Part shown: one piece after another, positions 1 to 64,000 of the stretch
How positions within the stretch are numbered: the stretch's first letter is position 1
How the letters are laid out: each line of letters begins with the position of its first letter
NCBI GenBank assembly: GCA_049472335.1
Contig: JBLIRO010000001.1
Location: forward strand, 87,015-151,014
Origin: a bacterium
GTDB taxonomy: Bacteria > SZUA-182 > DTGQ01 > JAFGSM01
Direction of reading: 5' to 3'
Length of the DNA: 64,000 bases
Notes under the pieces: generated by a model
Told to the model about the DNA's origin: nothing
Seen by the model: only the letters and a program-made list of their open reading frames with translations
Database searches by the model: none
Position numbers and translations under genes: made by a program

Positions 1-1
1 A

Positions 2-175
2 ACACATAAATGCAACATAGGTGTGATTTATAAACATGAAGAAGGAGCCGGATATCAACGGGTCCTTAAATCAGAAGGACTCATTCCCGGTAAAGGATAT
101 TGGATACTACTCAATAATGTGACTGATGATGCCCAGCTAATGGTTAATGCCTTAAATCAGGGTCTTTACCAATAA
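2..175 (+). CDS. 3' end of an upstream gene; C-terminal domain paralogous to the C-terminal repeat of the 1548-aa secreted protein (48708-53354)
   Basis: Frame 2 is open from the window edge and reads THKCNIGVIYKHEEGAGYQRVLKSEGLIPGKGYWILLNNVTDDAQLMVNALNQGLYQ, with stop TAA at 173-175. By eye it aligns with NCSIGVIYGYKPKTGYQRLLESESLMPGKGYWILFNN at the end of the 48708-53354 ORF. It is absent from the ORF track because it has no start inside the window. Confidence 0.6.
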   Translation, partial: THKCNIGVIYKHEEGAGYQRVLKSEGLIPGKGYWILLNNVTDDAQLMVNALNQGLYQ

Positions 176-276
176 GTCTATATTTAAGCAGGATAGCCAT
201 AATTAATACAGGCATAGAAGTCAGATGGTTTGATATAGTTCCCAAGCATTCATTTTGGGTCCATGACGATTTAATA

Positions 277-332
277 GATCAGGCTCATCACTGAGAGCAG
301 GAGACCCCGCTCAGATGGGCCTGATCTTTTTA
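277..332 (+). terminator. Possible rho-independent terminator after the partial upstream gene
   Basis: GATCAGGC (277-284) pairs with GCCTGATC (319-326). There is an inner CTGAG/CTCAG pair, and a T-run follows at 327-331. The loop is large, so this is weak. Confidence 0.3.
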
Positions 333-411
333 CTTCAGGATTTAATCAGCACCAAATCCGCCCTTGTCTGTCATAGGTCCGGATTTCCGTAATAATAGAT
401 CAAACATGGGA

Positions 412-439
412 TTGACATTGACATCTTTTTTTATATGTT
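412..439 (+). promoter_or_regulatory. Sigma70-like promoter candidate upstream of a GC-richer non-coding stretch
   Basis: Tandem TTGACA TTGACA lies at 412-423. TATGTT at 434-439 sits 16 nt after the first hexamer. No ORF follows for about 250 nt. Confidence 0.25.
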
Positions 440-669
440 AAGTAAAGAACGGGATTTTAAAGTCCGTACAAACCGTTTGTTTATCAAAACGTGACGGCGG
501 CCCTAACACGCTTCCCGGTGTGACTGGCGCACCACACCTCAGCAGCGTCACCAACCCTGTCTTGATATATTATATATATGGTGATTACACATTTTAATTA
601 AAGTTTTCTCTTTGATTGGATCAATTAAGTAATTAAACCACATCCTGCAAAAGGTTTAGTGACAATATT

Positions 670-1266
670 TTTTGCCAGCGGAGATTTCATGGAGGAGATT
701 ATGAAAAGGATATGTATGGTTGGGACAGCTACTTCGAGGCCCTTGGATTATTGGTAGATGGACGGATAGACCTGGCAAAGGCGATGGTTGATAATTTTGT
801 TTACGAGATCACCTATTAAGGAAAGATCCTCAATGCCAACCGCTCATATTATCTGACACGCTCCCTGCCGCCTTTTCTGACATCTATGGCCTTAGCCGTA
901 TATGAGCATCTCCCCAGAGACCCCACAAGCAAGGAATGGCTCATGAAGGTTTTTCAGGCCGCCATTAAGGAGTATCGTGAAGTATGGATGGTCAAGGACA
1001 GGCTTACAAAGATCGGGCTCAGCCGATACTACGGCGAAGGGATCGGTCCTCCCCCGGAAGTGGAGCCTGGGCATTTTGATGCGGTTTATAAACCGTATGC
1101 AAAGAATTTCGATATGACGGTAGCCGAAGTTGACGATTTCTGGTCTGGTTTAAAGGAAATATTTCAAGAAGGTTTCTCAGGCGGAAGTGAAGGAAGCTCT
1201 GGTGGAGGTGGTTTTTCAGGTGGGGGAGGAGGTTTTGGAGGAGGCGGAGCCAGCGGTGGCTGGTAG
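670..1266 (+). pseudogene. GH37 trehalase fragment with an in-frame TAA, fused to a Gly-rich YgcG/TPM-type C-terminal tail
   Basis: Frame 1 reads [25 protein letters not shown] (trehalase signature-like), then EITY-TAA(817-819)-GKILNANRSYYLTRSLPPF, then LSRYYGEGIGPPPEV. The ORF ends in SGGSEGSSGGGGFSGGGGGFGGGGASGGW, which is typical of TPM/YgcG C-termini. Most of both trehalase ends is missing. Confidence 0.6.
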
Positions 1267-1347
1267 CTGTTGCAGTAAACAAAAGATCCCTCCGGATGCA
1301 GGAAATAAACATTAAGAGCTATTTTATCCAACCTGCACGATCCCCAA

Positions 1348-1785
1348 ATGGTGCATCATTCTCCAGTACGGACTGGACCGGAACCTCGTTGGCAGGAAAA
1401 CCGGCACAAATCCGTGTGTGTTGCCCCTCAATTTCATGAAAATCATGTGGTTACCGAAACCTTTACCTTCAATCTGCTTATGGGACATCGATGGGCTCCC
1501 CATCCGGAAGATATGCAGGAAGCCGAAACCATCTGCCATGAGCTTGGAATCAGTGAGGTACTCTTAAGGATGCCCAAAGGACTGCTACAGATGGGGGGAG
1601 ATGCCGGATGGCAGCTCTCCCATGGTGAAAAAAGCCGCCTTTACATGGCAAGGGCACTTCCCCAGAAGTCGGATTTTATCATCCTGGATGAAACCTTTGC
1701 AGCCTTAGATCCCCAAATCCTTGAACAATGCCTTCAATGCATGCTCCGCCGGGCCCAAACCCTCTTGGTTATCACACACCGGTAA
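1348..1785 (+). pseudogene. ABC transporter ATP-binding domain, C-terminal fragment (copy 1)
   Basis: APQFHENHVV, an LSHGEKSRLYMARAL signature-like motif, a Walker B FIILDE and an H-loop LLVITHR are present. There is no Walker A and no transmembrane domain upstream. Confidence 0.7.
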
Positions 1786-2001
1786 ATAAAAACATAAACC
1801 AGAACCATAATGATTTACTCAGTGGCTTATCTAAATTTAATCTTGGGTTTTGGGCCTTAGTATCTGTTTTGACAAAAGTTGGGTTCTTGTCTATACTGAT
1901 TTTTAGGAAAACAAATCCTATCAAAATCAGACAAATTTTCTCAGACAAAAAAAGGGATTTATTTTAGATTGACACAAAAAAAAGTAAAATAGGAGGCAGT
2001 C

Positions 2002-2208
2002 ATGGAATCAATAGAGACAAAATTTAACAAGCTTCCTGATTATCTTAAGGAAGAGGTTGAGGATTTCATTGATTTTCTAATTATCAAGAAAAAGATTTCA
2101 AAGAAGAAAAAACTCCCAAAACTTGATTGGATAGGGGGATTAAAGGAGTATCGAAACCAATATACAGCAGTCAATTTGCAGAAAAAGGCATCAGAATGGA
2201 GAGACTGA
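2002..2208 (+). CDS. Type II antitoxin, DUF2281/VapB-like
   Basis: 68 aa with KLPDYLKEEVEDFIDFLIIKKK. The stop TGA (2206-2208) overlaps the ATG (2208-2210) of the PIN gene. AGGAGG lies upstream. Confidence 0.6.
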   Translation: MESIETKFNKLPDYLKEEVEDFIDFLIIKKKISKKKKLPKLDWIGGLKEYRNQYTAVNLQKKASEWRD

Positions 2209-2603
2209 TGTATCTAATAGATACCAATATTTTTCTGGAAGCCCTCTTAGAACAAGAAAAAACAAACATTGTTAGGTCTTTTTTTCAATCCATAGACTTA
2301 AGGGATATGCTCATAACAGATCTTTCGCTTCATTCAATAGGGATCATTTTGTTCAGATTAAATAAATTTGAGCTTTTTGATATATTACTCAATGACATTA
2401 TAATTGATGGGATAGGTATTATTTCTCTAAAACTAAGTGACTTGAAAGAATTAAAGGACATTTCTAAAGCTTTTAATTTGGATTTCGATGATGCATATCA
2501 ATATTTGGCATCTGAAAAACATGATTTGTTAATTATCAGTTTTGATAAAGATTTTGACAGAACAAAGAGAAAAAGGAAAGAACCACAAGAAATAATTTCA
2601 TGA
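2208..2603 (+). CDS. vapC: PIN-domain toxin (VapC-like)
   Basis: MYLIDTNIFLE carries the N-terminal acidic residue, and DDAYQYLASEKHDLLIISFDKDFD lies near the C-terminus. The track ORF starts earlier (2127). An overlapping ATG at 2208, or at 2196, is more plausible. Confidence 0.7.
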   Translation: MYLIDTNIFLEALLEQEKTNIVRSFFQSIDLRDMLITDLSLHSIGIILFRLNKFELFDILLNDIIIDGIGIISLKLSDLKELKDISKAFNLDFDDAYQYLASEKHDLLIISFDKDFDRTKRKRKEPQEIIS

Positions 2604-2929
2604 ATCTTGTCTTTCTATTAAATGCCGTTATAAAGGGAGATCCTTACTAAGCCTTTCTATGCTGGCTGATCAAGATGGGCAGGGTAAAAGATTTATGAGA
2701 ACATTAATATCTGCAAATATTTTTCTGATATTCTTTTCTTGTAAAAGTTCTCCAAACAACAGAGGCTACTTTATGGTAGCCATGCGTATAGAACCGGATG
2801 AAACCATAACCATAAGGAGTTACTAAAAATCCTTCTCGACCAAAAGAGATAATATTTGATACTTTAACCTTCAACTGAGTCATAGAAAAATTCTTATCCA
2901 GGAATTCTTATCCTGGGGATTATTTTCCC

Positions 2930-3212
2930 TCAACTAGTACTACCCAATTTATTTTGTTTAAAGGGAAGATTATACAATTTTACTATATTTGGCAACCCGC
3001 CCGAGGTTCTTATTTCAATCCTGTCTTCATATATAGGGATGCGTATTGGGACACTGATAGTATAATCCCTATGGGCAATTGCATTTACAATAGCTTCTCT
3101 CAGGGCGGTTTCCGGCATCTTCAATACTATTTTGTATCCAAATACCTTAATTTCATATTTTTTGGAAAGTACAATATTAAAATGGACAGAACCGATGTTA
3201 GAGCCAATTGCC
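2930..3212 (-). pseudogene. C-terminal fragment of an AlbA_2 / HATPase_c_4 (RecG-like putative DNA-binding) protein
   Basis: LREAIVNAIAHRDYTISVPIRIPIYEDRIEIRTSGGLP is the conserved core of that family. The N-terminal two thirds are absent, and the ORF runs into the start of the CHAT gene. Confidence 0.5.
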
Positions 3213-3298
3213 ATGGGAGGCAAAAAGAAAATTATAAAAAAGATATTTTTGATATTGTATGGAAAATAATCTAATATAATCCTTAAAAGGAGGGAATC

Positions 3299-6200
3299 GT
3301 GGATCAAACCATCAACCTGCTCCACTTAAGGATTAAACAAGAGGACTCTGGTGACCATGTCATCTGTCTCCGGTCGGGCAGCGAAACCTTAGCCGAATCC
3401 CCCGCTCCCCAGGGCATCCTCCATTGGTCGGATATTCCCACCCTGCATGCGATATTCGGCAGACCCGGCCAATCCGTTAAAGGGATAACTCCCCGGGAGA
3501 TATCACCCATAGGCACAAGACTCTACAATGGGCTCTTTCCGGGCCCTATCCATGAAGCATTTACAGAGGCCATCCGGAAAGCAAGATTAAGCCGATCTAT
3601 CATAGACCTTCGCTTTCAGGCGGACGCATCGCACCTCCTCTCACTTCCCATCGAGCTCATCCACCACCCTGAGGAAGGCTATCTGCTTCTTAAACCCTAT
3701 ATCTCCTTCTCCCGCCATCCCCTCCTCGATATCAAACCCGGGGACGCATCAGGTCCGCCCCTAAAAGTCCTCATGTTTGTATCAAGCCCCGAGGATGCCC
3801 CTCCTATCCTGGACTTCGAAAAAGAACAGGACAACATAATCCAGGCCCTTGATCCTTACATCAGCAAAGGGGAAACCATTGTAGACATGCCGGATGAGGG
3901 CACAATGGACACCCTTAAAGAATATTTGGACCGCGGTGGCTACCAGGTACTCCACTTCAGCGGCCACGGGAACTTTGATCCCCGAAAAAACGAGGGATGC
4001 CTGCTCTTTGAAAACCAAAAGGGACAAAAGGAGGAAATCCCGGCTCATCGGCTTGCAGACCTTCTCATCAGCTATCCCAGCCTTCGCCTTGTTTTCCTCA
4101 GCGGTTGTCAGACAGCCCACATTGACTATGACATATTTGCCGGGGTCTCCCAGCAGCTTCTCAAAAACGGTATCCCCATGGCGATAGGGATGCAGCACTC
4201 CGTCTCAGACGAAGGTGCAACCGCATTTGCCTCCTCATTCTACGGGGAGCTTCTCAAGGCCCACAGTGCAGGCTGGGCACTCGCATCAGCCCGCACAGCC
4301 CTCTGGGAGCATAACAAAAACTCCTTTGAGTGGGCAACCCCTGCACTCTATGGGGGCGGATGGATCGGGGAGGTCGTTAACCTTGCAAAAGAACCCCAGG
4401 CGCCCCTGGAGCCCAGGGGAAAACCCAGGGCCTTCTATGCAGGGGTAAGCTATCTGGAGCAGGGATTTGTCGGAAGGCGCTCAGACCTTTGCGCACTCAG
4501 GGGAAAGATCCGCGAAGGGCAGACAGGCATCGCCATCTGCGGGCTGGGCGGCATAGGGAAAAGCACCCTCGCCACCCGTCTTTTGGAAAGGCTTCACTGG
4601 GAAGAAGGCATGGACATCATGGTGTTTCAAAAAGAGGTATCCCCGGAGCAGGTGGTCTCCTCCCTGGGTGACACCCTGGGAGGGGAATGCTCCCGGATCG
4701 GTAAATCTCCTGATCTTCCCTGGGGGAAAAAGCTCACCGCCCTTCACAACACATGGCCTGAGAAAAAAATAGCCCTCCTTTTTGACAACTTCGAGGACAA
4801 CCAGCACCACGACGGCAGCATCAAAGACCAGGAGGTCCGGAAAATGCTCACCGCCCTTTCAGCCATTGACAGGAAAAGGCTCCTGCTCATAATCACCACG
4901 CGGTACTGGCCCGACATCCTTTACCGTCATAACCTGGGGGATATGGGCCTTACAGGAAGCATCAAGAAGATGTACCGCTATCCCGCGCTTCGGGAGTTGG
5001 ATCTTTCCATAAAAAAGGAAATTTACGATCGTCTGGGGGGCCAGCCCAGGTCCCTGGAGCTTCTTGCGGGCCTCCTCCGGACCATGGAGAAGACATGGGA
5101 CACGGTAAAACACAGGGTGTCAGAGGTAGAAGAAGATGCCCGACAGGACCTCATGCTGGATATTCTCTGGGAGGAGCTCAGCCATAAGGAGCGGGATCTG
5201 CTCAAAAGGATATGGGTCTACCGTCTGCCCGTGGACGAGGACGCCCTCACCCTCCAGGCTCAGGAAAGGCCTGTCGATACTCACATAGCGAGTCTGGCAG
5301 ACCGCTCCCTCATCCATGCAGGCAAGGATGAAGAAGATGTCTTTCGGTATTTCATCCACCGTCTCACTGCAGGGTATGTAAAGGACAGGGTCACGGATGA
5401 AGAGGCAAGGGATGCCCACAGGGTCGCTGCGCGCTACTATGAATACCGGCTCAGGAACCAGGAAAAAGACATAGATATTTTCCTTGAGGCCCGTTATCAC
5501 CACCTTGGTGCAGGGAACCTCCGTAGGGCGGCTGAGATCGCCTTTGCTGCTGAAGGTCCCCTGAGGATCTGGGGTCATATCGAAAGGGCACGGCAACTGA
5601 ATCAGGAGACCCTGGAGCGGGCGCCTGATGAGAGGACCCACGCCATTGCCCTGCACAATCTGGGGATCATTGAGCAAGGCCAGGGTGAGTATGAGAAGGC
5701 GCTCTCCATGTATGAGGAAGCTAGAAAGATTGCTGAGCGCATCGGCGATGTGGCTGGGGTTTCAGCGAGCTACCACAATATAGGAGCAATTTATCAGGAT
5801 AGAGGCGACTATGACAAGGCTCTTTCCATGTTTGAGGAATCTAGAAAGATAAAAGAGCGCATCGGCGATGTGGCTGGGCTCTCTAAAAGCTACCACCACA
5901 TTGGGGTGATCTATCAGGATAGAGGCGACTATGACAAGGCTCTTTCCATGTTTGAGGAATCTAGAAAGATTGCTGAGCGCATCGGCGATGTGGCTGGGGT
6001 CTCTAAAAGCTACCACCAGATTGGGAGGATCTACCAGTATCGAGGCGACTATGACAAGGCTCTTTCCATGTTTGAGGAATCTAGAAAAATAAAAGAGCGC
6101 ATCGGCGATGTGGCTGGGGTCTCTAATAGCTTCCACCAGATTGGGATAATCTACCAGGTTCGAGGCGACTATGACAAGGCTTTTTCCATGTATGAGGAAT

Positions 6201-6598
6201 CTAGAAAGATTTTTGAGCGCATCGGCGATGTGGCAGGGGTTTCTGCAAGCTACCACCAGATTGGGAGGATCTACCAGTATCGAGGCGACTATGACAAGGC
6301 CCTCTCCATGTTTGAGGAATCTAGAAAGATAAAAGAGCGCATCGGCGATGTGGCAGGTCTTGCATTTTCATATGGGCAGATGGGAGTCCTCTTTGAAGAA
6401 AAAGAAAATTATGAAGCCGCTTTGGAATATACCTTGAAGGCATTTTCCATAGTGAGCCAAATCGGGTCTTCACATATTCAGCTAGCGGTGACACAACTAA
6501 AACGCCTTCAGAAAAAAATGGGGACAAAAAGGTTTAATACGATCTGGAAAAAACTCACCGATCTGGATGACATACCTTATTTCTTGAAAAACGAATGA
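3299..6598 (+). CDS. CHAT (caspase-like) protease - STAND/NB-ARC-like P-loop NTPase - TPR repeat protein, paralog 1
   Basis: GTG start 7 nt after AAAGGAGGGA. CHAT dyad motifs are VLHFSGHG and LVFLSGCQTA. Walker A is GLGGIGKSTLA and Walker B is IALLFDNFED. Seven 40-aa TPR units of the form xSYHxIGxIYQxRGDYDKALSMFEESRKIxERIGDVAGVS follow. Confidence 0.85.
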   Translation: MDQTINLLHLRIKQEDSGDHVICLRSGSETLAESPAPQGILHWSDIPTLHAIFGRPGQSVKGITPREISPIGTRLYNGLFPGPIHEAFTEAIRKARLSRSIIDLRFQADASHLLSLPIELIHHPEEGYLLLKPYISFSRHPLLDIKPGDASGPPLKVLMFVSSPEDAPPILDFEKEQDNIIQALDPYISKGETIVDMPDEGTMDTLKEYLDRGGYQVLHFSGHGNFDPRKNEGCLLFENQKGQKEEIPAHRLADLLISYPSLRLVFLSGCQTAHIDYDIFAGVSQQLLKNGIPMAIGMQHSVSDEGATAFASSFYGELLKAHSAGWALASARTALWEHNKNSFEWATPALYGGGWIGEVVNLAKEPQAPLEPRGKPRAFYAGVSYLEQGFVGRRSDLCALRGKIREGQTGIAICGLGGIGKSTLATRLLERLHWEEGMDIMVFQKEVSPEQVVSSLGDTLGGECSRIGKSPDLPWGKKLTALHNTWPEKKIALLFDNFEDNQHHDGSIKDQEVRKMLTALSAIDRKRLLLIITTRYWPDILYRHNLGDMGLTGSIKKMYRYPALRELDLSIKKEIYDRLGGQPRSLELLAGLLRTMEKTWDTVKHRVSEVEEDARQDLMLDILWEELSHKERDLLKRIWVYRLPVDEDALTLQAQERPVDTHIASLADRSLIHAGKDEEDVFRYFIHRLTAGYVKDRVTDEEARDAHRVAARYYEYRLRNQEKDIDIFLEARYHHLGAGNLRRAAEIAFAAEGPLRIWGHIERARQLNQETLERAPDERTHAIALHNLGIIEQGQGEYEKALSMYEEARKIAERIGDVAGVSASYHNIGAIYQDRGDYDKALSMFEESRKIKERIGDVAGLSKSYHHIGVIYQDRGDYDKALSMFEESRKIAERIGDVAGVSKSYHQIGRIYQYRGDYDKALSMFEESRKIKERIGDVAGVSNSFHQIGIIYQVRGDYDKAFSMYEESRKIFERIGDVAGVSASYHQIGRIYQYRGDYDKALSMFEESRKIKERIGDVAGLAFSYGQMGVLFEEKENYEAALEYTLKAFSIVSQIGSSHIQLAVTQLKRLQKKMGTKRFNTIWKKLTDLDDIPYFLKNE
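5642..6480 (+). repeat. Coding tandem repeat, 120-bp period, 7 units (six near-identical)
   Basis: Blocks beginning at 5701, 5821, 5941, 6061, 6181 and 6301 are almost identical in register (…ccatgtttgaggaatctagaaagat…gagcgcatcggcgatgtggc…). Confidence 0.9.
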
Positions 6599-6671
6599 AT
6601 CCTTTTCAAGGATGACTGAATATTAAAAAAGCAAAAATATACAAACAATATGAATAAAGGAGACAAAGAAG

Positions 6672-7097
6672 ATGGAAAAGACATCCCCGCTGATGAAGAT
6701 AAATTGCCCTAACCCGGAATGCGGCCAGGGTTTCCATATCCGACTTGGGATCACTAAAGAAGAACAAAAGGCATATGCAGATGCCAATGATGGGGACGAA
6801 CTGAATGAATCCCGGGTGTGTCCTTTCTGTGAAGCTCTGGTTATCGTAAGATACAGGAAGGAGGGGCCAAAGAAAAAAAAGGAGCGTGAGCGGTCAAAGG
6901 CCTTTGGAGAAGAACTATACACATTACAGGGAAATCCATCGATCAGTGCAATATCTCTCTGGCGCTGCCCCGAATGTGATTATAAAGAGGAAGTCATCCA
7001 CTATTCGGCCCTCAATCCTCCCCAGTGTCCCACCCATAACTGCAAACTTGAACTCGTCCGGGAACCCCTGGAATCAGGGAAAGGGGTCCCGGAATGA
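6672..7097 (+). CDS. Small double zinc-ribbon protein
   Basis: 141 aa with CPNPEC…CPFC and CPEC…CPTHNC pairs separated by a Lys/Glu-rich linker. AGGAG lies upstream. The stop overlaps the next start (ATGA at 7094-7097). Confidence 0.6.
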   Translation: MEKTSPLMKINCPNPECGQGFHIRLGITKEEQKAYADANDGDELNESRVCPFCEALVIVRYRKEGPKKKKERERSKAFGEELYTLQGNPSISAISLWRCPECDYKEEVIHYSALNPPQCPTHNCKLELVREPLESGKGVPE

Positions 7098-8071
7098 TTA
7101 TTGACGATATATCCAAAGAGGTTTTTGGCAAGCTCGGCTCCGGCTGGATTGTATCATGCCTCATCCCGTCTGCCATCCTCTTTGCCGTCATCGGAATAGC
7201 GCTTTTCATCGAGCCTCCTCATGAAATGATCAGGCAGCATCAAGCCTTACAAAGGCTTTGCACTTCCATCCCAAAAACATGGTGGCCTGGCGTTATTATC
7301 CTGCTTATCATCTTTACAGGCCTTTGCCTCAAATTCTGCACCCCATATATCATCCGATTCTATGAAGGCTATGGCCCATTCTCCCTTTTTCGTCCCCTGG
7401 AGCAAAGACGCTTCAGGAATATCGAAAAAAGGCTCAAAGCGTTTATGAAAGAGGTAAAGAAAACCCCGCGAACCAACACCAATACATCTGAATTTCAACA
7501 GTTAGAACAAAAAGCACACGCCCTGGAATATCATCTTCGAAGCAGCTTCCCCCCGCCTGAATACGTCATGCCCACTGCCCTGGGGAACATCATCCGCGCA
7601 GCAGAAATCCATGGTCTTGTGCATTATGGTATAGACGCAATAATTCTCTGGCCCAGGCTGCTTCCTTTTGTCCCCGAAAAAATAACAAAAGCCCTGGGAG
7701 AGGCGTATAATTCCATGGTCCTTTGCCTGAATACGAGCATTATATTTTATACCCTCTCGCTCTTCTGGCTTATCTATTTTGGTCGTTTAAAAAACATCAC
7801 AACGCTCATATTCCTTCCTGTCCCGATCCTCTTCCTTCTCGGCTGCCTCTCCTACAAAGCCTCACTCACCTCAGGCAGGGATTTTGGACACCAGCTTTGT
7901 GCTGCGGTTGATCTGTCCAGATGGAAATTGCTCAAAGAGCTCCGCTACCCTTATCCCAAAGACCACAATGAGGAGGTGCAGCTCTGGCAGGAGATCAGCA
8001 AATTCCTTTACGGAGGCCCTCCGGTCCAAAGGAATTATAAATATGAACATAAAGACCTTAAAGATTCCTAA
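7094..8071 (+). CDS. Membrane protein of unknown function (2 N-terminal + 2 C-terminal hydrophobic helices)
   Basis: 325 aa. Hydrophobic segments are WIVSCLIPSAILFAVIGIALFI, WWPGVIILLIIFTGLCL, MVLCLNTSIIFYTLSLFWLIYF and LIFLPVPILFLLGCL, with a soluble helical middle part. The start is translationally coupled to the Zn-ribbon gene. Confidence 0.6.
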   Translation: MIIDDISKEVFGKLGSGWIVSCLIPSAILFAVIGIALFIEPPHEMIRQHQALQRLCTSIPKTWWPGVIILLIIFTGLCLKFCTPYIIRFYEGYGPFSLFRPLEQRRFRNIEKRLKAFMKEVKKTPRTNTNTSEFQQLEQKAHALEYHLRSSFPPPEYVMPTALGNIIRAAEIHGLVHYGIDAIILWPRLLPFVPEKITKALGEAYNSMVLCLNTSIIFYTLSLFWLIYFGRLKNITTLIFLPVPILFLLGCLSYKASLTSGRDFGHQLCAAVDLSRWKLLKELRYPYPKDHNEEVQLWQEISKFLYGGPPVQRNYKYEHKDLKDS

Positions 8072-8105
8072 CTTAACAGGATCAACCAAATAACAGGGGC
8101 ATTCA

Positions 8106-11100
8106 ATGACAATTAAGGCAAAAGAAATCCGGTTGACTATCGATCAGCATAAAAACATGATCCGTCTTCAGGACAGAGGCATAACCCTGGCGGAATCCCC
8201 CTTAAACCATGAGATCCTTACTTGGAAAGACATGCCAACCCTCCAGGCACTGTTTCGTGGTCCGGGGCAGACTATAAAAAGGATTTCACCCGAAGACCTG
8301 TCCGCACTGGGCACAAGGCTCTATCAAGGATTCTTTCCCGGGGAAATCCATGAAGCATTTACTGAAATCCTCAGGAAGGCAAACCAGAGCCGGACCAGGA
8401 TAGACCTGCATCTTGAAACGGACTCATCGCACCTCATCTCCCTTCCCCTCGAGCTCATCCACCACCCTGAGGAAGGATACCTTCTCCTGAATGACTGTTT
8501 CTCATTCTCACGTCATCCCCTCCTCGGTATGGAACCTGGGGATGCATCAGGACCGCCCCTTAAGATCCTCATGTTTGTCTCAAGCCCTGCGGATGCACCC
8601 CCTATCCTTGACTTTGAAAAAGAGCAGGATAACATCATCTGGGCACTTGATCCTTATATCAGCAAAGGGGAAGCCATTGTCGACATGCCGGATGAGGGCA
8701 CAATCGACACCCTTAAGGAATACCTGGACCGGGGAGGTTACCAGGTCCTCCACTTCAGCGGTCACGGCCTATTTGATCACAAAGAGGGGGAAGGCTGTCT
8801 CCTCTTCGAGAATGACCGGGGACAAAAAGAGGAAATCCCTGCAAAACATCTCGCAAAGGTATTGAAAAACTATCCCAGCCTTCGCCTTGTTTTCCTCAGC
8901 GGTTGTCAGACAGCACGCATTGACTATGACATATTTGCCGGGGTCTCCCAGCAGCTTCTAAAAAACGGCATCCCCATGGCGATAGGGATGCAGCATTCAG
9001 TCTCGGACGAAGGTGCGACCGCATTTGCCTCCTCCTTTTATGGGGAGCTCCTCAAGGCCCACAGTGCAGGCTGGGCACTCGCATCCGCCCGCACAGCCCT
9101 CTGGGAGCGCAACAAAAGCTCCTTTGAGTGGGCAACCCCCGCACTCTATGGAGGCGGATGGATCGGTGAGGTCGTTGACCTTGCAAAAGAACCCCAGGCG
9201 CCCCTGGAGCCCAGGGGAAAACCCAGGGCCTTCTATGCAGGGGTAAGCTATCTGGAGCAGGGATTTGTCGGAAGGCGCCTGGACCTTCGCACACTCAGGG
9301 GAAAGATCCGCGAAGGACAGACAGGCATCGCCATCTGCGGGCTGGGCGGCATAGGAAAGAGCACCCTCGCCACCCGCCTTTTAGAAAGGCTTCACTGGGA
9401 AGAAGGAATGGATATCCTGGTGTTTCAAAAAGAGGTATCCCCGGAGCAGGTGGTCTCCTCCCTGGGTGATACCCTGGGAGGGGAATGCTCCCGGATCGGT
9501 AAATCCCCTGATCTTCCCTGGGGGAAAAAGCTCACCGTCCTTTACAACACATGGCCTCAGAAAAAAATAGCCCTCCTTTTTGACAACTTCGAGGACAACC
9601 AGCACCACAACGGAAGCATCAAAGATCCGGAAGTCCGGAAAATGCTCACCGCCCTTGCAGCCATTGACAGAAAGAAGCTCCTGCTCATTCTCACCACACG
9701 GTACGGACCCGATACTCTCTACCGTCACAACCTGGGGGATATGGGCTTTACAGGAAGCATCAAGAAGATGTACCGCTATCCCGTACTTCGGGAGTTGGAT
9801 CTTTCAACAAAGAAGGAAATATACAATCGTCTCGGGGGCCAGCCCAGGTCCCTGGAGCTTCTTGCGGGTCTTCTCCGGACCACGGAAAAGACATGGGACG
9901 CGGTAAAACACAGGGTATCACAGGCAGAAGAAGAGGCCCGCCAGGACCTCATGCTGGATATTCTCTGGGAGGAGCTCAGCCATAAAGAGCGGGAGTTGCT
10001 CAAAAGGATATGGGTCTACCGTCTGCCCGTAGACGAGGACGCCCTCACCCTCCAGGCACAGGAAAGGTCTGTTGACAATCACATAGCGAGTCTGGCAGAC
10101 CGCTCCCTCATCCATACACGCAAGGATGAAGAAGATGTCCTTCGGTATTTTATCCACCGTCTCACTGCAGGGTACGTAAAGGACAGGGTCACGGATGAAG
10201 AGACAAGGGATGCCCACAGGATCGCTGCGCACTACTATGAATACCGGATCAGGAACCAGGAAAAAGACATAGAGATTCTTCTTGAGGCCCGCTATCACCA
10301 CCTTGGTGCAGGGAACCTCGAAAGGGCGGCCGAGATCGCCTTTTCTGCTGAATCTCCACTGAGGATCTGGGGCCATATCGAGAGGGCGCGGCAACTGAAT
10401 CAGGAGACCCTGGAGCGGGCCCCTGATGAGAGGACACGCGCCATTGCCCTGCACAATCTGGGGATCATTGGGCAAGGCCAGGGCGAGTATGACAAGGCGC
10501 TCTCCATGTATATGGAAGCAAGAAAGATTTTTGAGCGCATCGGCGATGTGGCTGGGATTTCTAATAGCTACCACAATATTGGGAATATCTACTATTTACG
10601 AGGCGAATATGACATGGCTCTTTCCATGTTTGAGGAATCTAGAAAGATTTTTGAGCGCATCGGCGATGTGGCCGGTGTTTCTGCAAGCTTACACCAGATT
10701 GGGATGATCTACCAGAAGCGAGGCGAATATGACATGGCTCTTTCCATGTTTGAGGAGGCTAGAAAGATTGCTGAGCGCATCGGCGATGTGGCTGGGGTTT
10801 CTGCAAGCTTACACCAGATTGGGATGATCTACCAGAAGCGAGGCGACTATGACATGGCTCTTTCCATGTTTGAGGAATCTAGAAAGATTTTTGAGCGCAT
10901 CGGAGATGTGGCCGGTGTTTCTGAAAGCTACCTCCAGATTGGGAGGATTTACCAGGATCGAGGAGACTATGACATGGCTCTTTCCATGTTTGAGGAATCT
11001 AGAAAGATAAAAGAGCGCATCGGCGATGTGGCTGGGGTTTCTGCAAGCTTACACCAGATTGGGAGGATCTACCAGGATCGAGGCGACTATGACATGGCTC

Positions 11101-11615
11101 TTTCCATGTTTGAGGAAGCTAGAAAGATTGATGAGCGCATCGGCGATGTGGCTGGGGTTTCTGCAAGCTTACACCAGATTGGGATGATCTGCCAGCATCG
11201 AGGAGACTATGACATGGCTCTTTCCATGTTTGAGGAATCTAGAAAGATTGATGAGCGCATCGGAGATGTGGCTGGGGTTTCTGGAAGCTTACACCAGATT
11301 GGGATTATCTACCAGGATCGAGGCGACTATGACATGGCTCTTTCCATGTTTGAGGAATCTAGAAAGATTTTTGAGCGCATCGGAGATGTAGCCAGTCTTG
11401 CATCTTCATATGCACAATCGGGCCTTCTTCATGAAGCAAAGGGTCAAAACGAGGCAGCATGTGAGTCTGTCCTGAAGGCATTTATAATTTTTAAAAGGAT
11501 CGGGTCTCCATATGCCCAACAGGCGGGAGAGATTCTTAATCGACTCCGGCAAAAAATTGGGGAGATTAAGTTTGGGACGATCTGGAAAAAATTAACCGGA
11601 GAAGAGATAAGGTAA
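8106..11615 (+). CDS. CHAT protease - STAND/NB-ARC-like NTPase - TPR repeat protein, paralog 2
   Basis: It has the same motif set as paralog 1 (VLHFSGHG, LVFLSGCQTA, GLGGIGKSTLA, LLFDNFED) and nine 40-aa TPR units. Confidence 0.85.
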   Translation: MTIKAKEIRLTIDQHKNMIRLQDRGITLAESPLNHEILTWKDMPTLQALFRGPGQTIKRISPEDLSALGTRLYQGFFPGEIHEAFTEILRKANQSRTRIDLHLETDSSHLISLPLELIHHPEEGYLLLNDCFSFSRHPLLGMEPGDASGPPLKILMFVSSPADAPPILDFEKEQDNIIWALDPYISKGEAIVDMPDEGTIDTLKEYLDRGGYQVLHFSGHGLFDHKEGEGCLLFENDRGQKEEIPAKHLAKVLKNYPSLRLVFLSGCQTARIDYDIFAGVSQQLLKNGIPMAIGMQHSVSDEGATAFASSFYGELLKAHSAGWALASARTALWERNKSSFEWATPALYGGGWIGEVVDLAKEPQAPLEPRGKPRAFYAGVSYLEQGFVGRRLDLRTLRGKIREGQTGIAICGLGGIGKSTLATRLLERLHWEEGMDILVFQKEVSPEQVVSSLGDTLGGECSRIGKSPDLPWGKKLTVLYNTWPQKKIALLFDNFEDNQHHNGSIKDPEVRKMLTALAAIDRKKLLLILTTRYGPDTLYRHNLGDMGFTGSIKKMYRYPVLRELDLSTKKEIYNRLGGQPRSLELLAGLLRTTEKTWDAVKHRVSQAEEEARQDLMLDILWEELSHKERELLKRIWVYRLPVDEDALTLQAQERSVDNHIASLADRSLIHTRKDEEDVLRYFIHRLTAGYVKDRVTDEETRDAHRIAAHYYEYRIRNQEKDIEILLEARYHHLGAGNLERAAEIAFSAESPLRIWGHIERARQLNQETLERAPDERTRAIALHNLGIIGQGQGEYDKALSMYMEARKIFERIGDVAGISNSYHNIGNIYYLRGEYDMALSMFEESRKIFERIGDVAGVSASLHQIGMIYQKRGEYDMALSMFEEARKIAERIGDVAGVSASLHQIGMIYQKRGDYDMALSMFEESRKIFERIGDVAGVSESYLQIGRIYQDRGDYDMALSMFEESRKIKERIGDVAGVSASLHQIGRIYQDRGDYDMALSMFEEARKIDERIGDVAGVSASLHQIGMICQHRGDYDMALSMFEESRKIDERIGDVAGVSGSLHQIGIIYQDRGDYDMALSMFEESRKIFERIGDVASLASSYAQSGLLHEAKGQNEAACESVLKAFIIFKRIGSPYAQQAGEILNRLRQKIGEIKFGTIWKKLTGEEIR
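10440..11520 (+). repeat. Coding tandem repeat, 120-bp period, 9 units (eight near-identical)
   Basis: Blocks at 10501, 10621, 10741, 10861, 10981, 11101, 11221 and 11341 are in register and nearly identical. Confidence 0.9.
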
Positions 11616-11631
11616 GCTAATCTGAAAAAGG

Positions 11632-13161
11632 TTACTGCCCGGCATCCTTTTTTTCGAGGTACCTGAGACAAATACAAAGCACCTGTTCCATAGCACCTCG
11701 CACATTGTAATCAGTCCAGTCAACTCCACAATGGCTCCACGGCATTCGATAAGGCTTTATGATGTTGAGGTTGTCACGATCCGTATGGTAGTAATTCAAG
11801 TAATCATAATAACGAAGTCCACACAATGAAGAGGCCTTCAGGCCTCCACGGACAAAACCAGCGGCATCTGTCCCGCCGGCAATTCCCGGCATAGGTTCCA
11901 CAACGTGATTGATCTTGAGGTCACCGGCACATTCCTTCAACAAATTATAAACTTCAGGGCTTAAAGACGTACCGGTGGTCTTTTCTTTCGAGTAAATCTT
12001 CACAAGGCCCGTGTCACTGATGGATTCCATATTAACGACTGTTGTGTCGATATCATTGTATTCCCGGGCATGCCGACGCGCAAAGGCCTCGGAACCGCGC
12101 AGGCCTACCTCCTCGCATCCAACGATTGCAATGACAACTTCGGTATTTTGAGGAACCTTCTCAGGATTGTGCTCCTTCCAATCCTTAAGGACTTTCGCTA
12201 CAGCCATGGCCGGCGCTACTGCTGACAGGTTATCCACTGCACCGGGAATAGCCTTACTGCTTGCAAAAAAGAATAGTGCAATTAAAGCAGGCAAGTTTAA
12301 GCAAAAAACCAGTACGAGCGTGCGCTTCAATGCAAAGTTACCAGGGCTGGACATATACGGGATCAGAATAAAGGTAACACTTACAGCATAGCTAAGAACC
12401 AGAAGGAGAATCATTTTGGTCTTCTTCTCCATGTTTCGGAAAATCCCGAAGAAAAGATTTGAATTGCCTTTTAACAATAGAATTAAAAGGGGCAGGAGCC
12501 ACGATAAGAGTACAACACCGATGTCTATTACAATAACCGTTTTCAGAGAAACAGCCCCGAATATACCGAACAAGAGCTGAGCTATGTAAATAACCAGGTA
12601 TTCAACAAGGGCAAGGATACCGCTCACAAGGAACAGGACATGCCCGGCTCCGGTGTAGTGAATGAGATTAAATCGGTAGGCGCTGTCAAGATGACCGCTG
12701 AAAATTATGCGTTTCTTGACCCTACCCTGCGGCTTGATGATTCCCACGACATTTTGGGAGGTTCTTTTTTGGTATGGCAGGAACTTTGGCGTCCACTCCT
12801 CGTATTTGAAGAACTGTTTGTAGAATAAAAGAAAAGCAAAAAGAATCAATCCAATGCAGACCAGAGAAAACACAACCGGCTGTACCTGTATCAAGAAGAA
12901 GAACAGAGCACAACTGATAATGATCAATCCTACAACTAACCTGATCCAGCCAAGAAAGGCTTTGGGATAACAGGTAAACTCTTCAATTTGGACTTCGTCG
13001 CAATGCTTTCCAAGTTCATCTTCAACGAGCATGGCCGCTTTTCTTTCAGCTTCCGAGCAGGGAGCGCGCGAACCAACCCCGGTAAGGATTCGCTCGATAA
13101 TCCCATACATATAATCCGAATTCTCGTCGGAATCGATCTGATATTTAGTCTTTTCATCCAT
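11632..13161 (-). CDS. M28-family metallopeptidase with an inserted multi-TM region
   Basis: IFSGHLDSAYRFN, IVGCEEVGLRGSEAF, GGTDAAGF and YHTDRDN motifs are present, with several long hydrophobic stretches in the middle. Confidence 0.7.
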   Translation of the reverse strand: MDEKTKYQIDSDENSDYMYGIIERILTGVGSRAPCSEAERKAAMLVEDELGKHCDEVQIEEFTCYPKAFLGWIRLVVGLIIISCALFFFLIQVQPVVFSLVCIGLILFAFLLFYKQFFKYEEWTPKFLPYQKRTSQNVVGIIKPQGRVKKRIIFSGHLDSAYRFNLIHYTGAGHVLFLVSGILALVEYLVIYIAQLLFGIFGAVSLKTVIVIDIGVVLLSWLLPLLILLLKGNSNLFFGIFRNMEKKTKMILLLVLSYAVSVTFILIPYMSSPGNFALKRTLVLVFCLNLPALIALFFFASSKAIPGAVDNLSAVAPAMAVAKVLKDWKEHNPEKVPQNTEVVIAIVGCEEVGLRGSEAFARRHAREYNDIDTTVVNMESISDTGLVKIYSKEKTTGTSLSPEVYNLLKECAGDLKINHVVEPMPGIAGGTDAAGFVRGGLKASSLCGLRYYDYLNYYHTDRDNLNIIKPYRMPWSHCGVDWTDYNVRGAMEQVLCICLRYLEKKDAGQ

Positions 13162-13200
13162 AAAATCTCACCGGATCTCTTTTTTAGTTAACACCCCGAT

Positions 13201-14283
13201 TCAATCCGTATTTTCATCAGTACCTGAGGCTGTCTCATTCGCATCCAGGTCGCAGGAAAATTTAACCACTAACGGATAGTGATCGGATAGATCCATCAAA
13301 CCGCGTTCGCTTTCATACTTCCAGTCATGAATCACGTAAGCGTCCCTGGGAAGCAATTTCAGCCCTGTGCCTGATTTCTTCACATAGACGAAGTCTATGC
13401 GATCAAAATTGCCCTCTCCTCTATCGTTTGGATCCGCCTTTGGGGAAAAAATCCGATTCAGCCTGTTCTCTTGCAGGTCAATGGTTTCCTCCCCATTCAC
13501 ATGGTTCTTATGTACCTCCCGAAAAGCGTCTGTTGCCCCTGTGTGATTGAAGATATTGTTCATGGCATCGTAGTTGCTTTTATGTACATTAAAGTCACCC
13601 ATTACAATTGCAGGGCCGCCTTCAGCCTCGATCTCTTCTGCAATCTGCCGGATGTTTGGTTGTCCGGCACCTCCTGTGTCCGTACCGGCATGGCTGACGC
13701 CAACTCTAAACATACAGGAGGAAGCAGGGCAGTCCTCAACTGTGGCCATTATAATCCCCTTCTTGGACCAGGCATCATCACCGTGGAGGTCCCTGAACTT
13801 TGTAAACTTCATATTCGCCAGTCGCCATTTGCTAAGGAGAACCAAACCACAAGTGCTTCTCAGATCAAACCAATTCTCATGCGGATAATAGTGAAACGGG
13901 TATATGCCCTTCAATTCCCTGGCAAACCATTTCTTCCTGGCATAGGCCCAGACTTCCTCCAATGCAACGATGTCCGCACCGCACTCTTTGATCCTGGAGA
14001 CAATGTGCCTTGAACGAATATTATCATCAAAGACCAGAGGATTCCTGCCGCGATCGAAAAGACGCAAAAAATTATCGACGAATTCGACTATCGAACCCTT
14101 AAACAGATGGGTGTTGTAAGTCAACACAGTAATATCGAGGTTTTCTTTCCTCAACTTTACGGCTGCCTCTTTAACAAAATGTTCACTATAGAGACTGATA
14201 TTATTGAAGTAAAAGAACGTTGTATTTCTTGTAAGGCAGTATAAACCAGAGCGGGAGATTAAGTCAATAGGGATATTTGACAA
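13201..14283 (-). CDS. Endonuclease/exonuclease/phosphatase (EEP) family protein
   Basis: VLTYNTHLF, ADIVALEEVW, VMGDFNV and LSDHYPLVVKF motifs are present. The apparent start is TTG. Confidence 0.7.
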   Translation of the reverse strand: MSNIPIDLISRSGLYCLTRNTTFFYFNNISLYSEHFVKEAAVKLRKENLDITVLTYNTHLFKGSIVEFVDNFLRLFDRGRNPLVFDDNIRSRHIVSRIKECGADIVALEEVWAYARKKWFARELKGIYPFHYYPHENWFDLRSTCGLVLLSKWRLANMKFTKFRDLHGDDAWSKKGIIMATVEDCPASSCMFRVGVSHAGTDTGGAGQPNIRQIAEEIEAEGGPAIVMGDFNVHKSNYDAMNNIFNHTGATDAFREVHKNHVNGEETIDLQENRLNRIFSPKADPNDRGEGNFDRIDFVYVKKSGTGLKLLPRDAYVIHDWKYESERGLMDLSDHYPLVVKFSCDLDANETASGTDENTD

Positions 14284-14419
14284 AAAAATCCTGTCCTTCG
14301 CAAAAAAGAGCTAACCAAATAAGATTGGTTAGCTCTTGACGTAAGGTGCTATTTAAAAATGGTTAAATGAAATCAGTGTTAATCCCACCCCCCCCAAATA
14401 CTCCTGACATTCCACTTAA

Positions 14420-14929
14420 TCAGAGGCCATAACCATAACTATAATTATAACCACCATAATATCCATAGGGATTAGACCAAGTGTTTATTGTTGAGCCCAA
14501 AGATCCAAGGCCGTAAAGGCCGTATGGATAAGGATACGGATATGTTCTGGTCTGCCTGTAGCCCACAATCCCATATACAGGCTCATCTTCTATACCATAA
14601 ACGTCCATATAGGTAAGGCTATGGCCTGGCATTAAATCTTGAAGTAATTTCAATGTAGACTTCCCTGGTGGTTCCCTCCAACCCCATATCGGCGTTCTGC
14701 TATATCCAAATGGATAGCCTTGATACATTGAAGAATAAGAATATGGTTGAATTGGATAATAATTTTGTTCAGAAAACAATGTATACCCAGTATTCCATTG
14801 TCCCAAACCAGTCATATTTGGCAGTGTCACTGTCCCATAAGTTTGACAATAACAGACACCTGCATAAATTGAAAAACAAACAGCCAGAAATATTACTAAT
14901 ATACATAATTTCCAATTTCTTGATTTCAT
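14420..14929 (-). CDS. Secreted Tyr/Gly/Pro-rich low-complexity protein
   Basis: Signal-like N-terminus MKSRNWKLCILVIFLAVCFSIYA with AAGGAG upstream. The C-terminus reads YPYPYPYGLYGLGSLG…NPYGYYGGYNYSYGYGL. Confidence 0.65.
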   Translation of the reverse strand: MKSRNWKLCILVIFLAVCFSIYAGVCYCQTYGTVTLPNMTGLGQWNTGYTLFSEQNYYPIQPYSYSSMYQGYPFGYSRTPIWGWREPPGKSTLKLLQDLMPGHSLTYMDVYGIEDEPVYGIVGYRQTRTYPYPYPYGLYGLGSLGSTINTWSNPYGYYGGYNYSYGYGL

Positions 14930-15244
14930 ATCTTTTCTCCTTATATTAATTAAGGATTTTTAAAAGACCTGACAAGACACTTCTTGTTTTATTGGCAGTC
15001 ACCTCCTTTATCTTTTGGTTTTTTTGAGGAGAAATTACCCGGTTTCTGCAGAATAAGTGCGTCAGGATTTTGCTTAGGCCTAAAGCAAATCTCTCTGGAA
15101 GATGAAAAAGAACTTCAAATGGATTTAGAATTTGTCTTATATTTTAATAGACGCAAAGAGGATTCATTTTCCCCTTGATTTTTTAAGCTATTATAGCAAT
15201 AGAATGATTATCAGATTAGATTTAAATCAATGGATTGAGGGACC

Positions 15245-16342
15245 TCAGTTTGGGCCGTGAATGTCTTTGTCCCTTTTCTTGGGGAATTCCATGGTCAGGG
15301 ATGAATGCATCACCTCTGTGTTCCCCAATGCATGTTTTTTAAATGTCATTGTAGGATTAAACATCAAAATATTTGCTTTTCTGCCATTCTTTTCATTTGA
15401 AATAAACAGATCACCTTCAGGACTAAAACAAATCCCTTCGGGTTGTTTGAATATCTTTTTGTTTAAACCCTTAGCTGTAAGAATATCTCCTTTTTGATTC
15501 AGGACAATGAGCATTCTGTCGGCCGAAGAAATGATGTATATATTTTTAGTCTTCGGATGAATGGCAATGCCAGAAGGCCGGAAATTGATATCGCCTTTAC
15601 TTAAATCGAATATCTTGATATTTCCCATGAAAGATTTTTGCAATAAAGGGCACCTCCCGAAATCTCTTAAATCGTCAATGTCAATGACGCAAGCAGGCTT
15701 TTCAAAAATCTCATTCGTATATAAATCGAACCTATAAACGGCCCTTTTCCCTTTCAGCTCATTGCATTTCTTTTTGAGATGAGGAGAATCCTTACAGGCA
15801 ATGAGCAATGTATTGGATTCTTCATCAAATGCCAATCCTTCAGCATCATTTTCTTTAGAAAGTAATGTATTATATTTTTTTACCTTTGGGAGATGTGAAT
15901 CAAAGTTCTTTACCTTGAATATGTTTCCATTGCTCTGTAAAACGTAAGCATTTTTATTAACGATCACAATATCTTCGTAATCTCTTCCCTCACCGAATTT
16001 TAATTTTTCTGTGACCTTTCCTTTCTCAAGATCAACCACATACATCATTCCTTTTTCATCCTGGATACATACCAGTTTGTTTTGTTCGAGATAGGACAAA
16101 CCGGATATTTCGTCCAAACAGTGAGGCAGTTTCAATTTCTTTGATGGATAGGATAATTGGTAAGGGAAGATGTAATTATCGAATCCTTTATAACCTCGTT
16201 CCCCAGTTTGATAATCTTTATTCTGGAAAACGCTCATATTCTTTAGAGTGAAAGGTATAAGAAGCAGCCCTATAAAGAATATCACAAGAAAAACATCTTT
16301 TCTTTTCAATATGTTACTCTTCAATATATTCATCATATTCAT
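15245..16342 (-). CDS. SdiA-regulated/YjiK-like beta-propeller protein
   Basis: N-terminal TM/signal segment. Repeated blades carry LDEISGLSY, DAEGLAFDE, PSGIAIHPKTKNIYIIS and PEGICFSPEGDLFISNE. Confidence 0.6.
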   Translation of the reverse strand: MNMMNILKSNILKRKDVFLVIFFIGLLLIPFTLKNMSVFQNKDYQTGERGYKGFDNYIFPYQLSYPSKKLKLPHCLDEISGLSYLEQNKLVCIQDEKGMMYVVDLEKGKVTEKLKFGEGRDYEDIVIVNKNAYVLQSNGNIFKVKNFDSHLPKVKKYNTLLSKENDAEGLAFDEESNTLLIACKDSPHLKKKCNELKGKRAVYRFDLYTNEIFEKPACVIDIDDLRDFGRCPLLQKSFMGNIKIFDLSKGDINFRPSGIAIHPKTKNIYIISSADRMLIVLNQKGDILTAKGLNKKIFKQPEGICFSPEGDLFISNEKNGRKANILMFNPTMTFKKHALGNTEVMHSSLTMEFPKKRDKDIHGPN

Positions 16343-17108
16343 CTTATTTAAACCTCAAGGACCTATTGATATTTAAAGATATATAGTCATCTTTCCAGGG
16401 TACTACTATGGCCCTTTTACTTGAATAGTAAAAAACTACCAGAGCAGATTACATAAAATTTACTAAAAGATTCAAATAAATGTATCAGAAATAATAATCT
16501 GTTATAAATTTATTTAAAATATAAAAAAAATAAAAGGATAAAGTTGCAAAATATATAAAACAGAAGAAATATATCTTGTTAATATATAATTAATAATTGT
16601 AAAACGGATATTTAAAATATTATCTATTTTTAATAAACAAACTATTTTTGTAAAAGCAAAAATTATACCAATTATTAATAATTGTATAAAAGTTATTTAA
16701 ACTCATCTATTAATAATAATAAAAGAATTTAAAGGGCAAATTTAAAACATCTAACAAGTCGCATAATTGCAAATAAAATAAAAAAATAAGCCGCAAAAAA
16801 GCGACTTTAAAAACCAAGAACAATTTTTATAAATAGAAAAGTCCGCGGGGAAGAGGATTTTTTATTTTTTGAGGTTACATAGTATTAGACCAAGTGATTA
16901 TATCTTTCGGTAGAGAGTAGCCTTATGAATACCTAAATGATTGGTTGTACTATCTCCATTAGACAAAGGCAGTTTTTGAAATTTTATAGAAAAGATTTGG
17001 AGTATCCTGCTCAGTGCAAAACCATTAGATCTTAGTAAGAATATAAAAAAATATTCGTCCTGTGCTTTAGAAATAATTTATCCGGCTCTCAGAGAGGGGG
17101 AATTAAAA
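16343..17108. promoter_or_regulatory. Very AT-rich 766-bp intergenic region between divergent genes, with internal direct repeats
   Basis: No ORF of 60 aa or more. An imperfect direct repeat of about 46 bp (ATTAATAATTGTA…ATCTATT…TAATAA) occurs at about 16589-16636 and 16674-16719. Confidence 0.5.
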
Positions 17109-19625
17109 ATGAGAACCTTCACTCAATTGTTATTTCCTTCCAAAAAGGCCAGCAATTCTAATGTGTCCTGTCCTGGCCTAATTCTTACATTTATGTTAAT
17201 CATCATTATTGCCATATCCTTTTTCGCCCCATCTCATGCCCAGCAGATCATATTTAATATTAAAGATGATTATGTCTTTTATCCATTAATCTTCATGAAT
17301 TATAGCAATCCTTCCGATTATCTGATTAATTTAAATTATAATTACCGGATCCCTCCTTATGCACAGAATATATATAATTTCCCCGTTTTTTATCCCTTTA
17401 GATATCTTGTTCCTGAATCCCTATTTTTTGGTAATTCATGGGGCGCTTACCATCGGACGCTCTTTCTGCAACCTATTATTTATAGTAATTTTGAACACCC
17501 ATTGGAATACTCATGGTTTCTTCCCTTTATGCAATACACAAGTGATGAAGAAGATTTAAAATCAGGTATTGAGCAATTTGTAGAAAACTATAAACTTATT
17601 CTCCAAGAAGCAGCAGATCTAACTCCTCAGGAGCTTGTTCAGAAGTTTCCTGAGGGAAGCTGTTTAACGGACCTTGGTTATAATGTTTCAGAAACCAATT
17701 TTTACGATCTGGTTAAGGAAGAAACGGGGCTGACACTCAATGAGGAAGAAAAAATCAATGAAAACGGCTTTGTCGTTAGTCAGCGAGTAAATTATCAGTC
17801 TTTTGGATATGCATATCTGGACCTCTTTTATAAGGACCTGCCCGTCTTTATATCAACAGATTCAATCCTTCAAGCGCTTCATAAATCCTACGATCTAATC
17901 CTGGCAGACATAGAAGAACAAGTCCTTATGGAGAAACTGGAGCAAATCCTTTCTCAGGCACAGGCCGCTCTTCCCCAAATTATTACGGACAACTCCGGAA
18001 TCATGGCAGATGCCTATCACGACCTGAATGTGTTTTACACTGTGGCAAGAAAGTTACTGGGCAGATATACCTCTTTTTTACCCTTTTCGGAAGACCAGGA
18101 GGTTCAGGCCTTTCTTAGCCATATAAACCAACAATCTTTTGAATGGGTCGATATATTCGGTGAAACAAGAAAGATCGATTTCAGCCAGTTTCAGCCTAGG
18201 GGCCATTATACAAGGTCTGAAGAGTTTAGGAACTATTTCAGGGCCATGATTTGGCTTGGCAGGATTGATTTTCGGGTAGAATATCCAAGGCAACTTCTGG
18301 ATGCCTGGTTGGTATGGAGGAGTGTGGAAGAAGGCGGAGTTCGTGCTGAATGGGATGGCATGGATAAGATAATCGAACTCATGGTTGGAAAGCCGGATGC
18401 AATGAACCTGAGAGGGATTGCCATGCTCATGGAAGAGGCTGGCGTCAAAGGGCCCGAAGATTTGCTGGATGAAAACATCCAAGACAGGATTTTTTCCCTA
18501 ATGGACGAGAAGGGATATGGCGAGCAAAGGATATGTTCTCATTATTTAGAAAGCGATCCCTTGAATCCCAATGTGGTTGAGATGCCTAAATCTTTTACTT
18601 TTATGGGTCAAAGGTTTACTGTGGACAGCCATGTATTTTCCAATGTGGTTTTTGACAGAATAGTTGTGGATGGTAGAAAAGTTAAAAGGATGCTGCCCGA
18701 TCCGCTGGATGCCATGTTTGTACTGGGTAATAACAGGGCACTTCACCATCTTCAGGGTGAACTGGACAACTGGCAATATCAGGGGAATCTCTATATCTTA
18801 CGTTATTTACTGGACCAATATGAAAGTGAATTTTGGGAATCGAATATGTATAATTGCTGGCTCGACTCACTTCGGAGCCTATCGGGGCCATTTGAAGACC
18901 AAGGGATTCCAATGGCCTTACTCACTCCTGCTTACAGGGACAAACTTCTTCACACGCAACTTGCTTCCTGGGCGGAACTTCGGCATGACACGATCCTTTA
19001 TGTCAAGCAATCATATACATTCTATCCATCTTGTGATTACCCGGATGGATATATTGAACCGGTGCCCATTTTTTACAAAAAGCTCAAAGGTCTTGCTAAA
19101 AAAGCAAAGGATATCTTCGATAATACAATTATACCCGACCGATTCAAATGGAGATATACCTCCCACTTCGAAGGATTTGCCAATACCATGGAAATGCTGG
19201 AGATAATTGCACAAAAACAGATCGATGGTCAGCCAAGAACGGAAGAGGAAACACAATTCATCAAAGATACAATCATTGAGAAAGATCATGATGTTATATG
19301 TGCTGTAATAACCGTTCATGATGGATGGTATCCCAGGCTTTTCTTTAGGAATCATGAGGCTTGCATAAAGCCTGACTTCATAGTTGCTGATGTTCACACA
19401 AATCCGAAAGATGAGCAAGTACTCCATGTGGGAGTGGGAAAGGTTAATGTCATCTTTTTTATTGCCGAGACCTGTAATGGTCCCTCACTATATGTAGGAC
19501 CGGTATTCTCCTATTATGAGCGGATCGAAGGGGGAATGAACAGACTAGATGATTCTGAATGGGCTGATTTGGTAAATGATGATGATCTTACGGCGCCAGG
19601 CTGGACAAATAGTTTTATATTATGA
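17109..19625 (+). CDS. Large secreted protein, DUF3160-like
   Basis: 838 aa with an N-terminal hydrophobic segment. DLPVFISTDSILQALH and FQPRGHYT motifs match my recollection of DUF3160. GGGGGA lies upstream of the ATG. Confidence 0.55.
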   Translation: MRTFTQLLFPSKKASNSNVSCPGLILTFMLIIIIAISFFAPSHAQQIIFNIKDDYVFYPLIFMNYSNPSDYLINLNYNYRIPPYAQNIYNFPVFYPFRYLVPESLFFGNSWGAYHRTLFLQPIIYSNFEHPLEYSWFLPFMQYTSDEEDLKSGIEQFVENYKLILQEAADLTPQELVQKFPEGSCLTDLGYNVSETNFYDLVKEETGLTLNEEEKINENGFVVSQRVNYQSFGYAYLDLFYKDLPVFISTDSILQALHKSYDLILADIEEQVLMEKLEQILSQAQAALPQIITDNSGIMADAYHDLNVFYTVARKLLGRYTSFLPFSEDQEVQAFLSHINQQSFEWVDIFGETRKIDFSQFQPRGHYTRSEEFRNYFRAMIWLGRIDFRVEYPRQLLDAWLVWRSVEEGGVRAEWDGMDKIIELMVGKPDAMNLRGIAMLMEEAGVKGPEDLLDENIQDRIFSLMDEKGYGEQRICSHYLESDPLNPNVVEMPKSFTFMGQRFTVDSHVFSNVVFDRIVVDGRKVKRMLPDPLDAMFVLGNNRALHHLQGELDNWQYQGNLYILRYLLDQYESEFWESNMYNCWLDSLRSLSGPFEDQGIPMALLTPAYRDKLLHTQLASWAELRHDTILYVKQSYTFYPSCDYPDGYIEPVPIFYKKLKGLAKKAKDIFDNTIIPDRFKWRYTSHFEGFANTMEMLEIIAQKQIDGQPRTEEETQFIKDTIIEKDHDVICAVITVHDGWYPRLFFRNHEACIKPDFIVADVHTNPKDEQVLHVGVGKVNVIFFIAETCNGPSLYVGPVFSYYERIEGGMNRLDDSEWADLVNDDDLTAPGWTNSFIL

Positions 19626-19657
19626 TTTATCCCTTTTTCAGCAGGTGGTGATATACT

Positions 19658-20161
19658 ATTAAACAAAAGGTCCTTCTTACCGGTCCGCCTCGATGCGGCA
19701 AATCAACCCTCATCCGGAAAATTATCCAAAGAATAGGGAAACCTATGACCGGTTTTTTCACCTCCGAGATAAGAGAAAAGGGACAGAGGGTGGGATTTTC
19801 CATAGAAACACTCCATGGGAAAAAAGGCATCCTTGCACATATCAACAATAAAGGCCCGATTAAAGTAGGAAGATATGGGGTAAATATTGAAGATATCAAT
19901 AGGATTGCCGTACCTTCCATGGTGTGTTCAAGGCCTTACGAGATTGTTGTGATCGACGAGATAGGAAAAATGGAATGTCTGTCCCGGCTCTTTAAAAAAA
20001 CGCTTCTGGATGTCCTTGACTCAGACAATCCGGTTATCGGTTCTATTGCCCTTAAAGGCGGTCCTTTCATTCAGAAGATAAAGGAAAGGACCGACGTAGA
20101 GCTAATCCAGGTATCCGAAAAAAACAGAAACACACTGCCTGATCTGTTTTTATCAGAGTAA
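19658..20161 (+). CDS. THEP1-type nucleoside-triphosphatase (COG1618-like), apparent ATT start
   Basis: The first ATG (19745) lies after the P-loop. The frame is open from 19652 and encodes (I)KQKVLLTGPPRCGKSTLIRKIIQRIGKP upstream of it, then VVIDEIGKME (Walker B). AGGTGGTG lies 7 nt before ATT 19658. Confidence 0.6.
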   Translation: MKQKVLLTGPPRCGKSTLIRKIIQRIGKPMTGFFTSEIREKGQRVGFSIETLHGKKGILAHINNKGPIKVGRYGVNIEDINRIAVPSMVCSRPYEIVVIDEIGKMECLSRLFKKTLLDVLDSDNPVIGSIALKGGPFIQKIKERTDVELIQVSEKNRNTLPDLFLSE

Positions 20162-20258
20162 ATTAAGGAATTGGAATTAAGGAATTTACTTAATTAAGGG
20201 GACACAATACTTTACTTAATTAAGGGGACATTAATTAAGGGGACACAATACTTAATTG
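20161..20258. repeat. Cluster of short direct repeats (AATTAAGGAAT x2, TTAATTAAGGGGACA x3)
   Basis: TTAATTAAGGGGACA occurs at 20190-20204, 20216-20230 and 20231-20245. The cluster lies directly after the NTPase stop, at the left edge of the AT-rich block. Confidence 0.7.
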
Positions 20259-20658
20259 CTCCTTTATAAACTGGATATTTGAGAGCTAAATGCTTAAATA
20301 ATGCCCCCTAAAAGCTTCGAGCCATATTATTCAGATTATTTTTTTCTAGATTATCTGTTTTTATAATCTGCTGAAAATTTTTTTGGGAAGACGAAGGAAT
20401 AGTATTCTTAAAAATAAAAGATTGACTTTCTTAAGGCACTCGATCATTTAATATGTTTTACCCTTAAACACTCTTAAATACAATTAGTTAAATATGATGC
20501 AACTTTTGATTTAATATAACCTGTATACTATCATCTTACTTAGTTAATGGGTGGTAAATATTACTAATACCCAGGTGAAAAATACCAAACTTTTTGTTAA
20601 TAATCAGATGAGAGTCTATTATTTTCATGATAGTTAAAGACATCGAATGACTAAAATA

Positions 20659-21324
20659 TCATTTCAATTTCAAGAAAAGAAAGGCAGCCCGGTAAATAGC
20701 ATTTTCCATAGAAATACTAAGTCTTCGATAACGGAGCAGGAATAGAATTGAAGTTGTAAGTGATATGATAACGAATATGCTATTGTGATACTGTTTTTGA
20801 TAAGAAAAAAATATGGACAAAACCAGACAGGCAACCACCATATTCCTGGCGAAAAGGGACATGGTATAGAGACGGTTTATATATTCTTTTCCAGATGGAC
20901 TATGATCCAATACTAATTGGCGAGACAACTCCAGTATTTGGCGATCCTCCCCAGTATAATCTAATACATCTTGAAAATAAACCTTAATTCCCTCTTTCAA
21001 AGATTTGATTTCGTCTGAAAATCTCTTGTGATTTTTATGCCCTCTTTTAGGCTTATTACTAATGACTGTTTCATTGAAAAGCCCTTGCTTTTGCTTACCT
21101 CTAAAGCAATCAAAACCCTTTGGAATTAAGGATGAAACCAACGTTAATAAATGTCCGATTAGATAGCTTAGAATAAAGATCATGATATACTTATCAATCT
21201 CGGACATCTGCCATTTTGTAATGAGTGAGAAATCATTCAAGAGAAAGCACATAATAATCAAAGCACCTGGGAAAAGATAGGTGAAAAAATCAAGGAGACT
21301 TAAAGAAAAGTCAGTATTTATCAT
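20659..21324 (-). CDS. Membrane protein of unknown function (4 hydrophobic helices), last gene of the kinase operon
   Basis: 221 aa. FFTYLFPGALIIMCFLL, IMIFILSYLIGHLLTLVSSLI, MVVACLVLSIFF and IFVIISLTTSILFLL flank a basic soluble loop. The start is 11 nt after the regulator stop. Confidence 0.55.
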   Translation of the reverse strand: MINTDFSLSLLDFFTYLFPGALIIMCFLLNDFSLITKWQMSEIDKYIMIFILSYLIGHLLTLVSSLIPKGFDCFRGKQKQGLFNETVISNKPKRGHKNHKRFSDEIKSLKEGIKVYFQDVLDYTGEDRQILELSRQLVLDHSPSGKEYINRLYTMSLFARNMVVACLVLSIFFSYQKQYHNSIFVIISLTTSILFLLRYRRLSISMENAIYRAAFLFLKLK

Positions 21325-21335
21325 ATTTTCAGCCC

Positions 21336-22718
21336 TTAGCCATTAATGAGATTATATTTCTTTACCAATTTACTAAAATTTGCCTTATCCATCTTTGCCT
21401 TTGCTGCTGCCTCAGTCTGTGTGGCTGATGTACTCAATAAATATTTTAGATATTTTATCTCGAATTCCTCTTTTGCATCCTTAAGAGACAGGTAAAAAAG
21501 ATCGTCAAAATCTATCTTACCTAAATTAAGACTGGATGCCTCAATCTTTAAATCAGATGCATCCAACTCCTCTTTATCCTTATTAAGATCCACAGACAAT
21601 CTGACTATATTCTTTAATTCTCTGATATTCCCTGGATAATTATAATTTGAAAGCTTTTTGAGGGACTTTTTTGAAAAATCCTTTTTAGGTATACCCCTTT
21701 TATTGCAATATTCATCGAGAAAATGTTTGGCTAAGAGAGCAATATCATCCATCCCTCTTTTTCGCAATGGTGGGAGATATATCTTTATCCCCTTTAGACG
21801 AAAATACAAATCTTGTCTGAAACGGTTTTCTCTAATTAATTCTTCTATATTTTGATTTGTTGCTGAAACAATTCTCGTATCTATTGCAATATCCCTACCC
21901 CCAATACTTCTTATTCTTCCAGTTTCCAAGGCCCTTAAAAGTTTAGCCTGAAAATTATATTCCATTTCGCCAATCTCATCTAAGAACAATGTACCTTCAT
22001 TAGCCTCTTCAAAACAACCTATCTTTCGAATATTTGCCCCAGTAAAAGCGCCTTTTTCATGCCCAAAAAGTTCCGATTCTAATAATTCTCCAGGAATTGC
22101 AGCACAATTTATTGCAACAAATTTACCTTTCCTATGGCTTTCATTATGTATAGCCCTTGCAATCAATTCCTTTCCAGTGCCTGTCTCACCTTCAATAAGG
22201 ACGGCTATATCAGAGTCTGCGATCTTATCCATAGTCTCTATTACATTATATATATCTTTTCCCCTTCCAATAATATTTTTATACCTTTCCCTTTGCTTAT
22301 AATCGATATTTTCTCTCTTAAGCTCAAGATAATCAGATATCTTTTTTAATTTATCTCTCAGAAGTTCCAATTTAAGCGGTTTGGTGAGATAATCATAAGC
22401 CCCTAATTTTATTGATTTAACTACCAATTCAACGTCATCATGGGCGGTAAGGACTATTACTTCAATATAAGAAAAATTTTCTTTTGTATATTCTAGAAGG
22501 TTAAAGGCATTGGATTCTTCAGGGATTTCTCCAAGCCTGGCAGGGATGAAAAGGTCAAGTATTATAACATCAATATGCTCTTTACCAGCCTTTAATGCTG
22601 CTAAGGCCATATCCCTGTCCTTTGCTGTTATTACATAATGTTTATCATTTTCTAATAACTCTTCTAAAAGTTCACGGGCATCCTTTTGATCTTCAACTAT
22701 TAATATTCCCAGACTCAT
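21336..22718 (-). CDS. Sigma54-dependent response regulator (NtrC family: REC - AAA+ - HTH)
   Basis: ILIVEDQKDARELL…VIILDLFIP (REC), GETGTGKELIARAIH (Walker A), ESELFGHEKGAFTGA (GAFTGA loop), and a C-terminal helix-turn-helix-like tail. Confidence 0.85.
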   Translation of the reverse strand: MSLGILIVEDQKDARELLEELLENDKHYVITAKDRDMALAALKAGKEHIDVIILDLFIPARLGEIPEESNAFNLLEYTKENFSYIEVIVLTAHDDVELVVKSIKLGAYDYLTKPLKLELLRDKLKKISDYLELKRENIDYKQRERYKNIIGRGKDIYNVIETMDKIADSDIAVLIEGETGTGKELIARAIHNESHRKGKFVAINCAAIPGELLESELFGHEKGAFTGANIRKIGCFEEANEGTLFLDEIGEMEYNFQAKLLRALETGRIRSIGGRDIAIDTRIVSATNQNIEELIRENRFRQDLYFRLKGIKIYLPPLRKRGMDDIALLAKHFLDEYCNKRGIPKKDFSKKSLKKLSNYNYPGNIRELKNIVRLSVDLNKDKEELDASDLKIEASSLNLGKIDFDDLFYLSLKDAKEEFEIKYLKYLLSTSATQTEAAAKAKMDKANFSKLVKKYNLING

Positions 22719-22780
22719 TGTTTTGTTTTTCCTTCTTATTTCTCTTTTATACCCTTTTTAATATCTTGAAGGTATTATAA

Positions 22781-24241
22781 CTACTTTATATAAAGATAAG
22801 AATTATCTCGTATTTCAATTTGTTTATTCTCTTTTAACTTAAGCTCCAGCTTTCGATAGTATTTAATTGTATTATAGATTTTATCACTTTCCTCTTCGGT
22901 TAATCTCCGGTCCCTAAGGATTGTATATAAAAAATCCATTGTATTCTCTACTTTGTTGAGCCTCCACTGATCCATCATATCTATATCACTCTCAAGATAA
23001 ATATGATCCAAACAAAAATTTAAATTCATATTGCTGATATTTGTTAATTCCTTATATAAAATTGGTATCTTTTTCGAATACATCTTTGAATAGTTACACC
23101 AATCACGTACCTGAACCTTATAATTTCTTAAAATGTCCTTTTTCTTTTCATAATTTTCTTGACTATTGATCTTTTTTATGATTTTTTCAAAATCGTTCAA
23201 GGTATGTGAATAAACAAAAGGATAATATCCTTTTAAAGATGAAACCTCATAATGTGGAATGGATGTCGGTTTTTCTGTAAATTGTTTATCAGGATCAAAA
23301 TCCACAATTATTATGCCTTCTTCTCCATCAGGGATACAAACAGTGCCAAGATTATCATTGTCATATAGAATTGGATAAAGTTGATTTTTTGTTACCGGAT
23401 CAAAATGACAAAAAATCCTTGTTCCCCCTTTTGGGGAGGTATTTACAAATATAACAGGTTTTTTTTCTCTTTTTAAACAAAATTTGGCGTCATCCTCAAA
23501 ATCTTCTTTTTCTAATGTAAAAGCAGGAACAATAATAAAACTATAATCTTCTTTTTGATCCTTAACAAATCGATTTAAGATTGTATATCTATGCTTGTTT
23601 GTAAAATCTATACACAAAAATATTGGTGCTTTTAAGGATATTTCTGACATTTCTGTGCAGTTTGTTGAACCTAAGCTAAATTTTATGATCCTCCATATTT
23701 CACCTTTTTTGATATTAAGGTCTAATTTACTTGGATTAATCTTTTCTATATGTTCTATTTCCCCGTTTAAATGAATGATCGGACATATATTCTTTTCTAA
23801 TGAGTTTTTATCAATCTGCTTGAGAAAGATATCCTGATAGATGCTGAGATTTTCCGGAATGACAATGTGGCTTCCGGCTATTATATTGATTCTATATTTC
23901 ACAGAAAGTTTTTTTATATCAACCAAACATTCTGCCGGAATTGAATACTCAGGGAAGATAATGAAATCAACCCTCTTTTCTGCACAGAATTTAATTATCC
24001 TGTATAGTTTTTTTCTTAATAATTCTATATAACTTGTCTTAATACATTTTGTATTTTCGCAGTCCACATTGATAAACTTATCTATTTCCTCGCTCAATCT
24101 CATATCAGTAACATATAAAAAGGCAATGCCATTAGACTGTTTTTCATTAAAGGTTATAATAGGTTCTTTTAAGAGATTAGTGGATCCTGAAAATAAAGCA
24201 GGATTACAATCTATCTGGACAGCAGCCACCTTGATAAACAT
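22781..24241 (-). CDS. Nitrilase-superfamily (CN-hydrolase-like) domain fused to an uncharacterised helical C-terminal domain
   Basis: KVAAVQIDCNP, VDFIIFPEYSIP (Glu), EHIEKINPSK (Lys candidate) and APIFLCIDFTNKH (Cys candidate) occur in the order expected for the E-K-C triad. About 170 C-terminal residues carry no motif I recognise. Confidence 0.55.
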   Translation of the reverse strand: MFIKVAAVQIDCNPALFSGSTNLLKEPIITFNEKQSNGIAFLYVTDMRLSEEIDKFINVDCENTKCIKTSYIELLRKKLYRIIKFCAEKRVDFIIFPEYSIPAECLVDIKKLSVKYRINIIAGSHIVIPENLSIYQDIFLKQIDKNSLEKNICPIIHLNGEIEHIEKINPSKLDLNIKKGEIWRIIKFSLGSTNCTEMSEISLKAPIFLCIDFTNKHRYTILNRFVKDQKEDYSFIIVPAFTLEKEDFEDDAKFCLKREKKPVIFVNTSPKGGTRIFCHFDPVTKNQLYPILYDNDNLGTVCIPDGEEGIIIVDFDPDKQFTEKPTSIPHYEVSSLKGYYPFVYSHTLNDFEKIIKKINSQENYEKKKDILRNYKVQVRDWCNYSKMYSKKIPILYKELTNISNMNLNFCLDHIYLESDIDMMDQWRLNKVENTMDFLYTILRDRRLTEEESDKIYNTIKYYRKLELKLKENKQIEIRDNSYLYIK

Positions 24242-24246
24242 TTATT

Positions 24247-25872
24247 TTATCCCTTTATTATGATGGGCAATTCTAATCTGAATGTCGTGCCTGTACTTTC
24301 CCTGTCTTCAAAGATATATATATTGCCTTCATGCCCTCCAATAAAATTTTTACTTAAAAACAGGGCAATTCCGCTCCCTATCTGCTCAGATTTTGTGCTA
24401 AAGATGGCATTGAATATTTTATCTTTCCACTCCTTTTTAATCCCACACCCATTATCCTCAAAGGATAGTCTTATCATTTTTTTCTCATCCGTAATAATTT
24501 CTCTAGTAATATTTAAATAACCACCCTTTTTATTTTCTATTGCATCCAGGGCATTAGAGATAAGACTTTCAATAACAAACATTATCTGACGGGGCTTGCA
24601 ATGAAGCATTACATCTAAATCCTTCGGAGCCGGCCATTTAATCCTATCTTCTTCTCTAAAAATATTCCTAATTTGACTAAATATCTCTACTAGATTCATC
24701 TCCTGCATCTTGTCTTTATAGTCTAATAGGACCTCATTTACCATTTTCTCTACCAATTGAGAGTTTCTGTGTATTTTCCCTAAATTCTCACGCACATGGG
24801 GCTGATCATCAATTCTTTCTAATGAAGCATTTACGGCTAAATTAATATTATGGAGTGGGGTTTTTATTTGATGGGTTATACTGTTAAAAAATCCTATATA
24901 ATCTTCATGCTCTCTTTTTTGACATTCAATAATCCTATTGGCATTTCTCTGATTATGCAATGCAATAGCCGCAGCATTACCATATTCTTGCAAGACATCT
25001 ATATCAAATTGTGTGAATTTATTTACTTTATTGCTTTCAATCTCAAGAATACCATAAACATTTTCTAAGACTATCAAAGGAACTGCCAGAAGTGATTTTG
25101 AATCTTTACCTAACGGATCTACCAAAAAACCTGTTTCATCTTTATTATCAACTATATTACTTATTAATAAAGGCCTTTTAGTCTCAAGTGTCCTCTTTAT
25201 AAATCCTTCATTCCCTGTTAAATTTTCTTCAAATGATTCCAGATTTTTTATCCTTACCTTATTTATTGTAATTCTTATAATCTTGAGTCCTTGGGTCTCA
25301 ATAATAGCAAGAAGATATTCTTCTGGATTGAATATTATATCAACGGCATCAGTAATTCGGTTAAAAATTGTCTCAATATCCAGGGTAGTTAAAACATACT
25401 GCATGGTCGCCCTGATCTTTTTCTCGATAACCCCCCTTTTAATAGTTTCAAATAATCTTTTAAAGACAACTTTTACTGATTCACTAACATCGTCAGATTT
25501 AGCTTCATCCTTACCCATACCAATAGGTTTGGTAAAATAATAGTACGCCCCCTTTTCCATACACAAGACAGCATTCTCAATTGTTCCAAAACCGGTCAGC
25601 ATAATAAAGCATAAATAGGGGTCACGAGCAAGGGCATCCTCGAGTACCTTATCTCCCCATATCCCTGGCATTACTAAATCACAAATTACAGCATCATAAG
25701 GTTTTTTTTCTTGTATCCCCCTTTTAATTTTCTCCAATCCTTCTTCACCGTTAAAGGCATAATCTGCCTTAAAATTATATGATTTATTTAATTCCAATTT
25801 TTCAGCTATTCCTAGAGATGTGCCTTCCTCATCATCTATGACTAAGATATTTATCCTTTTCCCTTCCACCAT
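24247..25872 (-). CDS. Hybrid REC - GAF - histidine kinase
   Basis: ILVIDDEEGT…VICDLVMPG (REC), ITHQIKTPLHNI (H-box), EDNGCGI and GSGIALFLS (HATPase_c). Confidence 0.8.
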   Translation of the reverse strand: MVEGKRINILVIDDEEGTSLGIAEKLELNKSYNFKADYAFNGEEGLEKIKRGIQEKKPYDAVICDLVMPGIWGDKVLEDALARDPYLCFIMLTGFGTIENAVLCMEKGAYYYFTKPIGMGKDEAKSDDVSESVKVVFKRLFETIKRGVIEKKIRATMQYVLTTLDIETIFNRITDAVDIIFNPEEYLLAIIETQGLKIIRITINKVRIKNLESFEENLTGNEGFIKRTLETKRPLLISNIVDNKDETGFLVDPLGKDSKSLLAVPLIVLENVYGILEIESNKVNKFTQFDIDVLQEYGNAAAIALHNQRNANRIIECQKREHEDYIGFFNSITHQIKTPLHNINLAVNASLERIDDQPHVRENLGKIHRNSQLVEKMVNEVLLDYKDKMQEMNLVEIFSQIRNIFREEDRIKWPAPKDLDVMLHCKPRQIMFVIESLISNALDAIENKKGGYLNITREIITDEKKMIRLSFEDNGCGIKKEWKDKIFNAIFSTKSEQIGSGIALFLSKNFIGGHEGNIYIFEDRESTGTTFRLELPIIIKG

Positions 25873-25875
25873 TTG

Positions 25876-28683
25876 TTATTCTCCTTTTTTATTTTCTTTA
25901 TAGGGTAATTCAATTATAAAGGTAGTTCCGCTCCCTTCTTCACTCTCAAAAAAAATCTTACCATTATGGTTTTCTTCTATAAACCTTTTACTTACTGCCA
26001 ATCCAAGCCCGGTTCCAATTTCTTTTTTTGTGGTAAAAAAAGAGGTAAAGACCTTTTTTTGATTTGATTCTGATATACCCATGCCATTATCTTTAAATCT
26101 TATCTCTATCTTATCCTCTAATTTTTTGGTTGTAATAATAAGTTTATCCCCTTTATCTCTCATGGAATCATAGGCATTATTTATAAGATTAAGAAATACC
26201 TGGAGCATCTGGAATCTATCAAAGTTGAACTCTTTGACATTTTCACCAAATTCTAAAATAACCTTTATTCTTCCAATTAGGAGTATCCTTATACCTTTTA
26301 TAAATTCGACAGCCTCCTCTATAACCTCATGAATATTAGCTGATATTAATTTTGTGCCAGCCCTTTTACTAAAGACTTCTATCTTATCAATTATTTCTGT
26401 AGCAGATTTTATGCCCTTTAAAATCCATTTAAGATTATCATCAAAATCCTGCCTTTGAAGACTTATCTTATCCTTTAAAATATCTGTTTGTACAAGTATG
26501 GTATTAAGAGGGTTTTTTATTTGATGAGCCATGATCCCTGACATATTCATCATATTCTGGATTGTCTCCTGGTGCATTTTCTTAAAATTGTCTTCCTTTT
26601 CCATTAAAAGCTGTACATTATAGATTAGTAGAGCTATCTGATTGGTGATGGTTTTTAAAAGGATTTCATCGTCCTTAGTAAATCTATTCTTAATAGCGGA
26701 GGCAATCATAAATATACCTTTTAATCTATCCCTGAATATCATCGGTGCAGCTATCTCAGATTTTATTGTAGAATCGATATCTTTATGTCCTGAGTAATTA
26801 GACACATCATCTATAGATAAGATTTTTTGTTCTTTGGCCGCAGCACCCATAATCCCCTCCCCGATTTCTCTAAATGAACCTTCTATTAATCCAGGAATAT
26901 TTTCGACAACTATATATTTAAGTTTACTTTTGCACTCTACTAATTCTTCTAAGGCAATAGCACCTTTTGAAATACCAACTAAGACTAAACACTTTTTAAG
27001 GAATCCCCGTAATATATGTGCAATATTGATATCTTTTGTTATCACCGAGAAAGAATCTGCAATCTCTCTGACTGTATCAAGACGTTCCTGAAGCTCTTGT
27101 CTTTTTAATGCTATAGCCGCCAAGAGAGCAAGGTCTTTAAATATATCTAAATCTTCATCCGTAAATCCATATGGCTCAATCTTATGAGCGTCGATAGTTC
27201 CTATTTTCTCATCACCAACTTTTAGAGGTGCTGATATCTCTGAACGCATTAATTGTTTTTCCTTAATCAATCTCTCGAATTCCTCTTGGCCCATTTTCTT
27301 TATTAACAAGTTACACCAAACAATATCCGTATAGGCATCATCAACTTTTTTGGCAATTCCTGATTTGACCACCTGTCCACATATCCCCATTCCAACTGGT
27401 ATTTTTTCAATATCTCCATCAAGAACATTACCATTATGTGGACTTTTCTTGGAACTACTTACCCTTATTAAAACCCCTTCTTCAATCTTTAGAAATCTAA
27501 TATTACCGCTACTCGCCCCAACTAATTTTAAACCACTAAAAAGGATTTTATCTAATAGGATTTGCATATTTGACTCGGCAACAATATCCTTAGTTAATTG
27601 ATGAAGCAGCTCTAGTCTATCTATCTTTTCCTTTACCCTTTTTTCTGCCTTTTCATAAGCATCCAAATGCTTATATGCAAGTGTTGTTATAGCTGACAAA
27701 TTGTTAAAAAATCTCTTTTCAGATTCACCAAAGACCTTTTGATCTTCATAAACTATAAACACACCCTTTGGTTTATCATCTAAAACAAAAGGTGTTATCA
27801 GCATTGATCTGAGGGATTCAAGGAATTTACTCAGTTTTGGTCTTTTTGATTTATTTTCTTTTATAATCTTCCATAGATCATTATCAGTGGCAGTATTAAT
27901 AATAATTGATTCATTTTGATCTAAAACTTTCTTAAATAATGGCTCATCAATAGGAAATGACTCTAAAAGAAAAGGCAATTCAGGTTTAAGATTTTTGGCA
28001 ACTAACCTATCTCCTTCAATTAGTCTAATTACAAAACCAGGGCTATGCCCATAAATCTCTTTATACCCATAAGAACATGCATCCTCAATGATTTTTAATA
28101 TATTATCCTTACTGTTAATCTTTTCAATATCTTTTGCATATTTAATAACATTTTTAAGCTGTAGGGACTTTCTATTCATCCTCAGGCGAAGATAACTGTT
28201 TGTAATATGGGATATCAATATATCTAAATACAATTTGAACTGTCCCTCTTTTTCTTCCAATATATACCCTTCATCATAAAGTAAAATTATTTCACCAATT
28301 TTTACATTACTTTTTATCTGTTTAATAAATATGGGGATGTAAAATAGATTCTTTATTCTGTTTTTATCTATGATTTTTTTAAAATTCAATGAAACTATGT
28401 CAAGACCTGCAAGGTCTTCAATAACCCTATAACTATCAAAATCAAAGAATGGGATTTGCTGCCCGCTATCATCAAATGAAAACACTTTACCTTCATGGTC
28501 GATGCACAGTTCTATAAAAAAAAGATGCCAATTAATATTATATAATGTTAGGCAGCCTTTTTTTGCATTTGAAATCCCAATTAACCTTATCAAATCAGAT
28601 TTAATGGTTTCTTTTATTCTTTCTTCTTCATAAGATTGAAGAACATCATCAAGTTTAATCTCTTTCAAATCAATTTGACCCAT
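25876..28683 (-). CDS. Soluble multi-GAF sensor histidine kinase
   Basis: MAHQIKNPLNTI (H-box), KDNGMGI and GTGLGLAVS (ATPase), and several GAF-like segments. No TM helix is seen. I prefer the ATG at 28683 (AAGGAG about 8 nt upstream) over the track start at 28722. Confidence 0.8.
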   Translation of the reverse strand: MGQIDLKEIKLDDVLQSYEEERIKETIKSDLIRLIGISNAKKGCLTLYNINWHLFFIELCIDHEGKVFSFDDSGQQIPFFDFDSYRVIEDLAGLDIVSLNFKKIIDKNRIKNLFYIPIFIKQIKSNVKIGEIILLYDEGYILEEKEGQFKLYLDILISHITNSYLRLRMNRKSLQLKNVIKYAKDIEKINSKDNILKIIEDACSYGYKEIYGHSPGFVIRLIEGDRLVAKNLKPELPFLLESFPIDEPLFKKVLDQNESIIINTATDNDLWKIIKENKSKRPKLSKFLESLRSMLITPFVLDDKPKGVFIVYEDQKVFGESEKRFFNNLSAITTLAYKHLDAYEKAEKRVKEKIDRLELLHQLTKDIVAESNMQILLDKILFSGLKLVGASSGNIRFLKIEEGVLIRVSSSKKSPHNGNVLDGDIEKIPVGMGICGQVVKSGIAKKVDDAYTDIVWCNLLIKKMGQEEFERLIKEKQLMRSEISAPLKVGDEKIGTIDAHKIEPYGFTDEDLDIFKDLALLAAIALKRQELQERLDTVREIADSFSVITKDINIAHILRGFLKKCLVLVGISKGAIALEELVECKSKLKYIVVENIPGLIEGSFREIGEGIMGAAAKEQKILSIDDVSNYSGHKDIDSTIKSEIAAPMIFRDRLKGIFMIASAIKNRFTKDDEILLKTITNQIALLIYNVQLLMEKEDNFKKMHQETIQNMMNMSGIMAHQIKNPLNTILVQTDILKDKISLQRQDFDDNLKWILKGIKSATEIIDKIEVFSKRAGTKLISANIHEVIEEAVEFIKGIRILLIGRIKVILEFGENVKEFNFDRFQMLQVFLNLINNAYDSMRDKGDKLIITTKKLEDKIEIRFKDNGMGISESNQKKVFTSFFTTKKEIGTGLGLAVSKRFIEENHNGKIFFESEEGSGTTFIIELPYKENKKGE

Positions 28684-28891
28684 TTTATTCTCCTTAAAAC
28701 AAAAAGTGTCTGCAGCTTTCATTTATATATTTTAAATTTATATTTTATCTATTGTTTATATTTTTTCAATAGCGTAAGGGAAAAACTATTTTTCTCCCTT
28801 TCTTTCTGGGAAACGGTTGGATGAAGGAGTTTTTAATGAAAAGTATACATTTCTTTAGGGTTAGTATGAAAGATGCCAAAAATAAAATCAT

Positions 28892-29119
28892 CTATGCTGC
28901 CTTTTTTGTGATACACTCTTGATTTGGGATTACAATATAACCTTGATTTAAGATTGAATTAATTTTAAGATTTTTACTCCTATAGGATTTAATATAATGG
29001 TTAAAACATCTATTTGAACAAAACCATCTAATTTTTAATGCAGGGTTTAATCTAAAGGTAAGAGAATTCCTGGGTCTTTTCCTTTTATAATTATGGCATT
29101 GAAACATTTTGGATTTCAT
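28892..29119 (-). CDS. Small basic protein with a partial TRASH/YHS-like Cys motif
   Basis: 75 aa with …WFCSNRCFNHY…. A strong GAGGAGG lies upstream of the ATG. Confidence 0.5.
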   Translation of the reverse strand: MKSKMFQCHNYKRKRPRNSLTFRLNPALKIRWFCSNRCFNHYIKSYRSKNLKINSILNQGYIVIPNQECITKKAA

Positions 29120-29171
29120 ATTATTTCCTCCTCTTAATTTCTCTATTAAATAATTATGATAAAAACTCTAT

Positions 29172-29313
29172 GCCCCATCTAATATATACTTTAAATAGTT
29201 ACAATTTGAGCTCTTTGTATGTTCACCCTCACCCCACCCTCTCCCAGAGGAAGAGGACAAATATGACGTTGAAGAATTAGAGCAAAGTATTGATTATGAT
29301 TATTAGATGGAGC
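29172..29313. repeat. 142-bp palindromic (MITE- or hairpin-like) element
   Basis: The termini GCCCCATCTAATA (29172-29184) and TATTAGATGGAGC (29301-29313) are inverted repeats (12 of 13). A central CCCTCTCC…GGAAGAGG hairpin region lies between them. Confidence 0.45.
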
Positions 29314-29338
29314 ACAGAAATCTTTACCGTTGATATAC

Positions 29339-29524
29339 TCACGCTACCTTTTTCAAGTTACCAAATTGTGCATAGAATTTTGAGATCATAAGAAAATAAT
29401 GAAAACACTCTAAGCTACAGAAATATTTATCAGGATAATATGGCACTTTTTGGGCACTCTCTTTTGTAATGTGGTCCTTACAGTAAGGACATGTTACTAT
29501 TTTTTTCCCTTCTTGAGTATTCAT
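29339..29524 (-). CDS. Small TRASH/YHS-type zinc-finger protein, co-transcribed with ppsA
   Basis: CPYC-x20-CSLEC (C-x2-C…C-x3-C) with FCSLECFHYF. AAGGAGG lies upstream. The start is 13 nt after the ppsA stop. Confidence 0.6.
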   Translation of the reverse strand: MNTQEGKKIVTCPYCKDHITKESAQKVPYYPDKYFCSLECFHYFLMISKFYAQFGNLKKVA

Positions 29525-29537
29525 ATTTTACCTCCTT

Positions 29538-32000
29538 TTAAGCTACTTTTTTGTAATGATCCCTATATTCTGTAAAAAACATTTCTTGAATATGCATCTT
29601 TTCAACCTCCTTTACCTCTTTTTCTTGTTGTTTATGCTCATAACAAATGACTCTTTTGGTTGTTTGAAGAACAGAGTCTGGATTTAAAGAGATACTGTCA
29701 ATTCCACAACCTATTAAAAATTCTGCAAAATCAGGATAATCACTCGGAGCCTGTCCACATATCCCTATCTTTTTCCCTTTCTTTTTTGCTTTCATAATAG
29801 CTTCCTGTATCATCTTTTTAACAGCACTATTCCTTTCATTAAAAATGTATGCAACCTTTTCAGAATCACGATCAAGCCCTAAGACCAGTTGTGTAAGATC
29901 ATTTGAGCCGATAGAGAAACCGTCAAAAATGTCTGCAAATTCCTCAAGAAGTATCACATTACTGGGTATCTCAACCATCATATATATCTCCAGTTCATTT
30001 TTACCCTGAACTAATTCATAACCTTTCATCCTATCAATAACATTTTTCCCTTCTTCAACTGTTCTACAAAAAGGTATCATTAATTTAACATTGTTAAAAC
30101 CCATTTCATCCCTTACTATTTTCATTGCCCTACATTCTAATTTGAATGCCTCGGAAAAATTTTTATGAAGATAACGGGATGCCCCTCTAAAACCGATCAT
30201 TGGATTATTCTCACTATGTTCAAAGACTCTGCCTCCTACCAAATCCGCATATTCGTTTGTCTTAAAATCGCTCATTCTTACAATCACATCTTTAGGATAG
30301 AAAGCAGATGCAATTTGAGCGACTCCTTCAGCCAATTTGTTAATATAAAATTTCACTTTATTATCATAACCTCTTGTTATCATATTGATAGTCTCTGTTG
30401 TATTATGATCCATACTACTAAAACCAAGCAAGGCATTTGGATGAATTTTTATATTATTAAGTATAATAAATTCAATTCTCGCCAGACCGACACCATCATT
30501 TGGTATTCTTGAAAATCTAAACGCTTCATTTGGATTCCCTATATTCAGCATTATCTTAGTCTTTGGTCTTTTTAGATTTTCTATATCTTCTTTTTCAATA
30601 TGAAATCTTAATTGACCTTCATAAACATAACCTATATCACCCTTTGCACAACATATGGTGATTTTTTGATCTTGCTCCAGAATCTTGGTTGCCATTTCAG
30701 ACCCAACAATAGCCGGCACCTCTAATTCTCTGCTTACAATTGCAGCATGACATGTCCTTCCACCTTTATCAGTCACGATTCCACTAGCCAGTTTCATAAT
30801 TGGCTCCCAGGAAGGGTCTGTCATTTCTGTAACTAATATGTCCCCTTTTTTAAATTTTTCACTCTCTGAATTATCCTTAACGATATTTACATTACCCCTA
30901 GAAATCTTCTGCCCTATTGCTTGTCCTGAAACTAAAAACTTTCCTTCATTATCATCAAGCACATAATGTTCAATAATAGCTTTGTCTTTTATTGAACATA
31001 CCGTCTCGGGTCTGGCTTGAAGAATATAGAACTCTCCATTGATTCCATCTTTACCCCATTCAATGTCCACAGTATAACCATAGTAATCCTCGATTTTGCA
31101 TCCCAGTCCTGCTAAAAATTTGATCTCATCGTCTTTTAAGACAAATTTATCTTGTTCTTCTTGAGTGACTTGAGCACTTGTTATTCCTTCTTCTTTAAGC
31201 CGATAAATTTTTTTCTTATCTTTAGAACCTAATTTCTTTTTAATAATTGGTAAACCCATATGTTGTTGAAGTTCCCACTTATACACTACATATTCATCCG
31301 GATTTGTCGAGCCCTCAACAATACTCTCACCCAATCCATAAGAAGCTGTGATGATTATTGCATCTTCAAATCCTGTCTCAGTATCGACCGTAAACATTAC
31401 CCCTGAACAAGCAAGATCAGAGCGAACCATTTTTTGCACTCCCACTGAAATATATACCTCTGAATCTTTGAATCCCCTGTCTAATCTGTAACTTATTGCC
31501 CTATCATTATAAAGGGATGCAAAACATTTTTTTACATGTTCTATTAAAGATGATACTCCTCGTATATTTAAATAGGTATCCTGCTGGCCTGCAAAACTGG
31601 CATTTTTAAGATCTTCAAGGGTGGCGCTACTCCTAACGGCAACATCTGTTTCCTTTTCATATTGATCACATAATTTCTTATATGCAATGGCAATTTCTGT
31701 TTCAATTTGCTCGGGCATATCGATATTCAAAATTAACTTTTTTATTTCTTCACTAATCTTTTTTAGTGTAACAATATCAGGATTATCTAAATCCTTTAAA
31801 AGCTCAACGATCTTTGATTTTATTTTTGTGTTTCCTATAAAATCTTTAAATGCATCTGCGGTTATTGCGAAACCGTTAGGGACTTTAATACCATTATTTT
31901 TGAATTCCTTGTAAAGAACACCTAAAGAGACATTTTTGCCACCAACTAAGTCAATATCATTCGAATTAATCTCTTCAAAAAATTTAATATACCTACTCAT
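29538..32000 (-). CDS. ppsA: Phosphoenolpyruvate synthase (pyruvate, water dikinase)
   Basis: VGGKNVSLG (N-terminal ATP-grasp), the TDKGGRTCHAAIVSRELEVPAIVG phospho-His motif, GSNDLTQL in the C-terminal PEP-utilising barrel, 820 aa. Confidence 0.9.
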   Translation of the reverse strand: MSRYIKFFEEINSNDIDLVGGKNVSLGVLYKEFKNNGIKVPNGFAITADAFKDFIGNTKIKSKIVELLKDLDNPDIVTLKKISEEIKKLILNIDMPEQIETEIAIAYKKLCDQYEKETDVAVRSSATLEDLKNASFAGQQDTYLNIRGVSSLIEHVKKCFASLYNDRAISYRLDRGFKDSEVYISVGVQKMVRSDLACSGVMFTVDTETGFEDAIIITASYGLGESIVEGSTNPDEYVVYKWELQQHMGLPIIKKKLGSKDKKKIYRLKEEGITSAQVTQEEQDKFVLKDDEIKFLAGLGCKIEDYYGYTVDIEWGKDGINGEFYILQARPETVCSIKDKAIIEHYVLDDNEGKFLVSGQAIGQKISRGNVNIVKDNSESEKFKKGDILVTEMTDPSWEPIMKLASGIVTDKGGRTCHAAIVSRELEVPAIVGSEMATKILEQDQKITICCAKGDIGYVYEGQLRFHIEKEDIENLKRPKTKIMLNIGNPNEAFRFSRIPNDGVGLARIEFIILNNIKIHPNALLGFSSMDHNTTETINMITRGYDNKVKFYINKLAEGVAQIASAFYPKDVIVRMSDFKTNEYADLVGGRVFEHSENNPMIGFRGASRYLHKNFSEAFKLECRAMKIVRDEMGFNNVKLMIPFCRTVEEGKNVIDRMKGYELVQGKNELEIYMMVEIPSNVILLEEFADIFDGFSIGSNDLTQLVLGLDRDSEKVAYIFNERNSAVKKMIQEAIMKAKKKGKKIGICGQAPSDYPDFAEFLIGCGIDSISLNPDSVLQTTKRVICYEHKQQEKEVKEVEKMHIQEMFFTEYRDHYKKVA

Positions 32001-32286
32001 TTTAAATCCTCCTTATTAATAGTTATTATGGTTAATATAAATGGTAAAATTTTTTTAATATTTCTAAAAAAATTGAAAAATCTTAACTGTTTAATTAATC
32101 AAAAATCACTGCCTTCTGAATTAATACTAAACGCATATTCCATGCTTAAAAATTTTCCAATTGTTCTTTCTAAGACTTTATTAAGTTTTTCAATATATTA
32201 TGGGAAATATTATTGCCAAACTATTTTTAAGATAAGCTTATACTTAGTGGTAAATTTTACAACTTTGGTAGGATTAACCAAATTAA

Positions 32287-32514
32287 ACTCAGCGAGGTCC
32301 GCCCGCAGGACTGTTACAGACTATTGGAGAGACCAGGGGGCAGCTCTCCCATGGAGAGAAAAGCCGCCTTTACAGGGTAAGGGCCTTTTTTCAAAAGGCG
32401 GACCTTATCATCCTGGATGAGACCTTTGCGGTGCTGGCCTCCCGGACCCTCGAACAATGTCTTCAATGTTTGCTCCACCGGGCCCAACCCCTTTTGGTGA
32501 TAACTCATCATTAA
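32287..32514 (+). pseudogene. ABC transporter ATP-binding domain, C-terminal fragment (copy 2)
   Basis: The frame that is open from 32287 reads …PAGLLQTIGETRGQLSHGEKSRLYRVRAFFQKADLIILDETFAVLASRTLEQCLQCLLHRAQPLLVITHH, with stop at 32512-32514. It is homologous to 1556-1785 and to about 45 nt beyond the stop. Confidence 0.7.
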
Positions 32515-32732
32515 CCAAAGCCATAAACCATAAGCATAAAAATTTACTCACAGGTGCCTTGGGGAAGACAAAATAATTGAAAAGACAGTCTACGATTATT
32601 ACTCAAATCATAAAACAAATTTTTTTCAAAATCAAAGATATGGTCTATGATTTCCGGTAAAATTTCTGATTATCAGACAGCCTCCTTGCCACAAATTTAT
32701 TTGCCCATAATAAGAATTTGCTGAACAACTCC

Positions 32733-35700
32733 TTATTCAACTTTAAAGTGCCAGTCAGCACCGTTATTATTGTCCCATGAATTCATTGTGATGTTGTGGA
32801 AGACCATATCGAGTTTTGTAGCCTGCGCAGGAACAGGAATCATGCACTCATAGACAAACTCTTCCGGGTTCCAGCTCATTGGTATATCCCCCTGAGGTGT
32901 TCCTGTTCCGCTCCAGTTGTTGATTCCCCAGTGACACTCTATTTGCTGCTCCGCGGTTGCCCGATAAGAAACCTTAACATCCGATCCGGGCTTTGCAGGA
33001 TTTGGGTCGATCTCCACCTTTTCCCCGGAAATATTCATCAAACCTGTAAGCAGACTGATAAATTCCCCATTATTGACAGGATCATTAAAAAGAAAAACCC
33101 TGACATCATGGGGAGGAACAGAAGTGCTTAACTCGTTGGAGGTCACATTATAAGATTCCCCTGAATCCGCATCCGTCCATGTTCCGTTACTCATATACTT
33201 GGTCATTTTAAAAGAAGCAGGACTGTCTCCCTTGTTCAAAAGCACTAAGGCGGTTTGATTTACCCCATTATGTTGGAATACACGATAAAGTGAAGCCGTA
33301 TTGCTGCCAAGGGATATGTTCACTTGAAGCCCCTTCTGAAGGGCCGGACTTTTTCGCCGGACATGTGCGATCTTTCTCAATCGTTGATATACTGTGCCTG
33401 CCCGCGCCTCAGAGATGTTCAACTCTCCATAATAGTTCCTGTTCCCTTGATGTTCCGATTTGCCTGCCATAAAGCGCTTTTCAGAGCCATAATAGATGCA
33501 GGGGATGCCACGCGTCGTAAATAACCAGTTATGGGCATCGATAAAGCCGTTTTCATTTGCATTCATCCTTGCCATATCATGATTGTCGTAAAATGTGACC
33601 AGCTCATAGGGGATGGTATATGTTCCGTCTGTCAGATGGAGATATCCCTCCAGGGAGGCATAGCTCCCGCCCCCGGAAAATACCGAACTAATAGCCGCCT
33701 TACCGGGAAAATCAAGGACACTGATATTTCCATTTTCGGGCTTTTGATGCTGGGCAATCGCACCTGCGTTGTAATTAAAATTTTCACCAAACATAAAGAA
33801 ATCGGGATGATTTTGACGAATTCTATCGGCGAATTGCTTCCAGAAGGAATGGGGCATCCATGCGATGGTATCTATGCGGAAAGCGTAAGCACCTTGATCG
33901 ATCCATTGCAGGTAAGCGCCGGCAAGATATGCCAGTACATCCGGATTCTCTTCCCTTAGATCCGAAAGCTGGGCAAGCCCTCCTCCCCTGTTATAAAACC
34001 TGTGAAGGGGATTGTTGTAATCGAGGTTAGCAGGAGGAAGATTTTGATGGTCTGCGACCAGGGTGCCGTTTTTGTCATATATCTCCCCGAACTTCGGCTG
34101 ATCATTCGGCATTGTAAAGGATGGGGAAGCATGGTTGCAGACGATATCCAGGATAATTTTTAAGCCGTGATCATGAAGCATCTTGGTGGTGAACTCTGCG
34201 AATGTAAAACCATTCGATTCATAGTGTTCATCAACCCTGTAGAAATTAACACCCCAATACCCGTGGTAGCCGGTCTTACCGCCATCAGATCCGATTCCTG
34301 CACCATAGCTGCAAGGTTGTCCACCCGTAAATGCTTCATCCGGATTGTCCACAATCGGCGTTATCCATATGGAGGTAAATCCCATGTCTTTGATATAACC
34401 GGCATTTTCATAAATGCCTTCAAAATCACCCCCCATGTATCCTATATTGGCATACTGTCCGCCATCCCCTGTCATTTTAAGCTCCCATGTCGGATAACTG
34501 CTTGCCCTCCCCTGATCTCTATGATCATTTTCAGTATTACCATTCACAAATCGATCGGTTATCACAAAATAGATATTTTCTCCTGCAAATCCATTTGTGG
34601 TCCCGTAGAATTCTTTTAATGACCCATTCTCACTGACTACGAAGACATTCCTGGTTACTATATTCTCTGCGCCACTATTATCAATAACGGCCAGGGTAAT
34701 TTCATAGCTGCCTGGTTCCGTGTAGGCATGGCTTGCCTTTTTTCCTGGGGCATCATACGTACCGTCGGATTTCCAATCCCATTTATATTCAACAATGTTT
34801 CCGTCACTATCCGTTGAATCGGAGGCATCAAATTGTATTTTTTCAGACACCTTCGGTTTGAGAGGGGCATAAATAAAGCTTGCCGTAGGTGAAACATTTT
34901 TGGATCCGGAATTCGAGGCGCCTGGTGTGGGTTTGAGAAGTGTACCCCAAATGTCGCTTCCGTCAGGGTATCTTCCTATTGACTTGTTCTTCCCCGGATT
35001 TTTTGAATATATATAGGAGTCAATAACTTTACCATTGGGATCTATAAGATTGACAGTGTCCCCAGTGTTTTTTAAATAGGCATACATTTTAATAAGATAA
35101 AAATCCTTTGGCTTAATGGTGGTCCCCTTTGGTATCTTTTTGGGAGATCTACCTGCGTTCAATACATTATCTACTTTAAAACCACTCAGATCTATTGTGC
35201 TGGTCCCGGTATTATATAACTCTATAAACTCACGATTAGGAGCTGAGGGGGCCGGCATGAATTCATTGATCTTTAACGCGCTGTAATCATCTGCCTTTTT
35301 GACTGCCAGAATGACACCATCTCGAGCATCCACATTGCTCACCGTTATCTGGTCAGATTTGACAGCACAGGTGTTACCATGGATCTCATCAAAGAGATTC
35401 GTTCCTTCTGGTATTAATCCGTAAAGTTTAATTGTTGCATCCTTCGGAGAGGAGGAATTGTTGATGACCACTATAACCGTTTCATCGGATGAACGGCGGG
35501 CATAGGCATAGACCTTGTTCCCTTTGTGTTTGTAAATTGTCCGAATGTGCGGTGATCTCAGGGCATCATGGGAAAGTCTTATCTTTATGAGCTTTCTATA
35601 AAGCTCATTGATTTCAGCCCGTTTTGGATGTGAATAATCCTCCCATTCCATCGCAGACCTGTTTCCGGGATCCTTATTTGCCCCTGGCCACTGGGACATC

Positions 35701-37319
35701 CCATTTTCATCCCCATAATATATCATTGGCGCACCGGGATATGTCATCTGGAATATTACAGCGGCCCTTAGTTTTGTCCAATCTCCACCGCATCTGTCAA
35801 TGAATCTCCATGTATCATGACTTCCCAGCAGATTCAAAGCCGTTGAATAAGCAGGTTCAGGGTAGCCGGATTTTATCTCATAGAGGGCTTTATCAAACTC
35901 GTCAACCGAGGTCTGTGAGGGATTTCCATCATCGTCAATCCCTGCAAAGAAGTTCTGGACAGCGGCCCTGAATCGATAATTCATGGTCGAATCCCACATT
36001 GTTCCGTCAAGCCATTTTGCTGCATTTCCCCAGTACTCCCCTACGATATAGGCATCGGGATTTGCCTCTTTGACTTTTGTTCGAAAGATCTTCCAGAAAT
36101 CGTCTTCGATCTCATTGGCAACATCGAGCCTCCAGCCATCGATTCCCAAATTGATCCATCTTACGCAAATGGCGTTGTCTCCTGTAATGAAATAATCCCT
36201 TATGCTTTCATTGGTTGTGATGAGATTGGGCAGATGGGCGAATCCCCACCAGGCATCATAATCACCGGTTCGTAAGTATTCGTCATTCTGTGTTTTGCTC
36301 CAGTGATCGAAATAGGATTCACTGGAGTCCTTATTACCATTATTATTGAGATCATCATACCACCGGATCGGCCAGCGATAGATGGTATATAACTTATAGT
36401 AAGGCGATGCCTCTCCCCTTTTTACCACATCATCAAAAAAGGGATGGGCAACACCGGTATGGTTGAAGACGCCGTCAAGTATGATTCTTATTCCCCTGCC
36501 GTGTGCCTCTTTAATCAGCGTTGAAAGGAGCTGGTTGTCACCAAGATTATCATCCACCTTCTCATAGTCCTCGGTGGAATACTTATGATTCGTTCGGGAC
36601 TCAAAGACAGGATTCAGATAAATAGCGGTAATTCCAAGATCATCCGTTGTTTTGGGATCGCCGTCATTTAAATATTTAAGTTTATCAAGGATTCCCTTAA
36701 GATCGCCTCCCATGAAATTTTTTGTCGTAGGTTCAGAGCCCCATTTAACAGTTCCGGGTGGGTCATTAGCACTGTCAGCATTGTAAAACCGCTCAGGGAA
36801 GATCTGGTAAAATACTGCGTTTCTGACCCAATCAGGGGTTTTGAATCCTGAAGTCCCCCCTATGGGAAAATAGGTAAAATCCCCCTCCAAGGGCTTATCA
36901 TCACTCATCCCCTTTGCGTTGTACCAATCCATATCCGAACCATCCACCAACATAAATTTGTAATAGACCTGGGTCGCAGATGCCGGAATTGTCCCTTTCC
37001 AATATCCATACTGATCGTCATTACGATCCCAAACCATGTCAACAAAAAATTCCGATCCGTTCCAATAGCGAATCTTAGCGCCGGTAAGGTCATCCTTGTT
37101 TACTCTCAATACCAATGTAACCCCATCCTTAATAGATGGGAAAAGTGGACTCATATAAATGCCATCCTGATAGTGAAAAATACCATTCCACCAGATATTA
37201 TTATCATGTGCGGCCTGTTCTGCTCTAATTGCAATAGGGCCTGAAACTATCCCGATTAGTAAGGATACTAAAATCACTTGTTTGATAATAATCTTCATTC
37301 TCATTTTAATGTCCTCCAT
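32733..37319 (-). CDS. Secreted multidomain glycoside hydrolase with two GH13 alpha-amylase catalytic domains, LTD, PKD and a CBM25-like starch-binding domain
   Basis: GH13 set 1: FYQIFPERF, ILDGVFNHTG, GWRLDVANE, VGEYW, GSHDTWR. GH13 set 2: VITDRFVNG, ILDIVCNHAS, AFRIDTIAW, MFGENF, FYDNHDMAR. LTD: INEFMPAP…FIELYNTG. PKD: FDASDSTDSDGNIVEYKWDW. C-terminus: HWGINNW…WDNNNGADWHF. Confidence 0.8.
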   Translation of the reverse strand: MEDIKMRMKIIIKQVILVSLLIGIVSGPIAIRAEQAAHDNNIWWNGIFHYQDGIYMSPLFPSIKDGVTLVLRVNKDDLTGAKIRYWNGSEFFVDMVWDRNDDQYGYWKGTIPASATQVYYKFMLVDGSDMDWYNAKGMSDDKPLEGDFTYFPIGGTSGFKTPDWVRNAVFYQIFPERFYNADSANDPPGTVKWGSEPTTKNFMGGDLKGILDKLKYLNDGDPKTTDDLGITAIYLNPVFESRTNHKYSTEDYEKVDDNLGDNQLLSTLIKEAHGRGIRIILDGVFNHTGVAHPFFDDVVKRGEASPYYKLYTIYRWPIRWYDDLNNNGNKDSSESYFDHWSKTQNDEYLRTGDYDAWWGFAHLPNLITTNESIRDYFITGDNAICVRWINLGIDGWRLDVANEIEDDFWKIFRTKVKEANPDAYIVGEYWGNAAKWLDGTMWDSTMNYRFRAAVQNFFAGIDDDGNPSQTSVDEFDKALYEIKSGYPEPAYSTALNLLGSHDTWRFIDRCGGDWTKLRAAVIFQMTYPGAPMIYYGDENGMSQWPGANKDPGNRSAMEWEDYSHPKRAEINELYRKLIKIRLSHDALRSPHIRTIYKHKGNKVYAYARRSSDETVIVVINNSSSPKDATIKLYGLIPEGTNLFDEIHGNTCAVKSDQITVSNVDARDGVILAVKKADDYSALKINEFMPAPSAPNREFIELYNTGTSTIDLSGFKVDNVLNAGRSPKKIPKGTTIKPKDFYLIKMYAYLKNTGDTVNLIDPNGKVIDSYIYSKNPGKNKSIGRYPDGSDIWGTLLKPTPGASNSGSKNVSPTASFIYAPLKPKVSEKIQFDASDSTDSDGNIVEYKWDWKSDGTYDAPGKKASHAYTEPGSYEITLAVIDNSGAENIVTRNVFVVSENGSLKEFYGTTNGFAGENIYFVITDRFVNGNTENDHRDQGRASSYPTWELKMTGDGGQYANIGYMGGDFEGIYENAGYIKDMGFTSIWITPIVDNPDEAFTGGQPCSYGAGIGSDGGKTGYHGYWGVNFYRVDEHYESNGFTFAEFTTKMLHDHGLKIILDIVCNHASPSFTMPNDQPKFGEIYDKNGTLVADHQNLPPANLDYNNPLHRFYNRGGGLAQLSDLREENPDVLAYLAGAYLQWIDQGAYAFRIDTIAWMPHSFWKQFADRIRQNHPDFFMFGENFNYNAGAIAQHQKPENGNISVLDFPGKAAISSVFSGGGSYASLEGYLHLTDGTYTIPYELVTFYDNHDMARMNANENGFIDAHNWLFTTRGIPCIYYGSEKRFMAGKSEHQGNRNYYGELNISEARAGTVYQRLRKIAHVRRKSPALQKGLQVNISLGSNTASLYRVFQHNGVNQTALVLLNKGDSPASFKMTKYMSNGTWTDADSGESYNVTSNELSTSVPPHDVRVFLFNDPVNNGEFISLLTGLMNISGEKVEIDPNPAKPGSDVKVSYRATAEQQIECHWGINNWSGTGTPQGDIPMSWNPEEFVYECMIPVPAQATKLDMVFHNITMNSWDNNNGADWHFKVE

Positions 37320-37800
37320 TAGAGAGATTTAAAAATTTTTTTAAGTCCGTTTTTCTTCAATACTGGTAATCAATGCACGTTTTCAATCAAGGCCCCTATA
37401 TATATAAATAAGGCTATTGGTATTCGGTGAAGTTGGAAAAATGCTTGTGTATGTGAGGGAAGGTATTAAGACCTTCTGGTAATAGGAGAAGCAGATTGAG
37501 TATTAGATATAATATAATTCGTATTTGTGAAAGACTCAACGGGTTCTTAAAAGGGAGTTTCGATAATCTTCAATTTATGATAGTAAAGATCTAAATATAT
37601 TCAAGAATAGTCTCACTCCCCCCTTCGTTAGGAATTATCTATATGCAATTCCCTTTACCCATCCGGGACGTATAATTTTCAGGATTTATTTCAGAATGAT
37701 ATATCAAATTAATAAAACTCTGTCAAGATGGATGGAGGGCCTTTTCTATTTTCAATATTTCTTTTGCGTTAATCATAAAAGCAAGTTCCATCACAAATAA

Positions 37801-39231
37801 CTACTTTGGTGCATCCATTGTCTTTGTAATGCAATGGAGTTGCCCTGCCAAAGGGGTTATGGCGTCGGCTTTAACGGTCACCACATCAAAACCCAGGTTG
37901 GTCCAAATTTTTTTGGCCTCCTCCTCGTAGATTTTATCCTGGGCATAAACCGGCATGAGGAGTTTCCCATTGACCGGCACTACGTTGAGGTATGTCCTCC
38001 AGACCCTGAATCTGGAGGGAAGGCCGGGACAAACAGGAGCCGCAGGAGGTTCCTTGGGCCAGGTATAATTCAAATTTGGAGGGCAATTAGAGGGCATGGG
38101 TATACGTACGATCTTGATTGGCTCTCCTGTTTCGGGATCGACCAGACCGGTTAGTTTGTTGTTGATGTTTTCCTCGATGATGGAGTGATTGATTCGATCC
38201 TGCTGGGGTGTATATTCACCGACCAGAAGCGTTGTCCGATTGGCCCAGGCCAGCCACATGTCAACATGCCCTGTGGCCCAATCATCCAGTGCCTTTACAA
38301 TAACAAGGTTTTCGCACCCAAGCTCCAGGCGAAACATTTCTCTGATCTCGGACTCAGTATAATGGGGATTGGCTTCCAACAGAACAGAACTGGCAATGCA
38401 CAGCCCACCGCCATTTGGCAAGAAGTTACCTCCTTCAAAGTAGAGGTTAAATTCACTTAAAGGCACCCCAATCCTGGAAGCGAAATCAGCAGGCTCAGCA
38501 TCATCCAGAGGCCGGCCCGGATAATAGAGAGGATCTTCTATGGAAAGCTCCTGGGTTTCAATGTCACGGACAAACAAGGGACCGAAGTCACGAATCCAGA
38601 AGGCATCTGTCTCAAAGTCCTGGATCCAATAAACCTCATCGGCCGAGATACCTTCTTGTCTCTCGAGCATATCCGAACAAGTGTTCAAAGTGGTTTCATC
38701 ATCGTCACCAAGATACGAGAACAGGTAGACATAAGGAGTTGTTCCGGATTTCACTGTGGTGCCGATTGTGGTCATCCACATGCGGTCAAATTCATCCGGA
38801 ACGCCATTAGAACTGCACCACCATTCTGTTAGGAGACCATCTATAGGATCAGTTTCATTTGCAGAGATAACCCTTCTCTCAGCAGTTGCACGGCGCACCA
38901 TCGAAAGGCGTGCAAATTGAGGATCTTTTGGATTAGCAGCAAATTGTGCCTGTCGTTTGGCAACAATATTACGCCAGGGCTCAGGAGACCTCTTTTGAAA
39001 AATCCTTCTTCGGCCCGTTGTGCCTTCTCTGGAAAAATCCCTTCTTAGGCTGGCCGATAATTCTTCCGGGAGACTTCTCCTTTGATTGTCAGCGCAGTTA
39101 TAACTTGTTTCAACAACCTGCTCTTCAGAATCACAAGGGCATTTCCCTGCCGTTAAAGTTGGATCAAATAGAAAATATAGGAAAGGAATAACCACCACCA
39201 TCACAATGATTTTTTTTGCTGCCTTTTTCAT
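37801..39231 (-). CDS. Agmatine deiminase / PAD_porph family (guanidino-group modifying) protein, secreted
   Basis: N-terminal signal-like segment, then FWIRDFGP, FEGGNF, TGHVDMW and GQLHCITKT (Cys nucleophile motif). Confidence 0.7.
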   Translation of the reverse strand: MKKAAKKIIVMVVVIPFLYFLFDPTLTAGKCPCDSEEQVVETSYNCADNQRRSLPEELSASLRRDFSREGTTGRRRIFQKRSPEPWRNIVAKRQAQFAANPKDPQFARLSMVRRATAERRVISANETDPIDGLLTEWWCSSNGVPDEFDRMWMTTIGTTVKSGTTPYVYLFSYLGDDDETTLNTCSDMLERQEGISADEVYWIQDFETDAFWIRDFGPLFVRDIETQELSIEDPLYYPGRPLDDAEPADFASRIGVPLSEFNLYFEGGNFLPNGGGLCIASSVLLEANPHYTESEIREMFRLELGCENLVIVKALDDWATGHVDMWLAWANRTTLLVGEYTPQQDRINHSIIEENINNKLTGLVDPETGEPIKIVRIPMPSNCPPNLNYTWPKEPPAAPVCPGLPSRFRVWRTYLNVVPVNGKLLMPVYAQDKIYEEEAKKIWTNLGFDVVTVKADAITPLAGQLHCITKTMDAPK

Positions 39232-39389
39232 CTTCTCCTCCTTCCCCCCCTAACATATATCTTCTTTTTTTGCTATCCTATAAAACAATATATCGATAAT
39301 CGCAAATATTGTCAACAAAAACAATAAATAATAATATAAATAATACAAAAATATCATTTTAATAAATTATTTGATAGTGTTTTTTATAT

Positions 39390-39965
39390 TCATTTCATTA
39401 CAGCTTCATCAAGTTCTTCCCAAAATCTTTTTCGCTTTTCAGAATCCGGCTCAGATTTCGTCGGAAACTCCAAAAAAGGCACTTTGATATTATCCAATGC
39501 AAACTCTTCAGACAAAATCTCAGCCATTATCCCCATCAAGACAGGATCGTCCGGATCCGGATCATCAACAGGATTAGGGGATTCTGTCTGATACTTGTTA
39601 ACCTTGTGTTTTCCCCAGTGAATTCCGCAGGTCGGGCTATTTTCAAGGCCTATATAACAAACAAGATGGTATTTGTTCTTCAAAAACTCTCTAACCATCA
39701 ATATGGGTATCTTAAGCAGTTCCTTACAGTGGTTTCTAAAAAAGATATTATCATATTGCTGCCTTCCCTGTGGATTGCGCATTAAACCCATAGCAGTCGT
39801 TTCCGGACAGGGATACTGTATGATACCTATTTTTCGAGTCATTAAAAAATCCGTCAGCTCGTGAGATAAGGGGAAGTTTTGCCCTAAAATATGAACCCTG
39901 CAATAGGGATTTATCAGACATTGCGCGATAAGGACAACCTTTTTATTCCTTTTACTCATCTTCAA
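39390..39965 (-). CDS. Hypothetical Cys-containing protein (possibly DUF523/TudS-related)
   Basis: 191 aa with IAQCLINPYCR and YPCPE motifs. The family assignment is from memory only. Confidence 0.35.
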   Translation of the reverse strand: MKMSKRNKKVVLIAQCLINPYCRVHILGQNFPLSHELTDFLMTRKIGIIQYPCPETTAMGLMRNPQGRQQYDNIFFRNHCKELLKIPILMVREFLKNKYHLVCYIGLENSPTCGIHWGKHKVNKYQTESPNPVDDPDPDDPVLMGIMAEILSEEFALDNIKVPFLEFPTKSEPDSEKRKRFWEELDEAVMK

Positions 39966-40136
39966 ATCCTTCCTGAATTATAATATTTTTAAACAACTAA
40001 AAATTCATGATAACATGAAGCTATATATTAATCCACATGAAAAAAATATGATTTTATATAAATCCTGTTTGTACTATTGTAAACCGAAGAACATTTTTGC
40101 ATAATAGCATAATATAAGGAGCTTCTTTTAATTTTC

Positions 40137-41531
40137 ATGATAAGAGGTAAAATGCTATCTAAAGATCTTTTTATAAGGCAGCAGATATTTTATCGCTCAG
40201 GGCAGACCCTTCGGTTTGATTTTCGAAGGCAGGGTTTAGAAAGATTAAAGACCCTTATTATAAAATATGAATCAGAATTACTGGAGGCGATTTATCAGGA
40301 CCTCCATAAATCAAAAATTGAATCCTATACATCTGAAATTGGTATTGTATTAAATGAAATAGATCACACCTTAAAACATTTGAAACACTGGACCAGACCC
40401 GTTAAACGCAAAACACCCTGGCTGGATTGGCCCGGGAAAAGTCTTCTCTATCCTGAACCAAAAGGTTTGGTCCTGATAATAGGCCCCTGGAATTATCCTT
40501 TTGTTTTGATCATGTCTCCATTGATCGGCGCTCTGGCAGCCGGTAATTGCGCTATGCTCAAACCATCTGAATTCGCTCCTCATACCGGCAGGGCTCTGGA
40601 AAAGCTTATACAGGAATGTTTTCCGGATGAATACTGCTGTGTCATACAGGGAGATGCCGGCATAGCACAACAGCTAATAGATAATCCTTGGGACCATATA
40701 TTTTTTACAGGCAGCACGTCCCTAGGTAAGCTAATCATGAAATCCGCCGCCAAGCATCTCTCCCCTGTCACCCTGGAGCTGGGCGGCAAAAATCCCTGTA
40801 TTGTCATGGAGGATAGTGATTTGTCAATCACTTCCGAACGTATCGCCTGGGGGAAATTTCTGAATGCCGGACAAACCTGCGTGGCGCCTGATTATCTGTT
40901 AGTCCATAGAAACATAGAGGATCAATTTGTTACAGCCCTGAAAAAAATCATCCACAGATTTTACGGATCCGATCCCCAAACGAGTCCGGACTATGCCAGG
41001 ATTATAAATCATAGGCATTTCGACAGGCTGATAAGCTGCCTGGAGGATGTGAAAATTCTTTTTGGCGGACATCATGATCGGGATGATCTTTATATCTCCC
41101 CGACTTTGGTCTCTGATATCAAATCAAATGAACGCCTTATGCGGGAAGAAATCTTTGGCCCTATCTTGCCCGTTTTGACCTTTGAGAATATTGAAGAGCT
41201 TATAAAAGATTTACAGACGAAGCCTAAGCCACTGGCCCTTTATCTGTTTACAAAAAACAGGCTTTGGCAGGAAGAGGTTTGTGCCCGTCTTTCTTCCGGG
41301 AGTCTTGCCATTAATGAGACAATAAGTCAAATCAGCAATCTGAATCTGCCTTTTGGCGGAGTGGGTGAAAGCGGAATGGGTGCTTACCATGGCCGCAGCA
41401 GCTTTGATTGCTTTTCGCATTATAAAAGTGTATTGATCAAGGGGTATCACTATCATAACAAATTAAGATATCCCCCTTACAGGATGAGCTTGCCTCAATT
41501 AAAAAAGATCTTTAAGATCATTATAAAATAA
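40137..41531 (+). CDS. Aldehyde dehydrogenase, class 3-like
   Basis: LELGGKNPCIV, GQTCVAPDY (catalytic Cys) and EEIFGPILPV. Confidence 0.85.
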   Translation: MIRGKMLSKDLFIRQQIFYRSGQTLRFDFRRQGLERLKTLIIKYESELLEAIYQDLHKSKIESYTSEIGIVLNEIDHTLKHLKHWTRPVKRKTPWLDWPGKSLLYPEPKGLVLIIGPWNYPFVLIMSPLIGALAAGNCAMLKPSEFAPHTGRALEKLIQECFPDEYCCVIQGDAGIAQQLIDNPWDHIFFTGSTSLGKLIMKSAAKHLSPVTLELGGKNPCIVMEDSDLSITSERIAWGKFLNAGQTCVAPDYLLVHRNIEDQFVTALKKIIHRFYGSDPQTSPDYARIINHRHFDRLISCLEDVKILFGGHHDRDDLYISPTLVSDIKSNERLMREEIFGPILPVLTFENIEELIKDLQTKPKPLALYLFTKNRLWQEEVCARLSSGSLAINETISQISNLNLPFGGVGESGMGAYHGRSSFDCFSHYKSVLIKGYHYHNKLRYPPYRMSLPQLKKIFKIIIK

Positions 41532-41635
41532 ATATATAATTTCAGGCGATTGCAGGATATTGAGTTGGTTAAAATGCATTGAAAAAGAAACGTTTATTTT
41601 AAAACAACTAAGATGTTAAAAACAGGAGAGTTTCT

Positions 41636-43153
41636 ATGAGTGCCTCAGAGCGACAAAAAATCATTGTGATCGGAGCCGGTTTGGGAGGCATCTCCGCCGC
41701 AATATCCATGGCATCCGAAGGCTTTGATGTGGAACTGTTTGAAAAAAACGAGCGAATAGGAGGCAAACTCAATATACTGCATAAAGATGGCTACACCTTT
41801 GATCTCGGCCCTTCAATCCTTATCCTGCCTGATATATTCAGAAGGCTTTTTGAGGCGGCCGGAGAAAGGATAGAGGATTATCTTGAGCTTATAGAAATGA
41901 ATCCCCAATGGAGAAATTTCTTTGAAGATAAAACAGTAATCGATTTATATGCGGATATAAGGGAAATGGAAACCCAGCTTGCAAAATTTCTACCCAAGGA
42001 TGTGGAAGGTTATTATTCATTTATCGATTATTCCCGCAAGTTATGGAAATTCGCGGAAGAGGCTTATTTTGCCAGAGGGGCCGATTATATCAAAGACATC
42101 ACAGCAGGCTATAAAATACTGGAGCTTATAGACAGATCGGACTATTTTTCTTCAATGGCACGCGGTATCGAAAGATATATCAGAAATCCGTATCTTAAAA
42201 ATATCATGAATTTCTTTATTAAATACATAGGATCATCTTCATATAATGCACCGGCTATTTTTAATCTTCTTCCCTATTCCCAACTGGCATACGGAGAGTG
42301 GTATGTGAAGGGCGGCATGTATAATATCGCTGAAAGTTTTGGCAGGCTTCTCGATAAATTAGGTGTCCGAACTCATTTGAATTCCGAGGTTGTGGAAATA
42401 ACCAAGGAACGCCCGAAGGTGAAAGGTATCCGCCTAAAAGACGGCACATTCAAATCTTCTGACATCATCATCTCCAATATGGAGGTGATTCCTGCATATA
42501 ATCAATTACTCAACGAAGAAGACCAAGGCTTTTTGGCGGATTATGAAAAAAAATTCGAGCCATCCTGTTCAGGGCTGGTTATACACCTAGGCGTTGACAG
42601 GGAATACCCTCAATTGCAGCATCATAATTTCTTTTTTTCCAAAAACCAGAAAAAACATTTCGAGGACGTGTACAACAAAAAGATCATCCCTGATGATCCT
42701 ACCATCTATCTTGTCGCACCCACTAGAACGGATAAAACGCTGGCTCCGGAGGGGCATGAAATAATCAAGATACTCCCGCATATTCCTTATATTCAGGAAC
42801 CGCCATTTGAAAAGGGGGAATATGAGAGCTTAAAGGAAAGATTATACATAAAGCTTGAAAGGATGGGCCTTGAGAATCTCAGGAGCCATATAGTAGTCGA
42901 AGATATGCTTGTACCGGATGATATTCAGAGGATGTACCTTTCGAATAAGGGTTCCATATATGGAATTGTAGCTGACAAAAAGAAAAACAGAGGAATACGC
43001 GCCCCTCAGCGAAGCGAAAGGTATAATAATCTGTATTTTGTAGGGGGCAGTGTCAATCCGGGGAGCGGTATGCCCATGGTCTTATATTCCGGACAGATGA
43101 TAAAAAATAAAATACTGGATGATTTAAATAAACAAGGAGGCTATCGTGAATAA
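41636..43153 (+). CDS. Phytoene-desaturase-family FAD oxidoreductase (CrtN/CrtI-like)
   Basis: IIVIGAGLGGISAAI dinucleotide-binding motif and C-terminal YFVGGSVNPGSGMP, 505 aa. Confidence 0.75.
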   Translation: MSASERQKIIVIGAGLGGISAAISMASEGFDVELFEKNERIGGKLNILHKDGYTFDLGPSILILPDIFRRLFEAAGERIEDYLELIEMNPQWRNFFEDKTVIDLYADIREMETQLAKFLPKDVEGYYSFIDYSRKLWKFAEEAYFARGADYIKDITAGYKILELIDRSDYFSSMARGIERYIRNPYLKNIMNFFIKYIGSSSYNAPAIFNLLPYSQLAYGEWYVKGGMYNIAESFGRLLDKLGVRTHLNSEVVEITKERPKVKGIRLKDGTFKSSDIIISNMEVIPAYNQLLNEEDQGFLADYEKKFEPSCSGLVIHLGVDREYPQLQHHNFFFSKNQKKHFEDVYNKKIIPDDPTIYLVAPTRTDKTLAPEGHEIIKILPHIPYIQEPPFEKGEYESLKERLYIKLERMGLENLRSHIVVEDMLVPDDIQRMYLSNKGSIYGIVADKKKNRGIRAPQRSERYNNLYFVGGSVNPGSGMPMVLYSGQMIKNKILDDLNKQGGYRE

Positions 43154-44630
43154 AAAAAAGACAATCATCATCGGGGCGGGGCCCGGCGGGCTCACGGCAG
43201 GGATGCTTCTGGCAAGCAGGGGATTTGAAGTACATATATTTGAAACAAAGGATTATATCGGGGGGAGAAACTCACCTGTAAAATTGGATGGATATACCTT
43301 TGAACTGGGTCCTACCTTTTTAATGATGAAATTCATACTCGAAGAGATCTTTGAAATGTCAGGGAGAAAAATCCGGGATTATTTAGACATCCGGGAGGTT
43401 GACCCTATGTATCGCCTGGTATACAGTGGTGACAGAGAATTTCTGCCGTCGCACGCGGACCGGAATTCCTCCATTCAACAACTGGAAAAAATTTTTCCCG
43501 GAAGCTCGGCTGGATACAAAAAATTCCTTGAAAGGGAAAAGATCAAATTCGACCGGCTGATGCCATGTCTTCAGGTGCCCTATGAGAAACTTAGTGACCT
43601 TTTTTCAAAAAGGCTTCTCAGAGCCAGCACCTACCTGGATGCCCATAAAAATATCTTCCAGCACATGGGAAGATATTTCGATGATGATGACCTGAGAATC
43701 ACCTTTACCTTTCAGGCCAAATATCTTGGCATGTCTCCCTGGGAATGCCCGGGGACATTCAGTATAATCTCATTTATAGAACATGATGGAGGCATATGGC
43801 ATCCTATCGGCGGACTTAATCAGATCTCGAATGCCATGGCGAAGGCTATTAAAGAATATGACGGCAAAATTCATCTCTCTGAGGGAGTAAAAGAACTTCT
43901 CGTGGAAAACGGAGAAGCTGTAGGAGTTTGTCTGGAAAGCGGCGGCAAGGTTATGGGTGACCACATCATCATCAATGCTGATTTTGCATATGCCATGAAT
44001 ACCATAGTCAAAAAAGAACACCTTAAAAAATGGACACCCGAATATTTAGAGAAGAAGAAATATTCCTGCTCAACCTTCATGCTCTACCTGGGAGTAAATA
44101 AGAGATATGATGACATACCACATCACAATATCCTTTTCGCGGATGATTACAAAAAAAATGTCACGGAGATCTCCAGGACAAAGGTCCTCTCGGACGATCC
44201 CTCGGTCTATGTTCAAAATGCCTGCAGGACCGATCCCACATTGGCCCCTGAAGGGAAATCCACCATATATGTCCTTGTTCCTGTTCCCAACAATACTTCA
44301 GGTATAGACTGGGAAAAGGAACAGGGAAGGTTCAGGGACAAGATCGTCCGGATCTGCGAGACAAAGGGAGGACTGAAGGATTTACATAAACATATCGAGG
44401 TTGAAAAGATAATATCACCGAAGGACTGGGAAACCGACAAGCTTGTTTATCGCGGCGCCACCTTCAACATGGCGCACAATATCGGACAGATGCTCATTTT
44501 CAGGCCGCACAATAGGTTCGAAGACATTAAAAATTGTTATCTGGTCGGAGGTGGCACACACCCGGGAAGCGGTCTTCCTACAATCTATGAATCAGGAAGA
44601 ATTACCGCTGATCATATTAGTAAAAAATAA
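43146..44630 (+). CDS. Second phytoene-desaturase-family oxidoreductase (CrtN/CrtP-like)
   Basis: IIIGAGPGGLTAGMLLA and C-terminal YLVGGGTHPGSGLP. The GTG start overlaps the previous stop by 8 nt. Confidence 0.75.
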   Translation: MNKKKTIIIGAGPGGLTAGMLLASRGFEVHIFETKDYIGGRNSPVKLDGYTFELGPTFLMMKFILEEIFEMSGRKIRDYLDIREVDPMYRLVYSGDREFLPSHADRNSSIQQLEKIFPGSSAGYKKFLEREKIKFDRLMPCLQVPYEKLSDLFSKRLLRASTYLDAHKNIFQHMGRYFDDDDLRITFTFQAKYLGMSPWECPGTFSIISFIEHDGGIWHPIGGLNQISNAMAKAIKEYDGKIHLSEGVKELLVENGEAVGVCLESGGKVMGDHIIINADFAYAMNTIVKKEHLKKWTPEYLEKKKYSCSTFMLYLGVNKRYDDIPHHNILFADDYKKNVTEISRTKVLSDDPSVYVQNACRTDPTLAPEGKSTIYVLVPVPNNTSGIDWEKEQGRFRDKIVRICETKGGLKDLHKHIEVEKIISPKDWETDKLVYRGATFNMAHNIGQMLIFRPHNRFEDIKNCYLVGGGTHPGSGLPTIYESGRITADHISKK

Positions 44631-44759
44631 AGAAACTACTCAAAAAGGGATTTAATGCTTTTTTTATATATTTAATTTTTTTCCAGGAGAGATCCAAAAG
44701 TGTAAGCCCTCTCCAGAATCGGGTTTTATGAAACCAATCAATTATAATGAGAGTATAAA

Positions 44760-45083
44760 TTAATTAAGAAGATTGCCTGTAGTAATAATTTCACGAACAT
44801 AAGGATTACTCATGTCAAAATCTGATTTGCAGAATGGATGTGGTTCTAGTCTCGTATCTACCTTTCGTCCTATTTTCATCAGCTCAAATTGAGCTTCGAA
44901 AATATCTGGCTTCCATTCTTTAGCAACAATAGCAAGGTCTATATCGCTATCTGCATCCGGATTGCCTTTAGCATAAGAACCATATAAGTATACCTGTTCA
45001 AAAGGTATATGATTTGCTCGGACTAAATCAAGAAATTGATTTATGATTTTTATTACTTCTTCCGAAGCAGTTTTATCAACCAT
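44760..45083 (-). CDS. Nucleotidyltransferase-domain protein (MNT-type antitoxin)
   Basis: YLYGSYAKGNPDADSDIDLAIV (GS-x10-DxD). It overlaps the upstream HEPN gene. Confidence 0.75.
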   Translation of the reverse strand: MVDKTASEEVIKIINQFLDLVRANHIPFEQVYLYGSYAKGNPDADSDIDLAIVAKEWKPDIFEAQFELMKIGRKVDTRLEPHPFCKSDFDMSNPYVREIITTGNLLN

Positions 45084-45448
45084 GATCTAAGCCCCTTAAT
45101 CCTATCAAGATTGTTTCTGGTGTATTCCATGGTACATTTTTTATAAAATTCTTGTTTATAGTCAGGGTATCGGGCATTCAGATTAAAAGTTGTGATGAGT
45201 TGTAAATTATCCTTTTGTTTTTCAGACAATTTTAGATTTGCTTTTTCTGCCAGGTATAATAAGTTATGCTGACGGGGTGGATTATCAGAAATAGTTTTTA
45301 CATAATAAGCCTTTATTAGTTTTTCAACAACAAGATGTCCTATAAACAAAGCCCAAGAATAGTCCTGACTTTCGAATAGATGATTCATCGCAGCAAAATC
45401 TTTATCAGAAGAATTGATCCAATATTCTATAATTTCGTTTTTAGTCAT
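45053..45448 (-). CDS. HEPN-domain protein (toxin partner of the MNT gene)
   Basis: ALFIGHLVVEKLIKAYY…RQHNLLYLAEKA…NARYPDY. The ATG at 45448 is chosen; the track start at 45490 is a TTG. Confidence 0.65.
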   Translation of the reverse strand: MTKNEIIEYWINSSDKDFAAMNHLFESQDYSWALFIGHLVVEKLIKAYYVKTISDNPPRQHNLLYLAEKANLKLSEKQKDNLQLITTFNLNARYPDYKQEFYKKCTMEYTRNNLDRIKGLRSWLIKLLRKK

Positions 45449-45593
45449 AGGGGATTTGCTCTTATTTTTTAATCTGTTATAAAATACCAAAATAGGTTGA
45501 ATATGTCAATTTGAATAGATTTCAATGTCATAAACTTTTAATTTTTGAGCAGCTTATGAAAATAAACATCTTCGAGACTAAAAAAATTAATTG

Positions 45594-46478
45594 TCAATTT
45601 TTTAAAAACCGATTTCCTGTAATAGCTGCTTGACCTTTAACACCCTCATTAAGCGAAATATCCGGATTGGCATAGCAATACAGACAACCGTGTTTGCATT
45701 TCTGGGTATAATCACCTATGTCCCTGGAAAAAGTGCATTGACATTCCTTCCTTTGTGAAGGGTCCTTTTTGATGATGGTTGGCTCGCCTATGATACTCGA
45801 TATATATCTCCCGTCAATACAGCAGGACCTTTCTATATTAGGTATATCAGCATTCTCAAATAGATAATCATTACAGCAGAATTGAAGCCTTACGCCATGA
45901 TTGTCCGCAACCTTTCCCAACCTATATGCCATGTCAATTTTCTGCTGAATAGGTAAATCGACAAAAATTATCCCTCTTCTTGAGAGCTTTCTATATTGGG
46001 TATTCATAAAGGAGGTTTTTATCTGATAGATCCCTGCAGACGAAACCTTTTTGATGATCGTCTCGAATTCGTCCAGATTATTCCTGATCCCTGCCCCATC
46101 CCTCCAGTGCACAATGGGGTCGAACCGGACAAGAAGCCTTTCTTTGCCGAATTGTCTGAGAATAAAATCAAACTGGGCAAATCTGTAATCCAAAGAAGGC
46201 ACTCGAGGCTCCAGGAAAAAGGAGTCATTCAGGGTGAACATAAAAAACAGTTCATAGCGTTTCAGCGCGTTAATCTTCTTTAAAAGCGGGGCGAAATCCT
46301 TGGACCAGAAAACTATAGAGTGCACCGATGCCGGGGACAATGGAACGGAATAAACCGTACGATTATACGGATTGGTCACATCAGCCAAACCTCGATTCAA
46401 CTGTTCAATGAGCCAATCACTATAAAATGCTGGGATATCCGTCCTCCTGGAAGCGGATATGATTATCTTTTCATCCAT
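45594..46478 (-). CDS. DUF1848-domain protein (Cys-rich C-terminus)
   Basis: IISASRRTDIPAFYSDWL at the N-terminus. The C-terminal cluster is CCIDG…CQC…CKHGCLYCY. Confidence 0.6.
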   Translation of the reverse strand: MDEKIIISASRRTDIPAFYSDWLIEQLNRGLADVTNPYNRTVYSVPLSPASVHSIVFWSKDFAPLLKKINALKRYELFFMFTLNDSFFLEPRVPSLDYRFAQFDFILRQFGKERLLVRFDPIVHWRDGAGIRNNLDEFETIIKKVSSAGIYQIKTSFMNTQYRKLSRRGIIFVDLPIQQKIDMAYRLGKVADNHGVRLQFCCNDYLFENADIPNIERSCCIDGRYISSIIGEPTIIKKDPSQRKECQCTFSRDIGDYTQKCKHGCLYCYANPDISLNEGVKGQAAITGNRFLKN

Positions 46479-46566
46479 TTAATCTCTTTCCTGGATGGAT
46501 ACTAAAAATGTAAGCCTTCTCCAGGACCGTATTTTTTAACCGGTCTATGATGAATTGGGTAAGTAT

Positions 46567-47031
46567 CTATTCCCGTATCGCCTTTATATCCATCTCCATG
46601 ACCTGTTGAAAACGCGTCACCATGATATATCTTTCCACTTCAAGGACTATGACGGCACAATCGGGGTCCTGCAGAAATTCTTTCAGATGGGGATGTCTTG
46701 CCAGGTATAATCCGGAGAGTTTCTCCCGTTCTTCACCTTGCGACTCGCGGGCATTGCCTAATACGGTCAATGCCATGGCATCCTTGAAATCATCGACCCG
46801 GTTCGATCTGGAATCGATCAAGATGGAAATCTTTGGATATGTCTTTATGTTTGTATATTTCCGCGTATTCCGAAATGTAGCGAATATTATCCGCTCCAGG
46901 TCATTTGTTATCGCAAAGCCTACCAGCGTGCAGTAGGGATATTCCTTACCTCGAGTTGCCAGCACTCCCAGGTTTTGCGAGTGAAGCAGCGGTTGAATCA
47001 TTGTGATCAGTTTTTTTTCATCTGACGACAT
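46567..47031 (-). CDS. Pyridoxamine 5'-phosphate oxidase-like FMN-binding protein
   Basis: 154 aa with LGVLATRGKEYPYCTLVGFA… and a split-barrel-like pattern. Confidence 0.5.
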   Translation of the reverse strand: MSSDEKKLITMIQPLLHSQNLGVLATRGKEYPYCTLVGFAITNDLERIIFATFRNTRKYTNIKTYPKISILIDSRSNRVDDFKDAMALTVLGNARESQGEEREKLSGLYLARHPHLKEFLQDPDCAVIVLEVERYIMVTRFQQVMEMDIKAIRE

Positions 47032-47124
47032 TTATCCTCCTGGCTATAAACTTTACATTGCCTGTTTATGGTACGGTTTTTTTTGCCTTATTATCTTACA
47101 TAATCGTATTTTCAATTAATATAA

Positions 47125-47751
47125 TTATAATAATTGCCGGTCCAAATAAGGTTTTACAGCCTTATAAAATTGTCGCGCCATAATGGTGTAACCGGCGCTA
47201 TTTGGGTGAATGCTGTCACTCATGAGGTCCGGATGGCCCAAAATTCCGTCGAAGATATTGGGTATTAAAATTGAGCCTGTTTTGCGTGCAAGCAATTTAT
47301 ATGCATCGTCGAATCCTTTACCAAAAAATGGTAAATCTATCCCCCCGATAATGACCAAAGCGCCTTTTACCTGAATCTTCTCAATGATCACTCGGAGATT
47401 CTCGAATGCGGTCTCTTTGGAAACTCCATTTTTCAGATCATTGCCGCCTAATGTTATGAGAACGATACGGGGATTCTTTTTCAGGACGTCATCTATCCGT
47501 CTGAGAGCATCTGATGTGGTATCTCCCGGTACGCCCTCATTAAGTACAGGCATTCCAATCATTCCGGATAATTGAGACGGGTAATCCATTCCCTTCTTTG
47601 CACCCGTGCCGTAAGTCAGACTATCCCCAAAGCAGACAATAGCCTCTCCGGAAGGAATAGAATTTTTTATTTTGTATCCATGTGGCATTAAACAATATAC
47701 AATAATAATGATGATGCTTATGAAACTAATACCAACAACTATCTTTTTCAT
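47125..47751 (-). CDS. SGNH/GDSL hydrolase (arylesterase/TesA-like), secreted
   Basis: VCFGDSLTYG (block I Ser), TLGGNDL (block III) and DSIHPNSAGY (block V). N-terminal signal/TM. Confidence 0.75.
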   Translation of the reverse strand: MKKIVVGISFISIIIIIVYCLMPHGYKIKNSIPSGEAIVCFGDSLTYGTGAKKGMDYPSQLSGMIGMPVLNEGVPGDTTSDALRRIDDVLKKNPRIVLITLGGNDLKNGVSKETAFENLRVIIEKIQVKGALVIIGGIDLPFFGKGFDDAYKLLARKTGSILIPNIFDGILGHPDLMSDSIHPNSAGYTIMARQFYKAVKPYLDRQLL

Positions 47752-47831
47752 AATTTAACAGTTTAGCAAGATCCCATTTTATCCTATAACAACAACTAGT
47801 TGTGCCTAGAGATCAAAGCATAATCTTAAAC

Positions 47832-48515
47832 TCAGGCCTTTTTAATCCTAAGCATTTTGTTCCCGCCACGCTGGAACTCATAGATAACGGTAACAATATC
47901 AACTTCGTACCCCGCGCTCCTGAAATGTTCAACAACCCCCGTAACATGTGATGAAGGTTTTGCTCCCAGTTGGAGCAGTGGGAAGATCCTTGCTTCTTTG
48001 GCAACCCTGCACATCTCTTGGATGGCGCTGATGTGGAACTGCAGATTCAACATATTGCTATATAAAAACAGAAAATGGGAGCATAATGCCAGCGTGAACC
48101 TATTGTCCGGAAAACTCAACAAAGGCAGGGAGCCAGGAAGGTATCTGCCTTCTGACTTGCCACGATCGTAGTCCGATAGAAAGGTAAGCATCGCCTCCAT
48201 GCGCACACGTCCCAGTTCCTCAACCGAAGATATATGCTTCCAGACAAACTCCTCCATGTTTTTTCTGGTTTGCGTTATTACTTCCCCGAAGGTCTCATCT
48301 ATTCGCTTTTTGATTTGGCCGGTTTCATAATCATAAAGGGGGTCAATGGATACAACTGTCACTCCCCGTTTGCACGATTCATAATTGAAGCTTGAAGGTC
48401 CATCGGCACAACTGAGGATGGAGCCCCTCAGGTCTTCCTCTGACAGGGCAAACATGGCCACGTATTCTTTAAAAGACCTCCCCCAAGGCACAACATGTGT
48501 CAACTGAAATGTCAT
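47832..48515 (-). CDS. Probable class I SAM-dependent methyltransferase
   Basis: ILSCADGPSSFN resembles motif I, and ALCSHFLFLY resembles a post-II region. 227 aa. Confidence 0.45.
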   Translation of the reverse strand: MTFQLTHVVPWGRSFKEYVAMFALSEEDLRGSILSCADGPSSFNYESCKRGVTVVSIDPLYDYETGQIKKRIDETFGEVITQTRKNMEEFVWKHISSVEELGRVRMEAMLTFLSDYDRGKSEGRYLPGSLPLLSFPDNRFTLALCSHFLFLYSNMLNLQFHISAIQEMCRVAKEARIFPLLQLGAKPSSHVTGVVEHFRSAGYEVDIVTVIYEFQRGGNKMLRIKKA

Positions 48516-48707
48516 TCTCTATTCATCCGGTGATCTTTTGTATGCAGATAAGTTTTTTTGTCTCATTAAAGTATATATATTAAACATAAAAAGATTCAAG
48601 GCCTAAAATTGTTAAGATGTAAAAAGCCATTGAAATTATATTTTTAATAAAATCATGATTATGTTAATATATATCTATAAATTAAAGAAGTTACAGTAGG
48701 TAGTACT

Positions 48708-51700
48708 ATGTCAATAAGGAGTATTAGTAGTATAAGGAGCAGTGTTATGGATAAGATCGGGAAAATCGGCATAATCAGTCTTTTTGTCTTTTTGTTTATT
48801 GTCTTTATCTTTTTGTTCAGCGTAAAGAGCACATTCGCCGCCTATGGAGATTACAGCTCCACAAGACCTGCCTGGCTCGATCAAAGCCTTACCAGTGCAA
48901 ATGGTGATTTCACTATCTGGTATGTGGACGAGGACCGTCATTCCGGGCCGTTTGTGGGCGATCCCGACACTGACGGGGATAATCTGCCGGACACCTGGGA
49001 AACCCATTTTTTTGGGAACCTCACTCAAACCCAGAACGGAAATCCTGATGTGGATAATTATACCAACCTGCAGGAGTTTCAGGGAGGAAGCTGGCCGAAT
49101 GACGATTATTTCAGGCCGCTCGATACTATTGATCCCACATTGAACGGAGGGGGGGATAATCGGATAGTAAGTGACAGTATAGATACCCTTTTATTCTGCC
49201 AGGGAAGATACACTGCCTGGGGATTCAATGCCCCTGCCCTGCTGCCGCTTGAAATATTCTTACGATACACGCCTTTTGCCGGATGGGGAAGCGTGGATCC
49301 GCTGTGGATCTCACCAACCATTGCCTCAGATTTAACCGATCCCGATCGAAGATGGGTCGGCATCCATGAACTTTTTCATAATGTGCAGGCTGCTTATACG
49401 GATGTGCCAAGAGACACGAAATGGTTTATAGAAGGTTCGGCCCGAATGAGCCAGGATTTTTTCTATAATGATATGGATATCAGTCCGGCCACCAATTATG
49501 CAGGTGAAGCGCGGGGATTTCTGGGGGACCCGGAAGGTGTAGGCCTTTTCGAGAGATCATACAGAGGTGTGTTTTTCTGGAAATATTTCTGTGAACAGAT
49601 AGGAAAGACTGTTACTGGCCAGCCTCAGGAAGGCTTTGACGCCTTGCACCGTTTCATGGTCTCCTCTAACGGCCTGGAAGGCGTGGATTCCATTCAGCAA
49701 TGCCTGAATGATCTGGATGCCGGAGACTACTGGAAGAACAGAAAGGCGAGCCATTTCTTTGCGACATGGGTAACGGCCTTATATACAAGGCAATTCAATC
49801 CAGCTTCCCTGTCAACACTTTATTACTACCGGGATGAGCAGGAAAACCTTCCAAGCAGTCTTGAACGTCCTGTTGAGATATCCAATGCCCCTTACAATGC
49901 AGGTACAAACAGCTATGCCCCTGAAGCTATCCCTCTGAACGGGAGCGTTATTCATAACGACAACGATGTTACGACATGGACCAGAAACCTGGGAAAGTGG
50001 CGCAGCCGCTACTATGCCTTCAAGCCCGACACAAATGCCCGATTCATCATTGTCTGGGCGGACGGAAAGACCAATCAGAACAACTATTATGCCTCTGTGA
50101 GTGTAAGAGGTGATAGTGTAAGAGACATTTATTTTAATTACGGAGAAGATCTCATGAAGGCATTATATAACGACGGCCTGGATGAGGTGGGAGTCGTTAT
50201 TGCCGCCCTTGATGCGGATGCAGACTATGACTTGATCGTATGGTCTATCTCCGACTTCGGAATAAATATCGTTTATCCCAGGAGGGATAATCAGGAGGTA
50301 GTAAGAGTCCCGGAGGCAGGGGGGACCTCCACATTCGAGGTCCATCTAAAAGTAATGGCGGAAAAGCCGGCCGGAGTGGGTGGAGGTGACATCTATGTAG
50401 ACGGATTGAGCCATGAGCTTTTTGAGGTCTGGGTCAACGGAATCCCGGTTGATGTCATCTCCGGTCATCAGGTCATGGACGAATACTGGTTGGCCTGTGT
50501 AGCGCCGGATCTTGCCCCTGATGAATATGACCTTCGGGTCAGGCTGATTGATGAAGAGGACACTGAAATCAAATCGATCCGTTATGCTGACAAACCTCGT
50601 CTTGACAGGATGATCGTTATCGACCGTTCAGGGAGCATGGGTTCGGAGCTTATGGGAAACAATGAGAAAATGCTGGCTGCCAAGAGCGGAGGCAGGTTAT
50701 ATACGGACCTGATGACAGATGGCGACAAACTCGGTCTGGCGAGCTTTGGGAACGCTTCAACACTCCACAAATCACTCTCAAATGTTACCACCAACTATAA
50801 AAATCAGGTTAAGGAATCCATAAATAATGACATTACAAACGATCCCAGCCAGTACGAACATACAGCCATGGGTCAGGGAATCTTGACAGGGTACAATCAG
50901 CTCATAAGCCGTGGTGATTCAGAGCATGAATGGCGCATTGCCCTTCTGACCGACGGGATAGAAGACGTAGCGCCGTTTTGGGATGATGCCACGGTAAGCG
51001 GTGTGGTAAATCCCTCACAGGTAATAATAGACGCCATAGCCCTGGGCACTGGAGCGCATGAGGGACTTTTGAGCAGAATAGCGGAAGAAACGGAAGGTGA
51101 ATATTTTCATGTGCCTGTAAGCACCTCCTCTCCCAGGAAAAGGGGTGTTGCAGCAGGGGTGGACCCTGTTGTGGAAAATAAGGTTGCCAATATATACCGG
51201 ATGATCAATGAGAGGGAGATGGGATATGCCAGGATCTGGTCCGAGGAGGGGGTGGTGAGCACACTCCAAAAGAATGTTTATTTTGATGTATATGAGGGTA
51301 TGAGAGACCTTATACTAACAGTCAACCAGCCTGCCGTCTTTAAGCTCGATGTCAGTGTTTCAAATCCTTATGGTTATAAAATAGGCTATAGTGTAGCTGA
51401 TAAAACTCACATGATTTACCATATTCCGGTAATTCCCGGAACATGGACTATAAGACTCGTGGCTTCGGAAGAGGTACCCTATCTTGCCATTTTGACAGGT
51501 CACGGTGAGATCAGCTCCAAATTGTTTTTCACTCAGCCTGACTATAGCGCTAAAATAGGTGCGGTTGAGAAGATCTGCCTTGCCTTATACAAGAAATCAG
51601 GACCTGTGCATGGGGCTGAAGTGGAAGCCACGGTCACAACCCCGATAGGCGAGGTTTCTAAATGGAAGTTATTTGACGACGGCGAGCATGGAGACGGTGC

Positions 51701-53354
51701 AGCCGGTGATGGCATTTACAGCCGGGATTACCGTCTTACATGGCGGGAAGGCAGTTATGATGTGAAAGTGATTGCCCATGGAGAAGATGAAAAGATTCCT
51801 TATCGCTTAGAAAAGAATGGATTTTTCCTGATGGAAGATGATTACGACCGGGATGAGGATGGAATGCCAAATGCCTGGGAGACACGATACGGTCTTGATC
51901 CCTCAAAAAATGATTCAAAGTTTGATTTGGACAATGACGGAATTTCCAATGGAGAGGAATTTAAGAAAGGCGGGGACCCTTCCAGCGATGACACTGACAA
52001 CGGAGGGACCCAGGACGGGTCCGAGTTGGATAACCGTATGAATATGCTGGACTTTTCTGACGATTTGATTGCCCCTCCCTCCGCCCTCATTACAAATAAA
52101 CAGCCCACTGATTGTTATGAGCCTGATTATAAGGCACCCGGATCGGGTGAAAACCTGCTTTATTGGTCATTGGGAAGGAATTACTCTTCAGTGGACGTAT
52201 ACAGGTCTGATTCCAAAAACGGGACATATACCAGGATTGCCTCAGGTGTGACAGCCGAGAAAAGGCCTTATTCAGACAAGGGGCTTACTAATTTGAAGCC
52301 CTATTATTATAAAATTTCCGCCATCACCAAATCAGGGATACGTACCCGTCTTTCAGACCCGGTCATGGGAATACCCAAATCCGACAATCTGGCCCCCTGG
52401 GGCGGGATTGAAATCGAAGGGTACGACAGGATTGTAACTACAAACGTGACCCTTAAATTATGGGCCTCGCCGGATACCAAATATATGAGGATATCAAATA
52501 CGGGGAACTTCGAAGGCAGTAGCTGGGTGCCTTTCTCAGAGTCAACAAGCTGGACGATTGCAGGATTTGAAGGGGCCAACTTTGTATATGTTCAATTTAT
52601 GGATGACTCAGGGAGTGCATTCTTTCCCTATTTTGGAAATATATCTATTCCCTTTTTCGATTCCGTCTTTTATGAAAGGGACAAAGACAGGGATTTTCTG
52701 GGAGACCTTTGGGAGATTAAATTTTTTGGGAATCTCCTCCAAAAGGCAACGGATGATCCTGACAGAGACGGGTTATTCAATATAGATGAATTTAAGATTG
52801 GCACATTTCCTAAAAATCCTGATTCAGACGGTGATGGCATATCCGACGGGATAGAGGTTGCAAAAGGACTTAATCCGTTATGGAATGATATAGACATATC
52901 CGTGAACATGGACTTCGGCGCAGGCTGGAGCATGGTTTCCCTTTCTGTGGTCCCGGACAATCCGTCCGTTTCCTCAATATTCCCTGGCGCTGTTGTTGTT
53001 TATGGTTATGAGAAGGGCATAGGGTATGTTCGTAAAACAACGGACCAAAATCTGGAAGCAGGGAGAGGTTATTGGATACTATTTAATTCTCCCAGAAGCT
53101 TTACCCAGACCGGTGAGCCTATCATCTCTTATGTCCTTCCGTTTTATGAGAAAGGATGGTCCATGATCGGCGGATGTTTTTCCCCTGCCAAGGCTTCGGC
53201 AAGCAACTGCAGCATCGGGGTGATCTATGGTTATAAACCCAAGACGGGATATCAAAGGCTTCTCGAATCTGAAAGCCTGATGCCGGGTAAAGGATATTGG
53301 ATATTATTCAATAATATTTTTAAATATTGCGAGCTGACTGTTGATATAAGGTAA
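48708..53354 (+). CDS. Giant secreted multidomain protein: TSP3-like Ca-binding repeats, HExxH metallopeptidase-like region, VWA domain, Ig/FN3-like modules, duplicated C-terminal domain
   Basis: N-terminal TM/signal IGIISLFVFLFIVFIFLF; DPDTDGDNLPDTWE; HELFHNV; IVIDRSGSMG (MIDAS DxSxS); DNDGISNGEE and DSDGDGISDG; two copies of GYWILFN at the C-terminus. Confidence 0.75.
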   Translation: MSIRSISSIRSSVMDKIGKIGIISLFVFLFIVFIFLFSVKSTFAAYGDYSSTRPAWLDQSLTSANGDFTIWYVDEDRHSGPFVGDPDTDGDNLPDTWETHFFGNLTQTQNGNPDVDNYTNLQEFQGGSWPNDDYFRPLDTIDPTLNGGGDNRIVSDSIDTLLFCQGRYTAWGFNAPALLPLEIFLRYTPFAGWGSVDPLWISPTIASDLTDPDRRWVGIHELFHNVQAAYTDVPRDTKWFIEGSARMSQDFFYNDMDISPATNYAGEARGFLGDPEGVGLFERSYRGVFFWKYFCEQIGKTVTGQPQEGFDALHRFMVSSNGLEGVDSIQQCLNDLDAGDYWKNRKASHFFATWVTALYTRQFNPASLSTLYYYRDEQENLPSSLERPVEISNAPYNAGTNSYAPEAIPLNGSVIHNDNDVTTWTRNLGKWRSRYYAFKPDTNARFIIVWADGKTNQNNYYASVSVRGDSVRDIYFNYGEDLMKALYNDGLDEVGVVIAALDADADYDLIVWSISDFGINIVYPRRDNQEVVRVPEAGGTSTFEVHLKVMAEKPAGVGGGDIYVDGLSHELFEVWVNGIPVDVISGHQVMDEYWLACVAPDLAPDEYDLRVRLIDEEDTEIKSIRYADKPRLDRMIVIDRSGSMGSELMGNNEKMLAAKSGGRLYTDLMTDGDKLGLASFGNASTLHKSLSNVTTNYKNQVKESINNDITNDPSQYEHTAMGQGILTGYNQLISRGDSEHEWRIALLTDGIEDVAPFWDDATVSGVVNPSQVIIDAIALGTGAHEGLLSRIAEETEGEYFHVPVSTSSPRKRGVAAGVDPVVENKVANIYRMINEREMGYARIWSEEGVVSTLQKNVYFDVYEGMRDLILTVNQPAVFKLDVSVSNPYGYKIGYSVADKTHMIYHIPVIPGTWTIRLVASEEVPYLAILTGHGEISSKLFFTQPDYSAKIGAVEKICLALYKKSGPVHGAEVEATVTTPIGEVSKWKLFDDGEHGDGAAGDGIYSRDYRLTWREGSYDVKVIAHGEDEKIPYRLEKNGFFLMEDDYDRDEDGMPNAWETRYGLDPSKNDSKFDLDNDGISNGEEFKKGGDPSSDDTDNGGTQDGSELDNRMNMLDFSDDLIAPPSALITNKQPTDCYEPDYKAPGSGENLLYWSLGRNYSSVDVYRSDSKNGTYTRIASGVTAEKRPYSDKGLTNLKPYYYKISAITKSGIRTRLSDPVMGIPKSDNLAPWGGIEIEGYDRIVTTNVTLKLWASPDTKYMRISNTGNFEGSSWVPFSESTSWTIAGFEGANFVYVQFMDDSGSAFFPYFGNISIPFFDSVFYERDKDRDFLGDLWEIKFFGNLLQKATDDPDRDGLFNIDEFKIGTFPKNPDSDGDGISDGIEVAKGLNPLWNDIDISVNMDFGAGWSMVSLSVVPDNPSVSSIFPGAVVVYGYEKGIGYVRKTTDQNLEAGRGYWILFNSPRSFTQTGEPIISYVLPFYEKGWSMIGGCFSPAKASASNCSIGVIYGYKPKTGYQRLLESESLMPGKGYWILFNNIFKYCELTVDIR

Positions 53355-53392
53355 TAAGTATGTCCTTTACCCAACCTGGTATATGAAAAATT

Positions 53393-55242
53393 TTATGGCA
53401 GGTTTGACTTAATATTGTCTAATTTAAATTCACCCATGATTATCTTAAGGTCTTCTGATAATTTATTTAGCTGAGAAGAGTGATAGGAAGACCGTTTTGT
53501 CAAAGAAACAAACTCTCTTGTGGTGTGATCGATTCCCATTGTGGCCTCTGCCAACTGATCTGAGGCATTCTTCTGCTGCTGAGTGGATGAAGAGATTTCC
53601 TGAATAAAATTGGCTGTTTTTTGTAACATTTCAAGCCCATCTGCAACAGTTTTGGTGGTATCCTCTATATCCAAAACGATAATATTGATATCATCCTGGA
53701 TCTCTTTTATAAGACGTCTGATCTCCTTGGTTGACTTAGAAGTAATTTCCGCCAGGGTTTTAACCTCCTGGGCCACGATCACAAAACCTTTTCCGGTCTC
53801 ACCTGCATGAGCGGATTCAAGGGCCGCATTAACGGCCAGAATATTCGTTTGGACAGTTATGTCGTCGATCATAACTGTGATATTCCCGATCGCATTTGAT
53901 TTATTCCCAAGGGAAAGAATTTTATTGGAAGTATCGCTCAAACTTAGTGTTGATGGTCTGCATCCCTTTTAGGGTATTTTCCGCCACCTCTTGAACATTC
54001 ATAGCATTTTTTAAATATTCATGGCTGTCGCTGCAAGCTCCTTTATAGATACACTCAACTCCGATATGGCAGCAGCCTGCTGACAGGCGCCAGATGATTG
54101 CTGCTGGGTTGACGCATCAATCTCTATAGATAATTCATCGATCTTAAATCCCGTGTCCCGAATCTGTATTATCATTGCCTTTAGGCTGTTGATCAAGGTA
54201 TTAAAGACCTTACCTAGCTGTCCAATTTCATCTTTTGTCTTTATCTCTACATATTGAGTCAGATAACAGGCCTTTTCAGCTATTCCGCTACTTGCCTCTG
54301 TTAAAATCCGAAGAGGATTGATTATACAACTAGCTAAAAATATACCCAGGGTAACCGCAAGCAAAATGGCCACAAAGATCATGAGCGAAATCATACTTTT
54401 TGCTTCTATCCGAGCTGCCAATGTCTGGTTTCTTGGAATACTCACCATCAACATACCTATGGGAATCCCCTTGATATTTTTAAAGAGGGAGACCTTGGAT
54501 GTAACAGGCACTCCTAAGAGATCCAAATTAAAGTTAGTCTTCTTTTTGGCTTTGGCCTCTCTATATATATCCATAATACCCGGGATATTTAAAATTTGCT
54601 CTCCCGGTTTAACTAATGTCGTAACACTCAATTGATCTTCGATCAAAATGCTGATATCCGCTCTTACCATAGCATAAATTTCATTAATATAATTTTGATC
54701 CAGGTCTTTGCTTATTATCATTATTCCCAACAAACCCCCTTCAGGCGATTTAATCGGCAAGGCTGTTTTAACTATTATCAAATCCCTGTCCTTCTCGAAG
54801 GCTAAAACTTCCTCCCCTTTTTGAACCTTTTTTATCAAAGGCCCGCTCAGCGCCTTATCTCCAATCCTGAATCGGGAATGAAATGATCCTTTTACGACAC
54901 CTTCCTTGTTGACCAAAATCAGACTGCTTATTCCCGCCAACTCAAGCTGAGACAAACGTTTCGCAGTATTTGAACAGACATGGTCGAAGTCAGGCTCTGC
55001 TGAATCATGGAGTCATTAGATAGAAATCTTCCGATTATGATTAAATTTTTATGGGATTCTTCGATCATGTTATCGACAATATTTGTGACAAAGAAGGTTT
55101 TGTTTTTGAGTGCCTGATCGATTTTTTTCCCTACAATCCTTATGGTCAAATATCTAACAAACAGCATTGGTATAAGGATAAAGAGGGTGAATATTACAAT
55201 CGGCTTATACCGGAGTTTCAACCCAAGAGAAACCATTATCAA
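53393..55242 (-). pseudogene. Methyl-accepting chemotaxis protein broken into at least three reading frames
   Basis: 54928-55242 holds the N-terminal TM and start of the sensor. 54011-54955 holds the sensor, TM2, HAMP and start of the signalling domain. 53393-53941 holds the conserved core VQTNILAVNAALESAHAGETGKGFVIVAQEV. A fourth frame reads NAMNVQEVAENTLKGMQTINTKF in the gap 53942-54010. Confidence 0.7.
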
Positions 55243-55400
55243 TTTTAAAATTACTTCCGTTTAGGTAGAAAATTATATTCAGGGATATTAATGAGGGGGT
55301 TTTTATCTCTTTATTTATCGGTAAAATTAAAACTTCGCTTCAGCAGTAATTTTAATTCCGGGTCTGAATCCTTTTGATGCTTACTATATGGTTGAATTGG

Positions 55401-56720
55401 TCAAAAGTGATACCTTGTCCTTAATTCAATCTTATAGTCATTTTGCTTTTCACCATACTCAGTGAAGTTTTTCCCATAAATAAATCCTGCTTTTATCCTC
55501 AATTCCAGGTTTGTTATGGGATTATAAAGAAGCTCCGGGGAAAACGAAAAACTTGAATCGTTTACATTATAAATAATAGTAACAGCAGGAGTAAAATAGA
55601 GGATATCGAAGGGCTCCTTGTGTGCTATTCGCAGATATAAATAGTCCTTCATAGGATTAATCCTGTCAAAATTCAGTTGAGACGTTTTTTTAATTAATGC
55701 GTCATCACCTGAGGAGATATATTGATTATAAGCATTATTTAAAAAGGAGTAAAAGTCACGCATGTCTTTTTTGGAAAATCCGGCACCCTTGTGATAATAC
55801 TCTAAGATATAAGTCGTTTCCGCTTCTGTTAGATACCTTACACCAATAAGATAACTCTTTGTGTTATAGACCTTTTCAAAACCTTTTCCATTTGGATCAC
55901 TAAATACATTAGGATCAATAAAAATATTCTTTACATCCCTTATATAGGCAAATTCGGCATGGACCTCAAAATTTGACTTTATATTTCTTGAAAAGTCAAT
56001 ACCGTAAGCATTTCCTTTACTGCCGCCGGCAAAAAAAAGAAAATCCAAATCCGTGTTATATAATAGCAGATATAACTTGCCTGCAAGATTCAGATGCCGG
56101 GTCTTACCGAAATCTTCATTAATATGCCTTTCAGAAGGGATTAAAACAGGAGTAAATGCCAAAGTGTTCAGGGGCCCGGAAGCAAAGCTTTTTATATAGT
56201 CCGCCCTTGCCATGATATAACCTTCCAGTCCGAGTTCCGGATCATCGGGATTCTTGGGCCTGTCCACGAAGGCTACAGGGTTCCATGCATACCCCTTTCC
56301 CCACTTGAGGGTACATTTACCAAGGTCAAGGGTAAAAGAAAGGGAAGGCTTTAACGAAACATAACCCTCAAAGATTTTGGTCTCGTCCGACCATCCTTGG
56401 TATGTCTTTCGGAGGTATGAATTTGCCTTAATATAAAGACCCGCTTTATCCCATTCATATGTCCCATCCACATGAAGCCTCAGGTTGTATTCCTCGATCG
56501 TATTTCCCTCGTTGTGGTTATAAAAACCGAACTTGTACAAAGAGGCATCCTTGTCGAGGCCAAAAACAACCGGGCGAAATTCGACATATCCCCCTAAATG
56601 GTACGGTTTCTTTTCTATCTCTGAAAGGTCAAAGACGTATTCTTCCTGAGCGGAGATTATTTTGGGAAACAGGATACAAAAAATAAGGGAAACAATAAGA
56701 AGCCTGGGGTGAAGTTTCAT
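55401..56720 (-). CDS. Probable outer-membrane beta-barrel protein of the ABC/LolA-like cluster
   Basis: Signal peptide …KIISAQE, an alternating-residue pattern, and a C-terminal …ELRTRYHF ending in Phe. Confidence 0.5.
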   Translation of the reverse strand: MKLHPRLLIVSLIFCILFPKIISAQEEYVFDLSEIEKKPYHLGGYVEFRPVVFGLDKDASLYKFGFYNHNEGNTIEEYNLRLHVDGTYEWDKAGLYIKANSYLRKTYQGWSDETKIFEGYVSLKPSLSFTLDLGKCTLKWGKGYAWNPVAFVDRPKNPDDPELGLEGYIMARADYIKSFASGPLNTLAFTPVLIPSERHINEDFGKTRHLNLAGKLYLLLYNTDLDFLFFAGGSKGNAYGIDFSRNIKSNFEVHAEFAYIRDVKNIFIDPNVFSDPNGKGFEKVYNTKSYLIGVRYLTEAETTYILEYYHKGAGFSKKDMRDFYSFLNNAYNQYISSGDDALIKKTSQLNFDRINPMKDYLYLRIAHKEPFDILYFTPAVTIIYNVNDSSFSFSPELLYNPITNLELRIKAGFIYGKNFTEYGEKQNDYKIELRTRYHF

Positions 56721-56725
56721 GCCTT

Positions 56726-57466
56726 TTATCTTAAGGATTCCAATTTAGGCATGAAGTTGAGCGTAAACACCTCGTCTTTGAATTCTCTCTTTTTCATCTT
56801 CGCAAATATCATTATGGATTTGTAGTCCTTATGCAAAGGGCTGTCCGTCTCAACTACAGAGGGCCTTTCGATCCCTCCCTCAAAGGATTTTATCTCCTTG
56901 AAATAGAGGGTCTTTATAAGCATGGAATCGTCCGTAAGGCACTCGATCTTTGTGGGAAGCAGCCGGTCGGTATCCACCCACATCCTGAGTTTATCATAGG
57001 CTACAGAGTCGCTCTTTGCCTTGAGATATAAAAGATATTCCTTCTCCTTTTCCTCCGTTTTTTAAAACACGTATTCCTCTGAATAGTCAAGGCGCAATAT
57101 ATCCGAATTATTGAAAACGCCCCCCACCACGGACTGAAGGCTGGTTATCCTTATTGGTTTTCCCACATCCGGGATATAGAGCCACATATTGTCCTCCAGC
57201 CTGAGGGTGCTCCTCCCTTTCTCGCTTGCGGGGGAGAGAAAAAGGGCGGCCACCTTTTCTTTCCCTTTCTTTATTGTATAAAGTACAAATTCCTTTTTCC
57301 TGCCGTCCGGCTCGATATTTATAAGCTTTTTATAGGACTCGTAAGACTCGGGATTGAGGTTTCTGTCAACCTTGATGAGTATTTCATTTCCATCCTGTGC
57401 ATAACTTGCTGAAGCAACAATAATAAGGCCTGCACAACATAACAATACTATGATTTTTTTAAACAT
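56726..57466 (-). pseudogene. LolA-like outer-membrane lipoprotein-sorting protein interrupted by one in-frame TAA
   Basis: ORFs 57062-57466 and 56726-56983 are in the same frame (57466-56983 = 483 = 3x161). Read-through gives …DYSEEYVF-TAA-KTEEKEKEYLLYLKAKSDSVAYDKLRMWVDTDRLLP…. Confidence 0.65.
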
Positions 57467-57593
57467 TTTTCTTTCTTACCCCTAAATTTTTTGGATTTCA
57501 GATCATAAAAAAATTCGAAAACCGTAACATTTTAGTTTTTTAAATCGTGTGCTTCTTTCTAATTTCTTTTAAACAACAAAACTCATATAATTA

Positions 57594-58832
57594 TTATAAA
57601 TGCTTTAGGGCTTTTATAGGTTCCATCCTTGATGCCTTAAAGGCGGGCTGAAGGCTTGCTATTACGGATACAAAGATGACAATTACAGAAACCAGAAGGA
57701 TGTCCTGAATCTTTATAACAGGTGAAAGTATAAGTCCGGTCTGCCTTCCGAAATTAAAGGTGATCTTGGAGATATTTATTATATAGATAATCATGAGGGC
57801 AAAGATGTTGCCGACTATTGCTCCAATGATACCGAGCGAAAATCCCTCAATAAGAAAAAGGGAAAGGATATTTTCGGGCATGGTTCCTATGGCGGCAATT
57901 GTGCCGATCTCCCTTATGCGCTCAAATACCGCCATGATCATCACGTTCATAATGCTTATAAGTACTATGGCAATAAGCATGAGCTTTATAAAAAAGGTCA
58001 TGATATCTATCATCTTTGCCACATTAAAGAAAGGAGAAAGTTTTTCCCATGTGTGCACCTCGAAAACGGCCTTGTCTTCTTTATTAAGCTCGGAAGAAAG
58101 CATAGCGTCAAGCCTTCCGGACACCTCATGCAGCGCTTGAAAATTTTTCAGTCTCAGCGCTATTTCGCTTATCTCCCTGTTCTCCATTCTGAGGATATCC
58201 ATGGCATCCTGTATATGAATATAACCGTCCCTGCCACCGGGACCGGTTACACTTTCTATAATCCCTCCGACCTTTAATTGCCTGCCGTTAACAGAGCCCT
58301 CTCTGTTAGTGGCAATAACCACCACTGTATCCCCTACCCTCACCTTCATACCCTTTGCCAGCAGCTCCGGTATAATGATCTCCCCCTGTGTAATTTCCTT
58401 TTTGCCATCAATTATCCTGGATGCCAGAAGAGGTACTGTGGCAGCTTCCTGGTCCGGTATTATACCGTTTATCCTTACGTTAGTGGTTTCAGTGAAATTG
58501 CTGAACAGCCCTCCGAACTTCAGCCTCAAAGAATATGCCTCTATCTCAGGGATCTGTTTTATGTAATTTTCAACCTTTTTAACCGTTTTGGATTCAAGGT
58601 TCAAGGTCAGAGGAAGATTATCTATGGAAGCCACATACCCCCTTTTATGCACCTGTATATGTCCCAGCATTGAGTCGGTTATCTGACCTACCATCATGCC
58701 CTTGAAAGAATCGGAAACCGATATGAACACCAGAACAAATACCACGCCGATGGTAATCAAAAGGGTGGTTAAAAACGTCCTCCTTTTATACCTGAAAAGG
58801 TTTCTTATGGCGATCTTAAAAAGATTATACAT
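57594..58832 (-). CDS. ABC transporter permease, FtsX/LolC-E/MacB-like
   Basis: 412 aa with an N-terminal TM, a large periplasmic domain, then three C-terminal TMs. It overlaps the ATPase gene by 8 nt. Confidence 0.75.
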   Translation of the reverse strand: MYNLFKIAIRNLFRYKRRTFLTTLLITIGVVFVLVFISVSDSFKGMMVGQITDSMLGHIQVHKRGYVASIDNLPLTLNLESKTVKKVENYIKQIPEIEAYSLRLKFGGLFSNFTETTNVRINGIIPDQEAATVPLLASRIIDGKKEITQGEIIIPELLAKGMKVRVGDTVVVIATNREGSVNGRQLKVGGIIESVTGPGGRDGYIHIQDAMDILRMENREISEIALRLKNFQALHEVSGRLDAMLSSELNKEDKAVFEVHTWEKLSPFFNVAKMIDIMTFFIKLMLIAIVLISIMNVMIMAVFERIREIGTIAAIGTMPENILSLFLIEGFSLGIIGAIVGNIFALMIIYIINISKITFNFGRQTGLILSPVIKIQDILLVSVIVIFVSVIASLQPAFKASRMEPIKALKHL

Positions 58833-59511
58833 GTTTCTTTTCCATTATTTCCCCATCCAGGAGTGTATAAATAATCTCTACCTCCTCTACCACCTTGTTA
58901 TCATGGGTGGAAAAAATAAAGGTGGTGCCAAACTTATCCTTCATTTCCCTCATTATGTTTATAACCTTGTAGGCAGTCTCATGGTCCAGATTTGCCGTGG
59001 GCTCATCAGCCAACACAAGCCCGGGATTGGTTACAAGGGCCCTTGCCACGGCCACCCTTTGTTTTTGCCCGCCCGAGATCTGGTCGGGATATTTGTCCTT
59101 TTGCTCTTTCATGCCAACGGATTCAAGAAGCTCCATAACACTTTTTTTACGATTCACGGCAGAAACCTTTTTCACCATTAGAAGGGGGTATTCAACATTT
59201 TCATAGACCGTGAGAACAGGTATAAGATTAAAGTCCTGGAATATAAAACCGATATTCTTCCCCCTGAATGAGGCGGCTTTTCGCTTGTTAAGCGAGGTAA
59301 CATCCTCCCCCGCTACGCTCAACATACCGGAGGTAGGTTTATCGAGGCATCCTATAAGATTTAAAAGGGTTGTCTTACCACTTCCTGACGGACCGATAAA
59401 AGAGACAAAGGTGGCAGGCTCGATCTTAAAGCTTAATCCTTTTAAGGCATTGAGCGCGACCTCTCCGTTTATATATGTCTTTCTCAGGTCATTTGATACA
59501 ACCAGGCTCAT
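58825..59511 (-). CDS. ABC transporter ATP-binding protein (LolD/MacB-ATPase-like)
   Basis: GPSGSGKTTLLN, LSGGQKQRVAVARAL, LADEPTANLD and an H-loop STHD. Confidence 0.85.
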   Translation of the reverse strand: MSLVVSNDLRKTYINGEVALNALKGLSFKIEPATFVSFIGPSGSGKTTLLNLIGCLDKPTSGMLSVAGEDVTSLNKRKAASFRGKNIGFIFQDFNLIPVLTVYENVEYPLLMVKKVSAVNRKKSVMELLESVGMKEQKDKYPDQISGGQKQRVAVARALVTNPGLVLADEPTANLDHETAYKVINIMREMKDKFGTTFIFSTHDNKVVEEVEIIYTLLDGEIMEKKHV

Positions 59512-60217
59512 ATTTCTCTTTCTCTAAATGTCCTAAAATCATTCGGAAGTTATAAAAAATCCCTTATAATTATAAGGTTATGTTTTTTAAGTATTATTTC
59601 CTGATGATTATTTTATCAGTATAGTAAAGATACTGAAAAAATTCAAACTGGAGAGAAATTTCAGGGAATTTCCGACATCTTTTAGATATTAAAATCTATT
59701 ACGACTTGATAAAGATAAAACAACCTAATATAATTAAAATTATAAGTCTGTTAATTATCAATATACATTCTGGTATACAGGATCTCATCTAAAATCTCTT
59801 TGTTGTTGAATCACTTTTAAAGACAAAATTAAATATATTTATAAACCAAGTTTAAAGTTATTTATTATAATAGCTTAATTATGTTTATAAAAATAACAAA
59901 CAAAGAGTATCAAAAGCTTATTTTGCACATTAGAGCCCCGCCTTATGGAATTTCTTGAGGTTTTTGCCTTTTTCAATCATTTAATCAAATGAAATATATA
60001 GATAAGAAGGCAATACCTGATAAATGATTGATAAATTCAAAAGGGCCTAATATTAATATGGCAAAAAAGGATTTATAGAAGTAATTTTTTTGCATTCTTT
60101 GTATATTACTAACAACTTTGATAAAAACATTATTATTGCCTTGAATGCCAATTAGATATCGAGTTGAGGAGTAATTGAATTGGATCCATGGCTGTCAAGG
60201 TCCATGGAGGTAATACA

Positions 60218-60994
60218 ATGAAAAAGATTATTTTGATCCTTTGTGTTGTAATGATTGCAGTGGGTATCTGTCTTACCGGAGCAGAAGCATACTTCGGCGG
60301 CCTCTTTGCCCCGAATGGACTCCTCAGTAGCGCCTATTATGGCGGTCTTGGTTTTTATGGCGGGCTTTATGGCGGGCTCTATGGCGGCCTTGGCCTTTAT
60401 GGCGGAGGTCTTTATGGTGGGCTCTACGGCGGCCTTGGCCTTTATGGTGGAGGTCTTTACGGCCTTTATGGCGGCCTTGGGCTTTTAGGAGGGCTTTATG
60501 GCGGAGGATTGTACGGCCTTTATGGCGGCGGCCTTGGCCTTTTCGGTGGGCTATACGGCCTTTATGGCGGGCTGTCTCAGATTTCTCCTTTATTAACTAT
60601 AGCTCTTCTGTATAACCAGCTTTTCCCTAGTCTGCTAAATCCAGTTCCATCACCGGTCACATCCACACCGATATCCGTTCCCACACCGATTATTACTGTG
60701 CCGACACCAAATATTACAGTGCCGACCCCGCTTCTTACGGTTCCAACTCCAATAATTACGGTCCCAGCCCCGATAATTAATGTGCCAACTCCTATCATCA
60801 CAGTACCGACCCCCATCGTTACAGTACCTACCCCAATCGTTACAGTACCTACCCCAATCATAACAGTGCCAACACCGATTATTACAGTACCGGCACCGAT
60901 TATTACGGTCCCCACTCCGATCGTTCCCATTCCGCCCCCGGTGACTCCGGTTATAACTCCCATAATCCCAATGATGCCGCTGATTATAACTTAA
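60218..60994 (+). CDS. Secreted repeat protein: Gly-Leu-Tyr-rich half followed by about a dozen TVPTPII heptads
   Basis: GGAGG lies 7 nt before ATG 60218. Signal MKKIILILCVVMIAVGICLTGAEA. Then GGLYGGLYGGLGLYGGGLYG… followed by VPTPIITVPTPNITVPTPLLTVPTPII…. Confidence 0.7.
   Translation: MKKIILILCVVMIAVGICLTGAEAYFGGLFAPNGLLSSAYYGGLGFYGGLYGGLYGGLGLYGGGLYGGLYGGLGLYGGGLYGLYGGLGLLGGLYGGGLYGLYGGGLGLFGGLYGLYGGLSQISPLLTIALLYNQLFPSLLNPVPSPVTSTPISVPTPIITVPTPNITVPTPLLTVPTPIITVPAPIINVPTPIITVPTPIVTVPTPIVTVPTPIITVPTPIITVPAPIITVPTPIVPIPPPVTPVITPIIPMMPLIIT
60676..60933 (+). repeat. Coding 21-bp tandem repeat (heptad TVPTPII) with many synonymous differences between units
   Basis: Units such as acagtgccgaccccgcttctt, acggttccaactccaataatt and acagtacctaccccaatcgtt encode nearly the same heptad with different codons. 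Confidence 0.8.
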
Positions 60995-61082
60995 GGGAGG
61001 GCAATTTGCCTGTATTTTGAATCTGTCAAGCATAAGAGATTTTTGCTTTTATCAAAAGATGAAGCAGATATGTAGTATAATA

Positions 61083-61121
61083 AAGTGGAGCGCAAAAGCG
61101 CTCCACTTTATTATTTGTTTT
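61083..61121 (+). terminator. Rho-independent terminator of the repeat-protein gene
   Basis: AAGTGGAGCGC-AAAA-GCGCTCCACTT forms a perfect 11-bp stem, followed by a T-rich tract. Confidence 0.8.
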
Positions 61122-61157
61122 GATTTTCTCTCTAGGCAGGATTTGATCTTTAATTGT

Positions 61158-61199
61158 TGCTTTTGACACTTTATAACCCTTATGTTATGTTAAATTTAA
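61158..61199 (+). repeat. 41-bp repeat copy 1: sigma70-like promoter and/or Xer(dif)-like site
   Basis: The sequence is GCTTTTGACACTTTATAACCCTTATGTTATGTTAAATTTAA. It reads as TTGACA(61163-68)-17 nt-TATGTT(61186-91). TTATGTTAAAT (61185-95) equals the XerD arm of E. coli dif. Confidence 0.5.
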
Positions 61200-61417
61200 T
61201 CAAAAATATTTACATTTAAAATTTTAATGAGACGGCAAAGAAGCTTCATAGAAGATGTAGGGCACGAAAATGATTTTAGCTTAGGGGATATTGTAATATT
61301 TCTATGCAAAAAGCATTTTAAACAACGCCGAATGTAGGGTAGAGTCCAAGTCTTAATAGACTTCAAATGCAAGATTTGGATTTAACTCTTCACTTCGATC
61401 ATATAGGGATAATAAAG

Positions 61418-61717
61418 ATGAATAAAGATGAAGTAATTCGTTTGATGCGGGAACATTCCGGCTTTTTGATGACCGAATATGGAATTTCTAGAATCGGAAT
61501 TTTCGGATCCGTGGCAGAAGGTAATATGACAGAAGATAGTGATTTGGATATAGTTGTTGAATTCAAGAAGCCAATAGGATTTAAGTTCAATAAACTTGTC
61601 GAGTATCTTGAAAATTTGTTCGGAAGAAAGGTTGATGTGCTGACAATAGACGGTATTAAAAATATAAGAGTAAAAGAGGTTGCGAAAAATATCGAAAGGA
61701 CTTTAGTCTATGTCTAA
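61418..61717 (+). CDS. mntA: Nucleotidyltransferase antitoxin (MntA-like)
   Basis: IGIFGSVAEGNMTEDSDLDIVVEF (GS…DxD). The internal ATG at 61418 gives about 99 aa. It overlaps the next gene by 8 nt. Confidence 0.75.
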   Translation: MNKDEVIRLMREHSGFLMTEYGISRIGIFGSVAEGNMTEDSDLDIVVEFKKPIGFKFNKLVEYLENLFGRKVDVLTIDGIKNIRVKEVAKNIERTLVYV

Positions 61718-62039
61718 ACGTGAAGATTCTGCTGTTATTCAAGATATAAAAGAAGCTATCGATAGAATTATATCATATACAGCAAAAATGGATTATGAGG
61801 ATTTCCTGCGTGATTATAAAACACAAGATGCAGTGGTTAGAAATATTGAAATTTTGGGAGAAGCAGCAAAATTACTATCCGAGGAAACAAAAAGAAGCTA
61901 TCCCAATATACCATGGAAAGACATAACAGGCACAAGAGATAAACTGATTCATGACTATTTTGGCGTAAATATTGATATTGTATGGGATATTGCCAAGAAT
62001 GAGATTCCTTTCCTATCTTCACAGTTAAATGATAAATAA
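61710..62039 (+). CDS. hepT: DUF86/HepT-type HEPN toxin
   Basis: …TGTRDKLIHDYFGVNIDIVWD… carries the R-x4-H HEPN motif. 109 aa. Confidence 0.75.
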   Translation: MSKREDSAVIQDIKEAIDRIISYTAKMDYEDFLRDYKTQDAVVRNIEILGEAAKLLSEETKRSYPNIPWKDITGTRDKLIHDYFGVNIDIVWDIAKNEIPFLSSQLNDK

Positions 62040-62224
62040 ACGGCTGACAATCGGGATTATGTTGTGACGTAACCCCTAATAACAAGTGAAATTAAACATT
62101 ACAAGCAATAAATCCTCTGGCGATTTTCCCTTTCTAATAAAACTGACCATACTTTTCTCGCATGAATTGAATAATAATTAAGATGCATCAAGTCCTGGAT
62201 ATCATTCATCAATTTGTGGCCTTT

Positions 62225-62266
62225 AGCTTTTGACACTTTATATACCTTATGATATGTTAAATTTAA
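62225..62266 (+). repeat. 41-bp repeat copy 2 (38/41 identical to copy 1)
   Basis: The sequence is GCTTTTGACACTTTATATACCTTATGATATGTTAAATTTAA. It reads as TTGACA 62230-35, 17 nt, TATGTT 62253-58. No ORF follows for about 460 nt. Confidence 0.5.
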
Positions 62267-62393
62267 CTTTTACTTTGATTATATAGAGATTTTAGGAATT
62301 TTCGAGAATCAGCCTTTTAATTTTTGAAGATTCCTTTTTACATGGAAATTTTAGAAATTAATTAGAAATTTTAGTTCACATTTACGGTCCTTA

Positions 62394-62529
62394 TTATCAG
62401 GTAAAATATACCTGATAATAGGGGAATTTTAAACTTATCAGGTAAAATTGACCTGATAAAAAATTATCAGGAACTTTTTACCTGATAACAGGCTAAAAAG
62501 GGGATTATCAGGTAAAAACGGCTTGATAA
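62394..62529. promoter_or_regulatory. Four 25-bp palindromes TTATCAGG-N9-CCTGATAA (operator/iteron-like)
   Basis: Sites lie at 62394-62418, 62435-62459, 62464-62488 and 62505-62529 (the last has CTTGATAA). An everted copy, CCTGATAAC…GTTATCAGG, lies at 62633-62665. Confidence 0.7.
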
Positions 62530-62533
62530 TACA

Positions 62534-62696
62534 TTACGCCGCTCCGCGGCGTAACGGGGAGCTAACGCTAACACGTTCAGCATTGGGCCGCGCCGCTGCG
62601 CGTCGCAACCCAACGCTGAACGCGACGTACTCCCCTGATAACCAGTGCAAGGCACCGTTATCAGGGTGCGCCGCGCGTTAGCTCCCTGTTATGTGC
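62534..62696 (+). other. GC-rich multi-stem element (attC-like recombination site or structured RNA)
   Basis: Hairpin TTACGCCGC-tcc-GCGGCGTAA (62534-54). Outer stem GGGAGCTAACGC (62557-68) / GCGTTAGCTCCC (62675-86), extendable to TAAC/GTTA. Inner stem 62574-87 / 62609-22 (13 of 14 pairs). Inner stem CCCTGATAAC (62632-41) / GTTATCAGGG (62657-66). Confidence 0.55.
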
Positions 62697-62724
62697 AGAA
62701 TAGGTATGGGAAATTATCAAGTTT

Positions 62725-63621
62725 ATGGCTGAAGTAAACGAACCCAAAAAACATCACTATGTACCTCAATTTTACTTAAAGAAGTTTTGCTGCATAGATG
62801 ACGAAAATAAAGTTCCAACGATAAGTCGTCATAATCCGTTCCTGATCCAAAAGAGAAGTTCAATTGGCAGAATAGGTTATGAAGATAATCTCTATAAAAT
62901 TACTGATGACGAAATTGAATTATGTATAGAAAGGAATCTAAATAGATATATTGAAACACCAATTTCACAGTCTAAGACGTGGGAAAAGATAGATGAAGGT
63001 ATCCCTGAACTATTGTCTGAAGACGATAAATTAGTAATTTATATATTTATTAGGCATTTGGAGTCTCGGAATATAGAAACCCTAGAGTCCTTGAAAAGTG
63101 AACAAGTCCGAATAAAAGATCCTAAATATAGAAATGAATATTCAATAGAAGAGCATATAATGCATAATCAAATTAGCTCCATTCCGGACGGAGTTGATCA
63201 GTTTTATCTGGGAATGTCAGAAAATATTGATCAGTATTTTGAACAGTATGAGAGAGCATCAGTGTCAATATTTGGGTCTAGTATTCCAATACGAACTTCA
63301 ACTAATCCAGTAGTCAATGTTCCAATGCACACATTTCAAAATAGAGAGTTTAACCCAAATGAATTGGCAAAATGGCTACCACTGAGCCCAAAAATTGGCG
63401 CAATGTTATTTCTAAATGACAATTATTGTAACTTCGGAAAATACCAGGTTGTTGAAAATGAGGTCATTAGAACTCTAAATAGACTTTATCTTATTCAGTT
63501 GCTTAACTCACGGACAACTAGGCATATGGTTGCAAGCGATGAGTACATTTTAGATGATTTTGAATGGGCAGGAGTAAAAGTAGATCCTAGAAACCCAAGA
63601 AAGTTTAGGTGTCCTAGTTAG
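62725..63621 (+). CDS. DUF4238-domain protein
   Basis: The N-terminal KKHHYVPQFYLKKF motif is the hallmark I associate with DUF4238. 298 aa. Confidence 0.65.
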   Translation: MAEVNEPKKHHYVPQFYLKKFCCIDDENKVPTISRHNPFLIQKRSSIGRIGYEDNLYKITDDEIELCIERNLNRYIETPISQSKTWEKIDEGIPELLSEDDKLVIYIFIRHLESRNIETLESLKSEQVRIKDPKYRNEYSIEEHIMHNQISSIPDGVDQFYLGMSENIDQYFEQYERASVSIFGSSIPIRTSTNPVVNVPMHTFQNREFNPNELAKWLPLSPKIGAMLFLNDNYCNFGKYQVVENEVIRTLNRLYLIQLLNSRTTRHMVASDEYILDDFEWAGVKVDPRNPRKFRCPS

Positions 63622-63653
63622 GATGTTGGGTAAGGATAAGTATTATAAAAAAA

Positions 63654-63763
63654 GCACATAACAATAGGTTCGAGAGGGAATTGCCCCCGCAGCACTTGTT
63701 TTGTGCTTTAAACAGCACAAAACAATTTTTACTGCGGCAAGCCCCTCAGCCAAAGTGTTATGT
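63654..63763 (+). other. 110-bp imperfect hairpin, attC-like
   Basis: The ends ACATAACA (63656-63) / TGTTATGT (63756-63) pair. Middle arms GGTTCGAGAGGGAATTGCCCCCGCAG vs CTGCGGCAAGCCCCTCAGCC pair with bulges. The apical stem TTGTTTTGTGCT / AGCACAAAACAA is a perfect 12 bp with a 6-nt loop. Confidence 0.55.
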
Positions 63764-63775
63764 TTCTTTATAGAT

Positions 63776-64000
63776 ATGAAATCAGATAAGAAGATAATAA
63801 GAGCTATTTTAATTTTCTTTTTAGGCGTAGCTGTTGGTATCATAGGTATAGCTGTTGTTATCTTATTTTATCAAAAGTCATTTGAGCTGTTTTCAACCAT
63901 AGCTCCAGCAATCACTACATTGTTAGCTGCATTTTTAGGTGCTTGGTTTGCTTATCTTCTGGCAGACAACAAGGAAAAAAGAAAAGAAATAGCTTTGAGA
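63776..64000 (+). CDS. 5' part of a small membrane protein gene running off the window
   Basis: The ATG at 63776 opens MKSDKKIIRAILIFFLGVAVGIIGIAVVILFYQ…TTLLAAFLGAWFAYLLADNKEKRKE with no stop before 64000. It is absent from the ORF track because it is unterminated. Confidence 0.5.
   Translation, partial: MKSDKKIIRAILIFFLGVAVGIIGIAVVILFYQKSFELFSTIAPAITTLLAAFLGAWFAYLLADNKEKRKEIALR

Follow-up and report, generated by a model that had tools for sequence, protein, structure and literature searches.

Caspase-headed NLR-like proteins are known in prokaryotes, and the targets of their proteases are mostly unknown. Such proteins carry an N-terminal protease of the caspase superfamily, a P-loop STAND NTPase and C-terminal repeats with hypervariable positions, and they are found in lineages of filamentous or multicellular habit (Nostoc, Streptomyces, Chloroflexota). 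Many STAND defence proteins have been described as single-gene systems. In bacterial gasdermin systems, a caspase-type protease, often of the CHAT type or fused to an NLR, is encoded beside a membrane-active protein. The two-gene EACC1-caspase system, which has been proposed to work at the membrane, couples the gene of a small membrane protein to a gene with a leading caspase-superfamily domain and a varying set of further modules behind it, STAND NTPases and repeats among them (PMC7159879). In Craspase, the TPR-CHAT protein Csx29, acting with Cas7-11, cleaves a flexible loop of Csx30, which is encoded by an adjacent gene (PMC10028731).

Within a window of 64,000 nucleotides (the whole stretch of bacterial DNA that was analysed), four plus-strand genes at positions 3299-11615 encode two CHAT–STAND–TPR paralogues around a 141-residue double zinc-ribbon protein and a 325-residue protein with four transmembrane (TM) helices. 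The paralogues resemble the described NLR-like proteins in domain order, and their relatives in lineage. The locus differs in that the pair of small genes is bracketed by two paralogous NLR genes and in that ribbon and four-TM genes are linked to the protease gene, both here and at related loci, a combination that is absent from the searched passages on the described NLR-like proteins. The EACC1 system is similar in its coupling of a membrane protein to a caspase-headed partner, but the membrane protein here is set apart by its four TM helices, its 325 residues and its conserved cytoplasmic domain of about 190 residues, and by the presence of a separate zinc-ribbon protein; we rejected EACC1 membership on topology (four hydrophobic segments). 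A functional analogy with protease-gasdermin systems underlies the mechanism favoured below. The four-TM protein, however, is an all-helical integral membrane protein that lacks a fold match to solved structures, and a gasdermin system was rejected, as the 325-residue protein has no gasdermin match in Pfam or by fold. The TPR-CHAT format of Craspase is used by many relatives of the ribbon/four-TM cassette, whereas activation here would be by a STAND NTPase and not by RNA. Neither Cas7-11, Csx30, Csx31 nor a sigma factor was matched among the four genes or the scanned flanking ORFs, and a type III-E Craspase was rejected; the missing sigma factor also led us to drop the idea, modelled on Csx30 and DdvA, of an anti-sigma-type role. 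The tandem arrays within 3000-12000 are TPR-coding repeats only, with no CRISPR array among them.

The initial annotation could not match the cluster to a named system, and our wider comparison reached the same result. PADLOC (2023 database) gave no system-level match for the cluster, whether to Avs, bNACHT or any other system model, its matches being to a generic TPR model (E 2e-30) and, weakly, to SAVED_CHAT (E 1e-6). Neither small protein has a profile match in Pfam, NCBIfam, PADLOC or PHROGs, and a literature search found no description of a ribbon/four-TM/CHAT module. The cluster has the look of an immune or cell-death module that has not been described before. Together with its relatives, it points to genetically linked candidate partners for the protease: a ribbon protein with an invariant L-x-G linker, and a four-TM protein whose family runs to thousands of sequence clusters and lacks both annotation and a solved relative.

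Two NLR-like paralogues around a small gene pair

Translation of the ORFs agrees with the coordinates, strand and spacing first assigned to the four genes. Paralogue 1 (1099 residues) occupies 3299-6598 with a GTG start, the ribbon protein 6672-7097, the four-TM protein 7094-8071 and paralogue 2 (1169 residues) 8106-11615, all on the plus strand and separated, in order, by a 73-nt gap, an ATGA overlap between the ribbon and four-TM genes, and a 34-nt gap. All four genes have good ribosome-binding sites, that of the GTG at 3299 being a strong upstream Shine-Dalgarno sequence (AAGGAGG), and a scan of the intergenic gaps found no plus-strand terminator-like sites between the genes. The Shine-Dalgarno sequence lies inside a short segment (3269-3298, plus strand) that forms the left edge of the unit common to a second contig, L005: blastn homology to L005 starts at 3269, and the sequence upstream of that position is unrelated. 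A weak promoter-like site (3249-3277), a scan match to the consensus only, lies just upstream.

Both paralogues carry a CHAT domain (PF12770, caspase superfamily; E 4e-35 for paralogue 1 and 2e-34 for paralogue 2), with scores of 122.1 and 119.6 bits that lie above the Pfam cutoff of 24. In paralogue 1 this domain spans residues 72-352 (3512-4354, plus strand). The CHAT histidine (H223 in paralogue 1 and H220 in paralogue 2, in the H-x-G-H-G context of VLHFSGHG) and cysteine (C270 and C267, in FLSGCQT) are intact in both paralogues and are predicted to be catalytic; they line up with their counterparts in 8tl0, a CHAT protein of solved structure.

The NTPase module that follows in paralogue 1 (residues 389-720; 4463-5458, plus strand) contains a Walker A motif (G415-S422, GLGGIGKS) and a Walker B motif (LLFD496), both read from the sequence, and then the helical and winged-helix modules of a STAND protein. 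Among solved structures it is closest to the STAND-TPR protein PH0952 (6mfv; phmmer E 3.7e-4 over residues 389-720), in which TPRs likewise follow the NTPase; the alignment spans the nucleotide-binding, helical and winged-helix parts, but the similarity is low and PH0952 is without a protease domain. The Pfam NB-ARC profile scores slightly below its cutoff on paralogue 2 (E 7e-5; 22.6 bits against 23.5). Judged by its motifs and alignments, the P-loop module is real but divergent.

On the same polypeptide as the N-terminal effector, C-terminal repeats begin at about residue 755, and Pfam TPR_12 matches both paralogues strongly (E 8e-62 for paralogue 1, 3e-100 for paralogue 2). The TPR sensor array of paralogue 1, delimited with Pfam TPR families and TRF, extends over 5561-6526 (plus strand), with tandem 120-nt units at 5690-6354 (5.5 copies, 86% matches); the tandem 120-nt units of paralogue 2 lie at 10482-11389 (plus strand; 7.6 copies by TRF). 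Canonical 40-residue units number 6 and 8, with degenerate capping units in addition, which places the earlier count of 7 or 9 correct to within one unit. The units are near-identical and have hypervariable positions at residues 1, 19, 30 and 37 of the 40-residue unit, and the array thus fits a sensor role. Overall the paralogues are 82% identical, with 47% identity in the N-terminus, 77% in the TPR array and 90% in the NTPase module. Pfam and the alignments to PH0952 and 8tl0 support the NLR-like architecture that had been proposed for both proteins, with an effector followed by a STAND NTPase and then a repeat sensor.

The zinc-ribbon and four-TM proteins

Inspection of the 141-residue protein upheld the two ribbons of the initial annotation but not their supposed all-CxxC spacing, as each contains one Cx4C: ribbon 1 is Cx4C...CxxC (C12, C17, C50, C53) and ribbon 2 is CxxC...Cx4C (C99, C102, C119, C124). 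The conserved C-terminal tail (residues 83-130; 6918-7061, plus strand) includes L85-Q-G87, C99/C102, P117 and C119/C124. In a MAFFT alignment of 19 tails (A5), G87, C99 and C119 are invariant and P117 nearly so, and by this alignment the tail is homologous across the protease-linked loci. A ribbon-tail HMM missed plasmid-encoded small proteins, for which homology is drawn from alignment A5 and shared motifs, and a regex for CxxC-type ribbons undercounts degenerate tails. A word-index homology search, which is not exhaustive, returned three matches to the ribbon protein. Most ribbon proteins of related loci contain CBS domains.

For the 325-residue protein, hydropathy and an AF2 model agree on the 2+2 hydrophobic helices noted previously, at about residues 17-40, 64-86, 208-228 and 238-258. 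Alignments A1 and A3 reveal the conserved motifs R88-x-YEGY93, P160-TALGN165, Y178-G, W186-PRL189 and D273/R276, and the strongly conserved residues all lie on the cytoplasmic side, where the conserved domain is located. The AF2 model, computed from a 66-sequence alignment, is all-helical with a pLDDT of 89.9, an earlier model from 7 sequences having been poor (pLDDT 61). Foldseek found no fold match for it in the PDB or BFVD (E > 0.5, TM-score < 0.3); weak likeness to MotA/ExbB/TolQ or to alpha-pore-forming toxins was discounted as Foldseek noise.

The protein belongs to a large unannotated family, for which exhaustive HMMER searching gave 6,174 cluster representatives at E<=1e-3; in view of this number, the 7 matches of a word-index search are a misleading guide to family size. 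No homologues were found in phage genomes. Elsewhere in the family, whole branches are embedded in operons of BREX-like (BrxC-like, PglX-like methylase, PglZ), type I restriction or PLD-helicase type. Of the family loci sampled, roughly two thirds lack ribbon and protease genes alike, and SAF/RcpC-type (CpaB-like) envelope domains are fused to, or neighbour, some members; the family thus has a protease-independent function and could be structural or sensory, not lethal.

Recurrence beside caspase-type proteases

In one branch of the four-TM family, the gene immediately upstream encodes a small protein with an L-x-G…C…P-x-C ribbon tail. The window contains this cassette, with L-x-G, about 12 residues and C...P-x-C in the ribbon protein, and RxYEGY, PTALGN and WPRL in the membrane protein; the 4-nt overlap of the two genes recurs at no fewer than 12 other loci. 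Among related loci, gathered with the narrower four-TM alignment A1 and not the broad A3, a CHAT gene lies directly upstream in 12 of 16 dereplicated ribbon-tail clusters versus 1 of 40 other clusters (Fisher p 4e-8). When the comparison is restricted to clusters whose upstream sequence extends for 2.5 kb or more, CHAT is upstream in 9/13 ribbon-tail clusters versus 1/18 others (Fisher p 3e-4).

The pair is present in Chloroflexota, Actinomycetota, Cyanobacteriota and Methanosarcinales-like contigs, and it adjoins caspase-type proteases in at least four phyla, with varied gene orders and architectures. The neighbouring protease is of TPR-CHAT format in Chloroflexota and Rhodococcus and of X-CHAT format in Streptomyces. 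Two independent cases have the NLR format: a CHAT-AAA_16-TPR protein on a Methanosarcinales-like contig (L043), 26% identical over CHAT and NTPase and with the CHAT His and Cys conserved, and a caspase-NTPase-WD40 protein on the Nostoc plasmid pC052_A. The suggestion that the small genes form a module with CHAT-STAND genes, and should recur beside them, is borne out by the cluster counts and by these two cases.

This recurrence bears directly on the possibility that no functional link exists at the locus, with the NLR-like proteins acting as single-gene systems, as STAND defence proteins often do, and the small genes trapped as passengers when the flanking gene was duplicated in tandem. We consider this explanation very improbable; it is already disfavoured by the spread of the pairing over phyla in differing orders and architectures, by retention of the four-gene layout in L005 at 79% DNA identity, and by a raised GC content common to all four genes (47-53%, against 39-40% in the flanks).

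We tentatively favour a conserved three-part module in which a caspase-superfamily protease, a small protein whose tail is an L-x-G zinc ribbon, and a membrane protein of four helices would together bring about NLR-triggered membrane damage. At this locus the protease is the N-terminal domain of an NLR-like protein whose gene has been duplicated, one copy to each side of the pair. The TPR arrays, each with its own hypervariable surface, may recognise an invader-derived ligand, and binding would free the STAND NTPase to oligomerise with ATP, bringing the CHAT domains together and activating them. The protease could then cut the ribbon protein, the four-TM protein in its cytoplasmic domain, or both; this choice of substrate is a guess, and cleavage of the ribbon protein would probably take place within the exposed linker that surrounds the invariant L-x-G. 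Cleavage would turn the translationally coupled ribbon/four-TM complex membrane-damaging and stop the infected cell, with signalling running from protease to membrane and two sensors served by one shared executioner, much like protease-gasdermin pairs. Precedents are the cleavage of neighbour-encoded Csx30 by the CHAT protease Csx29 (PMC10028731) and the two-gene system with a caspase associated with the membrane (PMC7159879). Against the mechanism stand the many four-TM loci that lack ribbon and protease genes, and the result that PADLOC's phage-defence models match the cluster through generic TPR and CHAT resemblance only.

Should the link prove functional, the locus would provide a directly testable candidate for the substrate or effector of caspase-type immunity in bacteria and archaea, a second, gasdermin-unrelated example of protease-to-membrane signalling, and a functional way into a large 'dark' family of membrane proteins, which is also found in BREX-like and restriction operons. 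Were the executioner reading true, there would be a non-gasdermin path from NLR/caspase to membrane death in bacteria and archaea. A more doubtful extension is that the four-TM family is a widespread, unrecognised immune membrane executioner that is restrained by the zinc ribbon and switched on by caspase-type proteases in one branch, other branches being wired to BREX-like or restriction systems.

The pair could instead serve as input or anchor, a reading that we regard as rather unlikely. The membrane protein would then sense an envelope event, such as the entry of phage DNA, membrane stress or a loss of potential across the membrane, or simply provide a tether, the ribbon protein would relay to the protease, which would cleave other targets, and CBS domains would add a nucleotide-binding input in other lineages. 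Consistent with this proposal, the pair is the constant element, partnered variously by CHAT, a caspase, a SpoIIE phosphatase, an AAA ATPase, or enzymes of restriction and BREX-like systems. At some loci a SpoIIE phosphatase or an AAA ATPase takes the place of CHAT beside a CBS-ribbon/four-TM pair, so a constant sensor with variable outputs fits as well as a constant effector. The conserved cytoplasm-facing residues are as expected of a docking surface, ligand sensing is suggested by the CBS domains that most ribbon proteins carry, and Kaur et al. proposed this logic for the EACC1 TM protein and its caspase (PMC7159879). The NLR-like proteins, however, carry a sensor (TPR) and a switch (STAND) of their own, so a second sensor is not required, and, of the characterised CHAT systems considered, those whose protease has no dedicated substrate encoded nearby are the minority. 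A Methanosarcinales MAG (L034) that has kept the pair and lost the NLR gene almost wholly is neutral between the two models.

Island setting and a regulatory alternative

At 8.3 kb, the region is an island acquired by horizontal transfer. Its flanks had been described as island-like, and this is confirmed by the GC contrast, the edge of homology to L005, and the toxin-antitoxin pair and gene fragments alongside the cluster. The flanks differ between the two contigs that carry the cluster, the window and L005; elsewhere, homologues are borne on plasmids and their distribution is patchy.

This setting weighs on a further explanation, that the locus performs regulatory proteolysis for envelope, development or stress functions, in the manner of the cyanobacterial CHAT protein HetF, which acts in cell division, with the four-TM protein as a housekeeping-type component. 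HetF is the best non-TPR match in NCBIfam, through the CHAT domain and far below cutoff. The SAF/RcpC domains in part of the four-TM family agree with such a role, as do the heterogeneous neighbours, housekeeping genes among them, of the branch that lacks the ribbon. We nevertheless judge this explanation improbable: island composition, differing flanks, the adjoining toxin-antitoxin pair and gene debris, and plasmid-borne, patchily distributed homologues all argue against it, as do the hypervariable positions of the repeat arrays and the embedding of four-TM members in BREX-like and restriction operons.

Overlapping the left edge of the cluster, a minus-strand remnant (2930-3325) gives a weak HATPase_c_4 match only. 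Sigma-54 and two-component genes, which mark the DNA as bacterial, are also present in the window.

A four-gene cluster with two NLR-like paralogues

The initial annotation had placed four genes on one strand at 3299-11615, with an ATGA overlap, and the open reading frames bear this out: NLR-like paralogue 1 (3299-6598, + strand; 1099 aa, GTG start), a 141-aa ribbon protein (6672-7097, +), a 325-aa 4-TM protein (7094-8071, +) joined to the ribbon gene by the overlap, and NLR-like paralogue 2 (8106-11615, +; 1169 aa). Ahead of the GTG at 3299 stands a strong Shine-Dalgarno sequence, AAGGAGG, the 141-aa gene has AAAGGAG in front of it, and a pattern scan found no + strand terminator-like sites in the intergenic gaps of the cluster; a predicted operon comprising all four genes is the simplest reading of the sequence.

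The layout of CHAT domain, P-loop NTPase and TPR repeats that had been proposed for both large proteins also holds. Pfam recognizes CHAT in each (E 4e-35 in paralogue 1, 2e-34 in paralogue 2), together with very strong TPR matches, and the catalytic dyads, H223/C270 in paralogue 1 and H220/C267 in paralogue 2, align with that of the solved CHAT protein 8tl0. Between these regions sits a divergent STAND NTPase (Walker A GLGGIGKS, Walker B LLFD) whose Pfam NB-ARC score is marginally under the cutoff, and for which the STAND-TPR protein PH0952 (6mfv) is the best solved relative (residues 389-720, E 3.7e-4). The CHAT-STAND-TPR proteins are of an already known kind. Inspection of the TPR arrays reveals tandem 120-nt units, 5.5 copies in paralogue 1 and 7.6 in paralogue 2, that encode nearly identical 40-residue repeats variable at positions 1, 19, 30 and 37, a sequence pattern that would be expected for a diversifying binding surface. 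Overall identity between the two paralogues is 82%; it is highest in the NTPase module (90%), followed by CHAT (83%) and the TPRs (77%), and falls to 47% across the N-terminal 60 residues.

The flanks had been described as island-like, and both composition and gene content agree: the four genes have a GC content of 47-53%, versus 39-40% in the flanks and 40.5% across the window, and the upstream flank carries gene fragments and a toxin-antitoxin pair. The latter, a VapBC-like pair about 700 nt 5' of the cluster, consists of genes for a DUF2281 protein (2002-2208, +; E 2e-12) and a PIN-domain protein (2127-2603, +; E 7e-11). At the edge of the island, three partial reading frames resemble gene debris, namely a trehalase-like frame (886-1266, +) covering family positions 187-275 of 512, an ABC ATPase fragment (1348-1785, +) matching only the end of the ABC_tran family, and a decayed gene (2930-3325, -) with a weak HATPase_c_4 match. 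The closest relative, contig L005, has the same four-gene layout at 79% DNA identity; homology begins 30 nt ahead of the first gene, and sequence further upstream is unrelated. Downstream, an M28 peptidase gene is convergent with the cluster, and the remainder of the window has the usual genes of a bacterial chromosome, with no tRNA or Rfam matches anywhere in it. Contrasting with the cluster, the segment at 14000-32000 has a GC content of 30-36% and, beyond roughly 22 kb, a GC skew that is strongly negative; its minus-strand genes encode a sigma-54 activator, two GAF histidine kinases and a PEP-utilizing enzyme. Two very large proteins, a 1,548-aa VWA/TSP3-repeat protein (48708-53354, +) and an alpha-amylase of 1,528 aa that contains LTD and PKD domains (32733-37319, -), are probably secreted or surface proteins that bear no relation to the cluster.

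A ribbon-tail/4-TM cassette beside caspase-type proteases

Neither the 141-aa nor the 325-aa protein matches any Pfam, NCBIfam, PADLOC or PHROG model. The former contains two ribbons (C12/C17...C50/C53 and C99/C102...C119/C124) separated by a linker rich in lysine and glutamate. In a large subset of loci encoding 4-TM relatives, the gene directly 5' of the 4-TM gene, often with a 4-nt overlap, encodes a small protein that carries the second-ribbon module of the window's protein at its C-terminus. This ribbon tail comprises L-x-G (L85-Q-G87 in the window), some 12 residues, C-x2-[C/H] and then P-x-C; alignment of 19 tails shows that the glycine (G87 in the window) and two cysteines (C99, C119) are invariant and the proline nearly so. 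The N-terminal part differs between lineages: proteins of Chloroflexota and cyanobacteria-like loci have paired CBS domains there (Pfam CBS E 1e-12), those on actinomycete and Nostoc plasmids a short helical region, some from Streptomyces almost nothing, and the window's protein a second ribbon.

Loci from GTDB species genomes (24) and JGI metagenomes (80), plus contigs from exact look-up, were scanned with purpose-built 4-TM, CHAT and ribbon-tail HMMs, and dereplicated at 60% 4-TM protein identity into 56 clusters, 16 of which have a ribbon-tail gene. The initial annotation had looked to recurrence of the small genes beside CHAT genes elsewhere, and such recurrence is found: a CHAT gene lies directly upstream in 12 of the 16 ribbon-tail clusters versus 1 of the 40 others (Fisher p 4e-8), and in 9/13 versus 1/18 when the count is restricted to clusters that have 2.5 kb or more of sequence upstream (Fisher p 3e-4). 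The adjoining proteases come as TPR-CHAT proteins of 1,300-1,520 aa, as X-CHAT proteins of 790-850 aa in Streptomyces and Kribbella, and as CHAT-only proteins of 430 aa. On the Methanosarcinales-like contig L043, which also has a thermosome gene, a 1,226-aa CHAT(82-360)-AAA_16-TPR protein, with the same architecture as the window's and 26% identity across CHAT plus NTPase, precedes an 82-aa CxxC...CxxC protein and the 4-TM gene, in that order.

The protease lies 3' of the pair, as does paralogue 2 in the window, on three annotated plasmids. Behind the small protein and the 4-TM protein, Nostoc pC052_A encodes a 1,557-aa 'caspase family protein' (N-terminal caspase dyad, Walker A at residue 451, Apaf-1-like WD40 repeats), a Rhodococcus opacus plasmid a TPR-CHAT protein, and a Streptomyces goshikiensis plasmid a 350-aa protein and then CHAT. 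With the protease upstream in the sampled loci and downstream on plasmids, both gene orders of the window have independent precedents. At the Nostoc sp. C052 locus (L115; 375149-382988), a TnpB gene lies immediately 5' of the cassette, a 'strawberry notch C-terminal domain' protein follows the caspase-NTPase-WD40 protein, and typing classes the plasmid as conjugative. The MAG of a Methanosarcinales archaeon (L034:9195-9542) keeps only an in-frame remnant of 115 aa of the CHAT-STAND-TPR gene that is intact at L043:3862-7542; it joins residues 1-89 to the final ~27 of the 1,226-aa protein, and the ribbon and 4-TM genes 3' of it are still intact.

Given the strength of the gene linkage, the protease, the ribbon protein and the 4-TM protein can be regarded as a single module, in which, in the window's lineage, the protease is part of an NLR-like protein and duplicated; that the genes have no functional link is very improbable. 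Full-text searches of open-access papers and preprints found no description of the cassette, and both it and its link to caspase-superfamily proteases appear to be undescribed.

The 4-TM protein and its possible role as executioner

Four hydrophobic segments are present in the 325-aa protein, whose long loop at 86-205 and tail at 259-325 are predicted to be cytoplasmic. Every conserved motif of the family (RxYEGY right behind TM2, PTALGN, YG, WPRL and D273/R276 in the tail) falls on this predicted cytoplasmic side, where R88, E91, Y93, N165, E171, R188, D273 and R276 mark the conserved face. A word-index search returned only 7 relatives; a profile search run exhaustively over 1.84 billion cluster representatives raised this to 6,174 (E<=1e-3), of which 1,370 reach E<=1e-30. 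Where a member has a source name it reads 'hypothetical protein', and almost none has a Pfam domain. AlphaFold2, run from a 66-sequence alignment, predicts with confidence an all-helical fold built of very long helices (pLDDT 89.9, pTM 0.85), for which Foldseek found no meaningful match in PDB or BFVD (best E 0.5, TM-score < 0.3).

We tentatively favor a protease-gated membrane executioner. The TPR array would sense a ligand, the STAND NTPase would oligomerize, and proximity would activate the CHAT domains, which would cut the ribbon protein, the 4-TM cytoplasmic domain or both, with membrane damage as the outcome; the invariant L-x-G linker is the obvious candidate cleavage site in the ribbon protein. 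Protease-gasdermin pairs are one of two precedents for such an executioner. The other is Csx29, which cuts the product of a neighboring gene, Csx30, within a flexible loop (PMC10028731).

Family loci without the protease link

The direction may instead be reversed, the pair acting as sensor or anchor at the membrane and the enzymatic outputs varying. This main rival, which we consider somewhat less likely than the executioner, is favored by the varied partners of the pair and by a 4-TM family that is in its majority protease-free, and Kaur et al. (PMC7159879) proposed such logic for EACC1-caspase; the NLR proteins, however, are already a self-sufficient sensor-switch design, which argues for the executioner. 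Some CBS-ribbon/4-TM pairs come after a SpoIIE phosphatase or AAA ATPase rather than CHAT, and some are followed by a gene for a SAF/RcpC-like protein. Longer 4-TM members (420-500 aa) often have heterogeneous neighbors, SAF being the sole recurrent domain beside them (4/88), and in some family members SAF/RcpC or DUF11 domains are fused to the protein. C-terminal SAF and RcpC/CpaB-like extensions occur in the 4-TM proteins P0021, P0022, P0030, P0039 and P0051, and separate SAF/RcpC-like genes lie directly 3' of the 4-TM gene at L041:9051-9662 and L045:6630-7271; for this part of the family, the linkage hints at an envelope-facing partner. A role outside immunity is improbable; it ranks below both the executioner and the sensor or anchor, and above the absence of any link.

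Restriction-type contexts are seen for 4-TM branches that have no ribbon gene and for one whose CxxC...CxxC proteins are minimal, at 52-82 aa. A BREX-like operon (L121:3180-14130) encodes DUF6079/BrxC-PglY_N, the 4-TM protein, two small proteins, an N6_N4 methylase and PglZ, an order confirmed up to the methylase at L028:1294-10372, which suggests that the 4-TM gene is an unrecognized BREX-variant component. Another 4-TM gene follows HsdM and HsdS, ahead of a NERD-kinase giant (L118), one precedes a PLD/SNF2 helicase, and other neighbors include DUF1156 or Eco57I-type methylases and GmrSD. This embedding of the family in BREX-like and restriction operons likewise appears undescribed. The L118 locus (2946-13099) runs from HsdM-like methylase and HsdS-like protein through the 4-TM gene, a 132-aa gene and a 277-aa gene to a 1,428-aa NERD plus protein-kinase protein and a MAD7-domain protein; its trio of a 4-TM gene, a ~120-130-aa gene and a ~250-290-aa gene occurs again in L121, L122 and L028. 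In an Anaerolineales MAG, a minimal CxxC...CxxC protein gene followed by a 4-TM gene is present in two tandem copies (L020:7005-8367 and 9231-10515), 3' of an NfeD-like membrane protease gene.

What the first reader, a model, noticed from the sequence alone, without database searches (positions are those of the whole stretch)
5642..6480. TPR array 1: near-identical 120-bp units whose differences cluster at a few codon positions
Seen: aligning the six core units gives xSYHxIGxIYQxRGDYDKALSMFEESRKIxERIGDVAGVS. Nearly all substitutions fall at unit positions 1 (A/K/N), 5 (N/H/Q), 8 (A/V/R/I), 12 (D/Y/V) and 30 (A/K/F). The other roughly 35 residues, and most of their codons, are invariant.

Established: highly conserved internal repeats with a few hypervariable surface positions are the pattern reported for ligand-binding repeat domains of fungal and bacterial NLR-like proteins. 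There, unequal recombination reshuffles the units.

Inference: these positions probably line the ligand-binding groove, and the array is a rapidly evolving recognition surface.
Basis: partly seen in the sequence, partly recalled or inferred. Interest (0 to 1): 0.65.

Follow-up and report, generated by a model that had tools for sequence, protein, structure and literature searches.

The report
Variable-tipped TPR sensor of bacterial NLR
The repeat array is the sensor end of a bacterial NLR-like protein (protease, ATP switch, TPR repeats) whose copies are kept alike except at a few exposed residues; this pattern is real but already described for fungal and bacterial NLRs.

Summary
The array sits in a 1099-aa ORF (3299..6598, +) with CHAT protease, NB-ARC-like STAND NTPase and TPR domains. 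It has five, not six, highly similar 120-bp units (5765..6364, 81-91% nt identity), a more divergent first unit (5645..5764) and a degenerate cap (6365..6484).

Unit positions 1, 5, 8, 12 and 30 carry 75% of the amino-acid differences. A tandem paralog (8106..11615) has seven such units that vary at the same positions. So do 28 distant homologs, mainly at 30, 8, 1 and 12.

Non-synonymous change at these sites runs 2-4 times the synonymous rate, against about 0.1-0.3 elsewhere. Positions 1, 5, 8 and 12 equal canonical TPR positions 2, 6, 9 and 13, on the face of helix A opposite the packing core, the known concave ligand face. Position 30 is exposed and inward-phased, but I could not place it in 3D.

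Units diverge less at synonymous sites (0.15-0.28) than the ortholog does (0.42-0.47), and positional orthology of units is lost. Both indicate concerted evolution with unit turnover.

This is a new member of a known kind (high-internal-conservation NLR repeats). The ligand, the immune role and strain-level length polymorphism remain untested.

The parts
3299..6598 (+). ORF1, 1099 aa: CHAT - NB-ARC-like STAND NTPase - TPR (NLR-like protein); identical to an NCBI MAG protein annotated 'tetratricopeptide repeat protein'
   Evidence: P0001, 100% identity, 153.8-kb contig; AlphaFold2 model with mean pLDDT 90.6 and pTM 0.81
3512..4354 (+). CHAT (caspase-like) protease domain, aa 72-352; His223 (3965..3967) and Cys270 (4106..4108) are the putative catalytic dyad
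   Evidence: PF12770 E=4.1e-35; H219, H223 and C270 are at least 90% conserved in 80 homologs
4466..5395 (+). STAND NTPase module (aa ~390-699): Walker A GLGGIGKST (4541..4567), Walker B LLFDNFED (D496), R535, GGQPRSLE 'GxP' motif (aa 580-587), winged-helix/helical domains
   Evidence: NB-ARC 26.4 bits against a cut-off of 23.5 when the region is scanned alone. Invariant G415, G418, G420, K421, D496 and R535. Foldseek hits to 6mfv, Apaf-1, CED-4, MalT, NRC3 and Sr35
5396..5644 (+). Degenerate helical-hairpin (TPR-like) lead-in, aa 700-782, joining the NTPase to the repeat array
   Evidence: helices H700-720, 725-737, 741-757, 761-773 and 778-794 in the model
5645..5764 (+). Unit A0: first TPR unit, 69-76% nt identity to the core units and 92% to B0 of the paralog
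5765..6364 (+). Units A1-A5: five 120-bp / 40-aa core units of high internal conservation. The hypervariable codons lie at unit start + 0, +12, +21, +33 and +87 nt (positions 1, 5, 8, 12, 30)
6365..6484 (+). Unit A6: degenerate capping unit (about 34-37% nt identity to the core units, 78% to the ortholog's cap, 59% to the paralog's cap)
6485..6598 (+). C-terminal helical tail and stop codon
6672..7097 (+). 141-aa protein with four CxxC-type pairs (zinc-ribbon-like), no family match. Conserved with the cassette in L001
7094..8071 (+). 325-aa predicted multi-pass membrane protein of a very small family (7 proteins). Conserved with the cassette in L001
8106..11615 (+). ORF2, 1169 aa: tandem paralog with the same architecture (82% aa identity). 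92-97% nt identical to ORF1 over its central ~1.5 kb, much less at both ends
10443..11522 (+). Array B: units B0-B8. The core B1-B7 (10563..11402) is 82-95% nt identical and varies at the same positions 1, 8, 12, 30 (plus 3; 5 varies weakly)

Best explanation
The array is the C-terminal sensor solenoid of a bacterial NLR-like STAND protein with CHAT protease, NB-ARC-type NTPase and 40-residue TPR units. The scaffold of every unit is held nearly constant. That includes the packing core and, notably, the charged convex face. One stripe of helix A (positions 1, 5, 8, 12 = canonical TPR 2, 6, 9, 13) and one exposed residue near the end of helix B (position 30) differ from unit to unit. All 12 core units of the two paralogs carry a different five-residue combination.

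Shown: the stripe lies on the face of helix A opposite the core, which in solved TPRs lines the concave ligand groove. These sites accumulate non-synonymous change 2-4 times faster than the synonymous rate. The same sites vary in 28 distant homologs. The units have been homogenised, duplicated or lost, and exchanged between the two tandem paralogs since the split from the only known close relative.

Inferred: the groove binds a protein or peptide ligand, most plausibly from a phage or other invader. Binding releases the NTPase from autoinhibition. Nucleotide exchange drives oligomerisation. Proximity then activates the CHAT protease, which cleaves cellular targets and causes growth arrest or death. 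Recombination between similar units, with selection at the contact residues, generates new specificities quickly. The two paralogs would provide two specificities.
For: - Architecture and intact motifs. The full-length model has pLDDT 90.6, and its best Foldseek matches are STAND+TPR (6mfv), LGN/Pins TPRs, Apaf-1, CED-4, MalT, NRC3 and Sr35.
- Concentration of variation.
- Selection: pN/pS at the five sites is 1.26 (array A) and 3.6 (array B), against 0.10 and 0.31 elsewhere. Tree-based non-synonymous rate at the five sites over the overall synonymous rate is 2.1, 4.4 and 2.7, with P=0.017, 3e-6 and 6e-6.
- Register to canonical TPR comes from alignment to the consensus TPR protein. A gapless 184-residue alignment to LGN puts position 8 on the ligand-binding Asn. 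Concave and ligand positions are 2, 5, 6, 9, 12, 13 (PMC1261162).
- Helical phase: hypervariable sites average 110 degrees against 290 degrees for the core.
- Family-wide recurrence: position 30 is among the top five variable positions in 25 of 28 proteins, position 8 in 21, position 1 in 20, position 12 in 13.
- Position 30 holds F, K, S, N, D, A, E and R, so it is solvent exposed.
- Concerted evolution: unit-to-unit pS is 0.28 (A) and 0.15 (B), against 0.42-0.47 for ORF1 versus its ortholog. Every A unit is closer to other window units than to any ortholog unit. Same-position identity between A and ortholog units is 71-82%, against 81-91% within A.
- Exchange between paralogs: A3-B4 are 93% identical, and the central gene region is 92-97% identical although the duplication predates the lineage split.
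- Literature for the class.
Against: - No ligand, no phenotype and no expression data. The immune role is inferred from architecture only.
- No model in PADLOC-DB (anti-phage defence systems) matched beyond a generic TPR model and weak partial CHAT/other matches, and none was an Avs model.
- Position 30 has the helical phase of the packing residues of helix B and aligns to a conserved Ala in LGN. Its place on the groove is therefore not established.
- The hypervariable sites were chosen after seeing array A. Only the array B and family tests are out of sample, and arrays A and B share ancestry.
- dN/dS on recombining repeats is approximate. Synonymous divergence inside the hypervariable codons of array A is also raised (0.44 against 0.28). 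This would fit old variants protected from conversion as well as recurrent new substitutions.
- The ortholog has the same unit count (7), so there is no direct evidence for length polymorphism among close relatives.
- The sequence comes from a metagenome-assembled genome, and I could not check reads.
Confidence: 0.72

Rival explanations
1. The TPR array is a structural scaffold. The five positions are simply the least constrained surface sites, and their variation is neutral drift that survives gene conversion. It would not be a selected recognition code.
For: All five sites are exposed. Exposed sites vary most in any repeat family. The A1-A5 sample is small, and dN/dS at the five sites in array A alone is near 1 (0.80 tree-based, 1.26 pairwise).
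Against: Other exposed residues are invariant across all 12 units: D17, S21, E24, E25, K28, E31 and R32 on the convex face of helix B (K18 is fixed as Met in array B). Exposure alone therefore does not explain the variation. In array B the non-synonymous rate at the sites defined from array A is 4.4 times the synonymous rate (P=3e-6). The same four positions recur in 28 distant homologs. All 12 units carry different combinations.
Confidence: 0.1
2. The variable stripe does not read a foreign ligand. It mediates self contacts instead: autoinhibitory docking of the TPR arm on the NTPase, homo-oligomer contacts, or specific pairing between the two tandem paralogs or with the two small cassette proteins.
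For: In STAND+TPR proteins such as 6mfv and MalT, which are the best and a further fold match, the sensor arm contacts the NTPase in the resting state (this statement rests on my own knowledge). The four-gene cassette is conserved in the only close relative.
Against: Self contacts should be conserved or co-vary with a partner. Here the NTPase regions of the two paralogs are 92-97% identical while their variable residues differ in every unit. The family-wide pattern occurs in homologs that lack the two small genes.
Confidence: 0.12
3. The array, or the order and number of its units, is an assembly artefact: collapse or chimerism of similar repeats or of co-occurring strains in a metagenome assembly.
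For: The sequence comes from a metagenome-assembled genome. Repeats of 81-95% identity in two nearby genes are a known hazard, and fungal HIC arrays needed long reads to reconstruct (PMC12222747 title and abstract; PMC13449251).
Against: The longest exact repeat is 59 bp within array A, 71 bp within array B and 101 bp between the genes. That is shorter than ordinary reads and large assembly k-mers. Both ORFs are intact and in frame. An independent metagenome contig (L001) has the same gene order and the same 1+5+1 unit layout.
Confidence: 0.04
4. The variable codons are written by a targeted mutagenesis system (a diversity-generating retroelement), as in other bacterial STAND sensors.
For: DGRs diversify sensor domains of STAND/NLR-like proteins, including CHAT-containing ones, in multicellular bacteria (PMC10907252).
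Against: No reverse transcriptase or template repeat was found among the ORFs scanned in the 64-kb window. Known DGR targets there are C-type lectin folds, not TPRs. The variable codons differ at all three bases and among all nucleotides (for example AAA, GCT and TTT at position 30), which is not adenine-specific. I did not scan the rest of the 153.8-kb contig or genome.
Confidence: 0.02

Closest known systems
High-internal-conservation (HIC) TPR repeats of fungal NB-ARC/NACHT NLRs (Podospora anserina Pa_2_10340, PaPnt1 and others; Dyrka et al. 2014, PMC4986451; Ament-Velasquez & Saupe 2026, PMC13449251)
   Same: NB-ARC plus TPR with units about 80-90% identical; a handful of hypervariable sites under diversifying selection on the concave face; concerted evolution; exchange of units between paralogous genes.
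   Different: The fungal units are mostly 42 residues, and here they are 40. The fungal cases have demonstrated repeat-number polymorphism between strains, which is untested here. Effector domains differ (here a fused CHAT protease). The organism here is a bacterium.
Bacterial/archaeal NLR-like 'all-in-one' proteins CHAT-(TIR)-NB-ARC-TPR (Koonin & Aravind 2002; Dyrka et al. 2020, bioRxiv 10.1101/2020.01.06.895854)
   Same: Identical domain order. HIC TPR units of 80-90% identity are explicitly noted for bacterial NLRs. About 250 homologs with E<=1e-10 were found here across many phyla, many with 80-97% unit identity.
   Different: That work proposed, but did not analyse per site, the diversification regime in bacteria. 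This locus adds a tandem paralog pair with gene conversion and two lineage-specific small genes.
Avs (antiviral STAND) and bacterial NACHT defence proteins (Gao et al. 2022; Kibby et al. 2023; cited through PMC10907252)
   Same: Tripartite effector-STAND-sensor layout. TPR-type sensors bind conserved phage proteins and trigger effector activation by oligomerisation. This is the mechanistic model adopted here.
   Different: No PADLOC Avs or bNACHT model matches. To my knowledge, characterised Avs sensors are not arrays of units with high internal conservation. Anti-phage activity of this protein is untested.
LGN/Pins (GPSM2) TPR domain, PDB 3sf4, 3ro2, 6hc2
   Same: 40-residue TPR units that align without gaps over 184 residues (E about 1e-27). 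The ligand peptide lies in the inner concave channel and is held by the Asn of the Leu-Gly-Asn triplets, which equals unit position 8 here.
   Different: It is a eukaryotic polarity scaffold with no NTPase or protease. Its units are not internally conserved. Its position 30 equivalent is a conserved Ala.
Craspase TPR-CHAT (Csx29) of type III-E CRISPR systems
   Same: Combines TPR repeats with a CHAT protease that is switched on by a recognition event.
   Different: The domain order is reversed (TPR N-terminal). There is no STAND NTPase. Activation comes through Cas7-11/crRNA, not through the TPR reading a ligand. No CRISPR-like array appears among the window's tandem repeats.

Membership tests
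STAND / NLR-like NTPase (NB-ARC, AP-ATPase clade) | P-loop NTPase with Walker A GxxxxGK[ST] and Walker B hhhhD[DE] | tested here: met
   GLGGIGKST (aa 415-423) and LLFDNFED (D496). G415, G418, G420, K421 and D496 are invariant in 80 homologs
STAND / NLR-like NTPase (NB-ARC, AP-ATPase clade) | Match to the NB-ARC profile above Pfam's gathering score | tested here: met
   26.4 and 26.5 bits against a cut-off of 23.5 when aa 360-760 are scanned alone. This is marginal: 22.6 bits for full-length ORF2. NACHT, nSTAND3 and nSTAND6 score lower
STAND / NLR-like NTPase (NB-ARC, AP-ATPase clade) | Fold of NBD-HD-WHD as in Apaf-1, CED-4 and plant NLRs, including the GxP motif | tested here: met
   Foldseek probability 1.00 to 6mfv, Apaf-1 (3sfz, 1z6t), CED-4, MalT, NRC3 and Sr35. 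GGQPRSLE is conserved (G580, G581, P583)
STAND / NLR-like NTPase (NB-ARC, AP-ATPase clade) | Tripartite layout: N-terminal effector, central NTPase, C-terminal superstructure-forming repeats | tested here: met
   CHAT aa 72-352 with H223/C270, NTPase aa ~390-699, TPRs aa ~700-1062
STAND / NLR-like NTPase (NB-ARC, AP-ATPase clade) | Ligand-induced nucleotide exchange and oligomerisation | not testable with these tools
   Needs biochemistry
HIC (high internal conservation) NLR repeat arrays | Units about 80% or more identical to one another, far above ordinary TPRs | tested here: met
   A1-A5 are 81-91% nt identical with median aa identity 0.80. B1-B7 are 82-95% nt identical. This is at the lower end of the class; homologs reach 0.97
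HIC (high internal conservation) NLR repeat arrays | A few hypervariable positions with an excess of non-synonymous change | tested here: met
   The methods are approximate (counting methods, recombining repeats)
HIC (high internal conservation) NLR repeat arrays | Hypervariable positions lie on the ligand-binding (concave) surface | tested here: inconclusive
   Positions 1, 5, 8 and 12 meet this by register to canonical TPR 2, 6, 9, 13, by the LGN alignment and by helical phase. Position 30 is exposed and phased toward the A-helix layer, but no coordinates were available
HIC (high internal conservation) NLR repeat arrays | Concerted evolution and unit exchange within and between loci | tested here: met
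   Unit pS is 0.15-0.28, below the ortholog pS of 0.42-0.47. Positional orthology is lost. A3-B4 are 93% identical. Gene conversion has occurred between the paralogs
HIC (high internal conservation) NLR repeat arrays | Repeat-number polymorphism among strains or alleles | tested here: inconclusive
   The paralogs differ by two units (7 against 9). The single close ortholog has 7 like ORF1. No other close relative was found in the protein database or in the metagenome and genome scans
Avs / bNACHT anti-phage defence families | Match to the family profiles used for defence-system annotation (PADLOC) | tested here: not met
   Only a generic TPR model and weak SAVED_CHAT, PDC and BovA partial matches
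Avs / bNACHT anti-phage defence families | Protection against phage; binding of a phage protein | not testable with these tools
   Needs experiments
DGR-diversified sensors | Nearby reverse transcriptase plus template repeat, with adenine-specific variation | tested here: not met
   No RT among the window ORFs scanned. The variable codons differ at all bases

The most novel reading that the evidence does not exclude
The conserved four-gene cassette works as one unit: NLR-like protein, zinc-ribbon-like protein, four-pass membrane protein of a 7-member family, and a second NLR-like protein. Two sensors of different specificity, kept similar in their signalling core by gene conversion, would converge on one downstream effector. 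The CHAT proteases would cleave the membrane protein (or the small zinc-ribbon protein) to release a membrane-damaging activity. This would be a gasdermin-like logic with an unrelated effector family.
Probability: 0.1. Interest if true: 0.6.

Novelty: new member of a known kind. Interest (0 to 1): 0.3.

Why it matters
The locus gives a clean bacterial example of the repeat regime first described in fungal NLRs: units kept alike while their contact residues are kept different. Two arrays sit side by side, and one ortholog allows the turnover to be dated relative to a lineage split. The family-wide analysis names the candidate specificity positions of this 40-residue TPR class (1, 8, 12, 30, and less so 2, 5 and 11). 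That is directly usable for ligand-swap experiments or for engineering. It does not change current understanding, because HIC repeats in bacterial NLR-like proteins are already on record.

Tried and rejected
- Close relatives for length polymorphism. Two scans each of metagenome contigs and genome contigs were run. The first pair, with the single protein, confirmed nothing. The second pair, with a three-sequence alignment, returned only distant homologs of about 24-38% identity. The protein database holds one close ortholog only (P0003).
- 3D mapping. The AlphaFold2 model is confident, but the session exposes no coordinates. Solvent exposure and concavity could not be computed, so I used register, a solved homolog and helical phase instead.
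- Defence-family annotation. PADLOC gave nothing specific. NCBIfam gave only generic TPR hits and a weak HetF (CHAT) match far below cut-off.
- The two small cassette genes. They have no Pfam, NCBIfam or PADLOC match. They are absent from the 55 distant-homolog loci. Distant relatives of the membrane protein sit beside PLD, Mrr and methylase genes, not NLRs. Its structure model is poor (pLDDT 61), so I ran no fold search on it.
- Opposite strand. ORFs 5762..6256(-), 5120..5677(-), 9918..10574(-) and 6623..6922(-) have no family match and are best read as stop-free artefacts of the repeat. There are no Rfam hits in 2600..12000. Promoter and terminator scans are at background level.
- DGR. Rejected; see the rival explanations.

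Full report
**What is at the coordinates.** The finding lies at the 3' end of a 1099-codon ORF (3299..6598, + strand). Tandem Repeats Finder reports a 120-bp period array at 5690..6354 (5.5 copies, 86% matches), and a second, longer one at 10482..11389. Core units are 81-91% identical in nucleotides. A0 is 69-76% identical to them and A6 about 34-37%.

**The variable positions.** The residues listed for positions 1, 5, 8, 12 and 30 are correct. Five other positions (3, 20, 23, 39, 40) vary once or twice. Thirty residues are invariant, 20 codons are strictly invariant and 10 more vary only synonymously. The five named positions carry 75% of the pairwise non-synonymous differences. Random placement of the same number of changes never reproduced this concentration in 200,000 simulations.

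**What the protein is.** Pfam finds a CHAT caspase-like protease domain (aa 72-352, E=4e-35) and strong TPR_12/TPR_10 matches. Between them lies a P-loop NTPase with several conserved motifs: Walker A GLGGIGKST, Walker B LLFDNFED, a conserved arginine (R535) and a GGQPRSLE motif. In an 80-sequence alignment these residues, and the CHAT residues His219, His223 and Cys270, are invariant or nearly so. Scanned alone, the NTPase region passes the NB-ARC gathering score (26.4 against 23.5 bits), ahead of nSTAND3, NACHT and nSTAND6.

A full-length AlphaFold2 model built on that alignment is confident (mean pLDDT 90.6, pTM 0.81). Its best Foldseek match in the PDB is 6mfv, a STAND ATPase with TPRs. 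The next matches are LGN/Pins TPR domains, Apaf-1, CED-4, MalT, NRC3 and Sr35. The protein is thus an 'all-in-one' NLR-like STAND protein with effector, switch and repeat sensor. The same protein is on record as an unnamed TPR protein of a bacterial MAG on a 153.8-kb contig. The rest of the window holds ordinary bacterial genes, including two-component sensors, a sigma-54 activator, a PEP-utilising enzyme with pyruvate phosphate dikinase domains and an amylase. It holds no reverse transcriptase.

**A built-in replicate.** A tandem paralog (8106..11615, 1169 aa, 82% identical) carries nine units, B0-B8. Seven of them (B1-B7) are core units of 82-95% nucleotide identity. Array B varies at positions 1, 8, 12 and 30 with four residue types each, weakly at 5, and also at 3. 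The overlap with the positions defined from array A has hypergeometric P=5.5e-5. Of 41 inferred non-synonymous changes in B, 28 fall on the five positions defined from A (P=1.7e-16). All 12 core units of the two genes carry a different five-residue combination.

**Excess of non-synonymous change.** Pairwise Nei-Gojobori counts give pN/pS of 1.26 (A) and 3.6 (B) at the five codons, against 0.10 and 0.31 at the other 35. I also ran codon parsimony on neighbour-joining trees built from the non-variable codons. The non-synonymous rate per site at the five codons, relative to the synonymous rate of the whole unit, is:
- 2.1 for array A (P=0.017);
- 4.4 for array B (P=3e-6);
- 2.7 for both arrays (P=6e-6);
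- 2.3 with the ortholog's units added.

These are counting methods on recombining sequences. In array A the synonymous divergence inside the variable codons is also raised (0.44 against 0.28). The data therefore cannot separate recurrent new substitutions from old variants that selection shields from homogenisation. Either way, selection maintains diversity at these sites.

**Where the positions sit.** phmmer alignments to consensus TPR proteins (8bu0, 9qhb) fix the register. Canonical TPR position equals unit position plus one, with a six-residue insertion (DVAGVS) between repeats. The variable positions are therefore TPR 2, 6, 9, 13 and 31. Magliery and Regan showed that positions 2, 5, 9, 12, 13, 33 and 34 are the most variable and lie on the concave face. 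They also showed that HOP uses 2, 5, 6, 9, 12 and 13 to bind its peptides (PMC1261162).

The closest natural solved relative is LGN, whose 40-residue units align to this array without a gap over 184 residues. Unit position 8 falls on the Asn of the Leu-Gly-Asn triplets, which hold the ligand backbone inside the concave channel (PMC3438535).

From the model's DSSP, helix A spans unit positions 36(previous)-13 and helix B spans 16-33. On a helical wheel positions 1, 5, 8 and 12 cluster at a mean of 110 degrees. That is exactly opposite the packing residues 3, 6, 7 and 10 (TPR W4, L7, G8, Y11) at 290 degrees.

Position 30 is different. It lies one turn before the end of helix B, in phase with the packing residues A19, F23 and S26 (120 against 106 degrees). 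It therefore points toward the A-helix layer, not to the convex face. It accepts F, K, S, N, D, A, E and R across the family, so it must be exposed. I infer that it lies at the rim of the groove near position 1 of the next unit. The session gave no coordinates, and in LGN the equivalent residue is a conserved Ala, so this point is open.

The charged residues on the outer face of helix B behave the opposite way. D17, S21, E24, E25, K28, E31 and R32 are invariant among all 12 units, and K18 differs only between the arrays. Exposure alone therefore does not explain the variable sites.

**The pattern is a family property.** I used a profile of the 12 units to extract ungapped 40-residue units from the 120 best homologs. 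Thirty proteins have a median unit identity of 0.75 or more, up to 0.97. In the 28 that are not the window paralogs or their ortholog, within-protein entropy peaks at position 30 (among the top five variable positions in 25 of 28). Next come position 8 (21), position 1 (20), position 12 (13) and position 2 (12). The window's arrays are a middling example of a widespread regime, not an exception.

**Evidence for turnover and reshuffling.** The only close relative is a 5980-bp metagenome contig (L001). It carries an ortholog of 76% identity with the same length and the same 1+5+1 unit layout. The same neighbours follow: a 142-aa gene, a 326-aa gene and the start of a second NLR-like gene.
- Synonymous divergence between ORF1 and this ortholog is 0.42-0.47 in the CHAT, NTPase and first-unit regions. 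Unit-to-unit synonymous divergence is only 0.28 within array A and 0.15 within array B.
- Same-position identity between A1-A5 and the ortholog's C1-C5 is 71-82%, below the 81-91% within A. Every A unit is closer to other window units than to any C unit. The C units are only 70-82% alike.
- Some units match best across the two genes (A3-B4 at 93%; C1 matches B1 best, at 84%).
- The paralogs differ by exactly two units.
- Gene-wide, ORF1 and ORF2 are 92-97% identical from about 4184 to 5684, but 58-76% identical at the 5' end and 61% at the cap. The 5' ends pair with their respective L001 genes (79% against 73%). The duplication is therefore older than the lineage split, and the central identity reflects later gene conversion.

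Together this is the signature of concerted evolution with unit gain, loss and exchange. It is what the literature describes as both cause and consequence of high internal conservation. True strain-level length polymorphism could not be examined.

**Artefact check.** The longest exact repeat is 59 bp within A, 71 bp within B and 101 bp between the genes. Reads and large k-mers can bridge them. Both ORFs are intact, and an independent assembly shows the same layout. Collapse is unlikely, but it cannot be excluded without reads.

**Mechanism.** The following are shown:
- the domain architecture with intact catalytic and nucleotide-binding motifs;
- the location of four variable sites on the ligand face;
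- the selective regime;
- the turnover of units.

The rest is inferred by analogy with Apaf-1, plant NLRs and the bacterial Avs proteins as summarised in PMC10907252. A ligand bound in the TPR groove would release autoinhibition. Nucleotide exchange and oligomerisation would follow, and clustered CHAT domains would become active proteases that arrest or kill the cell. The immune role is plausible but untested. No PADLOC defence model beyond a generic TPR one matches.

**Comparison with the known, and novelty.** The closest described phenomenon is the HIC TPR arrays of fungal NB-ARC NLRs, which show concave-face hypervariable sites, repeat-number polymorphism and inter-gene unit exchange (PMC4986451; PMC13449251). 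For bacteria, Dyrka et al. noted NLRs with TPR/WD units of 80-90% identity and 'all-in-one' CHAT architectures, and suggested the same regime. Ament-Velasquez and Saupe report HIC NLRs in all domains of life. This locus is a new member of that known kind. The modest additions are a per-site analysis for a bacterial 40-residue TPR class, the prominence of a helix-B site (position 30), and a tandem pair homogenised by gene conversion.

**Side observations.** The two small genes between the paralogs are conserved only with the close relative. The membrane protein belongs to a family of seven known sequences with conserved RFYEGY, PTALGN and WPRLL motifs. Whether it is a substrate or effector of the CHAT proteases is speculation.

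Noticed in passing
window 3299..11615; L001 467..5979: A four-gene cassette is conserved between the window and an independent metagenome contig. It consists of an NLR-like gene, a 141-aa zinc-ribbon-like gene, a 325-aa membrane-protein gene (its start overlaps the previous stop by 4 nt) and a second NLR-like gene. The two small genes are absent from 55 loci of distant homologs.
   Followed up: partly
window 7094..8071: The 325-aa multi-pass membrane protein belongs to a very small family (7 proteins in the 5.8-billion-protein search) with invariant RFYEGY, PTALGN and WPRL(L) motifs. Distant members sit beside PLD-like, Mrr-like and DNA methylase genes. The AlphaFold2 model is poor (pLDDT 61).
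   Followed up: partly
window ~4184..5684 versus ~8980..10480: Gene conversion has occurred between the tandem paralogs. They are 92-97% nt identical (pS 0.18) over the NTPase and lead-in region, against 58-76% at the 5' ends (pS 0.49) and 61% at the 3' caps. The 5' ends are orthologous to the two L001 genes, so the duplication predates the lineage split.
   Followed up: yes
window 5765..6364 and 10563..11402, unit positions 17, 18, 21, 24, 25, 28, 31, 32: The charged residues on the outer (convex) face of helix B are invariant within each array although exposed by helical phase (position 18 is Lys in array A and Met in array B). This may mean a conserved second interface, or simply strong homogenisation.
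   Followed up: no
window 886..2603: Upstream of ORF1 lie short ORFs matching only pieces of a trehalase (126 aa) and of an ABC transporter ATPase (145 aa), plus a PIN-domain ORF (2127..2603). This looks like a decayed or variable region flanking the cassette.
   Followed up: no
window 60188..60994: A 268-aa ORF with no Pfam match is built largely of 21/42/84-nt tandem repeats (60338..60922), encoding Gly/Tyr-rich and Pro/Thr/Ile-rich repeats.
   Followed up: no
window 48708..53354: A 1548-aa ORF has a von Willebrand factor A domain and a bacterial TSP3 repeat. It is large and is probably a surface or secreted protein.
   Followed up: no
P0024, P0034, P0007 (homologs): Some distant homologs have far more uniform arrays than the window: 11 units at median 97% aa identity in P0024, 95% in P0034 and 90% in P0007. 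They would be better subjects for studying the diversification regime.
   Followed up: partly

Follow-up and report, generated by a model that had tools for sequence, protein, structure and literature searches.

The four palindromes at positions 62394-62529 of the window (the whole 64-kb stretch of DNA that was analysed, corresponding to coordinates 87015-151014 of contig C1 in a fragmented 4.98-Mb assembly, G000, with 41% GC) are most likely the part of an integron attI site that the integrase recognises, and the locus as a whole reads, at the level of its sequence, as a decayed integron platform. The platform would be organized in the order of a leftwards-transcribed intI stub, a Pc-like promoter overlapping the intI start codon, an AT-rich spacer, the four palindromes, the crossover point, and an array of cassettes.

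A pattern scan for TTATCAGG-N9-CCTGATAA returns four matches in the 64-kb window and no others, and none of 100 shuffled sequences contains four matches (the shuffle mean is 0.06 matches). Palindrome 1 (62394-62418, + strand), which is the distal copy and has a presumed accessory role, and palindrome 2 (62435-62459, + strand) are composed of TTATCAGG-TAAAATATA-CCTGATAA and TTATCAGG-TAAAATTGA-CCTGATAA, respectively. Palindrome 4 (62505-62529, + strand) is the proximal copy and has a single C>T change in its right arm (CTTGATAA); it corresponds to the type of site that adjoins GGTT in all copies of the module described below. The spacers are not free to vary, and those of palindromes 1, 2 and 4 open with TAAAA, whereas palindrome 3 (62464-62488) has the + strand spacer AACTTTTTA; palindrome 3 is thus the same asymmetric site turned round and lying on the - strand, with the orientation of the loop being read from the sequence. 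The first-pass annotation had reported four 8-N9-8 sites with one mismatch in the last, and this is borne out by the scan, in which there are exactly four matches and only palindrome 4 deviates. The distances of 41, 29 and 41 that it gave are also the spacings measured start-to-start (in nt), and the two neighboring features it listed are both present: AT-rich short repeats at 62345-62375 and a pair of everted half-sites within a GC-rich element (CCTGATAA at 62634-62641 and TTATCAGG at 62658-62665). The 17-bp centre-to-centre distance between the half-sites of each palindrome is unusual for recognition by a simple dimer.

Upstream of the palindromes is the remnant of an integrase gene (62129-62236, - strand), containing about 36 N-terminal codons (VSKAKGHKLMNDIQDLMHLNYYSIHARKVW...) and oriented divergently from the cassettes. 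A tblastn search using the IntI N-termini of loci L049 and L015 as queries matches C1:149250-149143 (E 0.003), and the translation VSKAKGHKLMNDIQDLMHLNYYSIHARKVW aligns with the integron integrase N-terminus (MSSTQNGKIMDDVHDVMRLHHYSIHTERSY). The stub is separated from palindrome 1 by 157 nt; in the relatives, the distance from a full-length intI to the proximal palindrome is 64-237 nt. A Pc-like promoter (62230-62258, + strand; TTGACA-17-TATGTT with TG before the -10, a consensus score of 10/12, and a predicted function) faces the cassettes with a -35 hexamer overlapping the intI start codon, and all copies of the module retain it. In known integrons Pc occupies the same place, overlapping the intI start region. 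A possible PintI-like promoter (62278-62305, - strand; TCGAAA-16-TATAAT) faces the intI stub and is a consensus match only, scoring 10/12. The AT-rich spacer between the Pc-like promoter and the palindromes (62259-62393, + strand) includes the short repeats at 62345-62375 and is conserved among the module copies. The description of this region as a gene-free leader is correct in that there is no intact gene, but it overlooks the intI stub on the - strand (62129-62236) and a cassette that consists of little more than an attC-like site (62534-62694).

We note several other features of this region. The AT-rich spacer of the module contains a further 8-7-8 palindrome, TTAACTTA-N7-TAAGTTAA, which is intact at C28:7430-7460 and C63:32720-32750 and degenerate in the window at approximately 62355-62380; located between the PintI-like and Pc-like matches, it could be a separate regulatory site. 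A second segment with an intI start and a Pc match is located at 61159-61199 (+ strand), where four intI codons and TTGACA-17-TATGTT lie upstream of an MntA/HepT toxin-antitoxin pair (61367-62039), such that a 41-bp segment (61159-61199 and 62226-62266) is present on both sides of the pair. Further upstream, a stretch at approximately 59701-61170 of the window (C1:146715-148184), which includes a gene for a secreted protein rich in G, L and Y and with TVPTPII repeats, is absent from the congeneric genome G005 (locus L012), in which the sequences flanking it abut at the orthologous place.

The predicted crossover point lies directly to the right of palindrome 4 (62530-62536, + strand), and alignment of the module copies shows that it is decayed. 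The window has TACA|TTA where the paralogues have TCATATGG|TTA, and at the junction AATACA|TTACGCC is found in place of AATCATATGG|TTACGCC, with A replacing the G of G|TT; the spacing between palindrome and crossover is 3 nt in the window compared to 6-7 nt in the intact copies. The G|TT crossover (GTTRRRY) expected of an attI site is missing from the window copy, and is present in the copies at C125, C63 and C28, in locus L018 of G005, and in 37 intI-linked loci. Because G|TT is lost here and retained in the paralogues and relatives, the window copy is a decayed member of an attI family. Given this loss and the altered arm of palindrome 4, it is probably no longer a good substrate for recombination and is probably a fossil docking site. 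Integrase may still bind here, and the promoter may still serve to express the cassettes.

To the right of the crossover, the attC-like sites, a DUF4238 gene and the small genes that follow it identify a cassette array, in which the attC-like sites were called with a crude stem-energy filter and not with a covariance model. The first cassette (62534-62694, + strand) is a gene-less mini-cassette that is almost wholly an attC-like site of 146 nt (62549-62694, GCGTAAC...GTTATGT), starting 20 nt past palindrome 4; its outer stem pairs 62552-62568 with 62675-62691, and the arm duplex is calculated at -37 kcal/mol. The inner hairpin displays the palindrome half-site as CCTGATAAC...GTTATCAGG, and the stem of this hairpin is formed by CCCCTGATAAC...GTTATCAGGG (62634-62665); once folded, the single strand would thus contain a single copy of the putative IntI half-site in duplex form. 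A copy of the mini-cassette with 95% identity is the first cassette after GGTT at C63. The second cassette carries the DUF4238 gene (62725-63621, + strand; PF14022, 68.9 bits) with an attC-like site at 63656-63763, and further small genes follow, with a third attC-like site lying outside of the window at C1:152196-152294. The palindromes are thereby positioned between the intI stub and the first attC-like site, which is the position expected of attI.

The palindromes belong to a module that is present at four places in the genome. C1 and C125 carry four sites each, those of C125 being at a contig end, and C28 and C63 carry one each; with zero or one mismatch there are 11 sites in total, ten of them within the four modules and one a stray with a single mismatch at C35; a reversed-pattern control in the same genome has no matches. 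Other matches with 1-3 mismatches (at C18, C74, C35 and elsewhere) lie within coding regions and were set aside as chance occurrences. BLAST and alignment show that the module is about 260-340 nt long, is 76-88% identical between copies, and contains the TTGACA-17-TATGTT match, the AT-rich spacer, and one or more palindromes that constitute its 3' end. All four modules have a divergent intI N-terminal stub, truncated at different points: the C125 stub extends to about residue 65 (E 3e-8), that at C28 extends to only about residue 20, and a stub is also present at C63. Similarity between the modules, and with locus L018 of G005, stops directly after GGTT, the junctions being ...CCTGATAATCATATGGTT|GGAC at C125, ...GGTT|ACGCC at C63, ...TCAGTGGTT|AGCA at C28 and ...GGTT|CGGC at L018.

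None of the four modules is adjoined by an intact intI gene. The sole good IntI fragment in the assembly is at the end of contig C43 and includes the C-terminal 151 residues (221 bits on half of the TIGR02249 model), with the IntI-specific insert present; an N-terminal half matching it was not found in the assembly. The earlier observation that no binding-protein gene lies next to the sites holds, and is accounted for by decay of the adjacent integrase to about 36 recognisable codons. Two other integrase remnants are present in this genome. A second kind of decayed integron head at C99:2200-2646 has an intI N-terminal stub (SNSDSKLMDQVREVLRYHHYAYHTEQ) interrupted by a stop, and on its cassette-ward side there are four direct repeats of AATAAGTGGAAA ahead of ATCAATGGTT, with the core TATATCAATGGTT; the TTATCAGG palindrome was not found at this stub. 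The other, at C62:22374-22901, is the degraded gene of a tyrosine recombinase whose ends resemble those of integron integrases; it is interrupted by in-frame stops and has lost model positions of approximately 111-242 through an internal deletion, and no palindromes or attC-like sites were seen near it.

A broader relationship is seen among other bacteria. A pattern scan of reference genomes showed that the palindrome is also present in Desulfobacteraceae MAGs, in two of which it precedes a divergent intI by approximately 65-90 nt; the IntI proteins used as queries are integron integrases (433-448 bits with TIGR02249, compared to a cut-off of 265). Using Desulfobacteraceae IntI as query, 80 intI loci were fetched and searched for a signature comprising the palindrome (with no more than 3 mismatches), N4-8 and GTT, on the cassette-ward strand and within 400 nt of intI. 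The signature is found in 9 of 12 loci whose IntI is at least 70% identical to the query, in 23 of 33 at 65-69%, in 4 of 9 at 60-64%, and in just 1 of 17 below 60%. Overall, 36 of the 54 loci at or above 60% identity have the signature, against 1/17 below it; such co-variation with the class of integrase is a property expected of attI. About one third of the intI loci at or above 60% identity fall outside of the pattern, some of them with degenerate versions. The hosts include Desulfobacterota, Nitrospirota, Verrucomicrobiota, Chloroflexota, Gammaproteobacteria and Nitrospinota, among others. Within the family itself, co-occurrence could be compared among only six genomes and is thus a weak test: G003 has three distant intI genes and no sites, and G005, for which the assembly is only 63% complete, has seven sites and lacks intI.

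The consensus derived from 31 of these loci is ATCAAx-TTATCAGG-GCAAATTGA-CCTGATAA-TCAATG-GTTAG. In the intact relatives the order towards the cassettes begins with distal palindromes, where present, in a 41-42-nt register, and continues with TTATCAGG-N9-CCTGATAA, TCAATG, and G|TTRRRY. Of 29 loci, 10 have a second site, often degenerate, which is set back from the crossover by a further 41-42 nt, and in three others the distance is a multiple of 41 nt. Four palindromes adjoin intI in the intact integrons L049 (Desulfamplus) and L093, so that the four-site form is a trait of the lineage and not a product of decay. The more distant clade of IntI proteins (<60% identity) shares this layout and uses instead the half-site ATTATACGG, which is seen at loci L081-L100 (Chloroflexota and Verrucomicrobiota) as CCGTATAAT-N4-5-GTTRRRY with GGATTATAC copies upstream; this arrangement could represent a second attI signature. 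The change of half-site in this clade, together with the AATAAGTGGAAA repeats at C99, indicates that the accessory element changes with the integrase.

We infer that IntI is the protein that reads the palindromes, since intI is the only protein gene common to site-bearing platforms in unrelated phyla. A plausible arrangement, drawn by analogy with attI1, is that a simple site would have its L box in the right arm of the proximal palindrome and its R box in GTTRRRY; the spacing of CCTGATAA, 6 nt and GTTRRRY parallels in its sequence layout the two boxes of attI1. Accessory sites for IntI, serving to keep integrase close to the crossover, would then be provided by the left arm and the distal palindromes. 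Within this genome, integrase would need to act in trans, with the candidate source being the gene whose C-terminal half ends contig C43.

Other roles can be proposed for the palindromes, including several that were suggested at first pass. Of the proposal that constant geometry reflects cooperative binding by a protein, the part that stands is recognition of duplex DNA, which is the best reading and a predicted one; the operator, iteron or origin, and centromere roles offered along with it do not stand, because the sites are in the attI position. We regard it as unlikely that some regulator other than IntI, from the host or linked to the integron, uses the palindromes as operators to control the divergent PintI and Pc promoters. 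LexA does control PintI regions in class 1 and Vibrio integrons, the sites are placed between the Pc-like and PintI-like matches, and a repeated register of palindromes is typical for operators. However, the same site occurs in at least six phyla that have only intI in common and among which host regulators and their motifs differ, and the half-site changes with the IntI clade. The proximal site is at a fixed 6 nt from G|TT, which suggests a logic of recombination rather than of promoters, and the window sites start 136 nt downstream of the -10 and overlap neither promoter match. Outside of the four modules this genome has just the one stray site with a single mismatch (C35), and there is thus no regulon. 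The boxes of LexA and IHF were also considered directly, and both were rejected because of sequence misfit by eye and the lack of other genomic sites.

Somewhat less probable still is that the palindromes act as hairpins, either as four stem-loops that influence the stability or translation of the Pc transcript from within its 5' leader, or as extruded single-stranded or cruciform DNA that is read in the manner of attC. It is as folded hairpins that attC sites are read by integron integrases, the mini-cassette holds the same half-site as a hairpin stem, and folding of the single strand gives the expected hairpins with a z-score of -8.2; however, any perfect palindrome folds well, and this score is therefore not evidence of function. 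The pairing is not maintained in the relatives: all 8 of 8 pairs are kept in only 9 of 31 intI-linked proximal sites, and among these 31 sites 41 changes break a pair on one side only and 3 are compensatory. With 16 changes in the left arm and 31 in the right, conservation is about twice as high on the left, and the crossover is outside of the palindrome. The lack of conserved arm pairing favors recognition of duplex DNA by a protein, and the RNA-hairpin alternative raised at first pass is weakened. It is very improbable that the palindromes are iterons of an origin, a parS-like centromere of a plasmid or chromosome, or a dispersed repeat of the REP or MITE type, for which the appearance of even, tandem repeats without an intact gene is the only support. 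No rep, par or transposase gene adjoins any of the copies, no Rep or ParB genes were found beside the four copies, whose flanks are chromosomal housekeeping genes, and all four chromosomal copies share the context of intI stub and cassettes. The association with intI across phyla is strong, and the genome-wide count by which a REP-like repeat was to be recognised has the opposite outcome, with 10 of 11 sites in four similarly placed modules and none with the reversed control.

Three other types of element were considered and rejected. An Rfam scan of 55000-64000 with E values up to 1 gave only chance miRNA and sRNA matches far below gathering scores; a CRISPR-like array does not accord with 25-bp repeats separated by gaps of 4-16 bp; and the sole terminator-like matches correspond to an accidental stem between palindromes 2 and 3.

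If the palindromes are the recognition part of attI, as we favor, then many such sites are without an integrase. A search of the reference genomes with an exact 24-base signature, TTATCAGG-N9-CCTGATAAT-N-AATGGTT, gives 108 matches, mostly in Desulfobacterota. Among the 73 sites that could be classified, a full intI accompanies 12 and a stub 16, and the remaining 45 lack intI within 0.3-1.5 kb. Of 81 sites scored for palindromes, 58 have one, 21 have two and two have three, and the density of attC-like sites around these 81 (with the crude stem-energy filter) is 0.18 per kb downstream and 0.03 upstream, compared to a genome background of 0.016. The MAG of Desulfamplus sp. nJC1bin9 has at least 12 exact signatures on at least nine contigs (among them loci L010, L013, L113, L134, L163, L172, L174, L175, L179 and L188), several of which come directly after housekeeping genes with no trace of intI and are followed by open reading frames and attC-like sites.

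A further comparison is with the congeneric genome G005. Locus L018 of G005 is the positional orthologue of the C28 module, with 91% identity over 5 kb of flanking sequence, and both have an intI stub; L018 has four palindromes and C28 just one, and all of the sequence past GGTT differs, the first cassette included. Likewise, the mini-cassette is 95% identical between C1 and C63, whereas the attI modules at these two places are only 78% identical. One scenario, which we offer tentatively and consider somewhat doubtful, is of a distributed integron, in which attI platforms that have partly or wholly lost intI stay live as docking and expression sites served by one or a few integrases in trans, with the number of palindromes (1-4) tuning the recruitment of integrase. 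Its support includes the small share of signature sites with a full intI, the enrichment of attC-like sites on their cassette-ward side, and the 12 or more signatures in the one Desulfamplus genome. The difference between L018 and C28 and the shared mini-cassette both fit with continued use of orphan attI sites in trans, but homologous recombination between modules could explain both without an integrase.

The 24-base signature would mark the attI sites of a large integrase clade that crosses phyla. To our knowledge, attI is the only core part of an integron that is not predictable outside of classes 1-3. The signature would enable the true start of an array to be located, CALINs to be recognised as decapitated integrons, and the use of orphan sites in trans to be asked about directly, and the natural series of one-, two- and four-site forms lends itself to determining the effect of accessory integrase-binding sites on recombination. 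We found no description of this motif in the literature searched, although absence there is not proof of novelty.

The closest known counterpart is attI1 of class 1 integrons, which is described as having a simple site with L and R boxes plus direct repeats DR1 and DR2, giving four IntI1-binding sites (PMC3146285, summarising Partridge 2000 and Gravel 1998); IntI1 binds the direct repeats, whose proposed role is to retain it close to the simple site (PMC3146285). A PCR survey found environmental attI sites to be diverse and mostly without accessory repeats (PMC3146285). The element described here resembles attI1 in lying between a divergent intI and the first cassette, in having its crossover at the G|TT of a GTTRRRY box (in the relatives, that of the window being decayed), and in being specific to an integrase clade. 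The core sequence of attI1 is GCCCTAA-AACAAA-GTTAGGC, and both it and the consensus here (CCTGATAA-TCAATG-GTTAGG) have an inverted box about 6 nt upstream of the crossover. Extra copies of the recognition sequence are present upstream in both, with their role here being assigned by analogy. However, where attI1 has two direct 7-bp repeats, the accessory elements here are 25-bp palindromes of inverted half-sites, in a 41-42-nt register and in one to four copies; there is also no sequence similarity past TTA, and in the window intI is only a stub and the GTT is lost.

The palindromes are also similar in form to the core sites of tyrosine recombinases such as loxP (13-8-13), dif (11-6-11) and FRT, in which inverted recognition elements for two recombinase monomers surround a short spacer. 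They differ in that the spacer is 9 bp and in that exchange, as judged from the breakpoints of homology, occurs 6 nt outside of the palindrome rather than within the spacer. They are like the LexA boxes of PintI regions in being palindromes in the intergenic region between intI and attI, but are conserved across phyla with differing LexA motifs, lie at a constant distance from the crossover, and do not precede other genes in this genome; we know of no LexA motif to which the sequence is related.

The array itself is comparable to a CALIN, a cluster of attC sites lacking an integron integrase, for which loss of the integrase has been proposed as one scenario of origin (Cury et al. 2016, PMC4889954). 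It has at least three attC-like sites by the stem-energy filter and no intact intI nearby, as expected of a CALIN, but differs in that the array here retains its head, in the form of the intI stub, the Pc-like promoter and a recognisable attI. The element is thus an attI site, and in that sense of a known kind, heading what IntegronFinder would call a CALIN. What is new, as far as we have found, is the palindromic, multi-copy accessory architecture, a signature that can be searched for across phyla, and the large excess of copies without an integrase.

Follow-up and report, generated by a model that had tools for sequence, protein, structure and literature searches.

Folded attC sites have in common that some bases are extrahelical, that the central spacer is unpaired and that the terminal structure varies and may branch, and branched terminal structures are known from large attC sites such as the Vibrio cholerae repeats (VCR) (PMC2727003). 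In a VCR without extrahelical bases and with a paired spacer, IntI1-mediated recombination of the bottom strand is reduced 8.5x10^4-fold (PMC2727003). A few clinical and Vibrio attC sites are the basis of the current recognition rules of integron integrases, according to which extrahelical bases must be present, the spacer must be unpaired and the terminal structure must be loose. Cassettes without a gene have been studied in Vibrio using size-matched control fragments of 450–650 bp (bioRxiv 10.1101/2023.11.21.568050), indicating that these gene-less cassettes have non-attC content, often carrying promoters.

The element analysed in the present study occupies positions 62534–62688 (155 nt) of a 64,000-nt stretch of a bacterial contig, hereafter the window. 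Homologues, covariation and covariance-model scores point to an attC-like three-way junction whose structure is conserved on the minus (bottom) strand. We consider it probable that the element is a gene-less mini-cassette consisting essentially of a non-canonical attC, which was mobilised via its folded bottom strand and is here stranded in an integrase-less integron remnant.

The GC content of the element is 0.54–0.61, compared with approximately 0.23–0.35 in its flanks, and the stems listed together with this high GC content in a preliminary description were recovered at their positions. A check of the sequence showed that TTACGCCGC (62534–62542) at the 5′ end pairs with GCGGCGTAA (62546–62554), forming a 9-bp hairpin (62534–62554). 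The 12-bp outer stem (62557–62568 with 62675–62686) is extended via G62556·T62687 into the pairing of TAAC (62552–62555) with GTTA (62688–62691). The 5′ arm of this base helix, GGGGA followed by GCTAACGC (62556–62568), stands at the attC spacer and L-box positions and is fully paired with the 3′ arm GCGTTAGCTCCCT (62675–62687), which was delimited from folds and helix analysis. The base helix encloses branch 1, a 22–23-bp hairpin (62574–62622) in which 62574–62587 pairs with 62609–62622 at 13 of 14 positions on the plus strand and the pairing runs on to 62596/62600, and branch 2 (62623–62674), a hairpin whose core CCCTGATAAC/GTTATCAGGG (62632–62641 with 62657–62666) is paired at 10 of 10 positions.

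Folding of the 171-nt stretch 62530–62700, compared each time with 200 dinucleotide shuffles, gave −56.4 kcal/mol (z −7.4) for the plus strand as DNA, −64.0 kcal/mol (z −9.4) for the minus strand as DNA and −95.9 kcal/mol (z −8.7) for the plus strand as RNA, and in each of the three tests none of the 200 shuffles folded as well as the element. The better pairing of the minus strand than of the plus strand had escaped the preliminary description, as had the presence of CCTGATAA-N16-TTATCAGG within branch 2 (8-mers at 62634–62641 and 62658–62665) and the nature of the 9-bp hairpin, which is the cassette's own 5′ end paired with its inverse core site. This hairpin forms because TTACGCC(GC), with which the cassette starts, complements the inverse core (GC)GGCGTAA(C) located 3 nt further on. 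The TT of TTACGCCGC thus belongs to the element's own R′, and GCGGCGTAA overlaps the inverse core R″ GCGTAAC (62549–62555, plus strand), which is complementary to the cassette start (G)TTACGC. A reading of the stems as an intrinsic terminator was rejected, as no T-tract follows them.

The segment immediately upstream of the element (62102–62533) is, judging from its sequence, a decayed integron platform composed of an intI remnant, a Pc-like promoter and an attI region. The remnant of the integron-integrase gene is a 45-aa ORF on the minus strand (62102–62236), of which only approximately the first 30 residues are IntI-like before the sequence diverges (12/30 identical to the intact IntI of locus L061, E 4e−7, BLASTP). 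Its position and orientation relative to the promoter and the palindromes are those of intI in related loci. The putative cassette promoter identified by a promoter scan on the plus strand, TTGACA-17-TATGTT with a TG extension (62226–62266, hexamers 62230–62258), lies in a 41-nt repeat with a second copy at 61159–61199. The attI region (62394–62529) contains four palindromes of the form TTATCAGG-N9-CCTGATAA (62394–62418, 62435–62459, 62464–62488 and 62505–62529), separated by gaps of 16, 4 and 16 nt. The 8-mer TTATCAGG occurs 15 times in the window, where 3.4 occurrences are expected, and nine of the 15 are in the element's locus. No integrase was detected elsewhere in the window when ORFs of candidate size were searched with Pfam.

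Scanning a genome collection for two successive palindromes revealed 55 loci, mostly in Desulfobacterales MAGs and often several per genome. The palindrome arrays are flanked on one side by an integrase gene start (MDEVREVMRLHHYSIHTE...) with its divergent promoter and on the other by the junction CCTGATAAT(C/A)AATG↓GTTRRRY (the arrow marks the junction here and below), a placement by which they mark the attI region. In 30 of the 55 loci the array ends in this junction, beyond which unrelated sequence follows, usually a short leader and an ORF. Intact IntI proteins scored 431–447 bits on TIGR02249 (cut-off, 265 bits), among them the full-length ones encoded beside the arrays in L028 (446 bits) and L051 (434 bits), and many other array loci retain only 20–170 codons of intI. 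A type III toxin–antitoxin or retron-like reading of the promoter, tandem hairpin repeats, structured element and gene was rejected, since the repeats are attI palindromes beside integrase genes.

The closest related platform, L041, is identical to the window at 95% in the promoter repeat, 70% in the leader and 97.9% in the palindrome block. From 62531 on there is no similarity, and a different first cassette follows in L041 (...CATATG↓GTTCGGC...). The GC-rich element thus occupies the variable first-cassette position, as the similarity to L041 stops at its start. Alignment with L041 and the junction consensus place the attI/cassette junction of the window at 62530–62533 (T ACA↓TT), where it is degenerate; the sequence GATAAT-ACA↓TTACGCC is without the conserved CA(T)ATGG and has A, not G, before TT. 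This imperfect junction would fit the decay of an inactive platform, yet it counts against a pristine product of the integrase.

A metagenome scan for the exact outer stem yielded three further copies, at 1824–1985 of L059, 1760–1921 of L060 and 1539–1700 of L061, which are approximately 75% identical to the window copy and 96–98% identical to one another. The unit measures 155 nt in the window and 162 nt in the other loci. In all four copies, TT is the exact start of the homology, and its last base is the G (window) or A (others) before the next TT. On the right, the copies adjoin four different cassettes, which begin with TTATGTAGCGC in L059, TTGGGAGGC in L061, TTATGTGCGTA in L060 and TTATGTGCAGA in the window. 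On the left, the unit is preceded by attI of two different integron types or by an ORF, the adjoining sequence being ATCAATGG (attI) in both L059 and L061, TCGCAACG (...CGCAACG) in L060 and ATAATACA in the window. The attI (...ATCAATG↓G) of an intact IntI (TIGR02249, 431 bits) immediately precedes the unit in L059 and L061, and these loci are 99.85% identical over 1987 nt comprising intI, attI and the unit, diverging exactly at the 3′ junction of the unit. Cassette turnover has thus happened at this junction. In L060, the unit follows a 76-aa ORF inside the array, away from attI, and no attC was found hidden at the end of this ORF, where the region folds no better than shuffles (z +0.5).

Like integron cassettes, the four copies are therefore discrete units running from TT to G or A with different neighbours, and they stand in an array beside attI and an integrase gene in L059, in L061 and, with a truncated intI, in the window. 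The usual ORF of a cassette is lacking. The preliminary description had dismissed an ORF on the minus strand (62467–62655) as a by-product of the GC-rich palindromes; this 62-aa ORF is present, but it has no relatives and no frame is conserved among the homologous copies. No conserved ORF spans the element in the four copies, the frame left open in the homologues is interrupted by stops in the window, and the indels between copies are not multiples of 3. Furthermore, protein-word searches with translations of the element, directed at ORFs called over other copies, found nothing. As there is neither a conserved frame nor a protein relative, the element is regarded as a gene-less cassette, and only approximately 7 nt of the unit lie outside the attC-like site. 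A covariance model (R1) applied to 453 kb of fetched loci and six more DUF4238 loci detected no copies beyond the four. BLAST searches against plasmids with the window copy and the L059 copy gave no match, and scans of viral contigs with three patterns found nothing.

The conservation of the fold is specific to the bottom strand. RNAalifold predicted 69 pairs in four helices (−104.8 kcal/mol) for the bottom-strand alignment and 55 pairs (−78.5 kcal/mol) for the top strand. On the bottom strand of the homologues, 69 of 69 pairs are formed (61–62 Watson–Crick and 7–8 G·T) with no mismatches, whereas the same pairs on the top strand include 7–8 A·C mismatches. The window copy has 53 + 6 pairs on its bottom strand and seven mismatches, the majority of which lie at the foot of branch 2, which pairs there in another register. 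Its base helix shows a single A·C mismatch on this strand, at 62556/62687. Sliding the 3′ partners lowered pairing from 97% to 38–50%. The strand asymmetry is what an attC would predict, as the bottom strand is the attC substrate (PMC2727003).

The helices differ in how they vary. In the base helix (helix 1), 13 of 15 pairs are invariant. In branch 1 (helix 3), pairing on the bottom strand is 100%, with variation by G·T wobble alone in five pairs. In branch 2 (helix 2), the homologues have CCCCGATAAC/GTTATCGGGG, with a compensatory change of T-A to C-G, and a longer AT-rich base. The loop and 3′ arm of branch 1 (62590–62621), a 32-nt stretch reading GCGCCGCTGCGCGTCGCAACCCAACGCTGAAC on the top strand, are identical in all four copies and read on the bottom strand as three core-site-like motifs. 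Structure alone does not explain the invariance of this stretch.

Double compensatory changes affect six pairs and one-sided wobble variation affects seven, values for compensation that were reached by none of 500 shuffles. Two of the double changes are in the 9-bp hairpin, which reads TTGCGGCGC/GCGCCGCAA in the homologues, one is in the R″/R′ closing pair (C..G to T..A) and three are in branch 2, including the T-A to C-G change inside CCTGATAA/TTATCAGG. Every helix found support among the homologues, where the preliminary description had proposed to look for it. Since only four copies are available and three of them are nearly identical, the covariation rests on one deep comparison, and its support for the stems is suggestive, not statistically strong.

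Perfect bottom-strand pairing by wobbles of the G·U type would be explained equally well by an RNA as by single-stranded DNA. The element might thus be a small structured RNA gene travelling as a gene-less cassette, read from the bottom strand (the intI strand) and regulating, for example, integrase or cassette expression, with the cassette ends as its vehicle. Such an antisense RNA would also suit the 32-nt segment, 100% conserved beyond structural need, the fold without the bulges typical of attC and the position of three of the four copies next to attI/intI. However, end-to-end pairing and a GC content of 60–65% leave no room for a promoter of its own, no consistent promoter-like site was found on the minus strand in the window, L059 and L060, and the downstream flanks, where a promoter would be needed, differ in every copy. 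Neither a terminator-like tail nor an Rfam match was found for it, and we judge an antisense RNA gene to be very unlikely. Over the whole window, Rfam, which contains no attC family, gave nothing at gathering score, consistent with the earlier remark that the element could not be matched to a known RNA family. A permissive Rfam scan of 61000–64000 gave only chance-level microRNA/sRNA matches far below the cut-offs, and no tRNA or tmRNA was found.

The cassette next to the element on the right (62689–63757, plus strand) comprises a DUF4238 gene (ORF 62725–63621; Pfam PF14022, E 6e−19), whose protein had no match in PADLOC, and its own canonical attC. This exact protein is absent from the records searched, and scanning genomes with it gave nothing. 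This attC (63656–63763, minus strand; motif scan) has the core sites R″ ACATAAC and R′ GTTATGT; its spacers are unpaired, its L box is bulged, and its folds gave z −6.5 and −6.9. The core site read in the array after the element, G↓TTATGT (62688–62694, plus strand), is that of the DUF4238 cassette, and the inverse core matching it, ACATAAC, lies in the attC of that cassette. The crossover presumably falls between G62688 and T62689, where homology with the other copies stops. DUF4238 cassettes elsewhere start with TTATGTGC(AGAATA...) and share the inverse core R″ GCACATAAC, and homologous DUF4238 cassettes are preceded by an unrelated canonical attC in L002 and L063 and by other sequence in L001.

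A transcript driven from Pc would likely carry a very stable structure (approximately −96 kcal/mol) just ahead of the DUF4238 gene, and a structured RNA in the 5′ leader of this gene was one of the two readings offered in the preliminary description. A sense-strand cis-regulatory RNA (riboswitch, attenuator or leader) would agree with the location of the element, 36 nt ahead of the DUF4238 start and after the promoter-like site, and with the strong RNA fold of the plus strand (−95.9 kcal/mol, z −8.7). However, the covariance model did not find the element in six other DUF4238 contexts, whose homologues are 70–86% identical; four unrelated genes follow the element in its four contexts, and L041 has the same leader without it. 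Furthermore, the 7–8 A·C mismatches lie on the sense strand precisely where the antisense strand pairs, a strand asymmetry that, as far as the alignment can tell, argues against a sense-strand RNA, and Rfam again gave no match. Several results thus contradict the leader reading, which we regard as extremely improbable.

The other reading of the preliminary description, a long attC-type site with a branched variable terminal structure, held as regards the position of the element, its cassette-exact boundaries, its homologues in three other integron arrays and its bottom-strand conservation. It had to be amended in that the site is not canonical, lacking extrahelical bases and an unpaired spacer, and forms a whole gene-less cassette instead of the tail of a gene cassette. 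The attC spacing, R″ (7) + 5 + 8, is retained in the base helix, beyond which two hairpin branches arise as a branched terminal structure. On the R″–L″ arm, where an attC has extrahelical bases, the base helix is bulge-free, and only symmetric 1x1 mismatches occur, inside the branches. In place of an unpaired central spacer, GGGGA/TCCCC is fully paired in the homologues.

The core sites of the window, GCGTAAC and GTTATGT (own R′ GTTACGC), each match the consensus RYYYAAC/GTTRRRY at six of seven positions. Those of the homologues, CCGCAAT with ATTGCGG (A↓TTGCGG)/ATTATGT, are complementary and covary with the window, but show AAT/ATT where an attC has AAC/GTT almost without exception. Relative to R″, the box GCTAAC at the L position has a direct, not an inverted, orientation. 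A motif-and-geometry scan listed the site only under relaxed criteria, with an R″/R′ complementarity of 5/7 and the paired GCTAACG/GTTAGCT as 'L box'. As DNA, the element has a minimum free energy of −65 to −68 kcal/mol, compared with −12 to −28 kcal/mol for canonical attC sites in the same arrays.

The resemblance of branch 2 to attI bears on a further alternative, in which the element would be an accessory DNA structure of the platform. Once folded, it would display extra integrase-binding boxes, for which GATAAC/GTTATC in branch 2 and GTTCAGC-GTTGGGT-TGCGA on the bottom strand of branch 1 are candidates, and would act as a preferred landing pad, enhancer or decoy beside attI. The element comes first, abutting attI, in three of its four contexts, and in L059 and L061 it stays while the following cassette differs. 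Branch 2 of the window reproduces the duplex of the host attI half-site, CCTGATAA/TTATCAGG, the invariant arm is rich in core-site-like motifs, and in L015 and L012 an attC uses the attI half-site CCTGATAAC as its R″. However, the element of L060 is inside an array, away from attI, the sample is tiny, and the homologues have in its place CCCGATAA/TTATCGGG, which is not the attI motif of their own integrons. In view of these homologues, a compensatory change of a single pair may account for the exact match in the window; the match of branch 2 to the host attI half-site may be functional mimicry or, equally, a by-product of that change. An accessory role of this kind seems to us quite unlikely.

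Considering these results, we propose the following scenario for the element as a mobile, gene-less attC-like cassette. When single-stranded, the bottom strand would fold into the three-way junction, in which the base helix would set the inverse core (GCGTAAC) beside the core site ((G)↓TT...). The integron integrase may then cut and exchange strands between G/A and TT, and exchange at this point would allow excision of the whole unit or its insertion into attI or a further attC. IntI would thus presumably act on the element itself, with the two long branches serving as its variable terminal structure. In the window, the element is probably now frozen, since the local integrase is gone.

More tentatively, the family may represent a cargo-less, self-propagating minimal cassette, a possibility that we consider rather unlikely. 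Its hyper-stable three-way-junction attC would be recombined despite the absence of extrahelical bases and an unpaired spacer, their place being taken by the junction and by the strand asymmetry between G·T and A·C, and the cassette would be parked by attI, where it would offer a preferred landing pad or modulate how cassettes are captured and expressed. Two of the three recognition rules of integrases are broken by the element, which is naturally mobile, lacks a gene and has been conserved between integrons that are only distantly related. Should integrases recombine it, what an attC minimally requires would have to be reconsidered, and the element would provide a clean case of a cassette whose only purpose is its own recombination site, bearing on the origins of cassettes and on selfish elements in integrons. 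Detectors built on the canonical attC model may miss such sites and mis-draw cassette borders, here leaving a spurious '5′ leader' or a 52–62-aa ORF.

Among the described systems, the VCR (123–129 nt) resembles the element in forming the 3′ boundary of a cassette, in the crossover before TT and, with the deviations given above, in its inverse-core/core ends. In the VCR, as in the element, the bottom strand is folded and selected, and an R–5 nt–L spacing is followed by a branched terminal structure (PMC2727003). In contrast to large attC sites such as the VCR, the element has no extrahelical bases, no unpaired spacer and long, near-perfect branches; it measures 146–153 nt, has AAT/ATT in three copies and is attached to no gene. 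The gene-less cassettes of Vibrio superintegrons and Treponema integrons share with the element proper boundaries, the lack of a plausible ORF and a place in arrays, where they are expressed or located relative to Pc (bioRxiv 10.1101/2023.11.21.568050; PMC6557892). Those of Vibrio are several hundred bp long, whereas the element is 155–162 nt long, GC-rich and without promoter-like hexamers. In its fully paired, bulge-free R–spacer–L stem, the element resembles mut20-VCR, a site engineered without extrahelical bases (Bouvier et al., 2009). However, mut20-VCR is nearly dead as a substrate of IntI1, with its 8.5x10^4-fold drop, whereas the element has evidently moved between arrays, and turnover has taken place at its junction. 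The integrases of the integrons that contain the element are only distantly related to IntI1, the integrase with which mut20-VCR was assayed.

Arrays of palindromes of the form TTATCAGG-N9-CCTGATAA, found in the window (62394-62529) and in the palindrome-array loci fetched for comparison (L004-L058), contain two to six copies each with a period of typically 41 nt, and are an attI-region signature of an integron clade present mostly in Desulfobacterales MAGs. The junction takes the form CCTGATAAT(C/A)AATG|GTTRRRY in 30 junctions of these loci. Between the window and L041, whose platform is the closest, the palindrome block is 97.9% identical and the flanking leader only 70%. In most copies of the platform (intI, promoter and attI palindromes), intI is reduced to 20-170 codons, as in L011, L013, L016, L026, L027, L030, L038, L044, L048, L050, L053, L056, L058 and the window (62102-62236), while the promoter and palindromes are intact. 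Such integrase-less platforms occur several per genome, being found on eight contigs in one Desulfobacterales MAG and on five in each of two others. Intact promoters and palindromes beside intI remnants, repeated within genomes, thus suggest that the promoter-attI module is retained or spreads even where the integrase is missing.

The Pc-like promoter of the window, TTGACA-17-TATGTT, is contained in a 41-nt repeat with two copies 93% identical (61159-61199 and 62226-62266), the first of which lies outside the cassette array and precedes the toxin-antitoxin genes mntA/hepT (nucleotidyltransferase/HEPN; 61367-62039). Farther upstream, a gene (60188-60994; GC approximately 0.5 against a background of 0.3) encodes a secreted-looking protein of 268 aa, one half of which is Gly/Tyr-rich with GGLYGGLYGGLG repeats and the other half of which is encoded by approximately 12 tandem 21-nt repeats specifying PTPI(I/V)TV; a perfect 17-bp terminator hairpin follows downstream (61077-61114).

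Around the element, probably a gene-less, attC-like mini-cassette, the right arm of the attI palindrome nearest to it, CTTGATAAT (62522-62530), is complementary to ATTATCAAG (62709-62717), just 5' of the DUF4238 start codon, and in a predicted 471-nt RNA fold the two pair and enclose the whole element, though this pairing may be due to chance. In the homologous locus L060, the 25 nt directly 5' of the element (1735-1759; GGGCATGTGCGCCGCTGATCGCAAC|G) are similar to the element's own invariant arm (GGGCTGCGCCGCTGCGCGTCGCAAC), and no foldable attC separates the element from the 76-aa ORF. The similar stretch may have been left behind when another copy of the element recombined at a secondary, core-like site within it. 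Another gene-less first cassette, in L010 (1552-1614), carries a perfect 27-bp GC-rich hairpin (GCGGAACCCCGTGACCCGTTCCGCATAAC...) and adjoins an attI of the same type as the palindrome attI of the window. Structured, cargo-less first cassettes may be recurrent in these integrons. In other loci, what follows a DUF4238 cassette is either a reverse transcriptase gene of the group II intron type (RVT_1 + GIIM) on the opposite strand (L063/L064, 2475-3854) or a Y1 transposase gene (L002, 10989-11336). Both enzymes belong to mobile elements for which attC-like hairpins are known or suspected targets.

In the array loci L015 (4186-4316) and L012 (516-574), the inverse core of an attC is the last attI half-site, CCTGATAAC, and in L021 (1492-1540) GTTATCAGG... 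is the start of a first cassette. Taken together, these attC inverse cores and this cassette start suggest that TTATCAGG is, for integrons of this clade, a core motif of the integrase type. The palindrome array resembles a series of classical inverted-repeat sites of the kind bound by a recombinase or a regulator.
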